Position numbers and translations under genes: made by a program. A DNA stretch of 64,000 nt from Roseibacillus sp. (GTDB lineage Bacteria; Verrucomicrobiota; Verrucomicrobiia; Verrucomicrobiales; Akkermansiaceae): positions 512,001 to 576,000 of the forward strand of contig JBPOGI010000001.1 in assembly GCA_051251855.1 (NCBI GenBank), in the 5' to 3' direction. The notes beneath the pieces were generated by a model. That model did not search any database. It was not told the origin of the DNA and saw only the letters and a list, made by a program, of their open reading frames with translations. Within the stretch, counting starts at the first letter, position 1, and every line of letters begins with the position of its first letter. Below, in pieces: positions 1 through 64,000 of this stretch.

Positions 1-2
1 AG

Positions 3-2987
3 GTGGCGGCTGGTATCGCGGATGCGACCCAAGCTGAGATTCAGGCGAGGAGTCGTCTCTTACGTGATTATGAGACCACAGGGAATATGTTGATAGATAT
101 CGAGGAGAGGCTTTCAGAGCTTGAACTTCACCCTCATCATCGGGGGGGAGAAGAGCGGCGTTCCTTTCTGATGGAGCAACTGGAGTCAGCCAGGGAGGCG
201 CATCAACAAGGGCAGACTTACTACTACTCAAGAGCTCAGAACTTGAGTCAAGCTTTCGAAAGACTCCTGCAGTCGGACGAATTTGCAGCCGAAGATTACC
301 GGAGAAAAGTGGAACGAGCGGCCGTTAAGAAACGGCAGCGGGATGTCGCTTTGACTGCAGCGGGAGGCAGCACTGGGGGATTGCTTTTGCTTGGTGGCGT
401 CTACGGAAATCGTCGGCGCCGCAGTGCCAAGGAGAAAGCGGAAGCTCTCTTGAAGCAGCGGCGGGAAGAGATGAAGGAGGTGTCCAATGACTTAATGGAC
501 CTCATCGACTGGGCAGCGTTGGTGGTCGGACCCATGGACCAGTTGGAAGAGCGAGGCTATCAAGGAGAGACTTTGTTAGTCAGTCGGCGAGGACTGGCGG
601 CGGTGGACAGAGCATTTGTGATTTCCTCCCATGTCCAAGATTTGATTGAAAAGGGAGCGCATCTCATTGAACCCAAAAATCCCTTGGGAGGGGCGCGCAA
701 TTTGGTGAGTCAGGGGGCGTATCAGCAAGCGATTGAGTTATTAGATTCCGAAGTGCTTTGTCAGCCCGGCTCGCCTCCTCCGCTTCCGGATTCTGCCAGA
801 GCCCGGAAGTTAGAGCGGTTGGGCTCGTTAGATGAGGAAGACTTTTTGTTGGAGCTTCCTCATTGGCAGGCGCGGTTACAAGCGGCGTTGGCAGAAGGGA
901 AGGCAGCTTTGGGAGAGGTCGATCAAGCTTGGTCGACGATTGTTGAACGACGGGAGGGACTGCGGACTGCGATTGTTCAGCTCAAGCATTTGGAGGGGAA
1001 GATTGATGATTGGATGGCGGATGGGTGGCTGCAGTTGGATGCTCTCTTTACCCAATGGATTCCAAAGATGGAGCAGGAGCAGTTGGATGGGGCGGATTTA
1101 GCAAAGGGAGATCCGGTGGCGGCCTTGGACGGTCCAATCTTTGTCGGAGAACAGATGGCCGCTGAGGCGGGGGCATTAATTGCCGGGGTGGTGGGCTTTC
1201 GAGAGCAACGCTGGGAGCACGTTTTGGAACATGACCGGGGGCTTGAGAGGCTGGGGCGTCATACCGTCTGGTTGGAGCGAGAGATGGATCAGTTTACGCA
1301 AGAGGGTGAGGAGCTTTGTCTGGCAGGTTGCGAGAAGTCGGTGGCCAGTGGAGTGGAACTGCAGACGAGCGCGTTGATGGCATTTGCGGATCGAGTCGAG
1401 CAGTCCCTTTTGGAGGCGCGGCGTGCGGAAGAAGAGGTGAAGCCGGCTCTGGCGGCTGCAACGACCTTGGTTAGGCAAACTCGAGAATCCTTGGGGCGGC
1501 GACTGAAAGTCGAAAGTGATTTGGTATTGAAGGAGGACGAGGGGAGAAATCCTGATGAACATCTTGCGGAAGGCCGAGCACAGCGGGAGGCCGCCTTGGC
1601 AGCGATTGATAACGGAGAAGCCATTGCGGCGGAGGCTTTCTTGGATGAGTCCGAGCGATTGGTAGCGAGTGCGCGGGGCTTGGTTCAGGAGTCGGAGGAT
1701 GTTTTTGCAAAGTTCCCTCAGCGACATCGAGAACTTTCGACTTCTCATCAGCGAGCTGATGAGCATGGGACCACGGTTTCGGTCTTAGTGGATTCCTTAC
1801 GCAAGGATTACTCATCGAGTGCCTTGTTAGTCAATCTGGAAGAGGACACAGGAGCCAATTATGCCCATGCGCCTGTTCTCTTGAAAAAGGCTTCTGCAGA
1901 TGTGGTGGACTCTCTTGCGAAAGCTCAGAATGTTTTTGAAGAGGCTCAGCTTTTAGAGGCAAGAGCGCTCCTGAATAGGAGTGAGCAGGAAATTGTAAGC
2001 AGAGAAGAACTTTGTGTTGAGGTTGAGGCGAGAAAAGAGGAGCTCGTCCGCCTAGAGAAGGAGAGTTCTTTGCTGCTAGAGAAGCTGAAACGGGAGTGCG
2101 ACGATTTGGCAGAGCCCATTACTGACCGACGGGTGATGGCTGCCACGGTTGCGCTATTTGTGGAGGTCGAATCGCAAAGGGATGTTGCGATGGAAGCGAC
2201 GCTTGCCACGGGGACCGCTAATGACCCTTATCGAGCCGCAGCTTCACTTGCAGATTTGAGCGAGCGTTTGACAGTTGTGAGAGGGGAGGTTGCAAATGAC
2301 CTAGAGATTTACCAAAAGACAGTGCATTCCATGAAGCAAGCTCGGGCGGCTGAGGCGAAGGGGCTTGAATTGGTGAGGGCGGGCCAGAATGATGGGGTGA
2401 CGGATAGCAAGCGGCTGCAACGTGCGATGGGACATGTGGAAAAGGCCTCCCAGCAGCTGGCGGGGGTGAGTGTTACTTTGGAATCGAAACATGGCGACTG
2501 GCGGGAGGTTGGCAACGAGCTTGGGCTCATTCGCACCGAGTTGGGTGAGGCGAGTGTTGCCATTCGAGAGGAGTTAGAATTGGCTCGGGAAGCGATGACG
2601 CGTATTTCGCAAGCGGAGAGGCAATTGAGATCGGCTCAGAGTTGGCGGGGGCATTATGGGGTGCGTGTTGGTGGTTCGCCTGGACTGGATGCCATTGAGT
2701 CTGCAAGTGGAGCGATTCTTTCGGGAAACTATCACGATTGTATTCGCCATGCGGGTTTTGCAATTGCGGCTGCTCGGCGAGCAATTGCAGCAGCTGAAGC
2801 CGAGGAAGCAAGACGGAGACGCAATGCCGAGGCGGCTGAAAGGGCGCGGCGGGCAGCTGCTCGCCGGTCGCGCATGCGGTCGTCGACGAGGAGTTCATTT
2901 GGTTCGGGTTCGAGTTTTTCCTCGAGTTCTCGGGTGGGACGCAGCTCCTTTAGCTCCAGCTCTCGAGTGGGACGATCGGGATGGTGA
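3..2987 (+). CDS. Large membrane-anchored coiled-coil protein, 5'-truncated by the window; low-complexity Ser/Gly/Arg C-terminal tail (TPM-domain-protein-like architecture)
   Basis: 994-aa ORF open from the window edge. Hydrophobic segment VALTAAGGSTGGLLLLGGVYG followed by RRRR, then a long E/L/A/R helical region, ending SSFSSSSRVGRSGW. Confidence 0.7.
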   Translation: MAAGIADATQAEIQARSRLLRDYETTGNMLIDIEERLSELELHPHHRGGEERRSFLMEQLESAREAHQQGQTYYYSRAQNLSQAFERLLQSDEFAAEDYRRKVERAAVKKRQRDVALTAAGGSTGGLLLLGGVYGNRRRRSAKEKAEALLKQRREEMKEVSNDLMDLIDWAALVVGPMDQLEERGYQGETLLVSRRGLAAVDRAFVISSHVQDLIEKGAHLIEPKNPLGGARNLVSQGAYQQAIELLDSEVLCQPGSPPPLPDSARARKLERLGSLDEEDFLLELPHWQARLQAALAEGKAALGEVDQAWSTIVERREGLRTAIVQLKHLEGKIDDWMADGWLQLDALFTQWIPKMEQEQLDGADLAKGDPVAALDGPIFVGEQMAAEAGALIAGVVGFREQRWEHVLEHDRGLERLGRHTVWLEREMDQFTQEGEELCLAGCEKSVASGVELQTSALMAFADRVEQSLLEARRAEEEVKPALAAATTLVRQTRESLGRRLKVESDLVLKEDEGRNPDEHLAEGRAQREAALAAIDNGEAIAAEAFLDESERLVASARGLVQESEDVFAKFPQRHRELSTSHQRADEHGTTVSVLVDSLRKDYSSSALLVNLEEDTGANYAHAPVLLKKASADVVDSLAKAQNVFEEAQLLEARALLNRSEQEIVSREELCVEVEARKEELVRLEKESSLLLEKLKRECDDLAEPITDRRVMAATVALFVEVESQRDVAMEATLATGTANDPYRAAASLADLSERLTVVRGEVANDLEIYQKTVHSMKQARAAEAKGLELVRAGQNDGVTDSKRLQRAMGHVEKASQQLAGVSVTLESKHGDWREVGNELGLIRTELGEASVAIREELELAREAMTRISQAERQLRSAQSWRGHYGVRVGGSPGLDAIESASGAILSGNYHDCIRHAGFAIAAARRAIAAAEAEEARRRRNAEAAERARRAAARRSRMRSSTRSSFGSGSSFSSSSRVGRSSFSSSSRVGRSGW

Positions 2988-3072
2988 GGACCTTTTTGCT
3001 GAAGTCGACTCTCCTATCCCAGAGGGAGCTTTCGAGCTTGCGAAGAGTTTGAAATAGGGGAGAATATCGAGT

Positions 3073-3399
3073 GTGAAGGAAATTTTTAGAAGTGGTCATC
3101 TGGGTAAAGTAGGGCTTCTGGCTGACCGCTTGAGGGCGGAAGGGGTGGAGGTCTTTGTGAGGAATGAGAATCTGTCTGTGACTGAAATGCAGATTCCTGA
3201 ATTTTTCCCGGCCATTTGTGTGATGAATCAGGAGGATGAGGAGACTGCGTTGAAGCTCCTGCGTGTATTTTTGGCGGAGGAAAAGCGTCCGCTGGGGCCA
3301 GAGTGGAAGTGTGATGAGTGTGGCGAGGGAGTGCCGGATTCGATGCAAGAGTGTTGGTCTTGTCAGGCTGCTCGACCCGCGGTGGCGGTGGGAGAGTGA
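3073..3399 (+). CDS. DUF2007-like small protein with a C-terminal RanBP2-type zinc ribbon
   Basis: LRAEGVEVFVRNE segment typical of DUF2007; WKCDEC...ECWSC zinc finger. Confidence 0.75.
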   Translation: MKEIFRSGHLGKVGLLADRLRAEGVEVFVRNENLSVTEMQIPEFFPAICVMNQEDEETALKLLRVFLAEEKRPLGPEWKCDECGEGVPDSMQECWSCQAARPAVAVGE

Positions 3400-3448
3400 T
3401 TATGAGGCTGGGCCTTTCTTTTTGGGAAAGGAAACCTAGACTGTCGCT

Positions 3449-3700
3449 ATGGAGTTTGCGGAAATCGATCAGGAGCAGTGGCGGATGCTCTACGAGGATC
3501 TCTGCGTCTATCGAATGCCGTTCGGGAAATACAAGGGGCGCTTGTTGGTGGCGTTGCCGGATGAGTATTTGATGTGGTTTAAGGATAAGGGATTCCCGAC
3601 GGGGCGTCTCGGTGAGCTGATGGTTTTTGTTTACGAGGTGAAGATGGCGGGGGCTGAAGAGGTCTTTGATCCGATTCGGCGCGCCGAGCAAAGGAAGTAA
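3449..3700 (+). CDS. DUF3820 family protein
   Basis: MPFGKYKGRLLVALPDEYLMWF..KGFP.G.LG signature. Confidence 0.85.
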   Translation: MEFAEIDQEQWRMLYEDLCVYRMPFGKYKGRLLVALPDEYLMWFKDKGFPTGRLGELMVFVYEVKMAGAEEVFDPIRRAEQRK

Positions 3701-3701
3701 G

Positions 3702-4337
3702 ATGATGGAGAGGGTTGTGGTGCCAGAGATTCTCGATGAGCTAGAGGGAAGGGACCCTCGGGCGGTGAGGAGTCGGCGAGATTTGAGGCTGATCAATGCC
3801 TTGATGGGGAACGAGCGCTGGATTGCAGGTGAGTTGGGGAAGCTGGAGGGGCTTCGGACTGTGACCGAAATGGGGGCGGGGCGCGGGGAGTTGGTGAATC
3901 GTTTGGCTGGGAAGGGGTGGACGGCAACAGGGTATGATTTGCAACCGAAGCCGGAGAGTCTGGTGAAGGGCGCGCAGTGGCGAGAGGGCGATTTTTTCCA
4001 GAGTCTTGGGGAAGACGGGGCGGATGCGGTGGTGGGGAGTTTGATTTTGCACCACTTTCAAGATTCTGAGCTTAAGGTTCTTGGAGAGTTGCTGAAGGCG
4101 AAGAAGGTTCTTCTTTTCGCGGAGCCTTTGCGGTGCCGCTTAGCGTTGTGGGAGGGATGGTCTCTCTTTCCTTTTGTGAATGGGGTGACTCGGCACGATA
4201 TGATGGTGAGTATTCGGGCGGGATTCGTGCCGGGAGAGCTTCCTCAGAAATTGGGCTTGGTCGAAGGTTGGCACTGGCGGGAGGAACGGACCTTACTGGG
4301 CGGGCTGCGCTCGGTTGCGATTCGCGAAACTCTTTGA
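3702..4337 (+). CDS. Class I SAM-dependent methyltransferase (type III PKS-associated)
   Basis: Motif I EMGAGRG, GYD and SLILHHF; N-terminal PEILD...RRDLRLINALMG. ATG at 3702 directly follows the upstream stop. Confidence 0.8.
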   Translation: MMERVVVPEILDELEGRDPRAVRSRRDLRLINALMGNERWIAGELGKLEGLRTVTEMGAGRGELVNRLAGKGWTATGYDLQPKPESLVKGAQWREGDFFQSLGEDGADAVVGSLILHHFQDSELKVLGELLKAKKVLLFAEPLRCRLALWEGWSLFPFVNGVTRHDMMVSIRAGFVPGELPQKLGLVEGWHWREERTLLGGLRSVAIRETL

Positions 4338-4365
4338 CGCAAAATTGTTAGGGTGCACCTTGAGG

Positions 4366-5394
4366 ATGAATTTGAAGTCGAAGTCCATCGAAATTGTGGG
4401 AGGGGGTATCGCAGGGTTGTCTCTTGCTGTGGGCCTTCAGAATAAAGGGGTGCCCGTGTTACTCCATGAGGCAGGGAGTTATCCTCGCCACCGTTTGTGC
4501 GGGGAGTTTGTGAATGGGGTGTCGGATGAGACTTTGGCTGCGCTCGGGTTGGGTTCGCTCATGGAGGGGGCGGAGGTGCATGAGGAGATGACGTGGTGGT
4601 TGAGGGAGGAGCAGATTGCGCGAGCGACTCTGGCGAAGCCGGTGCCTGCGCTTTCGCGGTGGGAGATGGATAGACGGATGAGCTCTCTTTTTCAGGAACT
4701 GGGCGGCGAGCTTCGCTGCCGGTCGCGGGAGGCTTGTCAACCTCGTGAGGGGCTTGTGTGGGCGGCAGGGAGGAAAATTCAGAAGAAGAGCGAGTGGCTG
4801 GGGTTGAAGGCGCATTTTATAGGTTTGAAGACTTGTTCGGGGCTTGAAATGCATTTGGGCGACGAGGGTTATGTGGGGCTGACTCCGGTGGAGGAGGGGC
4901 GGGTGAATGTTTGTGGGTTGTTTCGGCGGCGTGAGGGTTTGCAGGGGAGAGGGAGTGAACGCTTTTTGGCGCAGCTGAAGGCCTGTGGCTTGGGAGAGTT
5001 GGTCGCGCGATTGAGGGAGTCGAAGGCGGATGAGGCTTCGGTGACTGGGGTTTCGGGCATTGGTTTTGGGGCGCAGGGGCATCCGAGCGAGCTCTTGGCG
5101 GTGGGGGATGCGGAAAGAATGATTCCTCCCTTCACGGGAAACGGAATGTCGATGGCTTTTGAGGCGGCGGAAAGTGCTTTGGAGCCGCTCTGTCACTATG
5201 CGGGCGGTGATGCTGGTTGGGCTACGACGCGGGAACTGGTTCAGTCGCGCTTGGAATCCCGCTTTCGGCGTCGGATCGCTCTCGCCAAGGGGATGCATGG
5301 CTTCATACTCAAATCTCCCGCGCAAGAAGCTTTGGCGGCCATTGCCAAACCGGGCTTGCTGCCGTTCTCTTTTCTCACCCGACTCCTTACATGA
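4366..5394 (+). CDS. FAD-dependent oxidoreductase/monooxygenase (geranylgeranyl-reductase-like)
   Basis: IVGGGIAG Rossmann motif, PRHRLCGE, and AVGDA..MIPPFTGNGMSMA. Confidence 0.85.
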   Translation: MNLKSKSIEIVGGGIAGLSLAVGLQNKGVPVLLHEAGSYPRHRLCGEFVNGVSDETLAALGLGSLMEGAEVHEEMTWWLREEQIARATLAKPVPALSRWEMDRRMSSLFQELGGELRCRSREACQPREGLVWAAGRKIQKKSEWLGLKAHFIGLKTCSGLEMHLGDEGYVGLTPVEEGRVNVCGLFRRREGLQGRGSERFLAQLKACGLGELVARLRESKADEASVTGVSGIGFGAQGHPSELLAVGDAERMIPPFTGNGMSMAFEAAESALEPLCHYAGGDAGWATTRELVQSRLESRFRRRIALAKGMHGFILKSPAQEALAAIAKPGLLPFSFLTRLLT

Positions 5395-6428
5395 TGTTTT
5401 TACAATCGGTCGCTAAGGCCACCCCCGCCCATACCTACAAACAAGCTGATGTTTGGAACCGAATTCGACATGCTTCTCAGGTGGAAGAGTTGCAGCCGAG
5501 GTCACGGGCTTTGTTAGAGAAAGTGCTTTGTGGTGATTCGGGAATCGCACAGCGCTCGTTTGTGTTGCCTGACCCGCTGGCGCTTTTCGATATGGGGGCG
5601 GAGGAGTTGAACAATCATTATGAGAGAGAAGCTCCCAAATTAGGGGTGGCGAGTTTGAAGAAAGCTTTGGAGGATGCGGGAGTTTTGGCAGGTGAGTTAG
5701 ATGCTCTTTTTGTGTGCTCGTGCACGGGTTATCTTTGTCCGGGGTTGTCGAGCTATCTGGCGGAGCAGTCAGGAATGCGGAGTGATGCTTTTTTGCAGGA
5801 TGTGAATGGATTTGGTTGTGGGGCAGCGATTCCGATGTGGCGGGCGGCGCAGGGTTTTTTGGCCACGAATCCGAAAGCGGTGGTGGCGACCGTGGCAGTG
5901 GAGGCCTGCTCGCTCGCTTTTTTTATCAATAATGAGCCGGGAGTATTGATTAGTGCGGCCTTGTTCGGAGATGGTTCTGCCGCGGCGGTGTGGAATGGTC
6001 AGGAGAGGGCCAAGGAGGGGCAATGGCAGGCGAGCCACTTCGTGACGCATCATGTTCCGGCTGAACGGGAGAAGATTCGTTTTGTGAACAGTGGCGGATT
6101 TTTGAAGAATCAATTGCATCGCTCGGTTCCGGGGCTGGCAGGAGAGGCTGTTCAGCGTCTGTGGGAACAGAGAACGCAAGAGCCTGATGCGATTTTGTCG
6201 CACTCGGGGGGGCGCGAGGTGGTGGAAGTGGTGGAGAAGGTTGTGGGAAGAGCCTTACCTGAGACCCGGGCCGTGATGGAGCGTTTTGGCAATTGCAGTA
6301 GCCCGAGCGTGATGATGGCGCTAGATGATTGGAAGAAAAGAGAGACGGGAGAGGCTGAAAGGCTGTGGTTGACGGCGTTTGGCGCGGGTTTTTCGGCCCA
6401 TGCTTGTGAGTTGTCACGGACTGTTTGA
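5391..6428 (+). CDS. Type III polyketide synthase (chalcone/stilbene synthase family)
   Basis: Cys-His-Asn triad GFGC / HSGG / FGNCSS, plus ALFGDG and AFGAGFS. ATGA overlap with the upstream stop. Confidence 0.9.
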   Translation: MMFLQSVAKATPAHTYKQADVWNRIRHASQVEELQPRSRALLEKVLCGDSGIAQRSFVLPDPLALFDMGAEELNNHYEREAPKLGVASLKKALEDAGVLAGELDALFVCSCTGYLCPGLSSYLAEQSGMRSDAFLQDVNGFGCGAAIPMWRAAQGFLATNPKAVVATVAVEACSLAFFINNEPGVLISAALFGDGSAAAVWNGQERAKEGQWQASHFVTHHVPAEREKIRFVNSGGFLKNQLHRSVPGLAGEAVQRLWEQRTQEPDAILSHSGGREVVEVVEKVVGRALPETRAVMERFGNCSSPSVMMALDDWKKRETGEAERLWLTAFGAGFSAHACELSRTV

Positions 6429-6452
6429 AGGACGCCCTTAACTCTTTGCCCC

Positions 6453-8285
6453 ATGAGTGATTTAGGGCATCCTCTGCCGCGAAGAATGGCCGATATTGCA
6501 GTATGCTCTGAATGCGCAGGAGAAATGGACGTCACTGCGGCGTCTCCATTCAATCGGGTGGCGTGCCCCGGCTGTGGAGCCGAAGTGCGGGTAAAGGTGG
6601 ATTTCGGCAATTATCTTCTTCAAAAGCGCTTGGCCTTTGGGGGGATGAGCATTGTGTTTGTGGCTGTCGATCAGACGCTCGGTCGAGAGGTGGCTCTCAA
6701 GGTTCTCAATGAGGAGTATTCCAGTGATGAGTTCCGGACGGCTCAGTTCGAGAAGGAGGCTGAGCTGACGGCCTTGGTAAGTCATCCCAATGTGGTGCGT
6801 GTTTATTCGGTAGGCAGGGCTTTCGAGCGTTTCTATATCGCAATGGAGCTGATTTCTGGGGACAGCCTGGAGAAGCTTCTCGAAACGGGAAAGGGTCTGC
6901 CAGAGCGCGAAGTGCTTGAGATTGCGCTACAGGTGACGGCGGGGTTGAAGGAGGCGAAGGCTTCAGGGTTGATTCATCGTGATATCAAGCCTGGGAATAT
7001 TTTGGTGGATAGCGAGGGGGGCGCGAAGATTGTCGATTTCGGGCTTTCGCTCGTGACGCAGTCGGGATCGGCCCGTGCGGAAGAGATTTTTGCAACGCCT
7101 TACTATGCTCCTCCGGAAGCTTTGGAGGCGGGAGTAGAAGATTTCAGGAGTGATATCTATGCTTTGGGGGCTTCGCTCTACCATGCCTTGGCTGGTAAGC
7201 CACCGATTGAGACCAAGTCTACCAATACGAAGACTCTGCTAGAGGCAAAATTGAAGGCGCCGCCGTTGCACAAAGTGGCTCCTCAGGTGAGCCAATCGAC
7301 GGCTGATGCGGTGACTGCAATGATGGCCTTCCAAAAAGAGGCGCGGCCGTCGAGTTACGATGTGGTGAAGACTTCTTTGGAGAGGGCTCTCAATGGAGAA
7401 GATCAGCTCAGTCGAACTTCCAAAAGTAGTCGCACAGAGCGGAGTAAGTCTTCGGGGCTCACTTGGGTGGTGGTGCCTGTCCTTTTGGCGTTGGTCATCG
7501 TTGCTTTGTTTGCCCTTAAGAATCGAGGAGATGGCAAGGAGGAGGACGAATTGACTCCACCGAAGCCTCCGGTGGTGAAAAGAGGTGATGACGAGGGCTT
7601 GAAGATTTCGCGAATTTACCAAAGAGGCCGCGAAGCGCTCGCAGAAGGACGTTTTAACGAAGCAGAATTGAACTTTCTTAAGCTCTACCGGCAGCGAGAG
7701 GTTCCGGAGCCTACCGGGACTTGGTCGGGGTTTGAGGCGGGAATGAGTGCTTTGTTAGATGGTCGGGGAGGTGATACGCGCAGTAACTACGAGAAGCTTC
7801 ACGACCGAGTGGTGTCGGCGGGATTAGACCCAGAAACTCAAGTTGTATTTGAGGATGTGTTGAAAGCTTGGAACGATTTTGAGCCTTCTAAATTACCATC
7901 GGAGTGTTCCAGTGCTCCTGAGATTGCGATGCTCGAGTTTGCGCAAGCCCTCAAGAATTGGGAGCTGGGAGAGCGGGATGTGGTTCCGTTCTTGGACTCT
8001 TTTGTTGCGATGGAGTTTAAGGAACGAAAAGAATGGGTGGAAACTTATCAGGCGTGGGCCGCTAAGTTGGCGGCAGATGCTCAGCGATTGAGCGAAGCGG
8101 AACCGGATTGGGAGCGGGTGTGGTCGAGTAGCGAGATTGAGGCGGAGCTCAAGAAGCTGGAGTCCTTGTCAAAGTCATTAGAGACGACAGGGCGGGCGCA
8201 AATGATGGCTGCTAGTTGGAAGGATTGGTTCAAAGGCTTAGAAGCTCGGCGTGAAAAGCGGCCATGGGAAAGTAGAGAAGAGTAA
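6453..8285 (+). CDS. Hanks-type Ser/Thr protein kinase with N-terminal zinc ribbon, one TM helix and an extracytoplasmic helical domain
   Basis: CSEC...[54 protein letters not shown]. Confidence 0.92.
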
Positions 8286-8749
8286 TGGCGGAAGTGAAAA
8301 TTTTTACTGATGGTGCCTGTCGGGGGAACCCTGGGCGAGGTGGTTATGGAACCATTTTGAAGAGCGGTAGCTTTGAGAAGGAACTGAGTCAGGGATATCG
8401 CCTGACGACGAACAATCGAATGGAGTTAAGAGCGGCGATGGCTGGCCTAGCTGCGTTGACCAAGCCCTGTCAGGTTGCGATTTATTCTGACTCTAAGTAT
8501 GTGGTAGATGCCAACAATCAGAAATGGATTGAGGGTTGGAAAAAAAAGGGGTGGAAGCGAGGGAAAGGGGAGAAACTCGCGAATGTGGATCTTTGGCAAG
8601 AGTTAGACCAATTGCGTTCCAAGCATCAGGTGACTTGGCACTGGGTAAAAGGTCACGCGGGTCATGCGGAGAATGAGCGCTGTGACGAATTGGCTACGGA
8701 GGCGGCGGACGGAGAGGGATTGATTGAGGACTTTGGATTTGACGGTTAG
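8285..8749 (+). CDS. rnhA: Ribonuclease HI
   Basis: [43 protein letters not shown]. Confidence 0.97.
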
Positions 8750-8847
8750 TGTTCGAAGTCAGTTACGGGGGCGCTGGTTTTCAATCGATCGTCAGAGCCA
8801 GCAAGATCAGGAGCGTAGAGTTGAGTCCGTCGGACCGACCGATGGTG

Positions 8848-9118
8848 GACGACTGAAGTCGAATGGCGCTGGGATAGGCGAAAAATCGGGAGCTTACAAA
8901 AGCAGTGGCCGCAGGCCTGGGAGAGTGGTTTTCTAAGCCGCTGGGGTGCAGGAGGACGGACGAATCACCACAGAAACAGCGGATTCGGGAACGAACAGGC
9001 CTACCCTTAACATTCTCTGTTGTAGGGTGGCGGCTTGGAAAGACCACGCTCCCATTTCCTTGCCCCCGACACTACAAGGTGGCTTAACACAGTGCCATTC
9101 GACTGAAGTCGACCCTCC
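8848..9118. repeat. Nested imperfect inverted repeats (REP/REPIN-like) between convergent genes
   Basis: Outer arms 8848-8871 GACGACTGAAGTCGAATGGCGCTG / 9090-9113 CAGTGCCATTCGACTGAAGTCGAC. Inner arms 8918-8941 TGGGAGAGTGGTTTTCTAAGCCGC / 9030-9054 GCGGCTTGGAAAGACCACGCTCCCA. Confidence 0.75.
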
Positions 9119-9141
9119 CGTTCGGCGAGTTAGTGGCAGCT

Positions 9142-10122
9142 TTAGTCCTTCGAAGACTTGGGGTCGAGGGCGTCGCGGAGTCCGTCACCGAGAAAGTTGA
9201 AGGCGAAGAGGGTGACTGAGAAGAGCAGGGCAGGAATGGCGAGAATGATGGGGTAGGTTTCGAGGAAATTAGCGCCTTCCTTGATGAGAATTCCCCAGGA
9301 GGAGTTGGGGGGCTCGATGCCGAGTCCGATGAAGGAGAGGGTGGCTTCATAGAGGATGAAGCTGGGGATGGTGAGGGTGGCGTAGATGATAACGGGTCCC
9401 AGCATGTTGGGGAGAATGTGGCGGAAGAGAATACGATGGTGGGGGAGGCCGAGAGAGCGGGCGGCTTCGACGAATTCCTGTCGGCGCAGTGAGGCGGCTG
9501 CGGTGCGAACGATACGTCCCATGGTGAGCCAACCGAAAGCGGCGATGGCAAGAACAAGGGGAGCAAGATTGGAGAAGCGGAGAACGAGGTCGGGGCTCAT
9601 GTTCCAATTCGCGACCAACCATTCGGCGACGAGGTCGGTGCGGGCAGCAATGAGTTCTCGGAAGAGAATAACGATGATGAGGAAAGGCATCGCGAGAAGG
9701 CCGTCCACGATACGCATCATGATGGCTTCTGTTTTGCCTCCCACGTAGCCTGCAATGCCGCCGTAGACGATGCCGAAGCTGACGGTTAGAAGAGTAGAGA
9801 GGATGGCGACGAGGAGAGAAATTTGACCGCCCTCAAGAACACGCATGAGGACATCGCGTCCGAGTTGGTCGGTGCCGAGGACACTGCCGTCGCCTGGTTT
9901 TGCAAATTGGTTAGAGAGGTCTTGCGCATTGGCATCCAATCCGGTGAAACCGAGGATGGGAGTGACGATGAAGCAGGCAAAGAGAATGAGAATGACCACA
10001 ATGCCTCCGAGCATCGCGAGTTTGTTCTTTTTGAGCCGAGTGAAGGCGTCGGACCAGAGGCTGCTGCCTTTTTCGGTCGCTGAGACGGAACTCGGAGTGT
10101 CGATGGAAGCGGTCGTGGACAT
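9142..10122 (-). CDS. oppC: Oligopeptide/dipeptide ABC transporter permease (OppC-like)
   Basis: SLWSDAFTRLKKNKLA, LGTDQLGRD, EAA loop EFVEAARSLG, FNFLGDGLRDALDP. Confidence 0.9.
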   Translation of the reverse strand: MSTTASIDTPSSVSATEKGSSLWSDAFTRLKKNKLAMLGGIVVILILFACFIVTPILGFTGLDANAQDLSNQFAKPGDGSVLGTDQLGRDVLMRVLEGGQISLLVAILSTLLTVSFGIVYGGIAGYVGGKTEAIMMRIVDGLLAMPFLIIVILFRELIAARTDLVAEWLVANWNMSPDLVLRFSNLAPLVLAIAAFGWLTMGRIVRTAAASLRRQEFVEAARSLGLPHHRILFRHILPNMLGPVIIYATLTIPSFILYEATLSFIGLGIEPPNSSWGILIKEGANFLETYPIILAIPALLFSVTLFAFNFLGDGLRDALDPKSSKD

Positions 10123-10128
10123 GGTCAA

Positions 10129-11049
10129 TTAGGCGTTGCGAAGCTTGGGGTCCATGAAGATGAGAGCGAGGTCTGAGAGGAGGTTGGCAATGCCCATCAG
10201 GATTCCGTAGAAGAGGACAAGGGCGAGAACGAGGTTGTAGTCTTTGGAGGTGATACCGGTGACGAAGTGTTGACCCATACCGGGAACGAGGAAGATGTTT
10301 TCGACTACGAAGGAGCCGGTGATGATGGCGGCGAAGGCAGGTCCCAAATAGGTCACTGCGGGCATGAGAGCGGGTCGCAGGGCGTGCTTGGTGATGATTT
10401 GGAGGGAGGGAACTCCTTTGGCGCGGGCGGTGCGGATGTAGTCCTGCGAGAGGACGTCAAGCATGCCACCACGAGTGAGTCGCGCGAGGTAGGCGGCAAC
10501 GCCGAATGAAAGGGTGATGGCAGGGAGGATAATATCAGAGGGGCGGGACCAACCGGCAACGTTGAGCCAACCGAGGGGTTTGGCGATGTTGATTTGGAAT
10601 ATGGGGCCGAGGACAAAGGCGACGACACAAATTCCGGCCATGGCAACAATCATGGCGATGTAGTCGAGGGACTTGTTGTGATTGAGAGCGGCAATGATAC
10701 CCAAGGGAATACCAATCAAGATTCCGAGGGTTAGAGAGACGAGGCCAAGGGTGACGGATACGGGGAACGACTGTGCGATAAGGTCAGAGACTTTTCGCCC
10801 TTTCATGGAGAGCGAGTCGCCGAAGTCGCCCCGTGACAGAATGTTGCCCCAGTATTTGAGGTATTGCACGGGCAGCGGTTTATCGAGTCCGTAGTAGGCT
10901 TCTAGGGCGGCTTGCTCTTCGGGCGAAGTCGCTTTGTCACTCGCGAAGGGATTGCCGGGAATGGCCCTGACCGAGAAAAAGGTGAAGGTGACCAGCAGAA
11001 AGACGACCACCACGGTCTGGAACAGGCGGGATAGAATGGTTTTGAGCAT
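10129..11049 (-). CDS. oppB: Oligopeptide/dipeptide ABC transporter permease (OppB-like)
   Basis: IPGNPF, YGLDKPLPVQY, QDYIRTARAKG, GSFVVENIFLVPGMG, DPKLR. Confidence 0.9.
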   Translation of the reverse strand: MLKTILSRLFQTVVVVFLLVTFTFFSVRAIPGNPFASDKATSPEEQAALEAYYGLDKPLPVQYLKYWGNILSRGDFGDSLSMKGRKVSDLIAQSFPVSVTLGLVSLTLGILIGIPLGIIAALNHNKSLDYIAMIVAMAGICVVAFVLGPIFQINIAKPLGWLNVAGWSRPSDIILPAITLSFGVAAYLARLTRGGMLDVLSQDYIRTARAKGVPSLQIITKHALRPALMPAVTYLGPAFAAIITGSFVVENIFLVPGMGQHFVTGITSKDYNLVLALVLFYGILMGIANLLSDLALIFMDPKLRNA

Positions 11050-11160
11050 GGTGGAGAACGAAGGGTGGGGGTCAGAAACAAAGAATCCTTTATGCCTTAA
11101 CCCGACGCCAGTTTTCGATCGTGCCGTTGGGAAAGTCAAGGAACGGCGTAGCCATCACCA

Positions 11161-12408
11161 CTATCGATTAAGAGCTTCTAATCTCTGCAGCACCGGCGGG
11201 TGAGAGTGGTGCAGAAAGACTTCCAGAGGATGAGGGGTGAGATTAGAGAGGTTGTTGCGAGAAAGCTTTTTAAGAGCCATAGAGAGGTGTTCAGGGGTTC
11301 CTTGAACCGTTTTTGCGTAATGGTCGGCCTCGAACTCGTGTTTGCGCGAGAGCATGCTGAGTCCGATAGAGATGAGGCGGGAAACGGGTTTGAAAAGGAT
11401 GAAGAAAATGACAAGGCCGACATAGAGGGAGATTTGGTCGACTTGGAAGGCAGTAAAGAGAGTGCGCGCGAAGGCGGAGTCGGGTGAGGTGACCAAGCCT
11501 AAGAGGAAGAAAATGAGTGCGGTTTGGACGATCGAGAGGACGATTCGTTGGATGATGTGCTTCTTTTTGAAGTGACCAATTTCGTGAGCGAGGACGCCGA
11601 CGAGTTCCTCGGTGCTCTGGCTTTCGATGAGAGTGTCGTAGAGGGCAATTTTCTTGAACTTGCCGAAGCCAGTGAAGTAGGCGTTAGATTTGGTGGAGCG
11701 CTTTGAGCCGTCGATGACAAAGAGGCCTACGAGGGGGAAGTCGCATTGTTTGGCCATGGCTTCGATAGCGGACTTGAGTTCTCCGTCTTCCATGGGGGTG
11801 AATTTGTTGAAGAGGGGAAGGATAATGCTGGGGGCAAGGAAAGTGAGGAGGAGGGAAAGTGCGGTCACTGCGAGCCAAGCGTAGACCCAAGCATTGGGCA
11901 AGGTGCCGAAGAGCCAGAGGATGAGGGCGACGAGGGGAATGCCCAGCACGGCAGCCAAAATGAGACCTTTGATTTGGTCTCCGATGAAGGTGCTAGGGGT
12001 GGTCTTGTTGAAGCCAAACTTTTCTTCGTGGACGAAGGTGTGATGGATGTCGAAGGGGAGCGAGATGAGGGTGGAGGCGAGGAAGAGGAAGCCGATGTAG
12101 AAAATACCGGTGACGATTTCGCCAAATCCAAAAGAACGGACCCATTCGTCCAGCCAACCGAAGCCGCCTCCGAACCAGAAGGCGAGGAGGATAGCCAAGG
12201 AGACGATAGATGAAATGATACCAAACTTTGCACCCTCTCGCTCGTAGGCTTGGGATTTGGCGTACTTTTCCTGATCCCAGACGTCAGCGAACTCGCGAGG
12301 GAGTTCAGGCTTGAGATTCTTAAGAGTGAGGAGAGTTGCCACGAAATCGAGTTTCCACAAAAGGAAGAGAGCGATGACGATGAGAAGGGCGAGAGTTGTT
12401 GGGGTCAT
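11161..12408 (-). CDS. M48 family zinc metallopeptidase (Ste24/CAAX-protease-like)
   Basis: PLFNKFTP, DGSKRSTKSNAYFTG, HEIGH, SRKHEFEAD, HSHPPVLQR; multiple TM segments. Confidence 0.95.
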   Translation of the reverse strand: MTPTTLALLIVIALFLLWKLDFVATLLTLKNLKPELPREFADVWDQEKYAKSQAYEREGAKFGIISSIVSLAILLAFWFGGGFGWLDEWVRSFGFGEIVTGIFYIGFLFLASTLISLPFDIHHTFVHEEKFGFNKTTPSTFIGDQIKGLILAAVLGIPLVALILWLFGTLPNAWVYAWLAVTALSLLLTFLAPSIILPLFNKFTPMEDGELKSAIEAMAKQCDFPLVGLFVIDGSKRSTKSNAYFTGFGKFKKIALYDTLIESQSTEELVGVLAHEIGHFKKKHIIQRIVLSIVQTALIFFLLGLVTSPDSAFARTLFTAFQVDQISLYVGLVIFFILFKPVSRLISIGLSMLSRKHEFEADHYAKTVQGTPEHLSMALKKLSRNNLSNLTPHPLEVFLHHSHPPVLQRLEALNR

Positions 12409-12491
12409 TGAGAGAGTTGGAATTGACCATAGTTTGCACGATGGTGCAACGATTTGGGCAGTCGACTAATGGAAGACTTCCTTGGGAGAAT

Positions 12492-12521
12492 AAAAAAATC
12501 GATCCCTTGTGAGGACCGATT
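12492..12521 (-). terminator. Intrinsic terminator downstream of rpsP
   Basis: Minus strand AATCGGTCC-7nt-GGATCGATT followed by a T-tract. Confidence 0.6.
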
Positions 12522-12565
12522 GAGAGGGCTTCTTTGAGTAGAAGCACGGGGAAAGGGTTTGCCGA

Positions 12566-12820
12566 CTATGCGTTCGCTTTTTCAGCCTTACGGGCCTTGC
12601 GAATGATGCTGTTGACGGTTTCGGAGGGCTGAGCGCCATTTCCGAGCCATTTGTCCACCTTTTCTAGGTCGACGGTGTAGTTGACACCTTCTTCCATGGG
12701 GTTGTATGTGCCAACCTGTTCGATAGGGCGTCCGTCACGGCGGTCACGGCTGTCGATGGCTACGATTTTGTAATAAGGACGGTCTTTCGTGCCTTTGCGA
12801 GTCAGTCTGAGTGCTACCAT
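12566..12820 (-). CDS. rpsP: 30S ribosomal protein S16
   Basis: [41 protein letters not shown]...[12 protein letters not shown]. Confidence 0.98.
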
Positions 12821-12935
12821 ATCAATTCTTAATTGGGCGGCGGAACGTGGCGGAAGGGCTTACGTTTGCCAAGATAAATATTTGGCAATTTATCGATTTT
12901 TAGTTTCCGTGAGAAGGAGGGAGATTGACCTCCAT

Positions 12936-12967
12936 AAAAAAGAGCCACCCTTAGGTGGCTCTCTTTT
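12936..12967 (-). terminator. Intrinsic terminator downstream of rpmI-rplT
   Basis: AGAGCCACC-CTTA-GGTGGCTCT stem flanked by an A-run and a T-run. Confidence 0.8.
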
Positions 12968-13031
12968 GATTAAAATCGTTACGGCTCTTGGTGTGTGCTA
13001 CCAGCCGGTCGACCTATTAGATAAACGTTCG

Positions 13032-13409
13032 TTAGGCTGCTTTCTTAGCCTTTTCTTCGAGTGCCTGCTTGGCAGCGTCACAGAAGGTGTTGAAAGCACC
13101 GATGTCATTCACGGCCAAATCAGCGAGAACCTTGCGGTCAACGGAGATATTGGCGGCGTTCAATCCTTCGATAAAACGAGAGTAGGTGAGTCCCTGTGCT
13201 CTTGTTCCAGCGTTGATACGCTGAATCCAGAGGCGTCGGAATTGACCTTTGCGTTTCTTGCGGTCGCGATACTCGTATTGACGTGCCTTGTAGACAGCGT
13301 CTTTAGCATAGCGAAACAGTTTGGAGCGGAAGCCGCGGAATCCTTTCGCGCGCAGTAATACGCGTTTCCGGCGTTTCCGGGAAGCTGGTCCATTTGTAGC
13401 TCTTGGCAT
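13032..13409 (-). CDS. rplT: 50S ribosomal protein L20
   Basis: MPRATNGPASRKRRKRVL..AKGFRG...YRDRKKRKGQFRRLWIQRINA...DRKVLADLA. Confidence 0.98.
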   Translation of the reverse strand: MPRATNGPASRKRRKRVLLRAKGFRGFRSKLFRYAKDAVYKARQYEYRDRKKRKGQFRRLWIQRINAGTRAQGLTYSRFIEGLNAANISVDRKVLADLAVNDIGAFNTFCDAAKQALEEKAKKAA

Positions 13410-13516
13410 TAATTATGTTCTACTTGAATAAACGGTTTTTTGTTTTGTTCGTCCCCGGCCGTCTCGTTTATTCAGTTTCCATTGGAAACAGGCGGCGCGG
13501 GGGATTCTGTCTATGG

Positions 13517-13726
13517 TTACCCGAAGGGCAGGTTCTCGCGGATCGATTTGACACAAGTCTCGTCGACCAAGACCGATTTGCCGAGTGAACGCTTACGCTT
13601 ACGAGATTTCTTCGTAAGAATGTGTCGTTTACCCTGCTTGCGGCGCAAGATCTTGCCCGTGCCAGTCACTTTGAATCTCTTAGCGACTGATTTGCGGGTT
13701 TTGGCTTTGCCAGCTGTTCTTGCCAT
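13517..13726 (-). CDS. rpmI: 50S ribosomal protein L35
   Basis: KTRKSVAKRFKVTGTGK...KRHILTKKSRKRKRSL; lies upstream of rplT. ATG at 13726. Confidence 0.97.
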   Translation of the reverse strand: MARTAGKAKTRKSVAKRFKVTGTGKILRRKQGKRHILTKKSRKRKRSLGKSVLVDETCVKSIRENLPFG

Positions 13727-14327
13727 GGGAGGGCGGAAACTAGGTAGTCGCGGCCAAATATCAAGGCGATTCTCAAGATATGAGACGTTTTTTTCGAATC
13801 TGGTAGAAAGTGGTGTTTGTTGGGGCTTCGTGGCTTTGAAGGGGATGGGTTTAGTGCACGACTGATTCGATGCCTGAGAAAAGAGAAAAAAATGAGAATC
13901 TGGCCGATACACTGCGGTCGTAGCGTCTACTGAGGGAGATTTGTTTCTTCTCGATGAAGAGTCATGACTCGGCTCGGAATGTATTTTAATGTAACATAAG
14001 TATTTTGTTTAAATGATTGATGTAAATTTGTTATCTCATCGTTCTCGGGTTCGCCAAAGGTGGGCGAGCCAAAAGTTCGAGAATTATGTCCTGAATGATG
14101 GTTATAAGTTGTGACTGAATGGCTTTTGTTCAGGTCTAGAGTTGTGAGAAGAAGATGAAAAATAATTCCTACAACTGTCGGTTGTAGACACGGAAACTCC
14201 TTTGCCAAAGTCCGCTAGCCCCTTTACTTTCAACCAAAATTCAATGTCATTCAAAACCCCAATTGTTCCTGTGGGAACTTGTAGAAGAATCCCCACAGCG
14301 AGTCATGATCACACCCAACCGTCAAAA

Positions 14328-14717
14328 ATGAGAAAAAACGTGGTGTCCCGAGGACGCTTCTTCCTTGCTGCAGTCAGTTTCCTAATTTTGCGTCTATCCC
14401 TTACTACAACGATCGCTCTCATTGGATGGGTATTGGTTCAGAACGGTGAGATTCAGAGAGAAATTCTGATAGCCTTCGGAATTTCTGCAGCCCTTCTCGT
14501 TTTGTCGAGTATTCACGTAATTTCTAATGGGCGAAAGGTTACTTGCCCTCTTTGTCGAGCTTCTCTCTTTATGTCCTCTCGCAATTTAGTGAAGCCGGGA
14601 GTCCGCAAAATATTGGGTTGCTCAAAAACTCCTCTGGCTTTCTCGCTTTTGACGATGCCTGAGGTGCTCTCTTGTCCGTGTTGTGCGGAGAAAGTTCGTC
14701 TCACTCGAAGTTCATAG
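14328..14717 (+). CDS. Hypothetical membrane protein (2 TM plus CPLC...CPCC zinc ribbon); start may be at 14244
   Basis: Two hydrophobic helices followed by two CxxC motifs. Confidence 0.65.
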   Translation: MRKNVVSRGRFFLAAVSFLILRLSLTTTIALIGWVLVQNGEIQREILIAFGISAALLVLSSIHVISNGRKVTCPLCRASLFMSSRNLVKPGVRKILGCSKTPLAFSLLTMPEVLSCPCCAEKVRLTRSS

Positions 14718-15226
14718 GGAGCAGGGCCCCTCTTCAACAAGTGATTTTGTGAAGCAGCGGAAGCGTAAGCAACTAGCTGTAGAGATGTAGGTGGTGGGAT
14801 TTGCCATGCGAATGTGGGTATTGGGTATGCCGAATGGCTTGATGTCCTTGAGAGATGTCGTCCCAATAGGCTCATAAAAATGAGTAGGTTGAAAAAAGGC
14901 ACATTCCCACGTCACGATGGAGTTGAGGTGAGCCTGTTGAAGGAGGAGAGAGTAGAGACTGAAGGAGTGCTTGAGGCAGTGCGGGTGGACATCTTCAAAA
15001 GTAAGGGCGAAAATTTGAAGGAATTGCTTACTCTCGAGGTATTGAAGCAACGATGTTCACTAACTTGCAAGTTGCTGAGAGTGGGAAGCTCCTTGAAAGA
15101 AAGGGCTAGAATTACTGAAATCTCTCCAAGTCGTGATTCGGGATATGTGGAATTCAGTTTCCAATTCGGAAAAAATTCTTATCCACGCGCCTTTATGGGA
15201 GCCCAGAAAATCTAAAAGTTAAAACA

Positions 15227-16801
15227 ATGAAATACAGTTCTTTATTAATCGGGGTCCTGATGTCGTCTTTCGTCGCTCTCCATGGGGAGGAAGCTCCTCC
15301 AAATGTGGTTCTCATCTTTGCCGATGACTTGGGTTATGGAGATTTGGGCTGCTATGGCGCAACGAAGCTCAAAACACCGAATATTGATAAGTTGGCGGCT
15401 GAGGGGCGGAAGTTCACCGATGCGCATTCGTCCTCGGCGGTTTGCACGCCTTCTCGATTTGGCCTTTTGACGGGAGAGTATCCTTTTCGCGGAAATGGAG
15501 GGAAGGGCATTTGGGGGCCCGCTCCGATTACCTCTCCGCTGCTGATTGATACCGATACCGTCACGGTTGCGGATCTGTTTAAGAATAAGGGATACGATAC
15601 TGCGGTGATTGGGAAATGGCATTTGGGTTTTGGAACCGGCACGAACAAGTGGCAGGAGCCACTGCGACCTGGACCGCAGGACCTTGGTTTTGATTATTAC
15701 TTTGGGATGCCGGTGGTGAATAGTGCGCCGCCTTACTTGTATGTGGAGAATGATGGTATCGTTGGTGGCGACCCTGCGGATCCATTGGTGCATCTCGGTA
15801 GAGGCGCTGGTAAGGAGGCGACGCCCATCACGCCTATTGCCCCGAAAGAAGCGCAACGCAGCGGCAATCAGTTTGGAGGAGCGGTTGAGGCTCATAAGTT
15901 GTTCAACGATTACGAGGTGGGAACGAAGTTGACTGAGAAGGCGACGGACTGGATTAAGTCTCGTGAAAAGAAGCCTTTCTTTCTCTATTTTTCGACCACC
16001 AACGTTCATCACCCCTTCACGCCGGCGAAGCGTTTTCAAGGAACCAGCGAGAGCGGGGTCTACGGGGACTTTGTTCATGAGCTGGACTGGATTGTTGGCG
16101 AGGTCATGAAGAGTCTCGAGGAGAGTGGGGTTGCGGATAACACCCTCGTCATTTTCACCAGTGATAATGGAGGAATGTTCAATCTGGGAGGCCGAGCGGC
16201 TGCTGAGCTAGGTCATCAAATCAATGGCGATCTTCTTGGTTCCAAGTTTGGGATTTGGGAAGGTGGCCACAGGGTGCCCTTCATCGCTTGGTGGCCTAGA
16301 ACAATCAAAGCTGGGAGCGTGTCGAATCAGTTGCTGAGCGGCATCGATTTGTTAGCGACGGTTGCGGAGCTTACCAGTCAGGACCTCGCGGATTCGAAAG
16401 ATAGTATTAGTATGCTGTCCGCTTTGGTCACTGACTCAACAGAGCCACTGCGCGAGGAATTGGTTCTGCAAGCGTCCAAGCAATCGCATGTCTCTCTGAG
16501 GAAGGGAAAGTGGATGTATATCCCCGCGCGCAATGACGGTGGATTTACGGGGTCGAAGCCTGGTCAGCATGCCTGGGGAGGGCCTGCGGTGACCACCCTT
16601 GTGGATACTCCTAACAGTGACATTGAGAACGGAAAGCTCAAGAAGGGTGCTCCTCCGGCGCAGCTCTATGATCTGGAGGCTGATGTGAACCAAACGAAGA
16701 ACCTCTACAACGAGCATCCTGAATTGGTCAAAAAGATGGCGGCTAGCCTCGATGAGGTGAGGCCGAAGTCTGCACCAAGGAAAGGGAAGAAGGGAAAGTA
16801 G
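15227..16801 (+). CDS. S1 formylglycine-dependent sulfatase (secreted)
   Basis: Signal peptide, PNVVLIFADDLGYGD, CTPSR..LLTG, GKWHLG, TSDNG, WEGGHRVP. Confidence 0.95.
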   Translation: MKYSSLLIGVLMSSFVALHGEEAPPNVVLIFADDLGYGDLGCYGATKLKTPNIDKLAAEGRKFTDAHSSSAVCTPSRFGLLTGEYPFRGNGGKGIWGPAPITSPLLIDTDTVTVADLFKNKGYDTAVIGKWHLGFGTGTNKWQEPLRPGPQDLGFDYYFGMPVVNSAPPYLYVENDGIVGGDPADPLVHLGRGAGKEATPITPIAPKEAQRSGNQFGGAVEAHKLFNDYEVGTKLTEKATDWIKSREKKPFFLYFSTTNVHHPFTPAKRFQGTSESGVYGDFVHELDWIVGEVMKSLEESGVADNTLVIFTSDNGGMFNLGGRAAAELGHQINGDLLGSKFGIWEGGHRVPFIAWWPRTIKAGSVSNQLLSGIDLLATVAELTSQDLADSKDSISMLSALVTDSTEPLREELVLQASKQSHVSLRKGKWMYIPARNDGGFTGSKPGQHAWGGPAVTTLVDTPNSDIENGKLKKGAPPAQLYDLEADVNQTKNLYNEHPELVKKMAASLDEVRPKSAPRKGKKGK

Positions 16802-16837
16802 ACTTCGACGAAGGTTGATTCCGCAAACCAAGAGAAA

Positions 16838-18298
16838 ATGGTAAATCGATTTCATGGCGCCCTTTTGACCTCCTTCTGTCTGGTCGCTTTGTGCGGTCAG
16901 ATGAATTGCTTCAGCGCATCCCAGTCGCCCAACGTCATTTTCATTCTCATGGACGACATGGGTTACAGTGATGTCAGTTGCTATGGGGCAACCAAGGTCA
17001 AAACTCCGAATATTGACCGCATGGCGGAGGATGGATTGCAGTTTACGCACTTTCATGCGGCCGCTTCGATTTGCTCGCCTTCGCGGGCGGCGTTTCTCAC
17101 CGGAGCCTATCCTCAAAGGGCGGGGCTCTACATGGGTATTAATCAAAAGCGGGAAGCGCACTGGTTTCTAGGGCTCAATCCCGATGAGGTTACCATTGCG
17201 GAGCAGTTCAAAAAGAAAGGCTACGTGACGGCGATGGTGGGGAAGTGGCACTTGGGTAAGGAAGAGGAATTCTCTTACTATCACCAAGGCTTCGATCACT
17301 ACTATGGAGCTCCGGACAACATGGGGCATAATTCGGCTTTTTATGATGAGCGGAAAATCATCTACAAAAACACGCCCCTAGCAAAGCTTACTACCCTCTA
17401 CACTCAGAGGATGGTGAAGCACGTTGAGGACTTCAAGGATCAGCCTTTTTTTATCTACTTCGCTCACAATTATCCGCACACCCCTTACAAAGCGGGACCT
17501 AAGTTCAAAGGTTCTTCGAAAGATGGGGTGAGAGGGGACATCATTCAGGAAGCAGATTGGGGGGTTGGCGAAATCCTCAAGGCGCTGGAGAAGAACGGGA
17601 TATTGGACAATACCCTCGTGGTCTTCAGCTCAGATAACGGCGCGGTTTCTGCGAAGTATTCTAAGCCCTATAGCGGGACGAAGTATCTTTCACTGGAGGG
17701 TGGCCATCGGGTGCCGTTTATCATGTATTGGAAGGGCGGTATTCAAAAGCCAGCAGTGTTAGATGTTCCGGTGAATGCGATGGATCTCTTTCCGACCTTG
17801 TCTGAGTTGGCGGAGGCACCAATACCTGAGGGCCGGATTTACGATGGGGTGAGATTGACTCCTTTGTTCTCGGGAGGAGAGATTGCTCGCTCGAAGGATG
17901 AGCCTTTCTACTACTACAATTGCGAGAACTTGCAGGCGGTTCGGGTGGGCGACTGGAAGCTGCATTTGCCTCGAACTCAGGAGCAAATTCCTTTTTGGGC
18001 AGTGAAAAAGCAGAAGCCAATTGCGGAGCCGAAGCTCTATAATCTTGCGCAAGAAGTGGGAGAGAAGACCGACTTGGCGTCAGAGCATCCGGAGCGGGTT
18101 TCTGAACTGGTAGCGCTTGCCGAAGAGACTCGTCTGAAGCTGGGAGAATTTGGCAAGCGAGGTTCGGAGCAACGACCTACTGGAACGCTTTTTCCAGAGG
18201 TTCCTATTTTAAGCAATCAGAAGCAGGACTGGGATCCGCTATCGGACGAAGAAAAAGGGCGAGGAAAGAGCGAATTTAAGAAGGTTCGTTCGCGCTAA
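16838..18298 (+). CDS. S1 sulfatase (secreted)
   Basis: PNVIFILMDDMGYSD, CSPSR..FLTG, GKWHLG, SSDNG, EGGHRVP. Confidence 0.95.
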   Translation: MVNRFHGALLTSFCLVALCGQMNCFSASQSPNVIFILMDDMGYSDVSCYGATKVKTPNIDRMAEDGLQFTHFHAAASICSPSRAAFLTGAYPQRAGLYMGINQKREAHWFLGLNPDEVTIAEQFKKKGYVTAMVGKWHLGKEEEFSYYHQGFDHYYGAPDNMGHNSAFYDERKIIYKNTPLAKLTTLYTQRMVKHVEDFKDQPFFIYFAHNYPHTPYKAGPKFKGSSKDGVRGDIIQEADWGVGEILKALEKNGILDNTLVVFSSDNGAVSAKYSKPYSGTKYLSLEGGHRVPFIMYWKGGIQKPAVLDVPVNAMDLFPTLSELAEAPIPEGRIYDGVRLTPLFSGGEIARSKDEPFYYYNCENLQAVRVGDWKLHLPRTQEQIPFWAVKKQKPIAEPKLYNLAQEVGEKTDLASEHPERVSELVALAEETRLKLGEFGKRGSEQRPTGTLFPEVPILSNQKQDWDPLSDEEKGRGKSEFKKVRSR

Positions 18299-18365
18299 GA
18301 GAGCTCCTCCTCACTGGCTCACTGAGTCTTCTAGTAACCTAAAAAAAAGCCGACAGAGTTCCGAT

Positions 18366-20987
18366 ATGAAGACATTCGAAAAGCTTTTGCCACTTAAGCC
18401 CGCAGCGGGATACGTTCTCTCTTGTCTAGGCACCTCATTCAGTTTTGGAGAGGTAGCCAACCCGCAGGCTCATCCATATGCAGAGGCAGGAGGGCATCGT
18501 GAGAGCTACGAGCACGCCGATGCCAAGGTGAACGAAGCGCGAGTCTACGGCTTCTATCAACGGCAGGCAGACTACTATTTGGCGATGCCGCCCGAGGAAC
18601 GTCCGACTCTTCTTCCTGCATTTCCGGGGTTAGATGGAGGGCTGCATGGTCATTGGGGGAAATACAATCAAAACCAACATCGCGATGGTCGCTGGAATCA
18701 GGCGGAGATGGGGTCCATGCATTCTCATGTCACGCGGGGGAATCCCAAGGAGTTGGAAGTGGTGCTGAAGGGGGTGAATGTGAAGCTCGGCGATGGGGTG
18801 GCGGCTTGTTTCGATCCGGACTCGCTCAATTATCGGGCCATTTGGGATGGGTGGATCAAGTTCGATTCTTTCCGCTGGGGTACGTCACGAAATGCGAAGG
18901 TCTCTGGGAAGATGCGGTTCTTCCAAACGAAGCCCATTGAGATTCCCGAGAGTCGCTATCTGGGGCTCTACCGCCATGGCGAGCGGGTGGTTTTTCACTA
19001 TCGTATTGGGGATGTTGAGATTCTCGATAGCCCGAGTCTGCGTGATGGCGAGTTTGTTCGGACGGTGGAGGTCGTGAGTAAAGGCGGAAGAGAGTCGCTC
19101 CCAGAGCTTCCTGGGCCAGCGGTTGAGTATGGAACGCTCAGTCAGTTTACAAAAGGAGGTCAGTCTGCTTGGCCTGAGACGGTGACGACACAGACTCTCA
19201 TGGGAAAGGCAAAGGAGGGGGCCTCCTATGTGGTCGATACCTTGGAGGTTCCTTATGAGAATCCCTACCGGTCGGTGATGCAGCTCTCGGGGATTGCCTT
19301 CGGTCCGGATGAGACCATTTATGTGTCTACGGTAATTGGGGAGATTTGGTCGGTAAAGGAGTCACCCAAACAATCCGGTGAACTTACTTGGAAGCGGTTT
19401 GCCTCGGGGCTCAATTCTCCGATGGGATTGCACGCTGACGAGGATGGACTCTTCGCTCTCGACCGAGGACAGATTTACCGTTTTCACGATTTGAATGACA
19501 ATGGCGAGGCCGATTACTATGAGAGTTATGCTAACGATTTTGGGGGATTCGATAAGAGCCATACTCACACCTTCGGTTTGCATCGCACGGCGGACGGCTC
19601 GTTTCACTTTACGCAAAAGGAGTTGATCATGCGGACCTCGCCCGAGGGCGTGACGAGTGAGGTGGGCTACGGGATGCGCAATGCAATGGGGATTGGGGGC
19701 TCGGCTGACTTTTTCTGGATTGGTCCGCAGGAGGGGACTTGGACTCCTGCCTCTACCATTGTTGAGGTGGAGGAAGGACGTCATTATGGCGTGCCTCATG
19801 GCAGTGACCCTCAGCCGATTTCTGCACCGCTCTGTTTTATCCCGCGTGGCATTGATAATTCGGTGGGTGGGTTTGTTGAAATTACTTCTGATCGCTGGGG
19901 GCCGTTTGAGGGCTCTCATGTCGGGCTGAGCTTTGGGGCTTGCTCGCACTACTTGGTCTTGCGCGATGCTCAGGGTCCTAAGCCTCAGGCTGCGACGGTT
20001 CCGTTGGAAGGGGAGTTTTTGGCAGGGGTCATTCGAGGAGCGTTCCGCGAGAGTGACGGCCAACTTTATGTGGTAGGTCTTGATGGCTGGGGGGACTATT
20101 CTCAGCAGGATGGTTGTTTGCAGCGTGTTCGTTACTTGGATGCAGTGGTTCGCAAGCCTTCTAGTTTTCAGGTTTTTGAGAATGGACTCCAAGTGGATTT
20201 CCCGATGGCCTTGGATCGAGAGGCAGTGGCGGAGGTCTCGAACTATCTGGCGCAGACTTGGGAGTATGTTTATTCCAAGGGGTATGGCTCGCCTGAGTTT
20301 TCAGCGAAATCTGACGAAGTGGGTCACGACCTGCTCTCGATTACTTCGGTTCATGCTTTGGAAGATGGGCGTTCGATTTTTGTGGAGATTCCGGAATTGA
20401 ATCCAACCATGGTGCTCTATCTTCGGATGCATTTGAAGGATGCTCAAGGAGTGTCCTTTGCGACTGATCTCTTTGCATCGCCGATGTATCCTCAGCCCTA
20501 TTTCGCTTTCGAGGGTGCTCAGCCACGGGTGGAAGGAAAGCCCCGTGAGGTCGCTCTACGGGTGAAGAATTCCCCAGCGAATGCGCCCAAGAGTGGAGGA
20601 AAGAAGCTCAAGGGAGCCAAGGAACTGGTGGTGAATGCGGTGAGCGGTCTCAAGTATGAGCAGACCTTGTTAGAGGTGAAGCCGAGGCAACCGCTCTCGC
20701 TCACGTTCTTGAATCAAGATGTGATGCCTCACAACTTGGTGATTTTGGCTCCGGGTGCGACGGAGAAGGTGGGCATGGCCTCTTTCAAAATGCTCAACGA
20801 TCCCAAGGCTGCGGACAAGAACTACGCTCCGGATCTGCCGGAGGTGCTACACGTGATTCCCGTTATCAATCCTGAAGAAGATTACGTTTTAAATTTCCGA
20901 GCTCCTCGCAAGAAGGGCGACTACCCCTATATCTGCACCTTTCCGGGGCACTGGCAGGCGATGCAGGGAATCCTGCGGGTGCGGTAG
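18366..20987 (+). CDS. DUF6797-like / sugar-dehydrogenase-type beta-propeller protein fused to a C-terminal azurin/auracyanin-like cupredoxin
   Basis: Propeller motifs (WKRFASGL..PMG, DLNDNGEADYYE, GMRNAMG, QEGTWTP); type-1 Cu ligands MPHNLV...YICTFPGHWQAM. Confidence 0.75.
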   Translation: MKTFEKLLPLKPAAGYVLSCLGTSFSFGEVANPQAHPYAEAGGHRESYEHADAKVNEARVYGFYQRQADYYLAMPPEERPTLLPAFPGLDGGLHGHWGKYNQNQHRDGRWNQAEMGSMHSHVTRGNPKELEVVLKGVNVKLGDGVAACFDPDSLNYRAIWDGWIKFDSFRWGTSRNAKVSGKMRFFQTKPIEIPESRYLGLYRHGERVVFHYRIGDVEILDSPSLRDGEFVRTVEVVSKGGRESLPELPGPAVEYGTLSQFTKGGQSAWPETVTTQTLMGKAKEGASYVVDTLEVPYENPYRSVMQLSGIAFGPDETIYVSTVIGEIWSVKESPKQSGELTWKRFASGLNSPMGLHADEDGLFALDRGQIYRFHDLNDNGEADYYESYANDFGGFDKSHTHTFGLHRTADGSFHFTQKELIMRTSPEGVTSEVGYGMRNAMGIGGSADFFWIGPQEGTWTPASTIVEVEEGRHYGVPHGSDPQPISAPLCFIPRGIDNSVGGFVEITSDRWGPFEGSHVGLSFGACSHYLVLRDAQGPKPQAATVPLEGEFLAGVIRGAFRESDGQLYVVGLDGWGDYSQQDGCLQRVRYLDAVVRKPSSFQVFENGLQVDFPMALDREAVAEVSNYLAQTWEYVYSKGYGSPEFSAKSDEVGHDLLSITSVHALEDGRSIFVEIPELNPTMVLYLRMHLKDAQGVSFATDLFASPMYPQPYFAFEGAQPRVEGKPREVALRVKNSPANAPKSGGKKLKGAKELVVNAVSGLKYEQTLLEVKPRQPLSLTFLNQDVMPHNLVILAPGATEKVGMASFKMLNDPKAADKNYAPDLPEVLHVIPVINPEEDYVLNFRAPRKKGDYPYICTFPGHWQAMQGILRVR

Positions 20988-21054
20988 CAGGATTAAGAAC
21001 GTGACCAACCCTTGCTCGAACTCTTAGATGAATTTAGAAATTAGAAACCCCAAG

Positions 21055-22911
21055 ATGAAAAACTATTCCTGTATTGTATTTGGAACGGCTTTGCTGGCCG
21101 CCAACCTATTCGCGGCCCCTGTGGTCGTTGAGTCTCCGGATGGAAAGATTTCGGCTTCGTTCGAGGTGGATGAAGGCACGCTTTTCTATTCGATTTCGAA
21201 GGGGAAGACTCCGATTGTGGGTTCTTCGAAAGTGGAACTCTTTGCAGGCAAGAAGATGACCCTCGGTGAGGAATCGAGGAGTGAAAATGATTCCACTTGG
21301 AAGCCAGTCTGGGGGCAGTTTAGCGAGATTCGTGATCATCATCGTGAGCTGACTCTTTCGATGAAAGCTGGCGAGATACCTGTGAAGTTGGTTTGCCGTG
21401 CCTTTGATGAGGGCGTGGGGTTCCGGTTTGTGTTGTCGGACGAGTCGAAGGGCCAGAAGATGACTTTTTCCAGCGAATACAAGGTGCTCGATGGTGAGGC
21501 TCATTACGCGGGACAGCGCGGTGGAAAAGCTTCTCCGAAAGGCAAGGGGGGAGTTCCCTTGGTGACTGAGCGCAAAGAGGGGCTCCATGTGGCCCTGATT
21601 GAGTCCGACTTATACTCTGCGGCAGGGTTTGAGTCGATGAGTGTTCAAGGTGTGAAGGGTGGGGGGACGTTTCGGGCAACTACGCCGAAGCCAGCGGCCT
21701 CTATCGGGGAAGGGCAGGTGACGCCTTGGCGGACGATCTTGATTGGTGATAATGCGGGGGACCTGGTCGTGAATACGGTTTCGTTGAACCTAGCCGCGCC
21801 CTGTCAATTGGAAGACACGAGTTGGATTAAGCCTGGTAAGGGGCTGTGGGACTGGCGTGTTCATGGTTACGACAACGGTGATTTTGTCTATGGTATCGAT
21901 ACTCGCAGTTACCTCCGCTATATTGATTTTTGCGCGGAGCAGGGATTGGAATATTTCACGGTGGATGACCATTGGTTCCTATCTGCTGGGGAGGGAAAGA
22001 TGGAGGTTTCCCCCAAGGTTGATATTGAGAAGGTGATGAGCTACGCCAAAGAAAAGGGTGTGATGATTATGCTCTACTACGATCGCAAGAAGGGGAATTT
22101 TGGAGATGAGACCCTCTTTAGCAACTACGCGGGACGGGGCGCGACAGGGATGAAGTATGGCTTCATGGGCAATAAGGGCGGCTTCACGAGAGATGCCATG
22201 AATGCTGCCGCTGAAAACAAAATTCTGATCAACTTCCACGATGGCCCCGTGCCGATGTCAGGAGTAGAGCGAACTTTGCCTCACCTCATTACCCGGGAGT
22301 ATTGCCATGGTCAGCAAGACAGTCGCAGTGCCTTCACGCCGGAGACATTCCTCAAGATGGCTATGGTGAGCTCTTTGTCGGGTCCGTTAGATATGTCGAA
22401 TGGCAATTTTGGAATCAAGAGTATCAATGCGGGCGAGCGTGAGAAGGGTCCGAGAAAGAAGAATAGCTATATCTCCACGGTGGTCAGTGAGGTGGCGCGT
22501 AATCTGGTGATTTACACAGGGCTCGTGACTTTGCCGGATGCACCAGAAGAGTATCGTAAGAAGCTCGACTTGTTCGAATTTCTAAAAGTGATGCCTTCGA
22601 CTTGGGATGACTCTCAAGTTCTCAATTCCAAGATTGGGGAGTATATCACCACTGCTCGCCGTAGCGGCGATGACTGGTTCGTGGCTTCGGTCAATGATCA
22701 GACAGAGCGGGCGCTAGATGTTTCTCTCGATTTTATCGAGAGGGGCAAGAGCTACCAAGCTACCCTCTTTCAAGATGCTCCTAATTCCCATGGGGTGAAG
22801 AATCCCGAGGTCTACGAGATTGAAACGAAAACCGTGAAGTATGGCGATGTGATCTCTGCGAAAATGGCAGTGGGCGGCGGACATGCCATGATTTTGCGTC
22901 CGGTAAAATAA
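21055..22911 (+). CDS. Glycoside hydrolase family 97 (divergent catalytic region)
   Basis: VESPDGKI N-terminus, WKPVWG, RAFDEGVGFRF, TPWRTI, DTSWIKPGK, YIDF, GPLD, P.TWDD, GEYITTARRSGDDWFV, GGGHAMILRP. Confidence 0.9.
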   Translation: MKNYSCIVFGTALLAANLFAAPVVVESPDGKISASFEVDEGTLFYSISKGKTPIVGSSKVELFAGKKMTLGEESRSENDSTWKPVWGQFSEIRDHHRELTLSMKAGEIPVKLVCRAFDEGVGFRFVLSDESKGQKMTFSSEYKVLDGEAHYAGQRGGKASPKGKGGVPLVTERKEGLHVALIESDLYSAAGFESMSVQGVKGGGTFRATTPKPAASIGEGQVTPWRTILIGDNAGDLVVNTVSLNLAAPCQLEDTSWIKPGKGLWDWRVHGYDNGDFVYGIDTRSYLRYIDFCAEQGLEYFTVDDHWFLSAGEGKMEVSPKVDIEKVMSYAKEKGVMIMLYYDRKKGNFGDETLFSNYAGRGATGMKYGFMGNKGGFTRDAMNAAAENKILINFHDGPVPMSGVERTLPHLITREYCHGQQDSRSAFTPETFLKMAMVSSLSGPLDMSNGNFGIKSINAGEREKGPRKKNSYISTVVSEVARNLVIYTGLVTLPDAPEEYRKKLDLFEFLKVMPSTWDDSQVLNSKIGEYITTARRSGDDWFVASVNDQTERALDVSLDFIERGKSYQATLFQDAPNSHGVKNPEVYEIETKTVKYGDVISAKMAVGGGHAMILRPVK

Positions 22912-22927
22912 TCTAATAGAAGGTCTT

Positions 22928-23581
22928 TTAAAGAAGGCCCTTCCGGTAGCCTTTGGCTACGGCTGCAGGTGCGTTTTGGACCTGAAGCTTTTGATAGATG
23001 TGCTTAATGTGATAGGCGACCGTGGTAACTCCGATGTTGAGGTGGTTGGCTATTTCTTTTTTGACCATTCCTTCTCCTAGGAGAGAGAGAATTTCGAGTT
23101 CACGACCGGAGAGGGCCTTCTCGAGTTGGTTCTCGGTGGGACGTGTTCTCAGTTTGTTAAGAATGAATTGGGCGACACTGGGGTCGAGGGAGGCGCCGCC
23201 CTTAAACACAATCTTGATGGCGTCTTTGATTTGTTGGGCAGTGGCTGACTTGAGGAGGTAGCCCGAAGCGCCTAGGGATATGGCGGTGAGGACATCGCTT
23301 TCCTTGTCTGACTGGGTGAGGACAATGATCTTGGACTTGGCTGAATATTGTTTGAACCAGGGAATGGCTTCGAGACCAGACACTCCGGGAAGATTGAGGT
23401 CGAGGAGAAGGACGTCAGGGGCCTCGTTCTCAGTAAGCTTCTCAATCTCTCGGAGTGCGATTTCTGCTGTGCCGAATTGGTCGATTAGCTTGAGTTCAGA
23501 AGTGCTTCCGAGGGTACGGGTGATGACCTCCCGGTATCCGGCGTGATCTTCGATAAGCATGACTTTAATGGTTGCGGGCAT
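22928..23581 (-). CDS. NarL/LuxR-family DNA-binding response regulator
   Basis: LIEDH, LLDLNLPG (phospho-Asp), GASGYLLK; HTH LSGRELEIL...KKEIA..L...TV..HIKHIYQKL. Confidence 0.95.
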   Translation of the reverse strand: MPATIKVMLIEDHAGYREVITRTLGSTSELKLIDQFGTAEIALREIEKLTENEAPDVLLLDLNLPGVSGLEAIPWFKQYSAKSKIIVLTQSDKESDVLTAISLGASGYLLKSATAQQIKDAIKIVFKGGASLDPSVAQFILNKLRTRPTENQLEKALSGRELEILSLLGEGMVKKEIANHLNIGVTTVAYHIKHIYQKLQVQNAPAAVAKGYRKGLL

Positions 23582-23613
23582 GGTTTTGCTGGGTTGTTCG
23601 AAGCTCACTGGGT

Positions 23614-25575
23614 TTATCCAAATAGAGGACGTTTCGATCTCTTGAGATGGAGCTTAATGCAGGTTCCGCCTTCCGTCGAGTTTTCGGCAGTGACTTGACC
23701 TCGAATGAGGCGAGCACGGCGCTTAAGGGATGGAGGGACTTCACCAGCGATTCCGTGTCCGTTGTCGCTAATGATTAAGGAGAGTTCTTCCAGATTGGCT
23801 TGGAGATGAGTGGTGACGTGGGTGGCTTGAGAGTGGCGAAGAATGTTTACGAGGCATTCCTTGTAGAATAGGAAAATGTCGATGCGCCTCCTTGGTTTGA
23901 GGTTCGCGAGGTGTTCGCTGCCGTCGAAAGTGAGTTTGTGATCAATATCGGCAAGAAGGCTTTCGTTCGCTCGCTTCATTTCATCGACTAAGTCCTCGCA
24001 GAGGCCACGAGATTCGAGCACGTTAGCCCAGTTCCGAATCGCACGTCCACTGCGTTCGGTGAAGACGCGAGACCGTTCGAGTAGTTCCTGGAGCTCATCG
24101 GGTGACTGGGTATCCCTCGCTAGGTCCCCAAGGAGTCCGATAGTGTGAATGTTGGCTCCGAGTTCATCGTGAAGGTCGGCGGCGAAGCGTTCGCGCATTC
24201 GGGTGGCTTGTCGCAAGCGAAGGAACCGAGTGACGAGGATAGTGAACCCAATGGCGGCAGCCAGTATGGCCGCGACCCATGTCATGATGAAGAGGTTTCT
24301 TTTTTGGGCCTCATAGCGTCGCGCAAGTTCTGCCGCGACGACAGGGCGCTCCGACTCCAAGAGGTGGCGTTGGGAGAGTTGCTCAACCCAGGTACGAACC
24401 GGCAAAATTTTTCCGTAGAGGTTGCGGCCGTCGGTCAAGGCTTCGAGCGAGCGCAAACTGGAGGTGTCAGCGGGAGGCGCCTTCCACTCGGGGTGAACAG
24501 GCTTTCGGAAGGCGACGTTTTTGCCTTGAGAGAAGAGTTCGATTTCGGCAAAGCCAAAACGTGACTGCTCGTCTCGGTTGGGGCTTCGAATGCGGATATA
24601 CCGGCAGTTTGGTTGCTTCAGGGGCCACATCATCACGGGGCCTACGTCCGTGACTCGATCGAGGCGAGCCTCCACCATCAAAACCACATCAGAAAAGTCA
24701 GGAGCGAGGGCCCCTTCTATGATGAGACTTGGAGGGAGGCCTAAGCTGCCTGGGTAAGCTTGGGGAACGGTGTCGCTTTGGTCGACGGCATGGAGATGGA
24801 TAGCGGAGAGGGGGAATGGTTCGCCCAAGTCAAGGGTGAGGGCAGGATGTCTACTGACAGAGCTGATGTAGGCCACACTCGGATCTCCTTGAGCTGCGTC
24901 CATGAGATAGGGCAGGTGGCCATCGACAAGAAATCGTTTGTTCCAAGCTCGGCTCAGGTCCGGAGGATGGACCGAGGAGACTGTCACGGGGCGTCGAAGA
25001 GCAATGTTTCGCTTCCCGCTAAAGACCATCAGTTCCGAGAGCTGAAAGATAAATTTCTGGTCAAAAGCTCGGCGGGACAAGTGGGTGGCTTCGATCCGAA
25101 TCCAGGAGGCGGCCTGCTGGTTGGCGATGATGGTGAGAGGGGCAATGCGAGGGAGGAGTCGGTCGCTATCCTGATACTCCGTGATGACGGAGCCATCACG
25201 ATCCTCATCGGTGCCGGCAAGAACGCGAAACCCGAGTGGAAAGCCGTCGGAGAGGAAGCCTGCGTTCGAGTCCCGCCAGAGAGTGGGCACGAGAACGATT
25301 TCGTCGATGGGGTAGGCTTGGTCGAAAGTGACCTGCACCCACTCGTGAGAGCCGGGTTCACGATGTGAGATGGAGCGATACCCGATGGAACCGACTCCGC
25401 TTCGGAGGCTATAGCGTGCCAGTTTGGTCAGCTCGGCATCGATTTCGTCCAACCGCTTTTCGAGTGATTTCGAAGACCGTTTTTCTGAATCAGCCTCCAG
25501 CTCCACCCCTACGAGGGAGGCAGGGAAAAAGGCTAACAGCAAAAGAGCATGCCATCCATTCAGCACTCGAAGCAT
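23614..25575 (-). CDS. HisKA_3-type sensor histidine kinase with periplasmic discoidin/F5-8C-like domains
   Basis: Signal peptide; EWVQVTFDQAYPIDEIVLVP, NIALRRPVTVSS, LTLDLGEPFPLSAIHL; one TM; H-box RFAADLHDELG, N-box KECLVNILRHS, DNGHG. Confidence 0.9.
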   Translation of the reverse strand: MLRVLNGWHALLLLAFFPASLVGVELEADSEKRSSKSLEKRLDEIDAELTKLARYSLRSGVGSIGYRSISHREPGSHEWVQVTFDQAYPIDEIVLVPTLWRDSNAGFLSDGFPLGFRVLAGTDEDRDGSVITEYQDSDRLLPRIAPLTIIANQQAASWIRIEATHLSRRAFDQKFIFQLSELMVFSGKRNIALRRPVTVSSVHPPDLSRAWNKRFLVDGHLPYLMDAAQGDPSVAYISSVSRHPALTLDLGEPFPLSAIHLHAVDQSDTVPQAYPGSLGLPPSLIIEGALAPDFSDVVLMVEARLDRVTDVGPVMMWPLKQPNCRYIRIRSPNRDEQSRFGFAEIELFSQGKNVAFRKPVHPEWKAPPADTSSLRSLEALTDGRNLYGKILPVRTWVEQLSQRHLLESERPVVAAELARRYEAQKRNLFIMTWVAAILAAAIGFTILVTRFLRLRQATRMRERFAADLHDELGANIHTIGLLGDLARDTQSPDELQELLERSRVFTERSGRAIRNWANVLESRGLCEDLVDEMKRANESLLADIDHKLTFDGSEHLANLKPRRRIDIFLFYKECLVNILRHSQATHVTTHLQANLEELSLIISDNGHGIAGEVPPSLKRRARLIRGQVTAENSTEGGTCIKLHLKRSKRPLFG

Positions 25576-25968
25576 GCCTTGGTGTCTAACATAGACGAGC
25601 TAGCCTGTAGCTTACAAAATCACAGGTTCGCTGAATCCGTTTGCCGTCCCATTCAGTGGCGGGGAAAGTTGGAGGCAGGCCCTTCTTTTTTCTGACCTTT
25701 GCGTGAAGAAGAAAGGCGACCAGCTTTTTATAGTCTCCGGCGACGGAAGACCAAAAGTCTGCGCTGCCAAGGCCACAACTCACGGACTATGATACCAAGA
25801 CCTATAAGCTTCTAGGCATAGATGTCCGTGTCGGCCGCTTCAAACGTCGTGGTTTTCGTAAGCATTAATAGCTTGAGGGTGCGGCAGGCTCTTTCTTCAA
25901 AATTTTCAGGAAACCTCTAACGCTTGTGAATATACGACAAATCCAGAAAGTCTGGCCCGGCCCGCTCT

Positions 25969-26015
25969 TGCCCCCTAAACAGGGGGTTGTTAAGAATAAT
26001 TTGAGCAGCTAATTT
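25969..26015 (+). promoter_or_regulatory. 20-bp palindromic box (copy 1) overlapping a sigma70-like promoter of the PEP-CTERM gene
   Basis: TGCCCCCTAAACAGGGGGTT at 25969-25988; TTGTTA (25987-92), 17 nt, TAATTT (26010-15). Confidence 0.7.
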
Positions 26016-26077
26016 TGTCAAAGTTCAGTGGATTCTAAAGATTTCACCACTCAATAAATCCAAATACGAAAAATTAA

Positions 26078-26812
26078 ATGACCAAAGTTTTCACAACGTT
26101 AAGCGCAGGTGTACTGCTGGTAGGAACGTCCCATGCTGCCACGGTAAATCTTGATTTGCCTGCCGCTGGTAACTATTCCGCTACCGGAACCACCTCTACA
26201 ACCGAAACCATCAGTACTGCTGTCACAGCTTCGACAACAGTGACTATTGGCACCACCGGTTCTTTCGATATCCTTTACACCCTCGGTTCTATCGGTGGCG
26301 CAAATTCATTTGTTAATTCAACTGGAACTCAACTGGGAGTTGGATCTGACACGGATATTTCAAATCATTACAGTACTCTTGAGGCTAACGATAACGAGGG
26401 CATTTCGTTAGTGGGTCTCTCGGTTAACAATTTTGTCGCGGGCGACAGTGGATTTGTTGCCAGCGACATCACTGATCTGAGATTTACAGGTGCGTCATTT
26501 GGTAATGCTGGCAATGCTAGCGATGCCGTCCTTATTTCTTTCACAGACTTTGGAACTGCTACTGCCGCGCCCGTCCCCAATATCAACGATGGAGCTGCTG
26601 GAACTAAAGTTGTAGATTTAGCTGCATTGACTAATTACCCCGTTTCGCCAGCCCTCGCCACAGATCTGTATTTAGAGACCAGTGGCGCCAACTTCAGAAA
26701 TCGGTGGGACGTAAGGCAAATTCAAGTCGCCTATACTATTCCTGAGCCGAGCTCTTTCGCTCTACTTCTTGGTGGTCTTGGCACACTGGTGTTGCGCCGC
26801 CGCCGCGCCTAA
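26078..26812 (+). CDS. PEP-CTERM sorting domain surface protein (Thr/Ser/Gly-rich)
   Basis: Signal peptide ending SHA|A; C-terminus [24 protein letters not shown]. Confidence 0.95.
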   Translation: MTKVFTTLSAGVLLVGTSHAATVNLDLPAAGNYSATGTTSTTETISTAVTASTTVTIGTTGSFDILYTLGSIGGANSFVNSTGTQLGVGSDTDISNHYSTLEANDNEGISLVGLSVNNFVAGDSGFVASDITDLRFTGASFGNAGNASDAVLISFTDFGTATAAPVPNINDGAAGTKVVDLAALTNYPVSPALATDLYLETSGANFRNRWDVRQIQVAYTIPEPSSFALLLGGLGTLVLRRRRA

Positions 26813-26839
26813 GCAGAATTCTGTTTTCGAAATTTAATG

Positions 26840-26880
26840 CGTGGGACGCGGTCGGAGAGGCCGTTGTCCCACGTTTTTTT
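26840..26880 (+). terminator. Intrinsic terminator after the PEP-CTERM gene
   Basis: CGTGGGACGCGGTC-GGAGA-GGCCGTTGTCCCACG followed by T7. Confidence 0.85.
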
Positions 26881-27500
26881 CTGCCTGCCTAGATCATGCT
26901 TCAATATAGCTGAAATCTCCTTCCCTACTCGTGCGCGCGATCTTGAATTGCCTTTGTGTCACCACCCTCATCTCCGAGGAGGGGCGGAACCGATGAACGT
27001 AGATCGTGACAAGCACCTAGTGCCCGTTGGAGACGGGAAGGTTGGGCAAGATAAGCCAGGGAGTGCAACTCGATGCTCTCGCTGAACCGTGGCAGGTAGC
27101 TGCGTTTGGGGCGTAGTGGCTCACCCCCGACAAGTTTGGAGGAATCTGTGAAAGCTTTTTCAGAGCATGAGGCGTCGGTAAAGGAGAGTTGGGATGTACG
27201 GGAGGCTTCCGTTGCCATGGTGTTTTCCCATAGTCCTGCCATTTTCACCGAGAGCTTTTCTGAAGGCTCGATTCACGGAGATTTTCCAACGCTAATCGGT
27301 TCGCCGATTCTCTCCGTGTTGATTCACACGGACGAAGTCGAAACTGCAGCGGTGATCGTCGTGGGGACAAGTGTTCCTTGGGAAATGTTGGCGGTGGGGG
27401 ATTAGGAGTCATCTTCTTGGTTCGAGGCCTTCGAGGTCAATTTGTAGTTTTTAAGAAGGAGAACGACAGAGATTTGGGGGGATTGCCCTAATTTAGCCCC

Positions 27501-27547
27501 TACCGTCTAAACGGGGGGTGGACAGACTTTGAGAAACGGCTGAGACT
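27501..27547 (+). promoter_or_regulatory. 20-bp palindromic box (copy 2) overlapping a -35-like hexamer
   Basis: TACCGTCTAAACGGGGGGTG at 27501-27520; TGGACA (27519-24), 17 nt, GAGACT (weak -10). Confidence 0.6.
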
Positions 27548-27628
27548 GGTCTTTGGTCTCGATAGATTTGTAATTTTCTACTCTCTCAAAAGCACAGCAC
27601 CGCACGAGGCCACAATCCCCAAAAACCA

Positions 27629-30295
27629 ATGAACAAAAAAAACTTAGTATGTAAGGCAGCCTGCCTCCTTTTCATGGCCAATGCCCAAGCGGAGACTTTC
27701 ACTTGGGTCGGCTTAGGGGGAACCCGTTGGACATTTGCCGACAACTGGACCAATGAAATGGGAGTAGCCATGGCTCCGACGTTGTCCAATGAAACTGATT
27801 TAGTGTTTACGGACGGTCCTCGTGATACGGGGCTGACCCGAAATGATTATACGCTTCGCAGCATGACCTTTGACGGCACGATTGGGGTGGACGGCCATAC
27901 CATCAATATTTTTAGGTCTTCGACTTTTCTTCGCAGTTTGACCATGGAGTCGAGTACGGGAACGTCGACAATTACGGTCGATGCTGCTTCCTCTGGTGAC
28001 ATCAACATTACTAGCGGAAACACTGGGGCGAATGCGGGTCTCATTCGGCTGAACAATCCCTTGGATGTTGTCCACAATGGAACAGGAACTTTAGCTTTGA
28101 ATGCTATCATCACTCAGCAAACAGGCGAGGAAAACGGAATCACGTTTTCTGGAACTGGCTCCGTGACGATGAGTCAAGCCAATCTCTATACCGGAAATAC
28201 CGTCGTGGATGTAGCAGAGCTCACTGTCGCCGATGGTGGGGAATTTAAAATTGTTCCAGGAGCGAACGGCGTGACCAATTCGATCAGCGGATCGAGCGGT
28301 GCTTCTCTCCTTATGGATGGAGTGCTCAACTTTGATCTCAGCGGAGCTGATGCCACTATAGGCAACAGCTGGTTGGTGGTGGATGGGAGTAATCTCATGG
28401 TTGACTATGGGAATACCCTTCCTGTGAAGACTTTTAGTGTGACGAGTTCTCTTGGTGACTTTAGTGATGATGATCTGAATGGAATCTGGGAGTTGGGATT
28501 TGGAACGATTTCTTTCCAATTTAATGAGGCGACCGGAATGCTTACAGTCGAAGATGGGGGAATCCTTGGTTTTTGGACAGGGAGTATCAACAATGTCTGG
28601 GATGCTGCGACGACTGCCAACTGGTCCAATAACGCTCCAAGTGCTCCGTTAACGAGTGTGACCTTCGATGTCTCTACCGCGACGACTCAACTCGGGACCT
28701 TTGCCGACACCTACCCGAATAGTGGTCAAACACCAGTCACGCAGTCCATGATCGATATCGGGCTTGGTGGCGTGGGAACCAATCAACTCAATTTTGAGAA
28801 TGATACCGTTGATTATATTTTCACAAGTCCCGATGCGGAAGGGATTAATGGAACAACCTCAATTGCCCTTGAGGGAATGGGAGAGGTAACACTGCTGGGC
28901 ACTCATGCAACGACCGGGTCGGTCTCGGTTTCGACGGATAGCACTTTGAATTTGGGAGATGCGACCGCAGACGGTTCGGTGAGTGCGGCTCCGATTGTGA
29001 ATGATGGTGTCCTCAATTTTACCACGGCGGATTTGGTCTTTCAGGATGGAGCAGTCTCTGGCGCGGGCTCTCTAAGTCATCAAGGTTTGGGAGTAACGGT
29101 ATTGACTGAGGATTCTTCTTATTCTGGCGTGACCATCGTTGATGAAGGAACTTTGGCTCTAGAGGGTAATAGCTCTTCCCCTTCTTTCACGATTGCTGCT
29201 GATGCAGTTTTGGAATTGGCGTCTAATGTCACTCGCTTCTATCCTGTCGATATGACTTTTGCTGGCGAAGGAACAATCCTGAAGACGGGCACGGGTCAGG
29301 TTGGGTGGAATGCGACCGTGGGTACCTTTGCACTCGCTTCCGGTTCCTTGATCGATATTCAGGCAGGTCAGTTTCGAGGAGGAATCACTGGCGGAGCCGA
29401 TCCAGTTCCTCAGAATGAGGATTGGACCAATAATTTTTCTGATCTTAACGTAGCAGCTGGAGCTCTCTTCCGTGCGCGGGAAGGCAATGTGCGCATTGAC
29501 GAATTGCGAGGTGATGGATTGGTCACTACTGGGTTTGGTTCTGGTGGCTACATGCAGTTCACCATTGGGGTTGATAATGGATCGGCAGATTTTGCAGGTG
29601 AGATTGGTGATACCACGGCTAATCTGAGAGGCAATCTCACCAAGGTTGGAACAGGAACACAGACTCTTTCTGGCCTGAATACCTACTCCGGTGCGACCGT
29701 GATTGAAGAAGGAGTCATTACCGTTGCTGATGGTGGCCAGTTGACGATGAGGCCTTTGGCCGATGGCGTGAACAACGTCATTTCCGGAGGTGGTGCTGGC
29801 ACAGGCGTGCTGAACTTCGATGGCACACTCAACATCAGCTTGGCCGGCGTCGTTCCTGGTGGAACTTGGGTTCTCATCGATGATACTGCTCTCTCTCTGA
29901 ACTACGGAAGCACCTTCACCGTTTCGAGTGGAGGAGTTGCTTACACTTCTGATGGCGCTGCGCCAGGTTCGAGAGTTTGGACTCTTGAAGAGTTCGGAGA
30001 CACTTTCATCTACACCGAGGCGACTCGAACTCTGACCTCGATTGATGGTCCGGATCCTGTTGATTTCGTTGTTTGCGTTGAAAGTGATCCGAATGTTCCA
30101 GGAAACCTTCTCTTCACTTGGGAGGGTCAAGCTGGGACCACTTACAATATCCTCAGCGAGACCGATCTCAGTGTGTCTCCAGTCACTTCTTGGTCGATCT
30201 TCCAGAGTGATATTGTGGGAGTTGATGGCACAAATTCCCTGAGCGTCGCTCGTCCTGCTGATGCGGTGACATTTTTTGTTCTTACCGAGCAGTAG
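27629..30295 (+). CDS. Secreted protein with autotransporter-associated beta-strand repeats, no beta-barrel, and a conserved C-terminal domain
   Basis: Signal peptide; repeats such as LTKVGTGTQTLSGLNTYSGATVIEEG and SGTGSVTMSQANLYTGNTVV; ends ...ARPADAVTFFVLTEQ. Confidence 0.85.
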   Translation: MNKKNLVCKAACLLFMANAQAETFTWVGLGGTRWTFADNWTNEMGVAMAPTLSNETDLVFTDGPRDTGLTRNDYTLRSMTFDGTIGVDGHTINIFRSSTFLRSLTMESSTGTSTITVDAASSGDINITSGNTGANAGLIRLNNPLDVVHNGTGTLALNAIITQQTGEENGITFSGTGSVTMSQANLYTGNTVVDVAELTVADGGEFKIVPGANGVTNSISGSSGASLLMDGVLNFDLSGADATIGNSWLVVDGSNLMVDYGNTLPVKTFSVTSSLGDFSDDDLNGIWELGFGTISFQFNEATGMLTVEDGGILGFWTGSINNVWDAATTANWSNNAPSAPLTSVTFDVSTATTQLGTFADTYPNSGQTPVTQSMIDIGLGGVGTNQLNFENDTVDYIFTSPDAEGINGTTSIALEGMGEVTLLGTHATTGSVSVSTDSTLNLGDATADGSVSAAPIVNDGVLNFTTADLVFQDGAVSGAGSLSHQGLGVTVLTEDSSYSGVTIVDEGTLALEGNSSSPSFTIAADAVLELASNVTRFYPVDMTFAGEGTILKTGTGQVGWNATVGTFALASGSLIDIQAGQFRGGITGGADPVPQNEDWTNNFSDLNVAAGALFRAREGNVRIDELRGDGLVTTGFGSGGYMQFTIGVDNGSADFAGEIGDTTANLRGNLTKVGTGTQTLSGLNTYSGATVIEEGVITVADGGQLTMRPLADGVNNVISGGGAGTGVLNFDGTLNISLAGVVPGGTWVLIDDTALSLNYGSTFTVSSGGVAYTSDGAAPGSRVWTLEEFGDTFIYTEATRTLTSIDGPDPVDFVVCVESDPNVPGNLLFTWEGQAGTTYNILSETDLSVSPVTSWSIFQSDIVGVDGTNSLSVARPADAVTFFVLTEQ

Positions 30296-30475
30296 GAATA
30301 AGAAGCGCTTCTACGAAAGAGCAACTCGTGGAGAAATCGAAATCTGTCTCGTCAGAGTGCTGCGGCCCTGCGGGACAGATAATTTGAGAAATATGAAGGC
30401 TTAGAAGCCAGGCTAGGCAGAAGGGCTAGCTTTGCAGTGTTCAGAGTGCGCTTTCATCCAGACGAGAATAAAACC

Positions 30476-33451
30476 ATGAGTTGGATGTTTAAACCACTGA
30501 GCGCAGCCTTACTGATCTGCGGCAGCTCTTTGCCCCTCTTTGCAGATTACGAAAGCGATCGTGCTGAGGTTGCCGCTCTTGGGAATCTGACTTCGGCGCC
30601 AGCGATGTATGAAGTCGATACTAGTTCGACGATTTATCAATCCTCAGAGACCCTCGCGACTCTAACTCCTTCAAGCACGGAGCAGACTTTGGAGGGGTTC
30701 TTCTTTGATTCGGTGGATTATCGAGGAGACGCAACCCGAGTGTATGCTCTGGTGGGGATGCCTCAATGGGACCCGGCAACGGATGCTCCTTTGCCTGCAA
30801 TCGTTCTAGTCCATGGGGGCTCTGGCCAAGCCTATGAAACTTGGGCGAATTTGTGGGCTGAGAGAGGGTATGTGGCCATCGCTATCGATACCGAAGGGGC
30901 GTCCAATACGACCTCTCGTCATTCGAAAGGAGGGCCGAGACGAACGGGTGTTTTTCATGAATCGGAAGTCGTCATCGGAGACCAGTTTATGTTTCACGCG
31001 ACGGCGGCCTCGGTGGGAGCGAACTCTCTTTTGCGGAGTCTCCCTTTTGTCGACGAAACCAAAGTGGGAATCCATGGAGTTTCTTGGGGAGGGCTGATCA
31101 CTTCGACTGTGATGGGAGTCGATACCCGTTTTGCCTTTGCCATTCCCTCCTATGGGTGCGGTCACATGTGGGACGGAATCGGGAAGTGGCAAGAGGCCAT
31201 CTCTGACGCAGGGGGGACTGACTACTACAAGAACGTTTGGGATGCGATGCTTTGGCTGGAGGATGCGACTATGCCCATTATGTGGTTGTCGTGGCCGAAA
31301 GAGAACAACTTCAACATCGATTGCCAGGCGAATAGTTACAATCAAGCGCCCGGGACCCAAATGGTCTGCCTCATTCCCGGGATGCGGCATTCGCACGCAT
31401 TCACGTGGAGGAGGGCGGACTCTTATGACTTCGCTGATAGTATTGTCGGGAATAGCAGCGGTTCTACAGGGCTTGGTGCCAATCAACCTTGGTGTGTGGA
31501 GAAGAGTCAGAGTCTGGTCGGCGATCAAATCGTTGTGAAGTTTGAATCAACGAGGCCCTTGACGGGGGCAAACCTCATTTACACCAATGAGATGGGCTCG
31601 ACGACGTTCATGGCTTGGCCGGAAGTGAGCGTCGATGGCTTTGGTGAGACTTTTTCGGGTTCTGGTATTTGGGAAGTCAATGCGACGCTTCCGGCTGATG
31701 CCAACGGGTGGTTCGTGAACGTAACCGCCGATAGCTCTCTTCTTGAGACTGCCTATTTACCGGGCGAGACCGAATACTTCTCAGAGACCATCTATGTCAG
31801 TTCTCGTTTACAGGAAAGGGTTGAGGTTGTGCCGCCGAGTTCCCTTGATTTGGTTTTCTCAACGAATGATCCAAGCGTGCGTGGTGAGGTGAGCGTCGAC
31901 TTCACGGCAATTCACAACCTGGAGGTGACTGCTGTTGAGTTTGTGAACGAAAGCCATCCAGGGGCGTTCTCTACCGAAGAGTTGTTTGTCTTTGGACTGA
32001 TTGCGGGCACTCCGTTCGAGGTTGCTTTTGACAATGCGGTCGCCGGACTCAGTTCGGGAGAAAGCTCGACCGGCACTCTTCGTTTGACGTGGGTGGCTCT
32101 GGACAACGTCACTACCGAGACGATTGATATTTTCTTAAGCGCAACCGCAGATGACTCCCTCGTGACAACGTTCACTTGGGATGGAGGAGGCTCAAACAAT
32201 CGCTGGACGGTAGGTGAGAATTGGTTGGGCGATGCTTCGCCTCCGGAGCCCTTGCCTGTCGGGAATTTTACTGATGTGGTTCTCGCGGATGCCGGAAATC
32301 GAGTGGTTTCGAATCTCTACAGTAACTTCACAGTTAGAAATCTGGCGGTCGATGCCTCGGTTGATGATGCTTTTACTGTGAATATTTTTCGGTCGAGCTC
32401 TTATGTGAGGAGCCTGACTTTTGAGAACGATGGCAGTCCTGCGAGCTTGAGTGTCGATGCCGGCGCGGAGGGGGCTCTTCTTTTTAGCGACTTTGATACC
32501 GCTGGGTCGATCCTATTGCACGATGATTTAGAGCTCGTCCACAACGGGACCGGGAATCTGACCTTTGACGTTTCGATTGCCGAGCAGACAGGGGAAGCGA
32601 ATGGAGTGACCAGTTCAGGAAGTGGGAACGTGATCATGCAGGGTGTGAATACCTACACTGGCGATACTATCGTGGAGGCCGGTTCTTTGACTTTGGAGGC
32701 CGGTAGTTCGCTGAGCTTCGTTCCAACTGCTGATGAGGTGAGTAACCAACTTTCGGGAGTCTCCGCTGGAACAGGGACGGTCAATTTGGCTGGTGAAATT
32801 TATCTCGATCTTGAGTTGGCTGAGAGCAGTTTAGGAAATCGCTGGGTTCTGATCGACGATTCTGACCTCAATGTCGTTTATGATGCCGTCAGCTTTAGCG
32901 TTAACAGCTCGGAGGGAATGTTTTCTAACAATGCTGGGATTTGGACTCTGCAGGCTGGAGAGGTAGCTTGGACTTTCACAGAGGAGACCGGAGTTTTGGA
33001 AGTCATGGGAGAGCCCTATGAGACGTGGGCTGAAGGCGCTTTCGTTCACCCGTTCACCGAGACTGAACCTTTGGCTGATTTTGATGGCGATGGTCTTGTG
33101 AACTATCTTGAATTTGTTCTCGGAGGCGATCCGACCGTTTTTGAAGCAGACATCGGTCTCTCCTTCGATGTGCAGAGTGACGACGTTGTATTTGTCTTCA
33201 ACCGATCTGATCTGTCGAAAGAGTCAGCTGCCTCTTCGGTGCGGGTAGAGGTGTCTGAGGACCTCGCGTTTATCACGCCGGGGAATGATATTCCGATTAG
33301 CGAGGTCAGTGAAGCTGGCCCAATTGGCGAACTCGAAGCCTCCTACACAGTTTCCAATGGTGATGGGTTTGACGCCGTGGTGGTCACGATACCAAGAGCT
33401 GGACTAGAACAGATTTTTGTCCGTCTCGCCGTAACTTTGCCTATTGAGTAG
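30476..33451 (+). CDS. Secreted alpha/beta-hydrolase (acetyl-esterase-like) fused to a beta-strand-repeat module and a Verrucomicrobia-type C-terminal domain
   Basis: PAIVLVHGG, nucleophile GVSWGG, FAFAIPSYGCG; SGSGNVIMQGVNTYTGDTIVEAG; YETWA...DFDGDGLVNYLEFVLGGDP...VSEDL...IFVRLAV. Confidence 0.8.
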   Translation: MSWMFKPLSAALLICGSSLPLFADYESDRAEVAALGNLTSAPAMYEVDTSSTIYQSSETLATLTPSSTEQTLEGFFFDSVDYRGDATRVYALVGMPQWDPATDAPLPAIVLVHGGSGQAYETWANLWAERGYVAIAIDTEGASNTTSRHSKGGPRRTGVFHESEVVIGDQFMFHATAASVGANSLLRSLPFVDETKVGIHGVSWGGLITSTVMGVDTRFAFAIPSYGCGHMWDGIGKWQEAISDAGGTDYYKNVWDAMLWLEDATMPIMWLSWPKENNFNIDCQANSYNQAPGTQMVCLIPGMRHSHAFTWRRADSYDFADSIVGNSSGSTGLGANQPWCVEKSQSLVGDQIVVKFESTRPLTGANLIYTNEMGSTTFMAWPEVSVDGFGETFSGSGIWEVNATLPADANGWFVNVTADSSLLETAYLPGETEYFSETIYVSSRLQERVEVVPPSSLDLVFSTNDPSVRGEVSVDFTAIHNLEVTAVEFVNESHPGAFSTEELFVFGLIAGTPFEVAFDNAVAGLSSGESSTGTLRLTWVALDNVTTETIDIFLSATADDSLVTTFTWDGGGSNNRWTVGENWLGDASPPEPLPVGNFTDVVLADAGNRVVSNLYSNFTVRNLAVDASVDDAFTVNIFRSSSYVRSLTFENDGSPASLSVDAGAEGALLFSDFDTAGSILLHDDLELVHNGTGNLTFDVSIAEQTGEANGVTSSGSGNVIMQGVNTYTGDTIVEAGSLTLEAGSSLSFVPTADEVSNQLSGVSAGTGTVNLAGEIYLDLELAESSLGNRWVLIDDSDLNVVYDAVSFSVNSSEGMFSNNAGIWTLQAGEVAWTFTEETGVLEVMGEPYETWAEGAFVHPFTETEPLADFDGDGLVNYLEFVLGGDPTVFEADIGLSFDVQSDDVVFVFNRSDLSKESAASSVRVEVSEDLAFITPGNDIPISEVSEAGPIGELEASYTVSNGDGFDAVVVTIPRAGLEQIFVRLAVTLPIE

Positions 33452-33524
33452 GCCTGAGCCTCAGAAAGGGGAGAGCTTTCGCCTCTATTAAAATTCCGTG
33501 GCTAAGGTGTTTTCGAACGGATTT

Positions 33525-33572
33525 TACCCTCTAAACAGGGGGTTACGTGGGGATGCCAGTGCGTGCCATACT
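33525..33572 (+). promoter_or_regulatory. 20-bp palindromic box (copy 3) with an extended -10 promoter of the long sulfatase operon
   Basis: TACCCTCTAAACAGGGGGTT at 33525-33544; TTACGT (33543-48), 18 nt, TGc-CATACT (33567-72). Confidence 0.7.
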
Positions 33573-33632
33573 TGTGCTATATTCCAGGACCTTAGTCCGT
33601 AAATGACTACGTAGCCTACTTTGAGAATCCTT

Positions 33633-35099
33633 ATGAAACTTGGTCAATCCATCGAAATCTTCCGCAAGTCCTTTTCGTTTTTGCAACAAATCAGTCTGCA
33701 GCGTGGGGCGAGTCTTCTGGCCTCTTGTCTTCTTTTGCCGGTAGTGGGGGCATTTGCCGAAGAACGTCCGAATATTATCTTCATCTTCGCGGATGATTGG
33801 GGATATGGCGATGTGGGGATTCATGGGAGTACCTTTTGTGAGACGCCGCATCTCGACCAAATGGCGAAGGAGGGAATGGATTTTGCCAACTTTACAGTGA
33901 ATAGCCCAGTTTGCACGCCCAGCAGAGTCGCGGTGATGACGGGGCACTTTCCAGCGCGGCACTCGATTCATCAGCATTTCCAAGGAGTAAAGGCGCACAT
34001 CAAGCGGGGGATGCCAGATTGGCTGGATGCGGAGGTGACGATGTTACCGCGTCTCTTACAAGAGTCAGGATATAAGACGGGTCACTTTGGGAAGTGGCAT
34101 TTGGGGAGTTCGGGAGATTCTCCGACCGAGGATGCTTATGGCTACGATCGGTTTGCGACCTTCAATGGTTCTGGGGAAAACGAAATTCCTAAGGAGGGGT
34201 TGGCGTCGGTGGATCATGCTGAGAAATTTATCCGTGAGTTTAAGGATGAGACTTTCTTTGTGAATCTCTGGCTGCACGAGGCTCACTTGGCGCACTATCC
34301 TCAAGAGAGATACATGGAGCATTTTAAGGACCTAGATGAGCAGAAGCAGGTCTACGCCTCTATCATTGCGGAGGGAGACGAAGGGGTGGGACGGATTCTG
34401 ACTTTGCTGAAGGAGTTGGAAATCGACGAGAATACTTTGGTTGTTTTTTCGTCTGATAATGGCCCGGAGGCGACTCGAGATGAGAACGAGAAATTGCACA
34501 ATCTCAAAAAGGCGAAGGCGAAAGGGCAGCCTCATGACGGCGGTCTCGGTGGTTATTATTCGGTGGGTGAGAGTGGGGGCTTGAAGGGGAAGAAGAGATC
34601 GCTTTTTGCGGGAGGAGTTCGGGTGCCCTTTATCGTGCGATGGCCGGGAGTCGTTCCTGCGGGGAAGACGGACAAGAAGTCGGTCGTCACCGCGGTTGAT
34701 TTGTTGCCTACTTTTTTGGAGGTAGCGGGGGTGAAGTTGCCTGAGGGCTACGAGCCGGATGGAGAAAGCGCCTATTCAGCCTTCAAAGGAGAATCTTTTC
34801 AGAGGACCAAGCCTCTCTTTTGGGAATGGCGAGGAGGAAGCGAACAGCCCGACACTTGGCCTTCGCTGAGCGTACGTGACGGCAAGTGGATGTTGTTGCT
34901 CAATAAAGATGAGAAGAAGGCTGAACTCTACGATTTGGAGGCCGATTGGGCGCAGAAGAATGATTTGGCGGCCGAGAATCCAAGGAAGGTTTCCAAGCTC
35001 ACTAAGAAGATCGATGACTGGAAAGCGAGTTTGCCCACGCAACCTAGTAAGAATGCGCTTTCGAAAGCACGTAACAAGAAGACTAAAGATGCAAAATAA
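33633..35099 (+). CDS. S1 sulfatase (secreted)
   Basis: RPNIIFIFADDWGYGD, CTPSRVAVMTG, GKWHLG, SSDNGPE, GGVRVP. Confidence 0.95.
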   Translation: MKLGQSIEIFRKSFSFLQQISLQRGASLLASCLLLPVVGAFAEERPNIIFIFADDWGYGDVGIHGSTFCETPHLDQMAKEGMDFANFTVNSPVCTPSRVAVMTGHFPARHSIHQHFQGVKAHIKRGMPDWLDAEVTMLPRLLQESGYKTGHFGKWHLGSSGDSPTEDAYGYDRFATFNGSGENEIPKEGLASVDHAEKFIREFKDETFFVNLWLHEAHLAHYPQERYMEHFKDLDEQKQVYASIIAEGDEGVGRILTLLKELEIDENTLVVFSSDNGPEATRDENEKLHNLKKAKAKGQPHDGGLGGYYSVGESGGLKGKKRSLFAGGVRVPFIVRWPGVVPAGKTDKKSVVTAVDLLPTFLEVAGVKLPEGYEPDGESAYSAFKGESFQRTKPLFWEWRGGSEQPDTWPSLSVRDGKWMLLLNKDEKKAELYDLEADWAQKNDLAAENPRKVSKLTKKIDDWKASLPTQPSKNALSKARNKKTKDAK

Positions 35100-36585
35100 T
35101 CGAATTGTTGGAAACGTTATAGCCCTAGCACTTGTCGTTGGAGGTGAAATTACCTCTTTGGTTGCTGCTGAGTCCTTGAAGGGGTCAAAGCCCAATATCA
35201 TTCTCGTGATGACTGATGACCAAGGGATGGGCGACCTTTCCTGTATGGGCAACGAGGTGGTGAGGACTCCGAAGATTGATGCCTTCTTTGAAAAGGCGAC
35301 ACGTTTCACGGATTTTCAGGTGAGTCCTACATGTGCGCCGACGCGAGCGGCGATGATGAGCGGTCGAGTGGCCTTTAAGAATGGAGTGACCCATACCATC
35401 ATGCAGCGCGAGCGTATGGCGTTGGATACCTTTACTTTGCCACAGGCGCTCAAGACCGCTGGGTATGGAACTGGGATTTTTGGAAAGTGGCATCTTGGCG
35501 ACGAGGATGAGTATCTCCCGGGTAGCCGAGGCTTTGATGAAGTGTTGATTCATGGCTCAGGTGGGATTGGGCAGGTGCCTCTGGGGGACTTTCCTCCGAA
35601 TAAGGAGAACCTCTATTTCGACAATGTCCTGCTGCACAATGAGACGATCGTGAAGACGAAGGGCTACTGCACCGATTTGTTCTTTAAAGAAGCAATGGGA
35701 TGGGTTTGGAAGCAGCATGAAGCAAAGAAGCCTTACTTTGCCTACATCTCTTTGAATGCTCCTCATGCTCCCTTGGTGGCTCCTGAGAAATATACCCAAC
35801 GCTTTATTGACCTCGGATACGACAAGGGAACAGCTGGCCGCTATGGGATGGTGGAGAACATCGATGACAACTTTGGACTCTTGATGGACAAGTTGACTCA
35901 ATGGGAGGCGTTGGAGAATACCCTTGTGATCTTTATGACCGACAATGGAGCGACCCACCTCAGTGGAAAGCTCAATGGCAAAAAATTGAGGCACTTTAAT
36001 GCGAACTTGCGGGGCGGTAAGAACTCACCTTTTGAGGGCGGTTCTCATGTGCCTGCCTTTTGGCAATGGAAAGGGGTTTTGGATGAAGGAGTAGATATCG
36101 AGGCGCTCACCGCTCATATTGACCTCTATCCTACGTTTATAGAACTCGCGGGGGCGGAGCTTTCCGAGGAAATTCAGGAGATGGATGGCCGTTCTCTGCT
36201 TCCGCTGTTAGAAGACCCAAAGGCGGAGTGGGCGGACCGAGAACTCTTCTTTCATTGCGGGCGTTGGAATTCAGGCAAGCGCGAGGCGGCCAAGTTTGCC
36301 AAGTGTGCGGTGCGCACTGAGCAGTGGCGTTTGGTGAACAATAAGATGCTCTTTGATATCTCCAAGGACCCGAGTGAGACCACGGACATTTTTGCTGAGA
36401 ATCCTGAGGTAGTGGCGAAGCTTCAGAAGTCCTATGACGCTTGGTGGGAGTCCACCCTTCCGTTGATGGTGAATGAAGGGTTACCTAGGGTGGCCGCTGA
36501 AGACCAATCGCTTTCGATTCGTTACTACAAGCAGCTCGAGGAAAAGGGGATTCCGGACTATGAGCCTCATCTAGAAACTCCCTGA
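35089..36585 (+). CDS. S1 arylsulfatase (secreted)
   Basis: KPNIILVMTDDQG, CAPTRAAMMSG, GKWHLG, MTDNG; overlaps the upstream stop. Confidence 0.95.
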   Translation: MQNNRIVGNVIALALVVGGEITSLVAAESLKGSKPNIILVMTDDQGMGDLSCMGNEVVRTPKIDAFFEKATRFTDFQVSPTCAPTRAAMMSGRVAFKNGVTHTIMQRERMALDTFTLPQALKTAGYGTGIFGKWHLGDEDEYLPGSRGFDEVLIHGSGGIGQVPLGDFPPNKENLYFDNVLLHNETIVKTKGYCTDLFFKEAMGWVWKQHEAKKPYFAYISLNAPHAPLVAPEKYTQRFIDLGYDKGTAGRYGMVENIDDNFGLLMDKLTQWEALENTLVIFMTDNGATHLSGKLNGKKLRHFNANLRGGKNSPFEGGSHVPAFWQWKGVLDEGVDIEALTAHIDLYPTFIELAGAELSEEIQEMDGRSLLPLLEDPKAEWADRELFFHCGRWNSGKREAAKFAKCAVRTEQWRLVNNKMLFDISKDPSETTDIFAENPEVVAKLQKSYDAWWESTLPLMVNEGLPRVAAEDQSLSIRYYKQLEEKGIPDYEPHLETP

Positions 36586-36598
36586 GACAGAAAATTAG

Positions 36599-38767
36599 AT
36601 GAAGATAATTCTCACGGTAATCTTGATCTTGGCCGCTTTTTGCAGCTGTCATGGAGCTTCACCACGCGTTGATTTTTATCTGTCACCCAACGGCTCGGAT
36701 GATTGGTCGGGGACACGTGCTGAACCAAATCAACAGAGGACTGACGGACCCTTCGCTACTTTGGAGCGCGCTCGCGATGCCGTGAGGGTTTTGAAGAGGA
36801 GCAAAAGGAGAGACCTTCGGGTGCAAGTGAGAGGAGGGAACTATTCTCTGGAAAAGACAGTTGTCTTTGAACTCCAAGACTCGGGACGTGGAGAGGCAAA
36901 AGTCATCTACGAAGCATATCCTAACGAGAAGCCCATCTTTGATTCAGGACAGCCCATCACAAACTGGCGAAAGGTTACCACTACAATTCCGGGATTGCCT
37001 GAAAACGCTCAAGGGAAGGTCTGGGAAGCCGACGTTTCGAAGCAGTTTTTTACGCTGTATGATGAAGAGGGAATGCTACCGCGGGCGCGGTCGAAGGGAT
37101 TCATTCCGCTCAAAGGAAGCACTCGGGACCGTGTTATTTTTCCAAAGGGGATGTTGAAGGGGTGGGCCAACCTCAAGGACGTGGAAATTGTGGTGCGTCC
37201 GAACCATGCTTGGATCGTAAATATTCTTCCTGTCGTTTCAGTGGATGAAGAGAAGCAGCGAGCTGAATTGTCTGTGGAGTCTACCTATGTGATGTCTGAA
37301 CTTCATTTCTTAAAAGGGACAGAGTCTTGCTGGGTTGAAAACGTGGTGGAGGCCATTGATGAGCCTGGGGAGTGGGCTCTCAATACGGATGCGGGTAAAG
37401 TCTACCTATGGCCGCGTAATGATTCACCTCCAGTTCGAGTCTCTGCCCCTCGTCTGATGGAGTATATCAGGGTGGAAGGTCGTATCGACAAAGAGGGACC
37501 GAAGGATGCTCCCGTGAAAAACCTCTCCTTCCGAGGACTGACTTTCATCAATGGTGAACGCTATTCCATGAGAGCTGACGATGCTGGGCTTCAGCACGAT
37601 TGGGACTTTCACGACAAGGGCAATGCTTTGCTTCGCCTACGAGGAACGGAGAACTGCGCTGTGGAGAAGTGCCACTTTGCTCATAGCGGGGGCGGCGCTA
37701 TTCGAGTGGATCTACACGGACAGAAGAACATGATTTCGGGCAATGTTATCGAGCACATGGGCGGTACGGGAATTCTGCTTTGTGGTTATGGTCCTGGAAC
37801 GAAGGATGTGAATCACGATAATGTCGTATACAATAATCATATTCACCATCCGGGGCAGATTTATGCTCACTCGCCGGGTATTATGATTTGGCAGAGTGGT
37901 AAGAATCGAGTGGCGAATAATCTGGTGCATCATACTCCTTACACCGCGATTATTCTTTCAGGATGTGTCACCGAATTTTTCAAAAAAGATAAGGGGCGGG
38001 AAGTCGGCAGAACTATTCGGAGGCATGAGGTTCACAAGCTTCCAAAGGGCTATGGTTTGGAGGATGTGCGGCCCTACTTGCACACCAAAAGTAACCTTAT
38101 TGAGCTGAACGAGATTCATCATGCCATGGAGAAACTAGGCGATGGCAACGGGATCTATATTCGTGGCGCAGGGGCGGGGAACGTGATTCGGAAAAACTAC
38201 ATTCATCATCTTGTTGCCCCCATGATTATGCAGGCCGCAATCCGAACTGATGGCGGGCAGAAGGATACTTTGATTGCGGAGAATCTCATCTACAAATGCA
38301 CTTCTCAGGGAATTTTGATAAAGCTCAATAATCGTTGCGAGAACAACATCGTTGCGGACATCATCGCTCCACCTAGAGGTTACTATCTTTCGCTGCGCGA
38401 AGGGCCCATGGATGGCGCGACGATCCAGCGGAACATTCTTTACTCTTCGGGGACTGAAGTGACCTTTATGGATGAGTTGAACGCTCGGAAAAAGAATCCC
38501 TCGGAAGATCGACGGGGACGGGAAATCGCGCGGGCAAAGGACGCAGATACGGATTATAACCTCTATTTTTGCGCAGCTGATCCGACACTAAGTGATGAAT
38601 GGTTGCGTTCCCAAGTGGCTTTGGGGATGGACGAACATAGCTTGGCGACCGATCCGCTTTTTGTGGATGCGGACAATGGTGACTTTCGGTTTCAACCCGA
38701 TTCACCCGCACACAAGCTTGGGATCGTGCCAATTGACCTCACCCAAATCGGCTTAAGGGAGGAATGA
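36599..38767 (+). CDS. Right-handed parallel beta-helix glycosidase, GH141-like (putative alpha-L-fucosidase)
   Basis: FYLSPNGSDDWSG...GPFATLERARDAVR, RGGNY, YEAYPNEKP, WVEN..AIDEPGEW, Asn-ladder repeats, LGDGNGIY, IRTD, DPLFVDADNGDFRF. Confidence 0.75.
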   Translation: MKIILTVILILAAFCSCHGASPRVDFYLSPNGSDDWSGTRAEPNQQRTDGPFATLERARDAVRVLKRSKRRDLRVQVRGGNYSLEKTVVFELQDSGRGEAKVIYEAYPNEKPIFDSGQPITNWRKVTTTIPGLPENAQGKVWEADVSKQFFTLYDEEGMLPRARSKGFIPLKGSTRDRVIFPKGMLKGWANLKDVEIVVRPNHAWIVNILPVVSVDEEKQRAELSVESTYVMSELHFLKGTESCWVENVVEAIDEPGEWALNTDAGKVYLWPRNDSPPVRVSAPRLMEYIRVEGRIDKEGPKDAPVKNLSFRGLTFINGERYSMRADDAGLQHDWDFHDKGNALLRLRGTENCAVEKCHFAHSGGGAIRVDLHGQKNMISGNVIEHMGGTGILLCGYGPGTKDVNHDNVVYNNHIHHPGQIYAHSPGIMIWQSGKNRVANNLVHHTPYTAIILSGCVTEFFKKDKGREVGRTIRRHEVHKLPKGYGLEDVRPYLHTKSNLIELNEIHHAMEKLGDGNGIYIRGAGAGNVIRKNYIHHLVAPMIMQAAIRTDGGQKDTLIAENLIYKCTSQGILIKLNNRCENNIVADIIAPPRGYYLSLREGPMDGATIQRNILYSSGTEVTFMDELNARKKNPSEDRRGREIARAKDADTDYNLYFCAADPTLSDEWLRSQVALGMDEHSLATDPLFVDADNGDFRFQPDSPAHKLGIVPIDLTQIGLREE

Positions 38768-38778
38768 ACTGAGTTCGC

Positions 38779-41700
38779 ATGAGAGGTAAGAAAAATAGAG
38801 TAAGAGGAGTAGATCGGGACCGGGCCGGATTTTCGCTCATCGTAACGGTGACGGTGATGATTCTCCTCAGCCTGATCGCAGTCGGTTTACTTTCACTTTC
38901 GACCACGGTTTTGCGCAGCGCTACAAGTGACCGAGATAGGCAGCTGGCTCGTAGTAATGCGCGTTTGGCATTGATGTTGGCGATGGGTGAACTCCAAAAA
39001 TACGCAGGCCCGGATACACGCATCACGGCTCCTTCTGAATCGCTGGCGGGGGTCAATGGTTCACGCTTCGTCACGGGTGCTTGGCGGTCTTGGGAAGGAG
39101 AGGACCATGATCCTCGGACAGGTCAGCCTCTTCAGCCCGACTATGATTCAAAGGTGGAACCATACGATTCGGATAATTCGCTCGATGGACGCTTCCTAGG
39201 ATGGTTGCTCTCTGGGCCGGAGCAGGGAAACGGTGCGGAGTCACCGCCAAAGGTATCGGCCTCTGGTAAGTCGATTCCGATTCTCGGTCCGGGAACCCTT
39301 GGAAAGGGAACGGGCAAGGAAGTTCATCTAGAGCCAACGACTGTTGGTGAAGAGGGGGCCTACGCTTGGTGGGTGGAAGGGGAGAATGTGAAGTCTCTGA
39401 TCACTCATGATGGGGAAGAACTAGAAGAGGTTGAGGAATGGGCTGGGAGGTTGGCTTCGTATGGCCAGCCTCGTGTGGAGTCCTTCGGTCTCGCGGATTC
39501 AGTAGATTTGGCGAGTTCACCCAGCCGCAAGACTCTTGACCTAGCCGACAGCGGGGATGAAGAGGGGGGTGATGAAGGGAAGTCCGAAGGGGTGGGGAAA
39601 TACTTTCATGAACTCTCTGTTAGGAGTCGGGGCCTACTCACCAACTCGGCCAATGGTGGCTGGCGCCGAGACTTATCTCTTCTCACCGAGCAATGGCTGG
39701 ACGTCAAGGAGAGCCTTCAAGGGCCAGGAGGAACTGGACTATTTACATTGGCTCCGGGAGTGGAAGCGCCCATGAGCACTGCTGGTCTGATCTATCCTTG
39801 GGGGATGGAACAGGATTACTTGGTGATTGGAAGCGAGAAAAACAACAATATTTCGGAGGAGGGAGGCCCCTCTTCGAGTTGGGATGCCTTGGTTGATTTT
39901 GCGGGCCAATATAAAGAGGCTCAAGGTGGCGCTGGCGTGAGCTCGTTCTCGATTCGGCAGGGTGGGAGGGACGAGGTCGCACGACGGCCCATCATTACCC
40001 GCTTCCATTGGGTGTATTCCTTTGGTTCAGAGAGGCAAGGTGACGGCCAGTATCGAGCCTTTCTGAACGTCAACCCTGTCTTTACTTTTTGGAATCCCTA
40101 CAATGTAGAGATTGAGGACTTTGATCCTTTTGACATCCGCATTACTGAACCAATGCCCTATGGCCTCAGATTTAAAGTTGGGAACACAGTGCAGAATGCG
40201 TTCTTTCCTTTGGATAAACTGGCGAGAGATGGGGAGTTGACGATGAAGATCCAAGGTGCGGGTGGGGAACCTTGGCAGCCGGGAGAAGCTCGTCTCTATA
40301 GCGCGACTAGAGCTCTTGCGGCTAAAATAATACGAATGGAACGAGGCTTTCGAACGGACACGGGATTGAGGATACCGCTCTTTCGAAGTTATGAATCTAT
40401 TGCGGCAGGTAAATTTAAAGGAGTCGATGAACTCGTTGGAGCGGGAGCTGACCGGTTCTCCGTTGAAGTGCAAAAGTATGACGATGCTAAGTTCACCATC
40501 GAGTGCTACAAGGTGGGTGGCCATGAGATGAGCATGGAGATGCTCTATGTCCTGCCGCAGGACCTTACCGACTCCTTTTGGCCTGCCTTGGAAATCGTCA
40601 ATGATAGCGTAACCCTGAGGGATGTCGATGGAGGAGTCGATGGAGGCTCACCGTTTTTGGTCTCGATTATGCAGCACCGAGGAGTCTTTATTGAGTCGGA
40701 CAGGGAGTCGACAAGCACTCGTGGTTACTCGGACAATAAGTTCTTTGTGAATTTCACGAGTCCAAATACCTATAAAACGAATTACACACCGGAGAATTAC
40801 CCCGACGGATTCCCCTACGATTGGCTCTTCTTCACTCCCAACGATATTATCGATACCGAGGGGATGCCTCAGGCTGCGGGAAGTGATACTGATATTGGTT
40901 ACGTGGGAACGGGCTTTCGAGCGGATACAGGGTTGACCAGTTTAGTGACAGCCGAGTTGCCTTCTCGTCCTCTGAGTTCTCTGGGGGAGTTACAGCACTT
41001 TGATATTAGTAGCCATAACCCCTTCCCACCCTATACGTCGAATGCCGTTGGGAATAGTAGTGCCACCTTTGCGATAGCTCCAGACAAGGTCTATTCTGAA
41101 GAGGGAGCTCCGGAGGAACTGAGAACGGGATTCGATCATAGCTACGTTTCTAACCATCTTTTCTTCGATGATTGGTTCGTCTCTTCGATTGCCCCAGATG
41201 TTGTGGAGTCGCGCACCACCAAAGATGTCTACAATGAGTTCCTTACGGGAGAGAGGGACTTGCCCAATCACCTTTACCGTCCCGCCGAGGTTCAATCTTC
41301 GGCGAAGGCCAAGGAGAAGTCCGATGGATTGTTAGGAGATGACAAGGCTTGGGCTCAGATCGCTTCGGAGCTTGAGGTCGAGGGGATGTTCAATGTGAAC
41401 TCTACTTCCGTGGAGGCATGGTCTGCCCTGCTCAAGCACTTGCAGAATGCGAGTGTTCCTCAGATTGTGAATGAGGAAGACTCTTGGTCGATTGAGTTGG
41501 GGGAGGAAGAGGATCACCCGGTTACACGGACGACGATCACCGGAGACGCCAATGGACAGATCGATACTGACATCAGCCAGCTGGCCAGCCCGAGTCGCTT
41601 CACTGACCAGCAGATTGATGCGCTCGCTGAGGAGATCGTCCTACAGGTGAAAGAGAGAGGGCCGTTCCTCTCTCTTTCTGAGTTTGTAAACCGGAGGCTG

Positions 41701-42192
41701 ACGACTGAAGAAGACGCTAACCCCTTAGGGCTAGCTGGGGCGATAGAGACGGCTCTCGTAAGGCTTTCCGACAGACCTGAAGAAGAGAACCCTTTTAACG
41801 ATCTACAAGAGTTCTTTACGGCAAGGGTTAATGAGACGGTAGCAGTGGATCGCCCGTTTAATGAGGCTGCGCAGGGCTATCGGGCCTACGGTTTTCCTGG
41901 ATGGGCTCGCCAAGCAGATATCCTTAGGCCCCTAGCTCCTATTCTTTCGGTTCGCGATGATACCTTTGTGATTCGCGCCTATGGTGAGAGTCGGGACTCC
42001 TCAACTGGAACGGTTATGGCGCAAGCTTGGTGCGAGGCCGTGGTGCAACGTCGGGCAGATTATCTTGACCCAAACGCTGATGAGGCCACGGTTCTCCCTA
42101 GTGAGGAGACCTTGAATTCGAAGGTCAATCAGCGCTTTGGTCGTCGTTTTTCCATGGTCTCCTTCCGATGGTTAGCTCCAGGTGAGGTCTAA
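38779..42192 (+). CDS. Giant GspK/PilX-like minor pseudopilin (Verru_Chthon cassette protein A-like)
   Basis: Class III signal peptide, basic leader ...RAG|FSLIVTV with no Glu+5; ARSNARLAL..A.GELQKYAGPD; FNVNSTSVEAW; RGPFLSLSEFVNRR; DILRPLAPILSVRDDTFVIRAYG; FGRRF..VSFRWL. Confidence 0.75.
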   Translation: MRGKKNRVRGVDRDRAGFSLIVTVTVMILLSLIAVGLLSLSTTVLRSATSDRDRQLARSNARLALMLAMGELQKYAGPDTRITAPSESLAGVNGSRFVTGAWRSWEGEDHDPRTGQPLQPDYDSKVEPYDSDNSLDGRFLGWLLSGPEQGNGAESPPKVSASGKSIPILGPGTLGKGTGKEVHLEPTTVGEEGAYAWWVEGENVKSLITHDGEELEEVEEWAGRLASYGQPRVESFGLADSVDLASSPSRKTLDLADSGDEEGGDEGKSEGVGKYFHELSVRSRGLLTNSANGGWRRDLSLLTEQWLDVKESLQGPGGTGLFTLAPGVEAPMSTAGLIYPWGMEQDYLVIGSEKNNNISEEGGPSSSWDALVDFAGQYKEAQGGAGVSSFSIRQGGRDEVARRPIITRFHWVYSFGSERQGDGQYRAFLNVNPVFTFWNPYNVEIEDFDPFDIRITEPMPYGLRFKVGNTVQNAFFPLDKLARDGELTMKIQGAGGEPWQPGEARLYSATRALAAKIIRMERGFRTDTGLRIPLFRSYESIAAGKFKGVDELVGAGADRFSVEVQKYDDAKFTIECYKVGGHEMSMEMLYVLPQDLTDSFWPALEIVNDSVTLRDVDGGVDGGSPFLVSIMQHRGVFIESDRESTSTRGYSDNKFFVNFTSPNTYKTNYTPENYPDGFPYDWLFFTPNDIIDTEGMPQAAGSDTDIGYVGTGFRADTGLTSLVTAELPSRPLSSLGELQHFDISSHNPFPPYTSNAVGNSSATFAIAPDKVYSEEGAPEELRTGFDHSYVSNHLFFDDWFVSSIAPDVVESRTTKDVYNEFLTGERDLPNHLYRPAEVQSSAKAKEKSDGLLGDDKAWAQIASELEVEGMFNVNSTSVEAWSALLKHLQNASVPQIVNEEDSWSIELGEEEDHPVTRTTITGDANGQIDTDISQLASPSRFTDQQIDALAEEIVLQVKERGPFLSLSEFVNRRLTTEEDANPLGLAGAIETALVRLSDRPEEENPFNDLQEFFTARVNETVAVDRPFNEAAQGYRAYGFPGWARQADILRPLAPILSVRDDTFVIRAYGESRDSSTGTVMAQAWCEAVVQRRADYLDPNADEATVLPSEETLNSKVNQRFGRRFSMVSFRWLAPGEV

Positions 42193-42209
42193 ACCTATTC
42201 AATGATAAA

Positions 42210-42902
42210 ATGATAACTTTGAAGCTTCTATGGTCGATCGGATTGCTCTCCGTGCTCTTCTTCTCGGTGGACTCGGCACAAGGAGAACGGGTGGCGCGCA
42301 TCCTCTATTATGGTGCGCCGAAGGACGCTCCCGAGACGGCCTTCGTTCATCAGAAGGGCTCGAAAGTGCAGGAGGTGCCTCTCCCTCGAAACAATTTTTC
42401 GGAGTCCTTCGAGCTGGGCGCGGGTGCACTCCGGCTAGCCTTTTTTCCGTCTGAATCACTCGAAGAGATCGAGAATCCGGAAGCGGCTCCCTTCTTGGAT
42501 ATCCCCGAAGGTTGGGGGAAAGTGCTTATTCTTGTTTTTGAAGATCCGGATAACACGTTGCTACCAATCCGCTTGAAAGCCATCAATGCCAACGACAACC
42601 AGTTTGGCCCTGGGGACTTGTATTTCGTCAATTTTTCTAAGCGGACGATATTTGGGATGGTGGGGGACGAGAAGATGAATCTAAAACCAGAGGGGACGAC
42701 TATTGTATCCAGTCCTCGCAAAGCGAGAGGGGATTACAACGTGCAGTTGGACTCAGTGAAGGGAGAGGAAAAAGGCTCCCGGCGCTGGTTGCTGAGGCAA
42801 ACTTGGCGCCATCAACCAAGTGTGAGGAGAGTAGTTTTTGCAATACCTCTGCCTGCTCCTCGTAACATTAAACTCTATTCGGCACCCATTCGGAATTTCT
42901 GA
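42210..42902 (+). CDS. Hypothetical secreted beta-rich protein, putative partner of the pseudopilin-like gene
   Basis: Signal peptide; 230-aa ORF 17 bp downstream of the pseudopilin-like gene, same strand. Confidence 0.7.
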
Positions 42903-42927
42903 GCGAAGTGCCTCCCAATTTACCGAT

Positions 42928-43932
42928 ATGAAGAAGTCAAAAATTCTGCTGTTCACCCTATTCTTGATGCCCTGTTTCCTCTTTGCGGAGCAGGAAGCGC
43001 CTGTTTTGGATCCACCTGTAAAAAGGGAGAGAGGCAAAAAGGTGCAGTCTTACCTCAAGACAACAGGGGAGCAGAAGAGGGACCTTGTGTATAAAAAGAT
43101 TGGGCGACGTGAGTTGCAGCTGGACCTTTATTATCCTACCGCGAAACGTGAAGAGTCGTCGCCGGTCATTATCTATACTCACGGAGGAGGTTGGGCAGCG
43201 GGAAGTCGGGCCGGAGTGACGAAGGGTTTGTTTTCCAAGGTTTTCAGGGAACTTCTAGGAGAGGGCTTCTGCGTGGCCTCTGTTGATTATCGTCTTTACA
43301 ATAAAGGGGGGACGGTGGCGATGCGTGACTGTGTGATCGACTCCAAGGATGCGGTGCGCTACCTCGCTAAGAATGCGGAGTCGCTGGGTCTTGACTCGGA
43401 ACGCTTCTACGTGATGGGCGATTCGGCAGGGGGGCAAATTGCTCAAATGCTTTTACTGACTCCGCCAGAAAGTTTGACAGGAGACTTGGAACTTGCGGAT
43501 GCTCAATATCAAATTTTAGGTGGAGTGTCTTGGTATGGACCCTGTGACTTTGAGGATCAGAGTTTGTTTAATCACGATGATCGCCCGGATTTTAAGGACC
43601 GTTTTGGTCCAAGGATTGTGGTGTCAGAAGTGACTCCTGAAGAGAGATTGAAGCTCTATCGCGAGATGAGTCCTATCAATTTCCTGAAGAAGGACAGCCC
43701 TCCCTTACTCATGATTCAAGGGGATAGCGACACCACCATTCCGGTGAAGCACGCGCACTACATGAAGAAAAGGGCTCTAGAGCTGAAGGCACCCGTGGAG
43801 GTTCTCATCGTTAAAAATTCAGGCCACAATTGGCGGAAGGTGGGGGCGGAGATTGAACCGTCGAGGGAGGATATTCTTGCGGAGACTGTTCGATTCTTTG
43901 TGGGGCATGAGAAGAGTTCGTCGAAAGATTGA
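42928..43932 (+). CDS. Secreted alpha/beta-hydrolase (carboxylesterase, HSL/BD-FAE-like)
   Basis: HGGGW, VDYRL, GDSAGG, SPI, QGDSD, GH. Confidence 0.9.
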
Positions 43933-43967
43933 GCCTTCTTTCCCAGTTGAGATTGGGACACTTCCTC

Positions 43968-45731
43968 ATGAATTTTTATCGTAAATCTTTAAGGCTGTTT
44001 TTTACTCTGGGCCTTCTGTTTATCATGGGCTCAACGGCACAGTCCAAGGAGCAACCCAACGTGATTTTGATCATGACGGATGATCAGGGCTACGGTGATG
44101 TGGGGATCCATGGGAATCCGATTTTGAAGACCCCTGAGCTGGACAAGCTACACGGGGAGTCGGTTCGCTTTACGGACTTCCACGTCAGCCCCTTTTGCAC
44201 GCCGACGAGAGCAGCCTTGATGACGGGGCGTTATCCGGCTCGAACGGGGGCCTATCGGACGAGTTCGGGGCGCACTATGATGCATACCGATGAGCGTACG
44301 ATTGCGAATGTTTTTGCGGATAATGGATATCTTACTGGGATGTTCGGAAAGTGGCACTTAGGAGACAACGCTCCGCACCGGCCTCAGGATCGAGGATTTC
44401 AAGATGTGGTTTGGCATCGCTGTGGCGGGATTGGGCAGTCTTCTGATTACTGGGGGAATGATTACTTTGATGATACCTATGAGCGGGTGCGCCCGGGGAG
44501 TCAGGAAGGCTCTTTCGAAAAGTTTGAGGGTTACTGCACGGATGTCTTTTTTAGGGAAGCGATTCGTTTCGTGGAGGAGAGTAAGGATAAGCCCTTTTTC
44601 CTCTATCTACCACTGAACGCGCCGCATGGTCCTTACTTTGTGGCACCGGAGTGGTCTGAGCCGTATAAGAAGACGTCAGAAGGGAAGCCCTTTGCGAACT
44701 TCTTCGGGATGATTGCCAACTTTGATCATAACGTGGGTTTGCTGCGCCAGCGATTGGAGGCGTTGGAATTGGCTGAGGATACCATCTTGATTTTTATGAC
44801 CGATAACGGCACGTCCGCTGGAGCCAAGTTCAAGGGCTTGGACTCGGAGGCGGTGCTGGGATTCAACGCGGGGATGCGCGGGAAGAAATCTTCTCATTAT
44901 GAAGGCGGGCATCGGGTTCCTTTTTTCATTCATTGGCCAAAGGGGGGCTTGGTGGGGGGCCGTGATGTGCTCTCGATGAGCGCTCATATCGATGTCTTGC
45001 CGACCTTGGCAGAACTTTGTGGTATCGAGGTTCCAGAGTCTCACCAGCCAGATGGAATTTCCTTTAAGGAGGTGTTGGAGAATCCTGAGGCTCCTCCTCA
45101 TCGCGATCATCTCATTGTGCAGTTTCAAGGAGGACCCCATTTCAAGTCGGAGGCTGAGCCTTGGACTTCGAGTTGTGTGATCCAAGAGAACTGGAGGCTG
45201 ATGGATGGAATGGAGCTCTACGATATGAGTTCGGATTTTGCCCAACGCAACGATATTGCTGCGGAGCATCCTGACAAGGTGGCGGCTTTGCGTGAGCTTT
45301 ACTTGCCGTTTTGGGCGTCGGTTTCTCCTCGAATGACGCCGGTTTCAATCGATGTGGGGAATCCCAGCGAGAATCCCACGACTCTTTGTTCGCAGGATTG
45401 GTATATGCCCACTGGGAATCCACCGTGGAATTTTAGAGAGATTCAACGACTTCCGCGAAGAACGGGTCCTTGGCATGTCGATGTGAAGAAGGCGGGTAAG
45501 TATCGCCTCACGTTGAGGCAATTTCCCAAGGAAGCGGGTAGGGAAGTGGTCGCGGTACGGGCACGCGTCGAGATTGCCGGGCTGGAGAAAGAGGTCACGG
45601 TGGAGGCTGGTAGCCAAGGGGTGGTCTTGGAGATGGAGCTGCCGGCTGGGAAGACGCAGTTGGTGACTTACCTGTATGATGAAAAGGGTAAGGCTGGAGG
45701 CGCGTATTTCACAGAGGTGGAGGCACTTTAG
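43968..45731 (+). CDS. S1 arylsulfatase with a C-terminal beta-domain (secreted)
   Basis: PNVILIMTDDQGYGD, CTPTRAALMTG, GKWHLG, MTDNG, EGGHRVP. Confidence 0.95.
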   Translation: MNFYRKSLRLFFTLGLLFIMGSTAQSKEQPNVILIMTDDQGYGDVGIHGNPILKTPELDKLHGESVRFTDFHVSPFCTPTRAALMTGRYPARTGAYRTSSGRTMMHTDERTIANVFADNGYLTGMFGKWHLGDNAPHRPQDRGFQDVVWHRCGGIGQSSDYWGNDYFDDTYERVRPGSQEGSFEKFEGYCTDVFFREAIRFVEESKDKPFFLYLPLNAPHGPYFVAPEWSEPYKKTSEGKPFANFFGMIANFDHNVGLLRQRLEALELAEDTILIFMTDNGTSAGAKFKGLDSEAVLGFNAGMRGKKSSHYEGGHRVPFFIHWPKGGLVGGRDVLSMSAHIDVLPTLAELCGIEVPESHQPDGISFKEVLENPEAPPHRDHLIVQFQGGPHFKSEAEPWTSSCVIQENWRLMDGMELYDMSSDFAQRNDIAAEHPDKVAALRELYLPFWASVSPRMTPVSIDVGNPSENPTTLCSQDWYMPTGNPPWNFREIQRLPRRTGPWHVDVKKAGKYRLTLRQFPKEAGREVVAVRARVEIAGLEKEVTVEAGSQGVVLEMELPAGKTQLVTYLYDEKGKAGGAYFTEVEAL

Positions 45732-45747
45732 GGAGAGAGATTTTAAG

Positions 45748-47154
45748 ATGATAAATTTGATAACACGATTCAAGACAGGCCGCGTGCTGAGCACAGCCTT
45801 TGGGGCCTTAATTTTGGCCAATGGAGCGACTGCCAAAGACAAGGTGAAAGAGAAGGAAACTTCGAAGCCGAACTTCGTGATCGTAGTCGCCGACGATATG
45901 GGGTGGGGGGATTCAGGAACTTATGGCAATGAGCTGATTAAGACTCCTAACATGGATCGTATGGCGGCCAAGGGAGTGAAGTTTACGCAATGCTACTCGG
46001 CGTGCGGAGTTTGCTCGCCCTCGCGCTCGGCGATTCTCACCGGACGTACCCCGTATCGGAATGGAGTGTGGCGGCACTTGTCGGGTAATCATGAAGCGCA
46101 TTTGCGGGAGAGTGAGATTACCTATCCAGAGCTTCTCAAAACGAAGGGGTATGAGACCTGTCACGTAGGAAAGTGGCATTTGCTTTCTAAAAATCAGTTC
46201 AACAATCCTGATTACCCTCAGCCGGGGGACCATGGCTACGACTACTGGATGTATACCCAGAACAACGCCATCCCGAGTCACAAGAACCCGAACAATTTCT
46301 TCAGAAATGGAGAGGCGGTTGGGGAGACCGAGGGATATTCTGCGCAATTGGTCGCAGCTGAGGCTGGGCATTGGTTGAAAGAGGTGCGTGATTCCAGTAA
46401 GCCTTTTGCACTTTCGATTTGGTTTCATGAACCACACTCACCCATTGCCACGGATTCTAAATTTCAAGGTCTCTACAAAGGGCACAAGAATGCAAAGTAT
46501 ATGGGAAATATCACCCAGTTAGACAATGCGTTGGGGATGGTGCTGGATGCCTTGGAAGAGCAGGGAGTGAGTGATAACACGCTCGTTTTTTTCACATCTG
46601 ACAACGGGCCTGTTCCAAGCTTTGGCGGCTCTGCGGGAGGTCTACGTGGTAACAAACGTAGCGAGTACGAGGGTGGTATTCGAGTGCCTGGTCTTGCGTG
46701 CTGGCCTGGTAAGATTGAGCCCGGAAGCGTGAGCGAGGTTCCTGTGGTTGGAACGGACGTGTTCAGCACAGTACTAGACATCGTAGGCGTGCCGCTTCCT
46801 GAGGATCGCACCATCGATGGCGCGAGTATGATTCCTGCCTTCACAGGGAAGCCGATTGAGAGGAAGGTTCCTCTCTTCTGGCGGACACATGTTTCAGGAC
46901 CAGAGGACCGGGTGGCGATGCGTATTGGTGACTGGAAGATTGTGGCTGACGAGACTTTGACCAAGTTCCAACTGTTTGAAGTTCAAAAGGACTGGAAGGA
47001 AGAGACCGACCTAGCCGCTGAAAACCCTGAGAAGACAGAAGAGATGAAGGTGAAGCTCCTGAAGCTCTGGGAAGAAATCAAAGAAGAAGGTCCCAACGAG
47101 TGGTGGGAGTCATCAACGCAAAAGCCCAAGAAGGGTGGAAAGATGAGCTACTAA
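45748..47154 (+). CDS. S1 sulfatase (secreted)
   Basis: KPNFVIVVADDMGWGD, CSPSRSAILTG, GKWHL, TSDNGP, YEGGIRVP. Confidence 0.95.
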   Translation: MINLITRFKTGRVLSTAFGALILANGATAKDKVKEKETSKPNFVIVVADDMGWGDSGTYGNELIKTPNMDRMAAKGVKFTQCYSACGVCSPSRSAILTGRTPYRNGVWRHLSGNHEAHLRESEITYPELLKTKGYETCHVGKWHLLSKNQFNNPDYPQPGDHGYDYWMYTQNNAIPSHKNPNNFFRNGEAVGETEGYSAQLVAAEAGHWLKEVRDSSKPFALSIWFHEPHSPIATDSKFQGLYKGHKNAKYMGNITQLDNALGMVLDALEEQGVSDNTLVFFTSDNGPVPSFGGSAGGLRGNKRSEYEGGIRVPGLACWPGKIEPGSVSEVPVVGTDVFSTVLDIVGVPLPEDRTIDGASMIPAFTGKPIERKVPLFWRTHVSGPEDRVAMRIGDWKIVADETLTKFQLFEVQKDWKEETDLAAENPEKTEEMKVKLLKLWEEIKEEGPNEWWESSTQKPKKGGKMSY

Positions 47155-48566
47155 TGATGAAGGCTTCAGCGCTTTCGAAAATTGTAATAGCGCTGGGGCT
47201 TTGTTTGTTTGCGAAGGCGGGTGCGGAACCCGAGAAGCCTAATGTCGTTCTTATTATGGCGGATGACGTCAGCTGGGAGGCTTTTGGTTGTTATGGGGCG
47301 GTGGATTATGAAACGCCTAATCTCGATCGTTTGGCGGCGGAGGGGGTGCGATTTGAGCACTGTTATTCCACCCCGATTTGCACCACTTCGCGGGTGATGC
47401 TCATGACTGGAGAAGAGAACTTTCGGAACTATACTCATTTCGGTTACCTCGATCCTGAGGAGAAGACGATTGGTCACCTCATGAAGGAGGCAGGCTACAA
47501 GACCGCGATTGCGGGTAAGTGGCAGTTGAGCGGCCTTTATAACAAAGACGAGTTCGCGGACCATCAAGATGTCACGCGTCCGAATCGGGCGGGTTTCGAT
47601 GAGTATTGCCTTTGGCAGCTGACGAAGGGGAAGGAGCTCGGGGAACGCTTTTGGAGTCCGCCCTTAGAGAAGAATGGGGAATTTCTGACAGCGGAAGAGA
47701 ATCAGGGAAAGTATGGTCCGGATCTCTTTCGTGATTTTATCTGTGATTTCATGGAGCGAAATCGAGAGGAGCCTTTCTTTGTCTACTATCCGATGGTGCT
47801 GGTTCACGATCCTTTTTTACCAACACCTGATAGTATTGGTGAGTCCGGCCTAGGTAAGGGGAGCAAGAAGGGGACAGGGAAACAGAGCGTAGAAGTGAAA
47901 AAGCGCAACTTCGTCGCGATGGTTCGATATATGGACAAAATTGTGGGACAGATTTTTGATAAGATCGATGAACTTGGCGAGCTCGAGAACACTCTCATTC
48001 TTTTTACGGCGGATAATGGTACTGACCGAAGGATCACCTCAAATTGGAATGGGCGTAGCATCCGAGGAGGAAAGGGAGGGATGAAGAATAGCGGAACTCA
48101 TGTGCCTTTGATTGCTTTTTGGAAAGGGCAGTCGGAGCAGGGACTCGAGTGTCAGGACTTGGTTCAGTTTAATGACTTCTACCCTACTCTTGCGGAGCTG
48201 GCAGGGCTCGAGCTTGATGAAGACGATCCCAAGAGTGGGCAGAGCTTTTTGCCTCAGGTTTTGGGGGAGGAGGGGGAGTCCCGTCAGTTTGTGCTTTGCC
48301 ATTACCAGCCTTATTGGGGAGCGAGCGTGAATGCAGGAGCTTTCGTGCGAACGGAGCGCTTCAAGCTCTATGACGATGGTCGCTTCTACGACGTGTCTCA
48401 TGATTTGGAAGAAGAGAAGAATTTCGCAGAGGCTCTTGAAGGGGAGGAGGTCATCGAGGCTTACCAGTATCTTTCGAAGCTCATTGAAAAAATTCCTCCG
48501 GTGCCGAAAGGTAGTAGAAAGAGTCGAAATCGGCCCGTTCATGCTGATTGGCCACTTGTGAAATAA
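47154..48566 (+). CDS. S1 sulfatase with a non-canonical CTTSR motif (secreted)
   Basis: [45 protein letters not shown] coupling to the upstream gene. Confidence 0.92.
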
Positions 48567-48570
48567 CTTT

Positions 48571-50112
48571 ATGAAAATGTATTCAATCCTTCAAAGTCCT
48601 CAGAAAATGGCGGCGCTCGTTGTTGTGGGCTTTATTAGCTTAAGCAGCGCAGGGGCGGCAGAGCGGCCTAATATTATTTATCTGATGGCGGATGATCAGA
48701 ATATCTTGTCGGTGGGTGCATACGGTAATGATGAGGTGCAGACCCCGGAGATGGATAAGCTGGCGGCGGAGGGAGTGACCTTTGACCGGCACTACAATAC
48801 CACTGCGATTTGTATGGCGAGTCGAGGGAACGTTTTCACCGGAATGTATGAATACCGGACGGGCACGAACTTCAATCATGGCGATATGAAGCCTGAGATT
48901 TGGGCGAAGACTTATCCCGTGCTCTTGCGTGAGGCGGGGTATTTTACGGGGTTTGCTGGCAAGTTTGGGATGGATGTCATTGGTTTGGGCGAGGGGAAGA
49001 AGAATGCTGGGCTGCCAGCAGAAGACTTTGATGTTTGGGCTGGTTCTCCTGGGCAGACCTCCTATGCGACCAGGCAGAACGAATCGATGAGGAAGTATGC
49101 GGAGAAGTATCCTCACTCGACTTTGTCCTATGGTGCCTTTGGGCAGGATTTCATTCGTGAGGCGGCGAAGCAGGAGAAGCCCTTTTGCTTGTCGATTAGC
49201 TTTAAGGCTCCTCATCAGCCGACGACGCCAGACCCTCGGTTTGACGATGTCTACAAGGGGAAGACGTTCACTAAACCCGAGAATTATGGTCGCGAAAAGG
49301 GCGAGCACCTCTCGCCGCAAAGTAAGATGGGGCGTCAGTATGAACGCTTTATCTCTTGGAAATACGACAGCGATTACGACCGAGTGATGGCGACCTATTA
49401 CCAACAGGTGTATGGAATTGATGTTGCGGTTGGGATGATTCGTGAGGAGCTGGAGGCGCAGGGGTTGGCTGATAATACGGTCATTATTTATACCAGTGAC
49501 AATGGTTTTATTTGCGGTTCTCACGGATATGGTTCGAAGGTGTTACCGATGGAAGAATCTTCTCGTGCGCCTCTGATGATTGTGGACCCACGCAGTTCTT
49601 CGGCAGGGAAGAAGCTTCGAAGTGGGGTCTTGACTGGCAATGTGGACTTTATGCCAACCATTATGGAGTTGGCAGGTTTGCCTGTTCCGGATGGGCTGGA
49701 TGGAGTGAGCCTTTTGCCTTTGTTAGAGGAGCCAGATAAGGACCTTCGAGAGGAAATGGCGTTCATCAATGTTTATGGGCCCGATCCAACTAAGTCCCTC
49801 ACTGTTTTGACCAAGACGGTGAAGTATACTTATTGGTGGTTTGGAAGTGAGGAGATGGAGCCGGCGGAGGAGCTCTTTGACTTGGCTGAGGATCCTCTTG
49901 AGTTGACGAATCTAGCAGGAAGTGAAGAGGCGGCGGCCAAGCTGGAGGTGATGCGTCAGGAGTATGATAGACAGCTGGCTCTCTGGAAAAAGCATGCCGA
50001 TAAGGAAGGCGCCTACGCAAAGTATGGCACTCTCTTTGACCGCTCCATTCCTTGGCAGGAGAAGACGAAACTTATGAAGCGAAAACGCAAAGCTGAAAAG
50101 GCTTCGCGGTAG
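48571..50112 (+). CDS. S1 sulfatase with a CMASR motif (secreted)
   Basis: [60 protein letters not shown]. Confidence 0.92.
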
Positions 50113-50248
50113 GATGCAGGCGGGAGTGAGATAGGGGTGACGCTTTCACTATGGACTAGGTGATTGTGGAGGCTGTAGCTGGTTAGTGGCTTCTCACTCT
50201 GTTTTTTCTGTCGCTCTCTTATCGAGCAAGCATTGCTCCTCTCGGTTG

Positions 50249-50310
50249 CGCTTTGGTTGGGAGGCGTCCACCCCAAAGCGGCAGCAAGCTGCGCGCGCTC
50301 GAAATCGAGC
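50249..50310. repeat. Cluster of short palindromes (degenerate REP-like) at the right edge of the island
   Basis: CGCTTTGG (50249-56)...CCAAAGCG (50273-80), then GCAGC-AA-GCTGC and GCTCGA-AA-TCGAGC. Confidence 0.5.
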
Positions 50311-50322
50311 TTTGGGCTTTCT

Positions 50323-51309
50323 CTAGGTCAGTTTGAGACTTGCGAGGTCTTGAGAATCGACGAGCCCAAGGACTCGGTTACTGGTGTCGTCGAGTACGAT
50401 AAGGTCATCGATGTTTCGTTCGCTGACAATGCGGACAGCTTCGGCTGCAAGGGCGTTGGCAGAGATAGAGATGGGGTTGACCGTCATTAAGGCGGAGACG
50501 GATTGATTGCCAATGTCGGGGTTGGATTGAAAGGAGCGCGCGAAGTCTCCGTGGGTGAAGATACCGGCCAGAGATTCGTCGGGATTGAGAATGATGGCTG
50601 CTCCTGACTTGGCCTTTGTCATGGCGGTGAGGGTTTCGAAAACGGTATGGGTAGGAGTGGCGGTGGCGAGGCGCTCACCGGTTCGCATGATTTCGCCAAC
50701 GGTGGTTAGGAGGGCGCGACCGAGCGAGCCGCCGGGATGGAATTGAGCAAAGTCTTCGGCGGTGAATCCGCGGGCGTTCATGAGAGTCATTGCAATAGCA
50801 TCGCCAGCAACCAACATGGTGGTAGAGGAGGAGGTGGGGGCGAGTTCGAGCGGGCAGGCTTCGCGAGGAACTGAGGTGTCGATGGTGTGGTCGGCGTGGG
50901 TCGCGAGCGTGGAGGCTGGCTTTCCGGTGAGGGCGATGAGGGTGGCCGAGCGACGTTTGAGATAGGGGAGAAGATCGAGAAGTTCGCTGGTTTCTCCTGA
51001 GTAGGATAGAGCAATGACGGCGTCGCCTTCCGAGAGGAGGCCTAGGTCGCCATGGAGGGCGTTTTGAGAATGGAGGACGACTGCAGGAGAGCCTGTCGAG
51101 GTGAGGGTAGCCGCGATTTTGTGGGCTATGTTGCCGGACTTTCCAATGCCTACGAGAACGATTTTTTTGCCACTGTTGACGATAGGTAGAAGATCTTCAA
51201 CTGCTGTGACGAAGGTTTCATCAAGTCGGTCTCCGAAATTCTGCAGGGCTTCGCTCTCAAGTCGAATGACTTGGCGGGCGGTGGAAAGGTGGTCGCTCAC
51301 GAGGACCAT
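50323..51309 (-). CDS. kdsD: Arabinose-5-phosphate isomerase, KpsF/GutQ family (SIS + 2 CBS)
   Basis: GIGKSGNIA.KIAATLTSTG, ALHGDLG, SYSGET, EACPLELAPTSS, FHPGGSLG, CBS pair. Confidence 0.93.
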   Translation of the reverse strand: MVLVSDHLSTARQVIRLESEALQNFGDRLDETFVTAVEDLLPIVNSGKKIVLVGIGKSGNIAHKIAATLTSTGSPAVVLHSQNALHGDLGLLSEGDAVIALSYSGETSELLDLLPYLKRRSATLIALTGKPASTLATHADHTIDTSVPREACPLELAPTSSSTTMLVAGDAIAMTLMNARGFTAEDFAQFHPGGSLGRALLTTVGEIMRTGERLATATPTHTVFETLTAMTKAKSGAAIILNPDESLAGIFTHGDFARSFQSNPDIGNQSVSALMTVNPISISANALAAEAVRIVSERNIDDLIVLDDTSNRVLGLVDSQDLASLKLT

Positions 51310-51390
51310 TCAAGCGGGTAGAAGGGCGAAGCGCAAAGGTCCTTTCGGTCTTATCGAGCAGTGGGGGAGGAGTTGGTGCTCCGCGCGTCT

Positions 51391-53028
51391 TTAATCCATG
51401 GAGATGGTCTTGGGCCACCCTGAGAATTGTTTGGCGTCGGGTTGGGTTACGTCGGAGAAGCGCGGCCAGCACTCGAAAGTGACATCTTGCTCGTCTTTGT
51501 GGAAGCGGATGATTCCCCAGCCGTCGGCGCGGCCTTGCATGTTCTTTTTCGATCTGTCTTCGTCTGGATTGGCATAGGCATGCATGGTGACTTTGTTGTT
51601 AAAGCCATCCATGTAGTCACCGACCCAAGGAAGAGTGGAGCCTTCGGGAGCATTGGGACCAGCCTTCTCGTCCTCGGGCCACCACCAGCGTCCGTAGTAG
51701 CTGTTTACGATGGCGGGAACAACGAAGGCCCAAGGACCGTCGCTGTAGTCGTCGATGCCATGCTGGATGAGGGTGGCGAGGTGTTGGTCGCCAGCGATGT
51801 GAACGGCGTTGGCCTTTTTGATGAGTTTGAGAGCGTTGTTACGTCCAGTCTGGGGCCATCCGTTAGAGTCCATGTCGGCATGGAGGCGGTTCTCGGGCTT
51901 GCCGTGTAAGTGGGCGCCGCCGCAGAAGCCAGTCTGCGAGAGAACGGCCTTCATGGAGATGCCGTCGGTGTTGTCGGCCCAATCTTCCAAGAAGAAGAGT
52001 TGGCGGTCGCCGAGAAGTTTGAGGCCTGGAACGTCGACGACGGTAGGATCATACTCGGGGTCACGAATGTGGTCGGGGCGAGGCCCCTTCATGGGATGGC
52101 GGCCCATGGGACCGGTCTTGAATTTGCGGTCCTCGAGAATCGCGAAGTCGATCCCTCCTAAGATGAGATTTGTGTAGTAGACTCCAATGCCTTGTTCGAT
52201 GGGAGTGGCATCATAGGGATCGGGGAGGTGTGCGCATTGTTGGCGCTCGACCATTTTGACGTATTCAGGGTGAAAGACGTAGCCGCCATCATGACCGACC
52301 TTGGTCGTCGACTTCTTTCCATTCTCTCCCCAAAGGTTGCCTTGCCCAATATCATGGTCATCGGGAATGGTGATGCAGGGACGAGTGCGGAAGAGCTCTT
52401 TGAAGGCGAGTCCGAACTTGAGCCAGGCGGCAGTGTGCTCCTTGTGATCGTATGACTGGTCACCCGCGAAGAAAACGAGGTCGGGGTCTTGAGCGCTGAT
52501 GTTGCGGGTGTATTCTTCGCGAAGACCTCGGTCTCTGTTTGAGTTGCAAGAAAGAGCAGCCAGCACGATCTCTTTCTTATCAGTCGGATCTTTGCGGATG
52601 AGTCCTTCGAAAGTGGCTTTTTCGCCATGGAGGAGACGGTATTTTATGTCTTTGTCCATTTCCCACTCTTCGATGCGGAAGGCGGTGGACCAGCCGAAGT
52701 CACTGACTTCTTGTTTGCCAATTTCAACCCACTTGCCATCGCGATCGACTTCGAGGCGAACGACGCGGGTTTCTTTAGGGTAAAGGGGATAGAGCTGGGC
52801 TGAGAGCTTGAGGATACCGTTGTGGGTGGTGTAGATACCAAAGGCGATTGTCTGATCGCGTGGGACCTTGAGGTCGATGATGGGAGACTCCTTCCTGTTC
52901 CACCAATCATTGGTGGCGAGGGAGTCTTCGCCCATCTCGAAAGGGGCAGTCACGGGCGGTTCGCCGTATTCGTCGGCATAGAGAAGTCCTGCGGTGAGCA
53001 GAATGAGAGTGGAGGGAAGTACCTTCAT
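51391..53028 (-). CDS. Secreted PhoD-like metallophosphatase
   Basis: Signal peptide; DPDLVFFAGDQSY, PDDHD, EDRKFK, LLGDRQ, DSNGWP, AGDQH. Confidence 0.8.
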   Translation of the reverse strand: MKVLPSTLILLTAGLLYADEYGEPPVTAPFEMGEDSLATNDWWNRKESPIIDLKVPRDQTIAFGIYTTHNGILKLSAQLYPLYPKETRVVRLEVDRDGKWVEIGKQEVSDFGWSTAFRIEEWEMDKDIKYRLLHGEKATFEGLIRKDPTDKKEIVLAALSCNSNRDRGLREEYTRNISAQDPDLVFFAGDQSYDHKEHTAAWLKFGLAFKELFRTRPCITIPDDHDIGQGNLWGENGKKSTTKVGHDGGYVFHPEYVKMVERQQCAHLPDPYDATPIEQGIGVYYTNLILGGIDFAILEDRKFKTGPMGRHPMKGPRPDHIRDPEYDPTVVDVPGLKLLGDRQLFFLEDWADNTDGISMKAVLSQTGFCGGAHLHGKPENRLHADMDSNGWPQTGRNNALKLIKKANAVHIAGDQHLATLIQHGIDDYSDGPWAFVVPAIVNSYYGRWWWPEDEKAGPNAPEGSTLPWVGDYMDGFNNKVTMHAYANPDEDRSKKNMQGRADGWGIIRFHKDEQDVTFECWPRFSDVTQPDAKQFSGWPKTISMD

Positions 53029-53194
53029 ATAGCTAAGAACGTTGACAGTAGGGGGAAAACTAACGAGAAAATTCGTTTTTTTACTAAAGTGGCTTTGTTG
53101 TTACCGCGGGGTACAGTTTCAGGGTCACTTACTGGTGACGATTGAAGACGAAAAAAAGCGTGAGAAATTTGAGATTGGCCGTTGAATGAGGGTG

Positions 53195-53599
53195 ATGAGT
53201 CGTAAAAAGAAAAAAGAGTTTCGTGGCGAGGACCCGTCACCACTTCCGAATGCTTTTGGGGCTTTGGACGGGCTTGGTGATTTGCCATCGGGACCGGCGG
53301 GGGAGCTTCCTGAGGTATCCGGAAAAGCTTCCAAGCGAGGTCAAAAGAATATGAGTCGCGGTCGCGTCGATATCATTCGGCAAACGGCTCATCGTGGTGG
53401 CAAAGCGGTCACCATTGTGAGTAACTTTACCGGTATTGGTTTGCCCGAGAAGCAAGCTCTGGCAAAGAAGATTCAGAAATCCTGTGGGGTCGGAGGAACG
53501 GTGAAAGATGGTTGCATTGAAATTCAGGGCGACAAACGAGACGAGGTGAAGCGCATTCTCACTGAGGCCGGCTTTCAACCGGTTTTTTCGGGCGGTTAG
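53195..53599 (+). CDS. Translation initiation factor SUI1/YciH family protein
   Basis: RGGKAVTIV...KKIQKSCGVGGTVKDGCIEIQGD. Confidence 0.9.
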   Translation: MSRKKKKEFRGEDPSPLPNAFGALDGLGDLPSGPAGELPEVSGKASKRGQKNMSRGRVDIIRQTAHRGGKAVTIVSNFTGIGLPEKQALAKKIQKSCGVGGTVKDGCIEIQGDKRDEVKRILTEAGFQPVFSGG

Positions 53600-53827
53600 A
53601 TTTTCATTTTATACAGATATTTTAGGTCTTCAGCCGTAAATATTTATAATGTGGGTTTGTGATAGGAAGTGGTGTGCGATTCAAGGTTGCGCACGAAGGA
53701 TGATTCTAACTAGCCTACAGAACGATAAATATTATCGAGAACACTGACGTTAGGATTGGAGAGCCTTCGGTCCTTCATCGGTCAGAGGCTCTTGATTCTC
53801 TTGAAACTTACTCAGCTGCTGAAAATC

Positions 53828-54652
53828 ATGAAAAACACCTTCTTCTTTCTCACCCCACTGAGTCTCCTTGTTGTCGGTCTCACTAGTGACGCCGCCATTC
53901 TTGCAGGTTATGATTTCGATGATGGAACTGGAGCACATGGGCCTACGCATGATCTTAGCGCAGTCCCAGCAGTCTTTGATGCGGGCACTCTTGTTGGGAC
54001 TTTAACTGCGACAGTTTCGGATGCTCAAGTGACGGCGAGCAGTTTTGGGACTGGAAGTGGTCTGAGCAACCTTATCAATCTTAGTAATGGGAATAGCAAC
54101 TTCAGCGACCTCGATGCGGAAGGAAATGTTTTTGGTTCGGCCAATGGAGTTGAGTTCGGAGGCGCTCGCAATGCTTTTGGTTTCACCGACATGAACAATG
54201 CTAACAACCTAGGGTTAGCGATTACTAACAATGACTACATGACCTTTTCGGTGACGCCAGATGCGGGCTCTCAGCTAGGGCTCTCGAGCTTCACCTTTCG
54301 GACTCGCTCCAATCAATCAGGGAATTCAGCCGAACGTTGGGCGCTGTTCTCCTCTGTGGACGGTTTTACCACGGGCAACCAAATCACTGCTGGTCGCACA
54401 ACCAATATAGGGACTTGGGGAGGGGCTACTAACAGTGTGGTTGTTGATTTGTCGGCAGCAAGCCTTCAGGACCTGACGGGGACTACCGAATTTCGACTTT
54501 ATATCTATGGTGGCAACAATGCCGGTAGCTCTGCGACCTTGTTCGATAAAGTGATTTTGAATGGTGCGGTTACGCCGATTCCCGAGCCCAGTTCACTGAT
54601 TCTGTTGGGACTTGGCCTCAGCGGTGTGACGTTTATTCGTCGCCGAAAGTAA
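53828..54652 (+). CDS. PEP-CTERM sorting domain surface protein
   Basis: Signal peptide ending SDA|A; C-terminus PIPEPSSLILLGLGLSGVTFIRRRK. Confidence 0.95.
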   Translation: MKNTFFFLTPLSLLVVGLTSDAAILAGYDFDDGTGAHGPTHDLSAVPAVFDAGTLVGTLTATVSDAQVTASSFGTGSGLSNLINLSNGNSNFSDLDAEGNVFGSANGVEFGGARNAFGFTDMNNANNLGLAITNNDYMTFSVTPDAGSQLGLSSFTFRTRSNQSGNSAERWALFSSVDGFTTGNQITAGRTTNIGTWGGATNSVVVDLSAASLQDLTGTTEFRLYIYGGNNAGSSATLFDKVILNGAVTPIPEPSSLILLGLGLSGVTFIRRRK

Positions 54653-54742
54653 TCCGATTTTTGTTGGCTATCTGGCCTCGTGATCCCCCTTTAGCTTCCT
54701 TCGAAATTAAGCGTGTTCTAGCAATTGAAAATATCCAGACCC

Positions 54743-57325
54743 ATGAGAAATACCCAGTTTGTTGTTTCCTTCCTTAGCATCCTCGCAGGAGCGAGTGCTG
54801 CCCGTGCCCAAGTTATCGCAGGGTATGATTTTGACGATGGAGCGGGAGTAGCCACTACGGTGGTTACTGTGAGAGCCTCTAATACTACCGCTACCGATTT
54901 TGGAGTCGGAGGAGGGCTTCTTTCGAACGTCAATGGACCTAATGGCAATAGTAATGCGAGTGACCTCGATGCTGAAGGGAATGTATTTGGAACCGCGACA
55001 GGGTTGGAGTTTGGTGGAGCTCGGACTCAGTTCGGTTTCACCGACATGAACAACGCTGACAATTTAGGTCTGGCCATCACTAACGATGACTACATGATTT
55101 TTACCGTCACACCAGATGCGGGGTTTGAGCTGGGGCTTAGTAGTTTCACTTTCCGGACTCGAGCCAATAACGCGAGCAATTCGGCCCAAAGATGGGCTTT
55201 GTTTTCTTCTGTGGATGGCTTCACGAATGGCGACCAAATTGCCACTGGAGTAACGACTGACCTAGCAAACTGGGACGCAGCTTCAAACAATGTGGTGGTG
55301 AGTCTTGCTGAATTAAAATTTCAAAGCCTGACTACGGCCACCGAGTTGCGTCTTTATGTCTATGGAGGTAATAACTCAGGTTCCTCTGCAACCTTGTTTG
55401 ACAAAGTGATTCTCAACGGTTCCGTTACTGCCGCGGGGAACCCTGACAGTGACAATGACAATCTTCTTGATGCGTGGGAGAATTTAACGGCAGGGAACTT
55501 GGTTGATTTGACGGGGTTGGTCAGCGGCCCAGGACCTGGAACGGGCACAGGAGATTTTGATAATGATGGTCTCACAGACCTTGAAGAATTCAACCTGGCA
55601 GTAACCAATGCGACTTTCCCCGACTTGGACCCAACGGAACTCGATAGTGATGGCGATGGGCTCAATGATGGTGATGAGGTGAATGGCTCTCCGGCGACTG
55701 ATCCTACTGATTCCGATACGGATGGTGATGGTTTGTCCGACCATCAGGAGATTCTAGGGCAGGATCAGAATGGTGATTCAACTGGATTCGGAGCTTCTAA
55801 CCCAATCTTGGTAGATTCCGATATGGATGGTGTGAGTGATGGTAATGAGGTTAGCTACTCGCCTGCGAGTGACCCGAATACTCCCGATGATACCGATGGT
55901 GACGGTCTTGCAAACGCGATCGAGGACTTCAATCTTAACGGTATTGTTGATGGCTTTGAGACCGATCCTCTTAATCCAGATACCGATGGCGACAATCTCT
56001 TGGATGGGGTTGAAGATGCGAACCAGGACGGAATTTTTGATGGGAATGAGACGGATCCACTTGCGGCAGACACTGATGTGGATGGCTTGAACGATGATGT
56101 TGATAGCGACCCTCTCGATCCAGATCAGGACGACGACGGAGTTCTGGATGGAGATGACTCTTCTCCTAATGACCCAACAAATGATTCCGATGGGGATGGC
56201 ATCGGCAACAACGATGAATTGCTTGGTAACAATGCCAGCGGCACTTCCCATGGATATGGTGCGACAGATCCTAATGCGGCGGATTCGGACAATGACGGCT
56301 TAGATGATGAACAGGAAATTGCGGGGCAGGGTGCCGATGATCTGTCCACTGGCTTCGGCCCCACCAACCCGAACGCTAATGATTCTGATACTGATGGTTT
56401 CGCTGATGGTAATGAACTGGTCTATGGCGGAAATCCAAATTTGATTGAAAGTGTGCTCCCTAATGCGGTCTTGGGTTACACTGCTACTGGAGGCGATTGG
56501 CTGACTGCTTTCGCTGCCAATGATATCGATGGCGATGGAGCCCTTGGAAGTGACGGCTCTATCTTCTATGGTTCCTTCACAGGCACTCAGGTTAGTGGGC
56601 AACCTTATAGTCTGAATGTGGAGAGTTCTCCGCTGCCAAGCTATTTGGTTTCTCATGGACCGGGCAGTGACTTCGTTTCTACGGCATGGGGATTTGCGAG
56701 TTACGGTATGATCGACGATCCCAACTTGCTCAATGACACCGACCAATTCGGGGGAGTGGCTGTGGGAAATGGGGGGAGCGCGGGCTCGACTCTTGAACTC
56801 GTCACCTTTGAGATTGATGGCCTGGCTGTAGGCCAAACAGTTCGTGTCGGTGTTTTAGGTGGTGTTGAAGGAAATGCAGGTGGGATTTGGGATTCTACCG
56901 AGATTATTCTCTCTGGTCCGAATTTCTTGATGGCTGGGCTTGGCCTCGAGGCGAATCCAGATGGCCTCGACGCTGGTTGGTTATTCTTCGATGTTTCTGA
57001 GAATGGCGTCTACACGGTATCCGGAACACGGCGAGCTAACAACGGTGGTGCAAGCATCGGGGGACTCACCTTCGACTCGATTGGTGGCCCTGAGGGGACT
57101 GTCCTCTGCGTCGAGAATGCAGCCAATGGGAGTGACCTTGTTTTTACTTGGGAAAGCCAAGCGGGTAAGCTCTACGATATTCGTCAGAGCACAGATCTCA
57201 GTGCCGATCCTTTCACATGGAGTGTCTGGCAGGCTGATATCGTTGCCGACGCATCAGGAACAAATGTGGAGACCTTTGCGCGTCCCGCGGACCTGAAAAG
57301 CTTCTTCGTCCTCGTTGAAAAGTAG
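54743..57325 (+). CDS. Secreted protein: N-terminal domain paralogous to the upstream PEP-CTERM protein, Asp-rich Ca-binding (TSP3-like) repeats, conserved C-terminal domain
   Basis: Signal peptide; many DxDxDG..D..E....TDP repeats; ends ...ARPADLKSFFVLVEK. Confidence 0.85.
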   Translation: MRNTQFVVSFLSILAGASAARAQVIAGYDFDDGAGVATTVVTVRASNTTATDFGVGGGLLSNVNGPNGNSNASDLDAEGNVFGTATGLEFGGARTQFGFTDMNNADNLGLAITNDDYMIFTVTPDAGFELGLSSFTFRTRANNASNSAQRWALFSSVDGFTNGDQIATGVTTDLANWDAASNNVVVSLAELKFQSLTTATELRLYVYGGNNSGSSATLFDKVILNGSVTAAGNPDSDNDNLLDAWENLTAGNLVDLTGLVSGPGPGTGTGDFDNDGLTDLEEFNLAVTNATFPDLDPTELDSDGDGLNDGDEVNGSPATDPTDSDTDGDGLSDHQEILGQDQNGDSTGFGASNPILVDSDMDGVSDGNEVSYSPASDPNTPDDTDGDGLANAIEDFNLNGIVDGFETDPLNPDTDGDNLLDGVEDANQDGIFDGNETDPLAADTDVDGLNDDVDSDPLDPDQDDDGVLDGDDSSPNDPTNDSDGDGIGNNDELLGNNASGTSHGYGATDPNAADSDNDGLDDEQEIAGQGADDLSTGFGPTNPNANDSDTDGFADGNELVYGGNPNLIESVLPNAVLGYTATGGDWLTAFAANDIDGDGALGSDGSIFYGSFTGTQVSGQPYSLNVESSPLPSYLVSHGPGSDFVSTAWGFASYGMIDDPNLLNDTDQFGGVAVGNGGSAGSTLELVTFEIDGLAVGQTVRVGVLGGVEGNAGGIWDSTEIILSGPNFLMAGLGLEANPDGLDAGWLFFDVSENGVYTVSGTRRANNGGASIGGLTFDSIGGPEGTVLCVENAANGSDLVFTWESQAGKLYDIRQSTDLSADPFTWSVWQADIVADASGTNVETFARPADLKSFFVLVEK

Positions 57326-57393
57326 GCAGATTTGAGACCAAAGGACCTAGTTGTTTCACCAGTTTGACTGCTCAGATCGCGATCAGGCTGGTC

Positions 57394-57951
57394 CTAGTTT
57401 AACCAAGGATGCTCAGGGCAGAGGGCGAGGAGGCGGTGGAATGCGGAGAGTCCGTTGAGGGTATCGTTCCAAAGAGTTTGGTCGTGAGTCATCCCGAGGA
57501 AGTTTTCTGGGGCCGGGGAGGGCACCCAAGAGTTACGTTCCAATTCATCTTCGAGCTGTCCCGCAGTCCAGCCTGAGTATCCAGTGAAGGCTCGGACAAC
57601 TACGCCGGACTGCTTACTGCGTTCGATAGCGTCTTCTGCTGAAATTCTAATGGAAAAGCGAAGCTCCTTCTCTGGAGAGAGCCAGAAGGCGGCAAAGGTG
57701 AGGTGCTCGCGGGCGACGGGGCCACCGACATGAACGGGTATGCGGGCGAGTGCGGCGAGTGCTTCGTCCTTTAGAAAATCACCGACCGTATGCTCAGAGG
57801 GTTGGTTGAGAATGAGTCCGAAGGCGCCTTCGTTGGAGTGCTGGGCGAGGAGAACGACTGATTTGTGAAAAATGCCATCTCGCAGAGAGGGATCGGCGAG
57901 GAGAAGGTCCCCTTGTTTAAGGCTTTGATCTTGAGAGGATTTTTTCTCCAC
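57394..57951 (-). CDS. YqgE/AlgH family protein
   Basis: LLLADP.L.DGIF.KSVVLL, GAFGLILN, GGPV, GYSGWTAGQLEDEL..NSW, P.LN end. Confidence 0.92.
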   Translation of the reverse strand: MEKKSSQDQSLKQGDLLLADPSLRDGIFHKSVVLLAQHSNEGAFGLILNQPSEHTVGDFLKDEALAALARIPVHVGGPVAREHLTFAAFWLSPEKELRFSIRISAEDAIERSKQSGVVVRAFTGYSGWTAGQLEDELERNSWVPSPAPENFLGMTHDQTLWNDTLNGLSAFHRLLALCPEHPWLN

Positions 57952-58118
57952 AACCCTTAGTCTTCACATTCTTTGGATGGGGTCAAGAAAGCCTCTCTCG
58001 AAAATCTGTTAGGTTTTCTTAACGACATCGGTCGGAAGGAGGATCCATGAAGATTCCCTTTGTTGCTTTGGCCGAAAACTGGTCTTGGGTTTTATCGGCG
58101 TGTCCCTAGGGTGCGCGC

Positions 58119-59336
58119 GTGTCAGAACGTGCACTCCAGTGGCGAATCTCTCTCGTCTTTTTCCTGCTCGCAGCCATGCCTGGCTGCTGGGTGCCGGTGC
58201 TTTCAATTGTGCTGGAGGCAAAAGGGTGGCAGCACCTCACGGATTGGGTCTTTGTGATTCCCTCTCTAGGAGCGATTATTTCGCCTCTTTTTCTGGGAGC
58301 GCTCGCCGACCAGCGGATCAATGCGGAGAGAGTGTTGGCGGGAGTGATGCTGATAAATGCGATCTGTACAGCCTCTGCGTTCTGGTTTCTGGGTAGTGGT
58401 AATTCGGAGGGGTGGTTCCTTGTTTTTCTGGTAGCGAAGTCTTTGTTGGGGGCTCCCGCTTGGTCGTTGTTGATGGCGATTACTTTGACCCATCTCGCGG
58501 AACCGGAGCGACAGTTTGGAAAAGTTCGCGTTTGGGGGACCGTGGGCTGGATGATGGCGGGGTGGGGCATTAGTTGGTTTGCGCTCGATCAGTCACCTCT
58601 AACCGGCTTGGTGGCATCGGTGCTGGGGCTGATTGCGGCAGGGTGCTGTTTGACTCTGCCCGCGACTCCGCCTACCGGGGTTGCGAGCAAGTCTCTGGTC
58701 GATATTTTGGGCTTGAAGGCGTTTCGAATTTTGAAGGACCGAGATACGGGAGTCTATTTTCTTACAGCCTTTCTGTTCTCGATTCCGGTGGCGGCCTACT
58801 ACCCTTATAGCGCGAAATTTTTAAAGGTGTTAGGGGTCGAGAATGTGGCGACGATGTTATCCATTGGTCAGACTTCTGAAATCATAGCGATGCTTCTGAT
58901 GGGATGGACTTTTCGACGTTTAAGGCTGAAGTGGATTTTTCTCATCGCTTTGGGAACTGGGGTGTTGAGGTATCTTTTCTATCTCGTTCCGGCGTCGAGC
59001 GGTGAGGTCTCGCCGATGCAGGTGACTTGGGTTGTCTTGGGCATCTTTATGCATGGGTTCTGTTGGACTTTGTTTTTTGAGTCGGGTCGCTTGTTCGTCG
59101 ATCGCCGGGTGGAGACTGCGATGCGGAGTCAGGCACAGGCCCTTTTAACGGTTTGGACCGGTGGGGTTGCTACCATTATCGGGGTGTTTTTCTCGGGCTG
59201 GCTTTACCGCTGGTGTGTCGAGGGCGGAGGGCCAGGGTGGTTGGGTTTCTGGGCCATTTTAAGTGTTCTGTGTGGGGTGGCCCTCGTGGTGTTCGCGATT
59301 GGGTATCGGGGGCAACCGGTTCGTGAGCAAGGTTGA
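58119..59336 (+). CDS. MFS transporter, nucleoside:H+ symporter (NupG/XapB)-like
   Basis: About 12 TM; PLFLGALADQR, FGKVRVWGTVGW, SIGQTSE, LRY, HGFC, FVDRRV...RSQAQ. Confidence 0.88.
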   Translation: MSERALQWRISLVFFLLAAMPGCWVPVLSIVLEAKGWQHLTDWVFVIPSLGAIISPLFLGALADQRINAERVLAGVMLINAICTASAFWFLGSGNSEGWFLVFLVAKSLLGAPAWSLLMAITLTHLAEPERQFGKVRVWGTVGWMMAGWGISWFALDQSPLTGLVASVLGLIAAGCCLTLPATPPTGVASKSLVDILGLKAFRILKDRDTGVYFLTAFLFSIPVAAYYPYSAKFLKVLGVENVATMLSIGQTSEIIAMLLMGWTFRRLRLKWIFLIALGTGVLRYLFYLVPASSGEVSPMQVTWVVLGIFMHGFCWTLFFESGRLFVDRRVETAMRSQAQALLTVWTGGVATIIGVFFSGWLYRWCVEGGGPGWLGFWAILSVLCGVALVVFAIGYRGQPVREQG

Positions 59337-59339
59337 TGT

Positions 59340-60560
59340 CTACTCGTTGGTGCTTGTGCTCTGCGAGACCGAGGAGGGGAGTTGGATGGTAAAGGTGGTG
59401 CGTTGACCTGGAGTGGAGGTGACGGCAATGGTTCCTTGATGAGCCTCCACGGCACGCTTGACGATAGAGAGGCCGAGGCCTGTTCCCTTGATGCTATCTT
59501 GGCTGTGATGCTTTTCGACGCGGTAAAAACGCTTAAAGACAAAGGGGAGATCGGTGCTGGGGATGCCGACTCCGTTGTCGGATACCCATAGTGTAACCTC
59601 GCCGTTTTCGTCAGATTTTCCGCCTACTGCGAGATTGAGAGGTTTTGAAGGGTTTTGCTTGAGGGCGTTTTCAATGAGGTTGAAGAAGACCTGCGTCCAA
59701 TAGAAGCGGTCGCCGAGCAAGGTGAGATGTTCGTCGATGTCATTGAGTTGAACGGTAGCTTTTTGTTGATTGATGACCGACTCTAAGCGTTCGACTACAT
59801 CGTGAATGCAGCTGGAGTAGTTGAATGGTGAGAGATTGAGGGAAGTGATTTCGCCGGATTCTAAGCGCGAGATCATGAGCATATCTTCCACGATGCGGGC
59901 AATACGCTCGCCATGCTTTTGCATGATAAGAAGGGAGCGCTTAATAAATTGAGGGTCGTCGATTTCTCCTTCGACGAGATTCTCGAGGTAGCCGTTGATG
60001 ATGGAAAGGGGGGTGCGGAGTTCGTGGGAGGCGTTTGCGACGAAGTCTTTGCGAACTTGTTCGGTCTGATGTTCGGCGGTGATGTCGCGAATGACCACTC
60101 GGGTGATGGGTTTGGTGGCGTTTTTGTTGAGGGGGGAGGCGTCGATGAGCCAAGCCGTTTCACCGCGCTTTTCGGCCATGCCACGAGGGGAAGCTTGTTG
60201 GGGAAGCACCACTCGTTCGATGGCTTCGCGTCCCGTGGTGAGAGATTTTTCGATGGCTCGAGTTAGACGCTCATCAAGAAAAATCTCTTTGATGTTTCGC
60301 TCAAGGACAAGGCGGCCGGCCACGAGCTCGGTGGTCACCTCGTTGGCGAAAAGAATCTGGCCATTGGGATCGACGAGAAGGAAAGAGTCACTGAGAGCGT
60401 CGAGGAGTTGGTCTTGTTCTTTTCGAAGGCGTTTCTTCTGTCGTTTGAGGGAGGTCTTGACCTTTTCGGATGCGCGTTGGGTCGCCTTTTTTTGCCTCAG
60501 CCAAAGGGCTAGAAATACGAGTGCTGCGATGGCGCAGCAAATGGCGAGGAGGTGAGACAT
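59340..60560 (-). CDS. PhoR-like sensor histidine kinase (PAS, HisKA, HATPase)
   Basis: RKDFVANASHELRTPL..INGYLE, NLIENALK, DNGVG, FKRFYRV, GTGLGLSIVK. Confidence 0.9.
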   Translation of the reverse strand: MSHLLAICCAIAALVFLALWLRQKKATQRASEKVKTSLKRQKKRLRKEQDQLLDALSDSFLLVDPNGQILFANEVTTELVAGRLVLERNIKEIFLDERLTRAIEKSLTTGREAIERVVLPQQASPRGMAEKRGETAWLIDASPLNKNATKPITRVVIRDITAEHQTEQVRKDFVANASHELRTPLSIINGYLENLVEGEIDDPQFIKRSLLIMQKHGERIARIVEDMLMISRLESGEITSLNLSPFNYSSCIHDVVERLESVINQQKATVQLNDIDEHLTLLGDRFYWTQVFFNLIENALKQNPSKPLNLAVGGKSDENGEVTLWVSDNGVGIPSTDLPFVFKRFYRVEKHHSQDSIKGTGLGLSIVKRAVEAHQGTIAVTSTPGQRTTFTIQLPSSVSQSTSTNE

Positions 60561-61250
60561 CTAGGAACCTTTAAGACGATAGCCGATTCCGCGTACTGTT
60601 TCCACAAGATTGGCATGCTCGCCCAGTTTGTTGCGGAGGCGCTTCATATGAGTGTCGAGGGTGCGGCTGTGAACTTCGTCGGAGTAGCCCCAGACGTTGC
60701 GCAGGATTTCGTTGCGATCTTGCGGGGTGTCAGGACGCTCGATGAGAAAGAGGAGAAGCTTGAATTCGGTGGAGGTGAGATCGACTTTCTCGTCTTTTAA
60801 GAAGAAGGTCATATTGTTTTTGTCGAGGCGGAAGGGCCCAGTTGTCACTTCGACGGCACCGGGGCTGGCTTCGAGGCGTCGCATAATGGCGTTGACGCGG
60901 AGGACGAGCTCTTTGGGGGAAAAGGGCTTGGTAAGGTAGTCGTCGGCACCGGCTTCAAATCCCTTAATGCGGTCCTCGATTTGGGCGCGAGCGGAAAGCA
61001 TGAGGACGGGGGTTTGGACTGTGCGGCTATCGCGGCGAAGCTCCTTGAAAACCGAATAGCCGTCTTTACCGGGAAGCATGAGGTCGAGGATGACGAGGTC
61101 AGGCCGTTCCTTGAGAGCCATGTCTTGTCCGGTGAGACCGTCGTTGGCGATCAGGATTTGGTAGCCCGCTCGCTCCAAATTGAAGGAGATCAGGTCTGCG
61201 ACATCGCGCTCGTCCTCGACGATAAGAATGGTTCCAGAGTTGTCGGGCAC
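60561..61250 (-). CDS. PhoB/OmpR-family response regulator (probable GTG start at 61250)
   Basis: ILIVEDE, LDLMLPG, GADDYLTKPFSPKEL, LTSTEFKLL, VWG, SRTLDTHMKRLRNKL, ETVRGIGY. Confidence 0.92.
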   Translation of the reverse strand: MPDNSGTILIVEDERDVADLISFNLERAGYQILIANDGLTGQDMALKERPDLVILDLMLPGKDGYSVFKELRRDSRTVQTPVLMLSARAQIEDRIKGFEAGADDYLTKPFSPKELVLRVNAIMRRLEASPGAVEVTTGPFRLDKNNMTFFLKDEKVDLTSTEFKLLLFLIERPDTPQDRNEILRNVWGYSDEVHSRTLDTHMKRLRNKLGEHANLVETVRGIGYRLKGS

Positions 61251-61304
61251 GGGGCGGTATAGGCATAAAGAAGCGATTGATGGGAGCCAGAAGGTGTCCC
61301 AAGT

Positions 61305-61324
61305 CTGTGACGAATTCGTCACAG
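61305..61324. promoter_or_regulatory. Perfect 20-bp palindrome in a divergent intergenic region
   Basis: CTGTGACGAATTCGTCACAG is its own reverse complement. Confidence 0.55.
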
Positions 61325-61401
61325 GAGGAGGCTGATTGTGATAAAATGGCTCGACCGAGCGTTGACGGGGCGGTGGGCGGCTGGTTAAGACATCCTAAGT
61401 A

Positions 61402-63246
61402 ATGGCTAGTTACACCGAAGACGACATCAAGAGCTTGGATTGGCGCGAACACATTCGTCTGCGCCCTGGCATGTATATTGGTAAGCTGGGCGACGGTTCT
61501 TCGCAGGATGATGGTATCTACATTTTGCTCAAGGAGGTTATCGACAACGCTATCGACGAGTATGTGATGGGCCATGGTAAGGAGATCCACATCGAGATTG
61601 ATGATGAAGGTCGAGTCGAGGTGCGGGACTTTGGTCGGGGGATTCCGCTTGGGAAGCTCTTTGACTGTGCTGCGCAGATTAACACGGGGGCGAAGTATGA
61701 TTCTGAGGCTTTCAAGAAGTCGGTGGGACTGAACGGAGTCGGAATCAAGGCGGTGAACGCCCTGAGTAGCTTCTTTGAGATTCAAGCCTGGCGGGAGGGC
61801 AAGACCAAGGCCATCGAGTTTTCGCAAGGGGGGGTGGTGGACGAGATGAAGAAGCCCAAGGCCGATAAGGGGGTGAATGGCACCCGCTTGGCTTTTGAGG
61901 TGGATACAGAAATTTTCCCGAAGCGTTTGAAGTGGCGTAACAATTTTGTGGAGCGCATGTGCCGCTACTACTCCTTCCTCAATCCTGGACTCTGTTTGGT
62001 ATTCAATGGCACCAAGTATAAGTCCAAGCATGGTCTGCTCGATCTTCTTAAGGAGGAGATGGATGATGAACCCCTCTACGAGCCTATCGTGCTCAAGGGA
62101 TATGATATTGATGTCGTTTTCACTCACACGATGGGCAGTGGTGAGGAGTATTATTCTTTCGTCAATGGTCAGCATACCACGCAGGGAGGAACACATTTGG
62201 CCGCTTTTCGGGAGGCGTTGGTAAAGACGATTCGCGAGTTCTATAAGAAGCAATGGGATCCGGCGGACATTCGGTCGGGGGTTGAGGCTGCGATTAGTAT
62301 CCGAGTCGAGGAGCCCGTCTTTGAAAGTCAGACAAAGACTAAGCTAGGAAGCACCCACATTGCTCCTGATGGTGAGACGGTAAGGACTTTCATTGGTAAC
62401 TTCTTGAAAGAGGAGTTGGACAACTATCTCCATAAGAATAGCGCTGTTGCAGAAGCATTGCAGAAGCGAATCTTGCAAGCAGAGCGCGAGCGTAAGGAGC
62501 TGAAGGGAATTAAGAAGCTTGCGCGTGACCGATCTAAACAAGCTAAATTACATAATAAAAAGTTGCGTGATTGTAAGGCGCACTTTGACACTAAGCACAA
62601 ACGCCGAGAGGCTACTACCATCTTCATTACAGAGGGGGATAGTGCCAGTGGTTCCATTACCAAGTGTCGCGATGTTGAGACTCAGGCCGTGTTTTCGCTA
62701 CGTGGTAAGCCACTCAATACCTTTGGGCTCAGTCGTAAGATCGTCTACGAGAATGAGGAGTTTGCGCTCCTGCAGGCTGCGCTCAATATCGAGGATGGCC
62801 TCGACGGTTTGCGTTATAATCATGTCGTGGTGGCGACGGATGCTGACGTCGATGGAATGCATATCCGGTTGCTGCTACTGACTTTCATTCTGCAGTTCTT
62901 CCCAGAGTTGATTCGGGAAGGGCACCTTTCGATTTTGGAGACGCCGTTGTTCCGCGTAAGGAACAAGAAGAAGACCCATTATTGCTATGACGAGGCTGAG
63001 AAGGATGCCGCTCTGGCGGAGTTGGGGAAGACGGCTGAGGTGACGCGATTTAAGGGGCTCGGGGAGATTTCTCCAGATGAGTTTGGCTTTATGATTGGAC
63101 CTGAAATGCGTCTGGACCCGGTCTTGATGGAGGAAGGGAAGAGTCTCAAGGAGATGCTCACTTTCTACATGGGAAAGAACACCCCGGACCGTCAGGGCTT
63201 CATCATTGAAAACCTGCGTGCCGATGTCGATACCGCCGAAGTCTAG
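61402..63246 (+). CDS. parE: DNA topoisomerase IV subunit B (GyrB/ParE family)
   Basis: [64 protein letters not shown]. The [13 protein letters not shown] variant is typical of Bacteroidota/PVC ParE. Confidence 0.88.
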
Positions 63247-64000
63247 AGGATGGCGAGAGCTTGATTAAGTTGGTCGATGTCGCTTGGTTTATGAGCTGCA
63301 TTGATCGTGATGCGCAGGCGAGCGGTGTTCTTGGGGACCGTGGGGTAGCGGATAGCCGGAACAATAAGGCCTGCATCGAGGAGTTTTTTTGAGGCGGCAA
63401 GGGCAGCCTCGTTTTCACCTAAGATGCGGGGGATGATGGAGCTAGGACCCAGAGTTGGAGTGTTTGGGAAGTCGAGTAGACTGAGGTTTTGACGCAAGCG
63501 TTCGCGGAGTGTCTGCCCCTCCTGCGAGGAGATGATTTGTAAGGCGGCCAAGGAGGCGGCGACTTGGGCAGGAGGAGGCGCGGTGGAATAGATGAAGGAG
63601 CGTGCCTTGTTGGTGAGAAGGTCTATCCATGTCTGGTTGGCGGCAAGGTAGCCTCCTGCTGAGCCTGCGGCTTTGCCGAGGGTGCCCATTTGAAAGTCGA
63701 CTCTGTTTTGTAGGTTCTCTTTTTCGGCAAGACCGAGGCCACGCTTTCCGAGAATACCGAGGGCGTGGGCTTCATCGAGTAGAAGGAGCGCTCCGTATTT
63801 TTCTTTGAGTTCGACGATCTCAGCCAGTGGGCAGAGGTCTCCATCCATCGAGAAAACGGATTCTGTGACAATGAGAGTTCGAGTGGTGGGGGACGACGAC
63901 TCGCTTGTTTTTCTGAGAATCGCTTCAAGGCGTTCCATATTGTTGTGGGGAAAAACGCGGATGGTGGCACCAGAGAGTTTTGCTGCGTCGATGAGGCAGG
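63243..64000 (-). CDS. bioF: 8-amino-7-oxononanoate synthase (5' end outside the window)
   Basis: [57 protein letters not shown]; frame open to the window edge. Confidence 0.9.

What the first reader, a model, noticed from the sequence alone, without database searches (positions are those of the whole stretch)
38779..42902. Orphan giant GspK/PilX-like pseudopilin plus partner embedded among glycan enzymes: possible substrate-specific tip of a Sus-independent foraging system
Seen: a 1137-aa protein with a prepilin-peptidase-type site (G|FSLIV, no Glu+5), GspK-like N- and C-terminal blocks and a long central region. It lies 11 bp after the GH141-like gene and is followed by a 230-aa secreted protein, then the esterase and four sulfatases. 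No secretin, ATPase, platform protein or other pilin is in the window. Known: E5-less GspK/PilX proteins cap T2SS/T4P filaments and contact cargo; Verru_Chthon cassette A proteins are multi-copy and of unknown function; pilus-like genes are implicated in Akkermansia mucin uptake. Inference: each glycan locus supplies its own interchangeable tip that plugs into a shared T2SS/T4P machine, either to export the co-regulated CTD proteins or to capture polysaccharide in place of SusC/D. The shared 20-bp operator supports co-regulation. This is the best candidate for an undescribed system here.
Basis: partly seen in the sequence, partly recalled or inferred. Interest (0 to 1): 0.8.

Follow-up and report, generated by a model that had tools for sequence, protein, structure and literature searches.

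The report
Swappable giant pilus-tip pair, Verrucomicrobia
A seaweed-sugar enzyme operon carries one of nine copies of a gene pair, a giant protein whose predicted structure matches the cap subunit of type IV filaments and a small partner predicted to bind it, which likely plugs into one shared set of minor pilins encoded elsewhere and may help the cell grip its polysaccharide food.

Summary
Observation confirmed. The 1137-aa protein (A) has a prepilin site without Glu+5; its model (pLDDT 90) best matches XcpX/GspK (Z 12.7/11.9), with a ~580-aa variable insert. The 230-aa partner (B, tandem transthyretin-like) follows 9 of 9 paralogues here and 81 of 84 elsewhere, and is predicted to bind A's insert (0.87; best control 0.00). 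So A-B is likely an exchangeable cap for a shared MUL2-type filament. The glycan link is strong for this clade (sulfatases 0.91 vs 0.20 per 10 kb; GH29; three-copy operator) but partial family-wide (9 of 18 vs 4 of 18 loci, p=0.08). No CTD enrichment; SusC/D replacement untested. Not a TIGR02600 member. No paper found describing it; this scan noted the pair on other DNA six times.

The parts
38779..42192 (+). Protein A: 1137-aa GspK-family cap (pseudo)pilin; class III signal G17|F18, no Glu+5; helix 20-76; core sheet closed in cis by strand 1122-1132; insert about 285-865 with a beta-sandwich (405-633) and the predicted B-binding loops (524-527, 607-624, 688-704, 714-717)
42210..42902 (+). Protein B: 230-aa partner, N-terminal hydrophobic helix (signal peptide judged by eye), two transthyretin-like beta-sandwiches (PepT2 extracellular domain / AlgF C-domain-like); predicted to bind A through strands 191-209 and 217-229
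33529..33543 (+). Operator-like motif, copy 3, upstream of the ten-gene co-oriented operon 33621-50112 that contains A and B
27505..27519 (+). Operator-like motif, copy 2, before the 888-aa PATR/CTD protein
25973..25987 (+). Operator-like motif, copy 1, before the 244-aa PEP-CTERM protein
22928..25575 (-). NarL/LuxR-type response regulator and sensor kinase; candidate regulator of the motif (inferred from position only)
33621..38767 (+). Upstream operon genes: two sulfatases and a beta-helix (GH141-like) protein
42928..50112 (+). Downstream operon genes: BD-FAE esterase and four sulfatases

Best explanation
A is a GspK-fold pilin carrying a large variable insert, B is its gene-linked partner predicted to bind that insert, and the pair likely serves as one of nine exchangeable caps for a single K-less H/I/J pilin trio on the cell's MUL2-type type IV filament, with this copy likely tuned to attach the cell to a sulfated fucose-rich glycan. 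Steps: (1) shown: fold model, missing Glu+5, pairing with B, co-location and shared motif with sulfatases and a GH141-like gene. (2) Predicted: B clamps onto A's insert by strand contacts, pair-specifically. (3) Inferred: A is cleaved by the genome's prepilin peptidase, closes its own core sheet in cis like GspK, is recognised by the I-J pair of the orphan trio through its conserved N-helix and C-terminal block, and primes the filament. (4) Inferred by elimination: the filament passes an Amuc_1098-type secretin. (5) Least certain: the variable head binds glycan or glycan-coated surfaces when the locus is induced, holding or pulling substrate to the cell; transport across the outer membrane itself is not explained.
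For: Fold: XcpX 5vtm_X Z 12.7 (207 aligned, rmsd 3.1), GspK 3ci0_K Z 11.9 (231 aligned, rmsd 3.4), next ComZ Z 5.1, of 48,161 chains. 0 of 116 full-length members with a recognisable site have Glu+5. Paralogues keep 59-75% identity in the N-helix and 35-54% in the last 137 aa, but 9-21% in residues 301-725. B follows 9 of 9 own paralogues, 81 of 84 A genes with room in 79 loci, 16 of 18 in G304; A and B identities track (Spearman 0.855, null max 0.14; shared ancestry, 89 pairs). Complex score 0.87, best of 3 controls 0.00; mark reached by 116 of 157 solved and 2 of 215 mismatched pairs; runs share at least 92% of contacts; partner pLDDT at least 88. No Glu5 pilin near A in 86 of 87 loci. K-less trio at C7:135143-137535; no K gene after J in 30 of 30 loci and 5 more; unlinked to any A in 5 fully scored genomes. 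Trio, A and B in one operon in L129-L132. 47 of 49 genomes with a strong trio-J match have an A match. Five small genomes of genus g2 have two secretins each, both Amuc_1098-type, and no GspK over cut-off; the two weak GspK hits fall in A genes. Prepilin peptidase present. Window clade: 37 sulfatases in 406 kb of flank, GH29 in 8 of 26 loci. MUL2 and fucoidan uptake in this family: PMC13174399 (whole main text read).
Against: No glycan-binding fold or site was identified in the insert (only Z 2-3 Ig-like matches; atlas gives only hypothetical proteins). Family-wide glycan link is modest: own genome 5 of 8 other paralogues within 10 kb of a sulfatase vs 30% background, p=0.057, and 2 of 8 within 5 kb, p=0.47; G304 9 of 18 vs 4 of 18 random windows, p=0.08; sulfatases alone 4 of 18 vs 3 of 18; sister clade 0.16 sulfatases per 10 kb. 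Several modules sit at housekeeping positions shared between G000 and G304. The genome has five secretin genes, a separate T2SS and a second trio, so the partner trio and machine are assigned by synteny and elimination in relatives, not by a binding test. Co-occurrence follows clades and is not independent; the J profile was built partly from those genomes. A folded ~1,350-residue cap must pass a secretin; not tested.
Confidence: 0.5

Rival explanations
1. A-B is a substrate-selective cap of a periplasmic pseudopilus that recruits co-expressed enzymes (or CTD/PATR proteins) for export through a secretin, as GspK contacts cargo in type II secretion.
For: Closest solved folds are T2SS GspK/XcpX and the terminal strand is supplied in cis as in T2SS (PMC13533445 passages). 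A-B is co-transcribed with signal-peptide-bearing enzymes; two CTD proteins lie within 10 kb and one shares the motif. An extra B lies directly behind a 1261-aa sulfatase with no A.
Against: About 124 CTD-like proteins in the genome show no enrichment near A (5 of 9 within 10 kb vs 42% background, p=0.31); the operon's own enzymes lack the CTD; the classical T2SS has its own 321-aa GspK; g2 genomes keep A and the trio without GspD or GspK.
Confidence: 0.2
2. A-B caps are general surface adhesins or receptor-diversifying tips (particles, host surfaces, other cells, phage avoidance); this copy was captured by the glycan locus and is co-expressed but does not recognise the glycan.
For: About half of G304 modules and several own paralogues lie among housekeeping genes; copy number runs from 1 to several dozen; heads are hypervariable.
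Against: The window clade stays with sulfatase/GH29/GH141-like loci across genomes whose record titles span Akkermansiaceae and Opitutales; hydrolase/lyase/CBM genes flank 6 of 18 G304 modules vs 1 of 18 random windows (p=0.044, one-sided).
Confidence: 0.2
3. The filament retracts and pulls bound polysaccharide through the secretin into the periplasm, fully replacing SusC/D, as competence pili do for DNA.
For: No SusC over cut-off and only 6 TonB-dependent barrel matches in a genome with 99 sulfatases; PilT-like ATPases present; intracellular fucoidan accumulation in marine Akkermansiaceae (PMC13174399); third-best fold match is the competence tip pilin ComZ (Z 5.1).
Against: Far more glycan loci than modules; no binding or transport data; PMC13174399 assigns MUL2 to attachment.
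Confidence: 0.1

Closest known systems
GspK / XcpX, cap minor pseudopilin of type II secretion (PDB 3ci0_K, 5vtm_X; NF037980)
   Same: No Glu+5, long N-helix, core sheet closed by its own C-terminal strand, inserted alpha-domain; best structural match
   Different: 1137 vs about 320 aa, with a ~580-aa variable insert; no NF037980 hit; encoded away from H/I/J; 9 paralogues; obligate secreted partner
Verru_Chthon cassette A-D (TIGR02600, 02598, 02599, 02596)
   Same: Giant K-like pilin with three small pilins in Verrucomicrobiota, multi-copy, function unknown; UniRef names some A relatives after it
   Different: Only the N-terminal helix matches (18 bits vs 332); here the trio is single-copy and the K-partner pair is what multiplies
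T4aP FimU-PilV-PilW-PilX-PilY1 tip complex; three alternative clusters in Myxococcus xanthus (PMC7541494); two PilC on one core in Kingella (PMC13711793, listing only)
   Same: Gene order H-I-J-K-secreted partner in joined operons; alternative tips on one machine; partner predicted to dock with its last strand
   Different: Roles reversed: the variable bulk is in K, the partner is small and not a beta-propeller, and docks on the insert, not the core sheet
Modular tip pilins: Streptococcus sanguinis PilA-PilC glycan-binding complex (PMC9934059), Thermus ComZ (6qvi), cyanobacterial PilX (PMC13759059)
   Same: Large domain grafted on a cap pilin; a partner that stabilises it; glycan binding shown for PilC
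   Different: No sequence similarity tested or found; no lectin fold identified here; no such dispersed multi-copy family described
MUL2 pilus-like system of Akkermansiaceae (Amuc_1098-1102; PMC13174399)
   Same: Present in this genome (C9:326-334 kb); linked to mucin and fucoidan use; likely the machine
   Different: Its tip is not described in the text read; A, B and the trio are not mentioned in main text or the two supplements searched

Membership tests
GspK/PilX cap pilins | Class III signal ending in Gly, no Glu at +5 | tested here: met
   G17|FSLIV; 0 of 116 members with Glu+5
GspK/PilX cap pilins | Pilin fold with alpha-domain and terminal strand in cis | tested here: met
   Predicted model; 231 of 280 GspK residues aligned, model range 46-1137, Z 11.9
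T2SS GspK (NF037980, PF21687) | Profile score over cut-off | tested here: not met
   No hit for A or its 8 paralogues
T2SS GspK (NF037980, PF21687) | Encoded with gspHIJ and the T2SS core | tested here: not met
   No pilin nearby in 86 of 87 loci; joined with H/I/J, not with a secretin, in L129-L132
GspK/PilX cap pilins | Binds I-J and sits at the filament tip; cleaved by prepilin peptidase | not testable with these tools
Verru_Chthon cassette protein A (TIGR02600) | Score over 332.3 bits | tested here: not met
   18.1 bits, residues 17-75 only; paralogues 14.6-21.1 or none
Verru_Chthon cassette protein A (TIGR02600) | Adjacent cassette proteins B, C, D | tested here: not met
   None adjacent; the distant trio matches TIGR02599/8/6 only below cut-off
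PilY1/PilC tip adhesins (for B) | C-terminal beta-propeller, about 1,000 aa or more | tested here: not met
   B is 230 aa, two beta-sandwiches
PilY1/PilC tip adhesins (for B) | Last strand completes the K core sheet | tested here: inconclusive
   B 217-229 contacts A 688-693 in the insert; the core sheet was outside the folded range 281-1062
AlgF / DUF4397-like tandem transthyretin fold (for B) | Pfam match | tested here: not met
   0 of 94 members match; fold match AlgF C-domain Z 8.8, atlas 0.78-0.79 is a lead only
SusC/SusD | TonB-dependent barrel plus glycan-binding lipoprotein in the locus | tested here: not met
   None in the 44 window ORFs; no SusC over cut-off in the genome
Glycan-binding pilus tip | Measured glycan binding | not testable with these tools
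   Context only

The most novel reading that the evidence does not exclude
Akkermansiaceae, including gut members, and many other Verrucomicrobiota run one retractile MUL2-type pilus with a single H/I/J base and a library of up to dozens of interchangeable giant K-partner caps, each induced with its own glycan locus, so that substrate recognition for polysaccharide foraging is done by a swappable pilus tip instead of SusC/D.
Probability: 0.3. Interest if true: 0.9.

Novelty: new variant of a known kind. Interest (0 to 1): 0.68.

Why it matters
How Verrucomicrobiota recognise and take up fucoidan and mucin without SusC/D is open. MUL2 has been proposed as the attachment machine, but nothing read here names its tip. 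This work points to specific genes (one K-less trio, a family of A-B caps with a predicted interface, and an operator-defined regulon) that make the question testable by knockout and binding assays. It is also an unusual design among type IV filaments: variation is carried by a multiplied cap subunit rather than by PilY1 or by duplicated whole clusters.

Tried and rejected
TIGR02600 and GspK HMM membership failed. Pfam gives nothing for A or B. CTD and PEP-CTERM enrichment near A: none. The C6 cassette's 1106-aa K-like and 225-aa secreted proteins show no profile similarity to A or B (probability 0.3). The operator motif was not found enriched near related two-component loci (1 loose match in 16 such loci): it is locus-specific. 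A first control set of 20 G304 windows was picked by hand after I had seen the sulfatase list, held 0 sulfatases, and was discarded; a seeded random set replaced it. Amuc_1098-type secretins occur in 214 of 301 genomes, too wide to profile against A. No RNA holder listed for the stretch. No Akkermansia-named hit among the best 120 trio-J relatives, so identity of the trio with Amuc_1523-24 is untested. Paper searches for Verru_Chthon gave 0; searches listed nothing describing this pair. Davey 2023 and Hughes 2025 are not held and bioRxiv supplements are closed; these may bear on novelty.
Full report
OBSERVATION. The genes are as described: A, 38779-42192, 1137 aa, with leader ending G17|FSLIV; B, 42210-42902, 230 aa. 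They lie inside a co-oriented run of ten genes (33621-50112): six sulfatases, a beta-helix protein with a weak GH141_M hit, a BD-FAE esterase, A and B. None of the 44 window ORFs scanned is a secretin, ATPase, platform protein or Glu5 pilin. A genome-wide scan found five core matches, three of them these. A NarL-type two-component pair lies next to the first copy; that it binds the motif is inference.

PROTEIN A. With 118 relatives the model has pLDDT 90.2, pTM 0.91. Foldseek found nothing, but alignment to 48,161 chains gave XcpX (Z 12.7, 207 aligned, rmsd 3.1) and GspK (Z 11.9, 231 aligned, rmsd 3.4), then ComZ (5.1) and other pilins. The match spans residues 46-1137, so N- and C-terminal blocks form one GspK-like core whose last strand is supplied in cis, the arrangement described for T2SS GspK in PMC13533445 (abstract and passages read). 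Between them lies an insert of about 580 residues with a beta-sandwich (405-633) that has only Z 2-3 Ig-like matches. None of 116 full-length members with a recognisable site has Glu+5. A is not a TIGR02600 member (18 bits vs 332). A profile finds 5,754 clusters at 50% identity (3,786 at E<=1e-30; fragments included).

PROTEIN B. Model pLDDT 93.7: an N-terminal helix and two transthyretin-like sandwiches, closest to the PepT2 extracellular domain (Z 12.6, 180 aligned) and the AlgF C-domain (Z 8.8); no Pfam family in 94 members. B directly follows 9 of 9 own paralogues, 81 of 84 A genes with room in 79 loci, and 16 of 18 in G304. Folding A 281-1062 with B 24-230 scored 0.87 against 0.00 for the best of three controls; the mark was reached by 116 of 157 solved and 2 of 215 mismatched pairs, runs share at least 92% of contacts, partner pLDDT at least 88. 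This supports binding; it does not show it. The interface uses poorly conserved segments of A, which fits pair-specific partners.

WHICH MACHINE. The genome has five secretin genes, eight T2SS/T4P ATPases, a prepilin peptidase and at least 13 Glu5 pilins: a T2SS with its own 321-aa GspK, a MUL2 locus, a further cluster on C8, a complete trio-K-partner cassette on C6 unrelated to A and B by profile, and an H/I/J-like trio at C7:135143-137535 with no K gene on either side. This trio is conserved: no K follows J in 30 of 30 loci read (1.5 kb flanks) or in 5 more, and J is unlinked to every A match in five fully scored genomes. Conversely no Glu5 pilin lies near A in 86 of 87 loci. In four loci read from other families (L129-L132) A, B and two to four detected Glu5 pilins, including a J match at E 1e-20 to 1e-35, share an operon; in 18 genomes picked from the hit lists J lies 0.4-5.6 kb from an A-profile match, ten of them in frames of only 405-630 aa. 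Of 301 genomes, 49 have a strong J match (E<=1e-40), one each, and 47 of these have an A match (only 2 and 7 candidates scored per genome, and kin are not independent). Paralogues conserve the N-helix (59-75%) and C-block (35-54%) but not the head (9-21%), as expected for one dock and many heads. Genus g2 (22 small genomes of the same family, probably Akkermansia by inference) has the trio in 22 and A in 21; five examined have only two secretins, both Amuc_1098-type, and no GspK over cut-off, and three examined have seven pilins with a single trio. B there is divergent (E 3e-5 and 0.008 in two loci). Hence the inference: one trio, many caps, a MUL2-type machine.

GLYCAN LINK. In a tree of 104 A proteins (FastTree, midpoint root) the window's clade (support 0.98; 26 loci) has 37 sulfatases in 406 kb of flank (0.91 per 10 kb vs 0.20 in this genome), GH29 in 8, GH95 in 3 and close homologues of the GH141-like gene in 4; record titles span Akkermansiaceae and Opitutales, hinting at transfer with the locus (not tested). 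The sister clade (45 loci, many freshwater) has 0.16 per 10 kb and no GH29, though GH78/GH106 occur. Family-wide the link is weaker: own genome 6 of 9 within 10 kb of a sulfatase vs 30% (p=0.024), 5 of 8 without the window gene (p=0.057), 3 of 9 within 5 kb (p=0.24). In G304, 9 of 18 modules vs 4 of 18 random 12-kb windows have a sulfatase, hydrolase, lyase or CBM (p=0.08), 6 vs 1 without sulfatases (p=0.044); 89 of 108 and 98 of 107 neighbours were scanned and module flanks were slightly longer. CTD-like (about 124) and PEP-CTERM (84) genes are not enriched near A. The genome has no SusC over cut-off and six TonB-barrel matches.

MECHANISM AND LITERATURE. Best reading (0.5): an inducible, exchangeable cap that primes the shared filament and attaches the cell to its glycan; sub-claims: K-family tip bound by B about 0.9, C7 trio about 0.75, MUL2-type secretin about 0.6, glycan recognition about 0.5. 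PMC13174399 (whole main text; two supplements searched, 0 hits) proposes MUL2-mediated attachment and shows fucoidan uptake but does not mention these genes. A preprint (10.64898/2025.12.30.696933, passages) states that pili proteins Amuc_1523-24, 1583, 0394 and 0745 are needed for colonisation; whether they are the trio is untested. Precedents for alternative tips: PMC7541494 (passages), PMC13759059 (abstract); for a glycan-binding modular tip pilin: PMC9934059 (abstract and opening). PMC11685898 (passages) reports T2SS upregulation on fucoidan in a planctomycete, which keeps the export rival alive. Nine searches found no description of this pair; two key Akkermansia papers were not available.

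VERDICT. A real, widespread and apparently undescribed variant of the type IV filament tip. The scan noted the pair six times on other DNA; what is added here is the K-less trio, the joined operons, the elimination to Amuc_1098-type secretins, the operator and the clade-level fucan association. Function remains untested. Interest 0.68.

Noticed in passing
L095:4215-8821 (G000 C1:1557-1562 kb): A B-family gene with no A, directly behind a 1261-aa sulfatase carrying PKD/Ig and PATR repeats; may mean B can act on other proteins or that an A was lost.
   Followed up: partly
L006:7179-8660: Two B genes in tandem behind one A; also seen in L035 and L079.
   Followed up: no
L089:5677-11694 (G000 C6): Second, complete cassette: three Glu5 pilins, a 1106-aa K-like protein and a 225-aa secreted protein; same layout as the joined A-B operons but no profile similarity.
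   Followed up: partly
L091:3925-14816 (G000 C8): A further type IV filament cluster with its own secretin, two ATPases, platform protein and two small pilins.
   Followed up: no
L093:3916-6609 (G000 C8): Three tandem GspG-like pilins of 247-305 aa; candidates for major pilins of the shared filament.
   Followed up: no
genome-wide; window 27629-30295, 30437-33451, 54725-57325: About 124 proteins share a C-terminal ~80-aa domain ending in an F(F/Y)R-type motif, found with a home-made profile; a possible sorting domain, pathway unknown.
   Followed up: partly
window 3666-6428: Methyltransferase, FAD monooxygenase and type III polyketide synthase in one run.
   Followed up: no
window 3-2987: 994-aa open frame, cut by the window edge, with no Pfam or NCBIfam match.
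   Followed up: no
L019, L064, L047; G294: Tandem arrays of up to four A-B pairs; 61 profile matches in one complete genome, some apparently split or with internal stops.
   Followed up: no
L138: B lies upstream of A instead of downstream.
   Followed up: no
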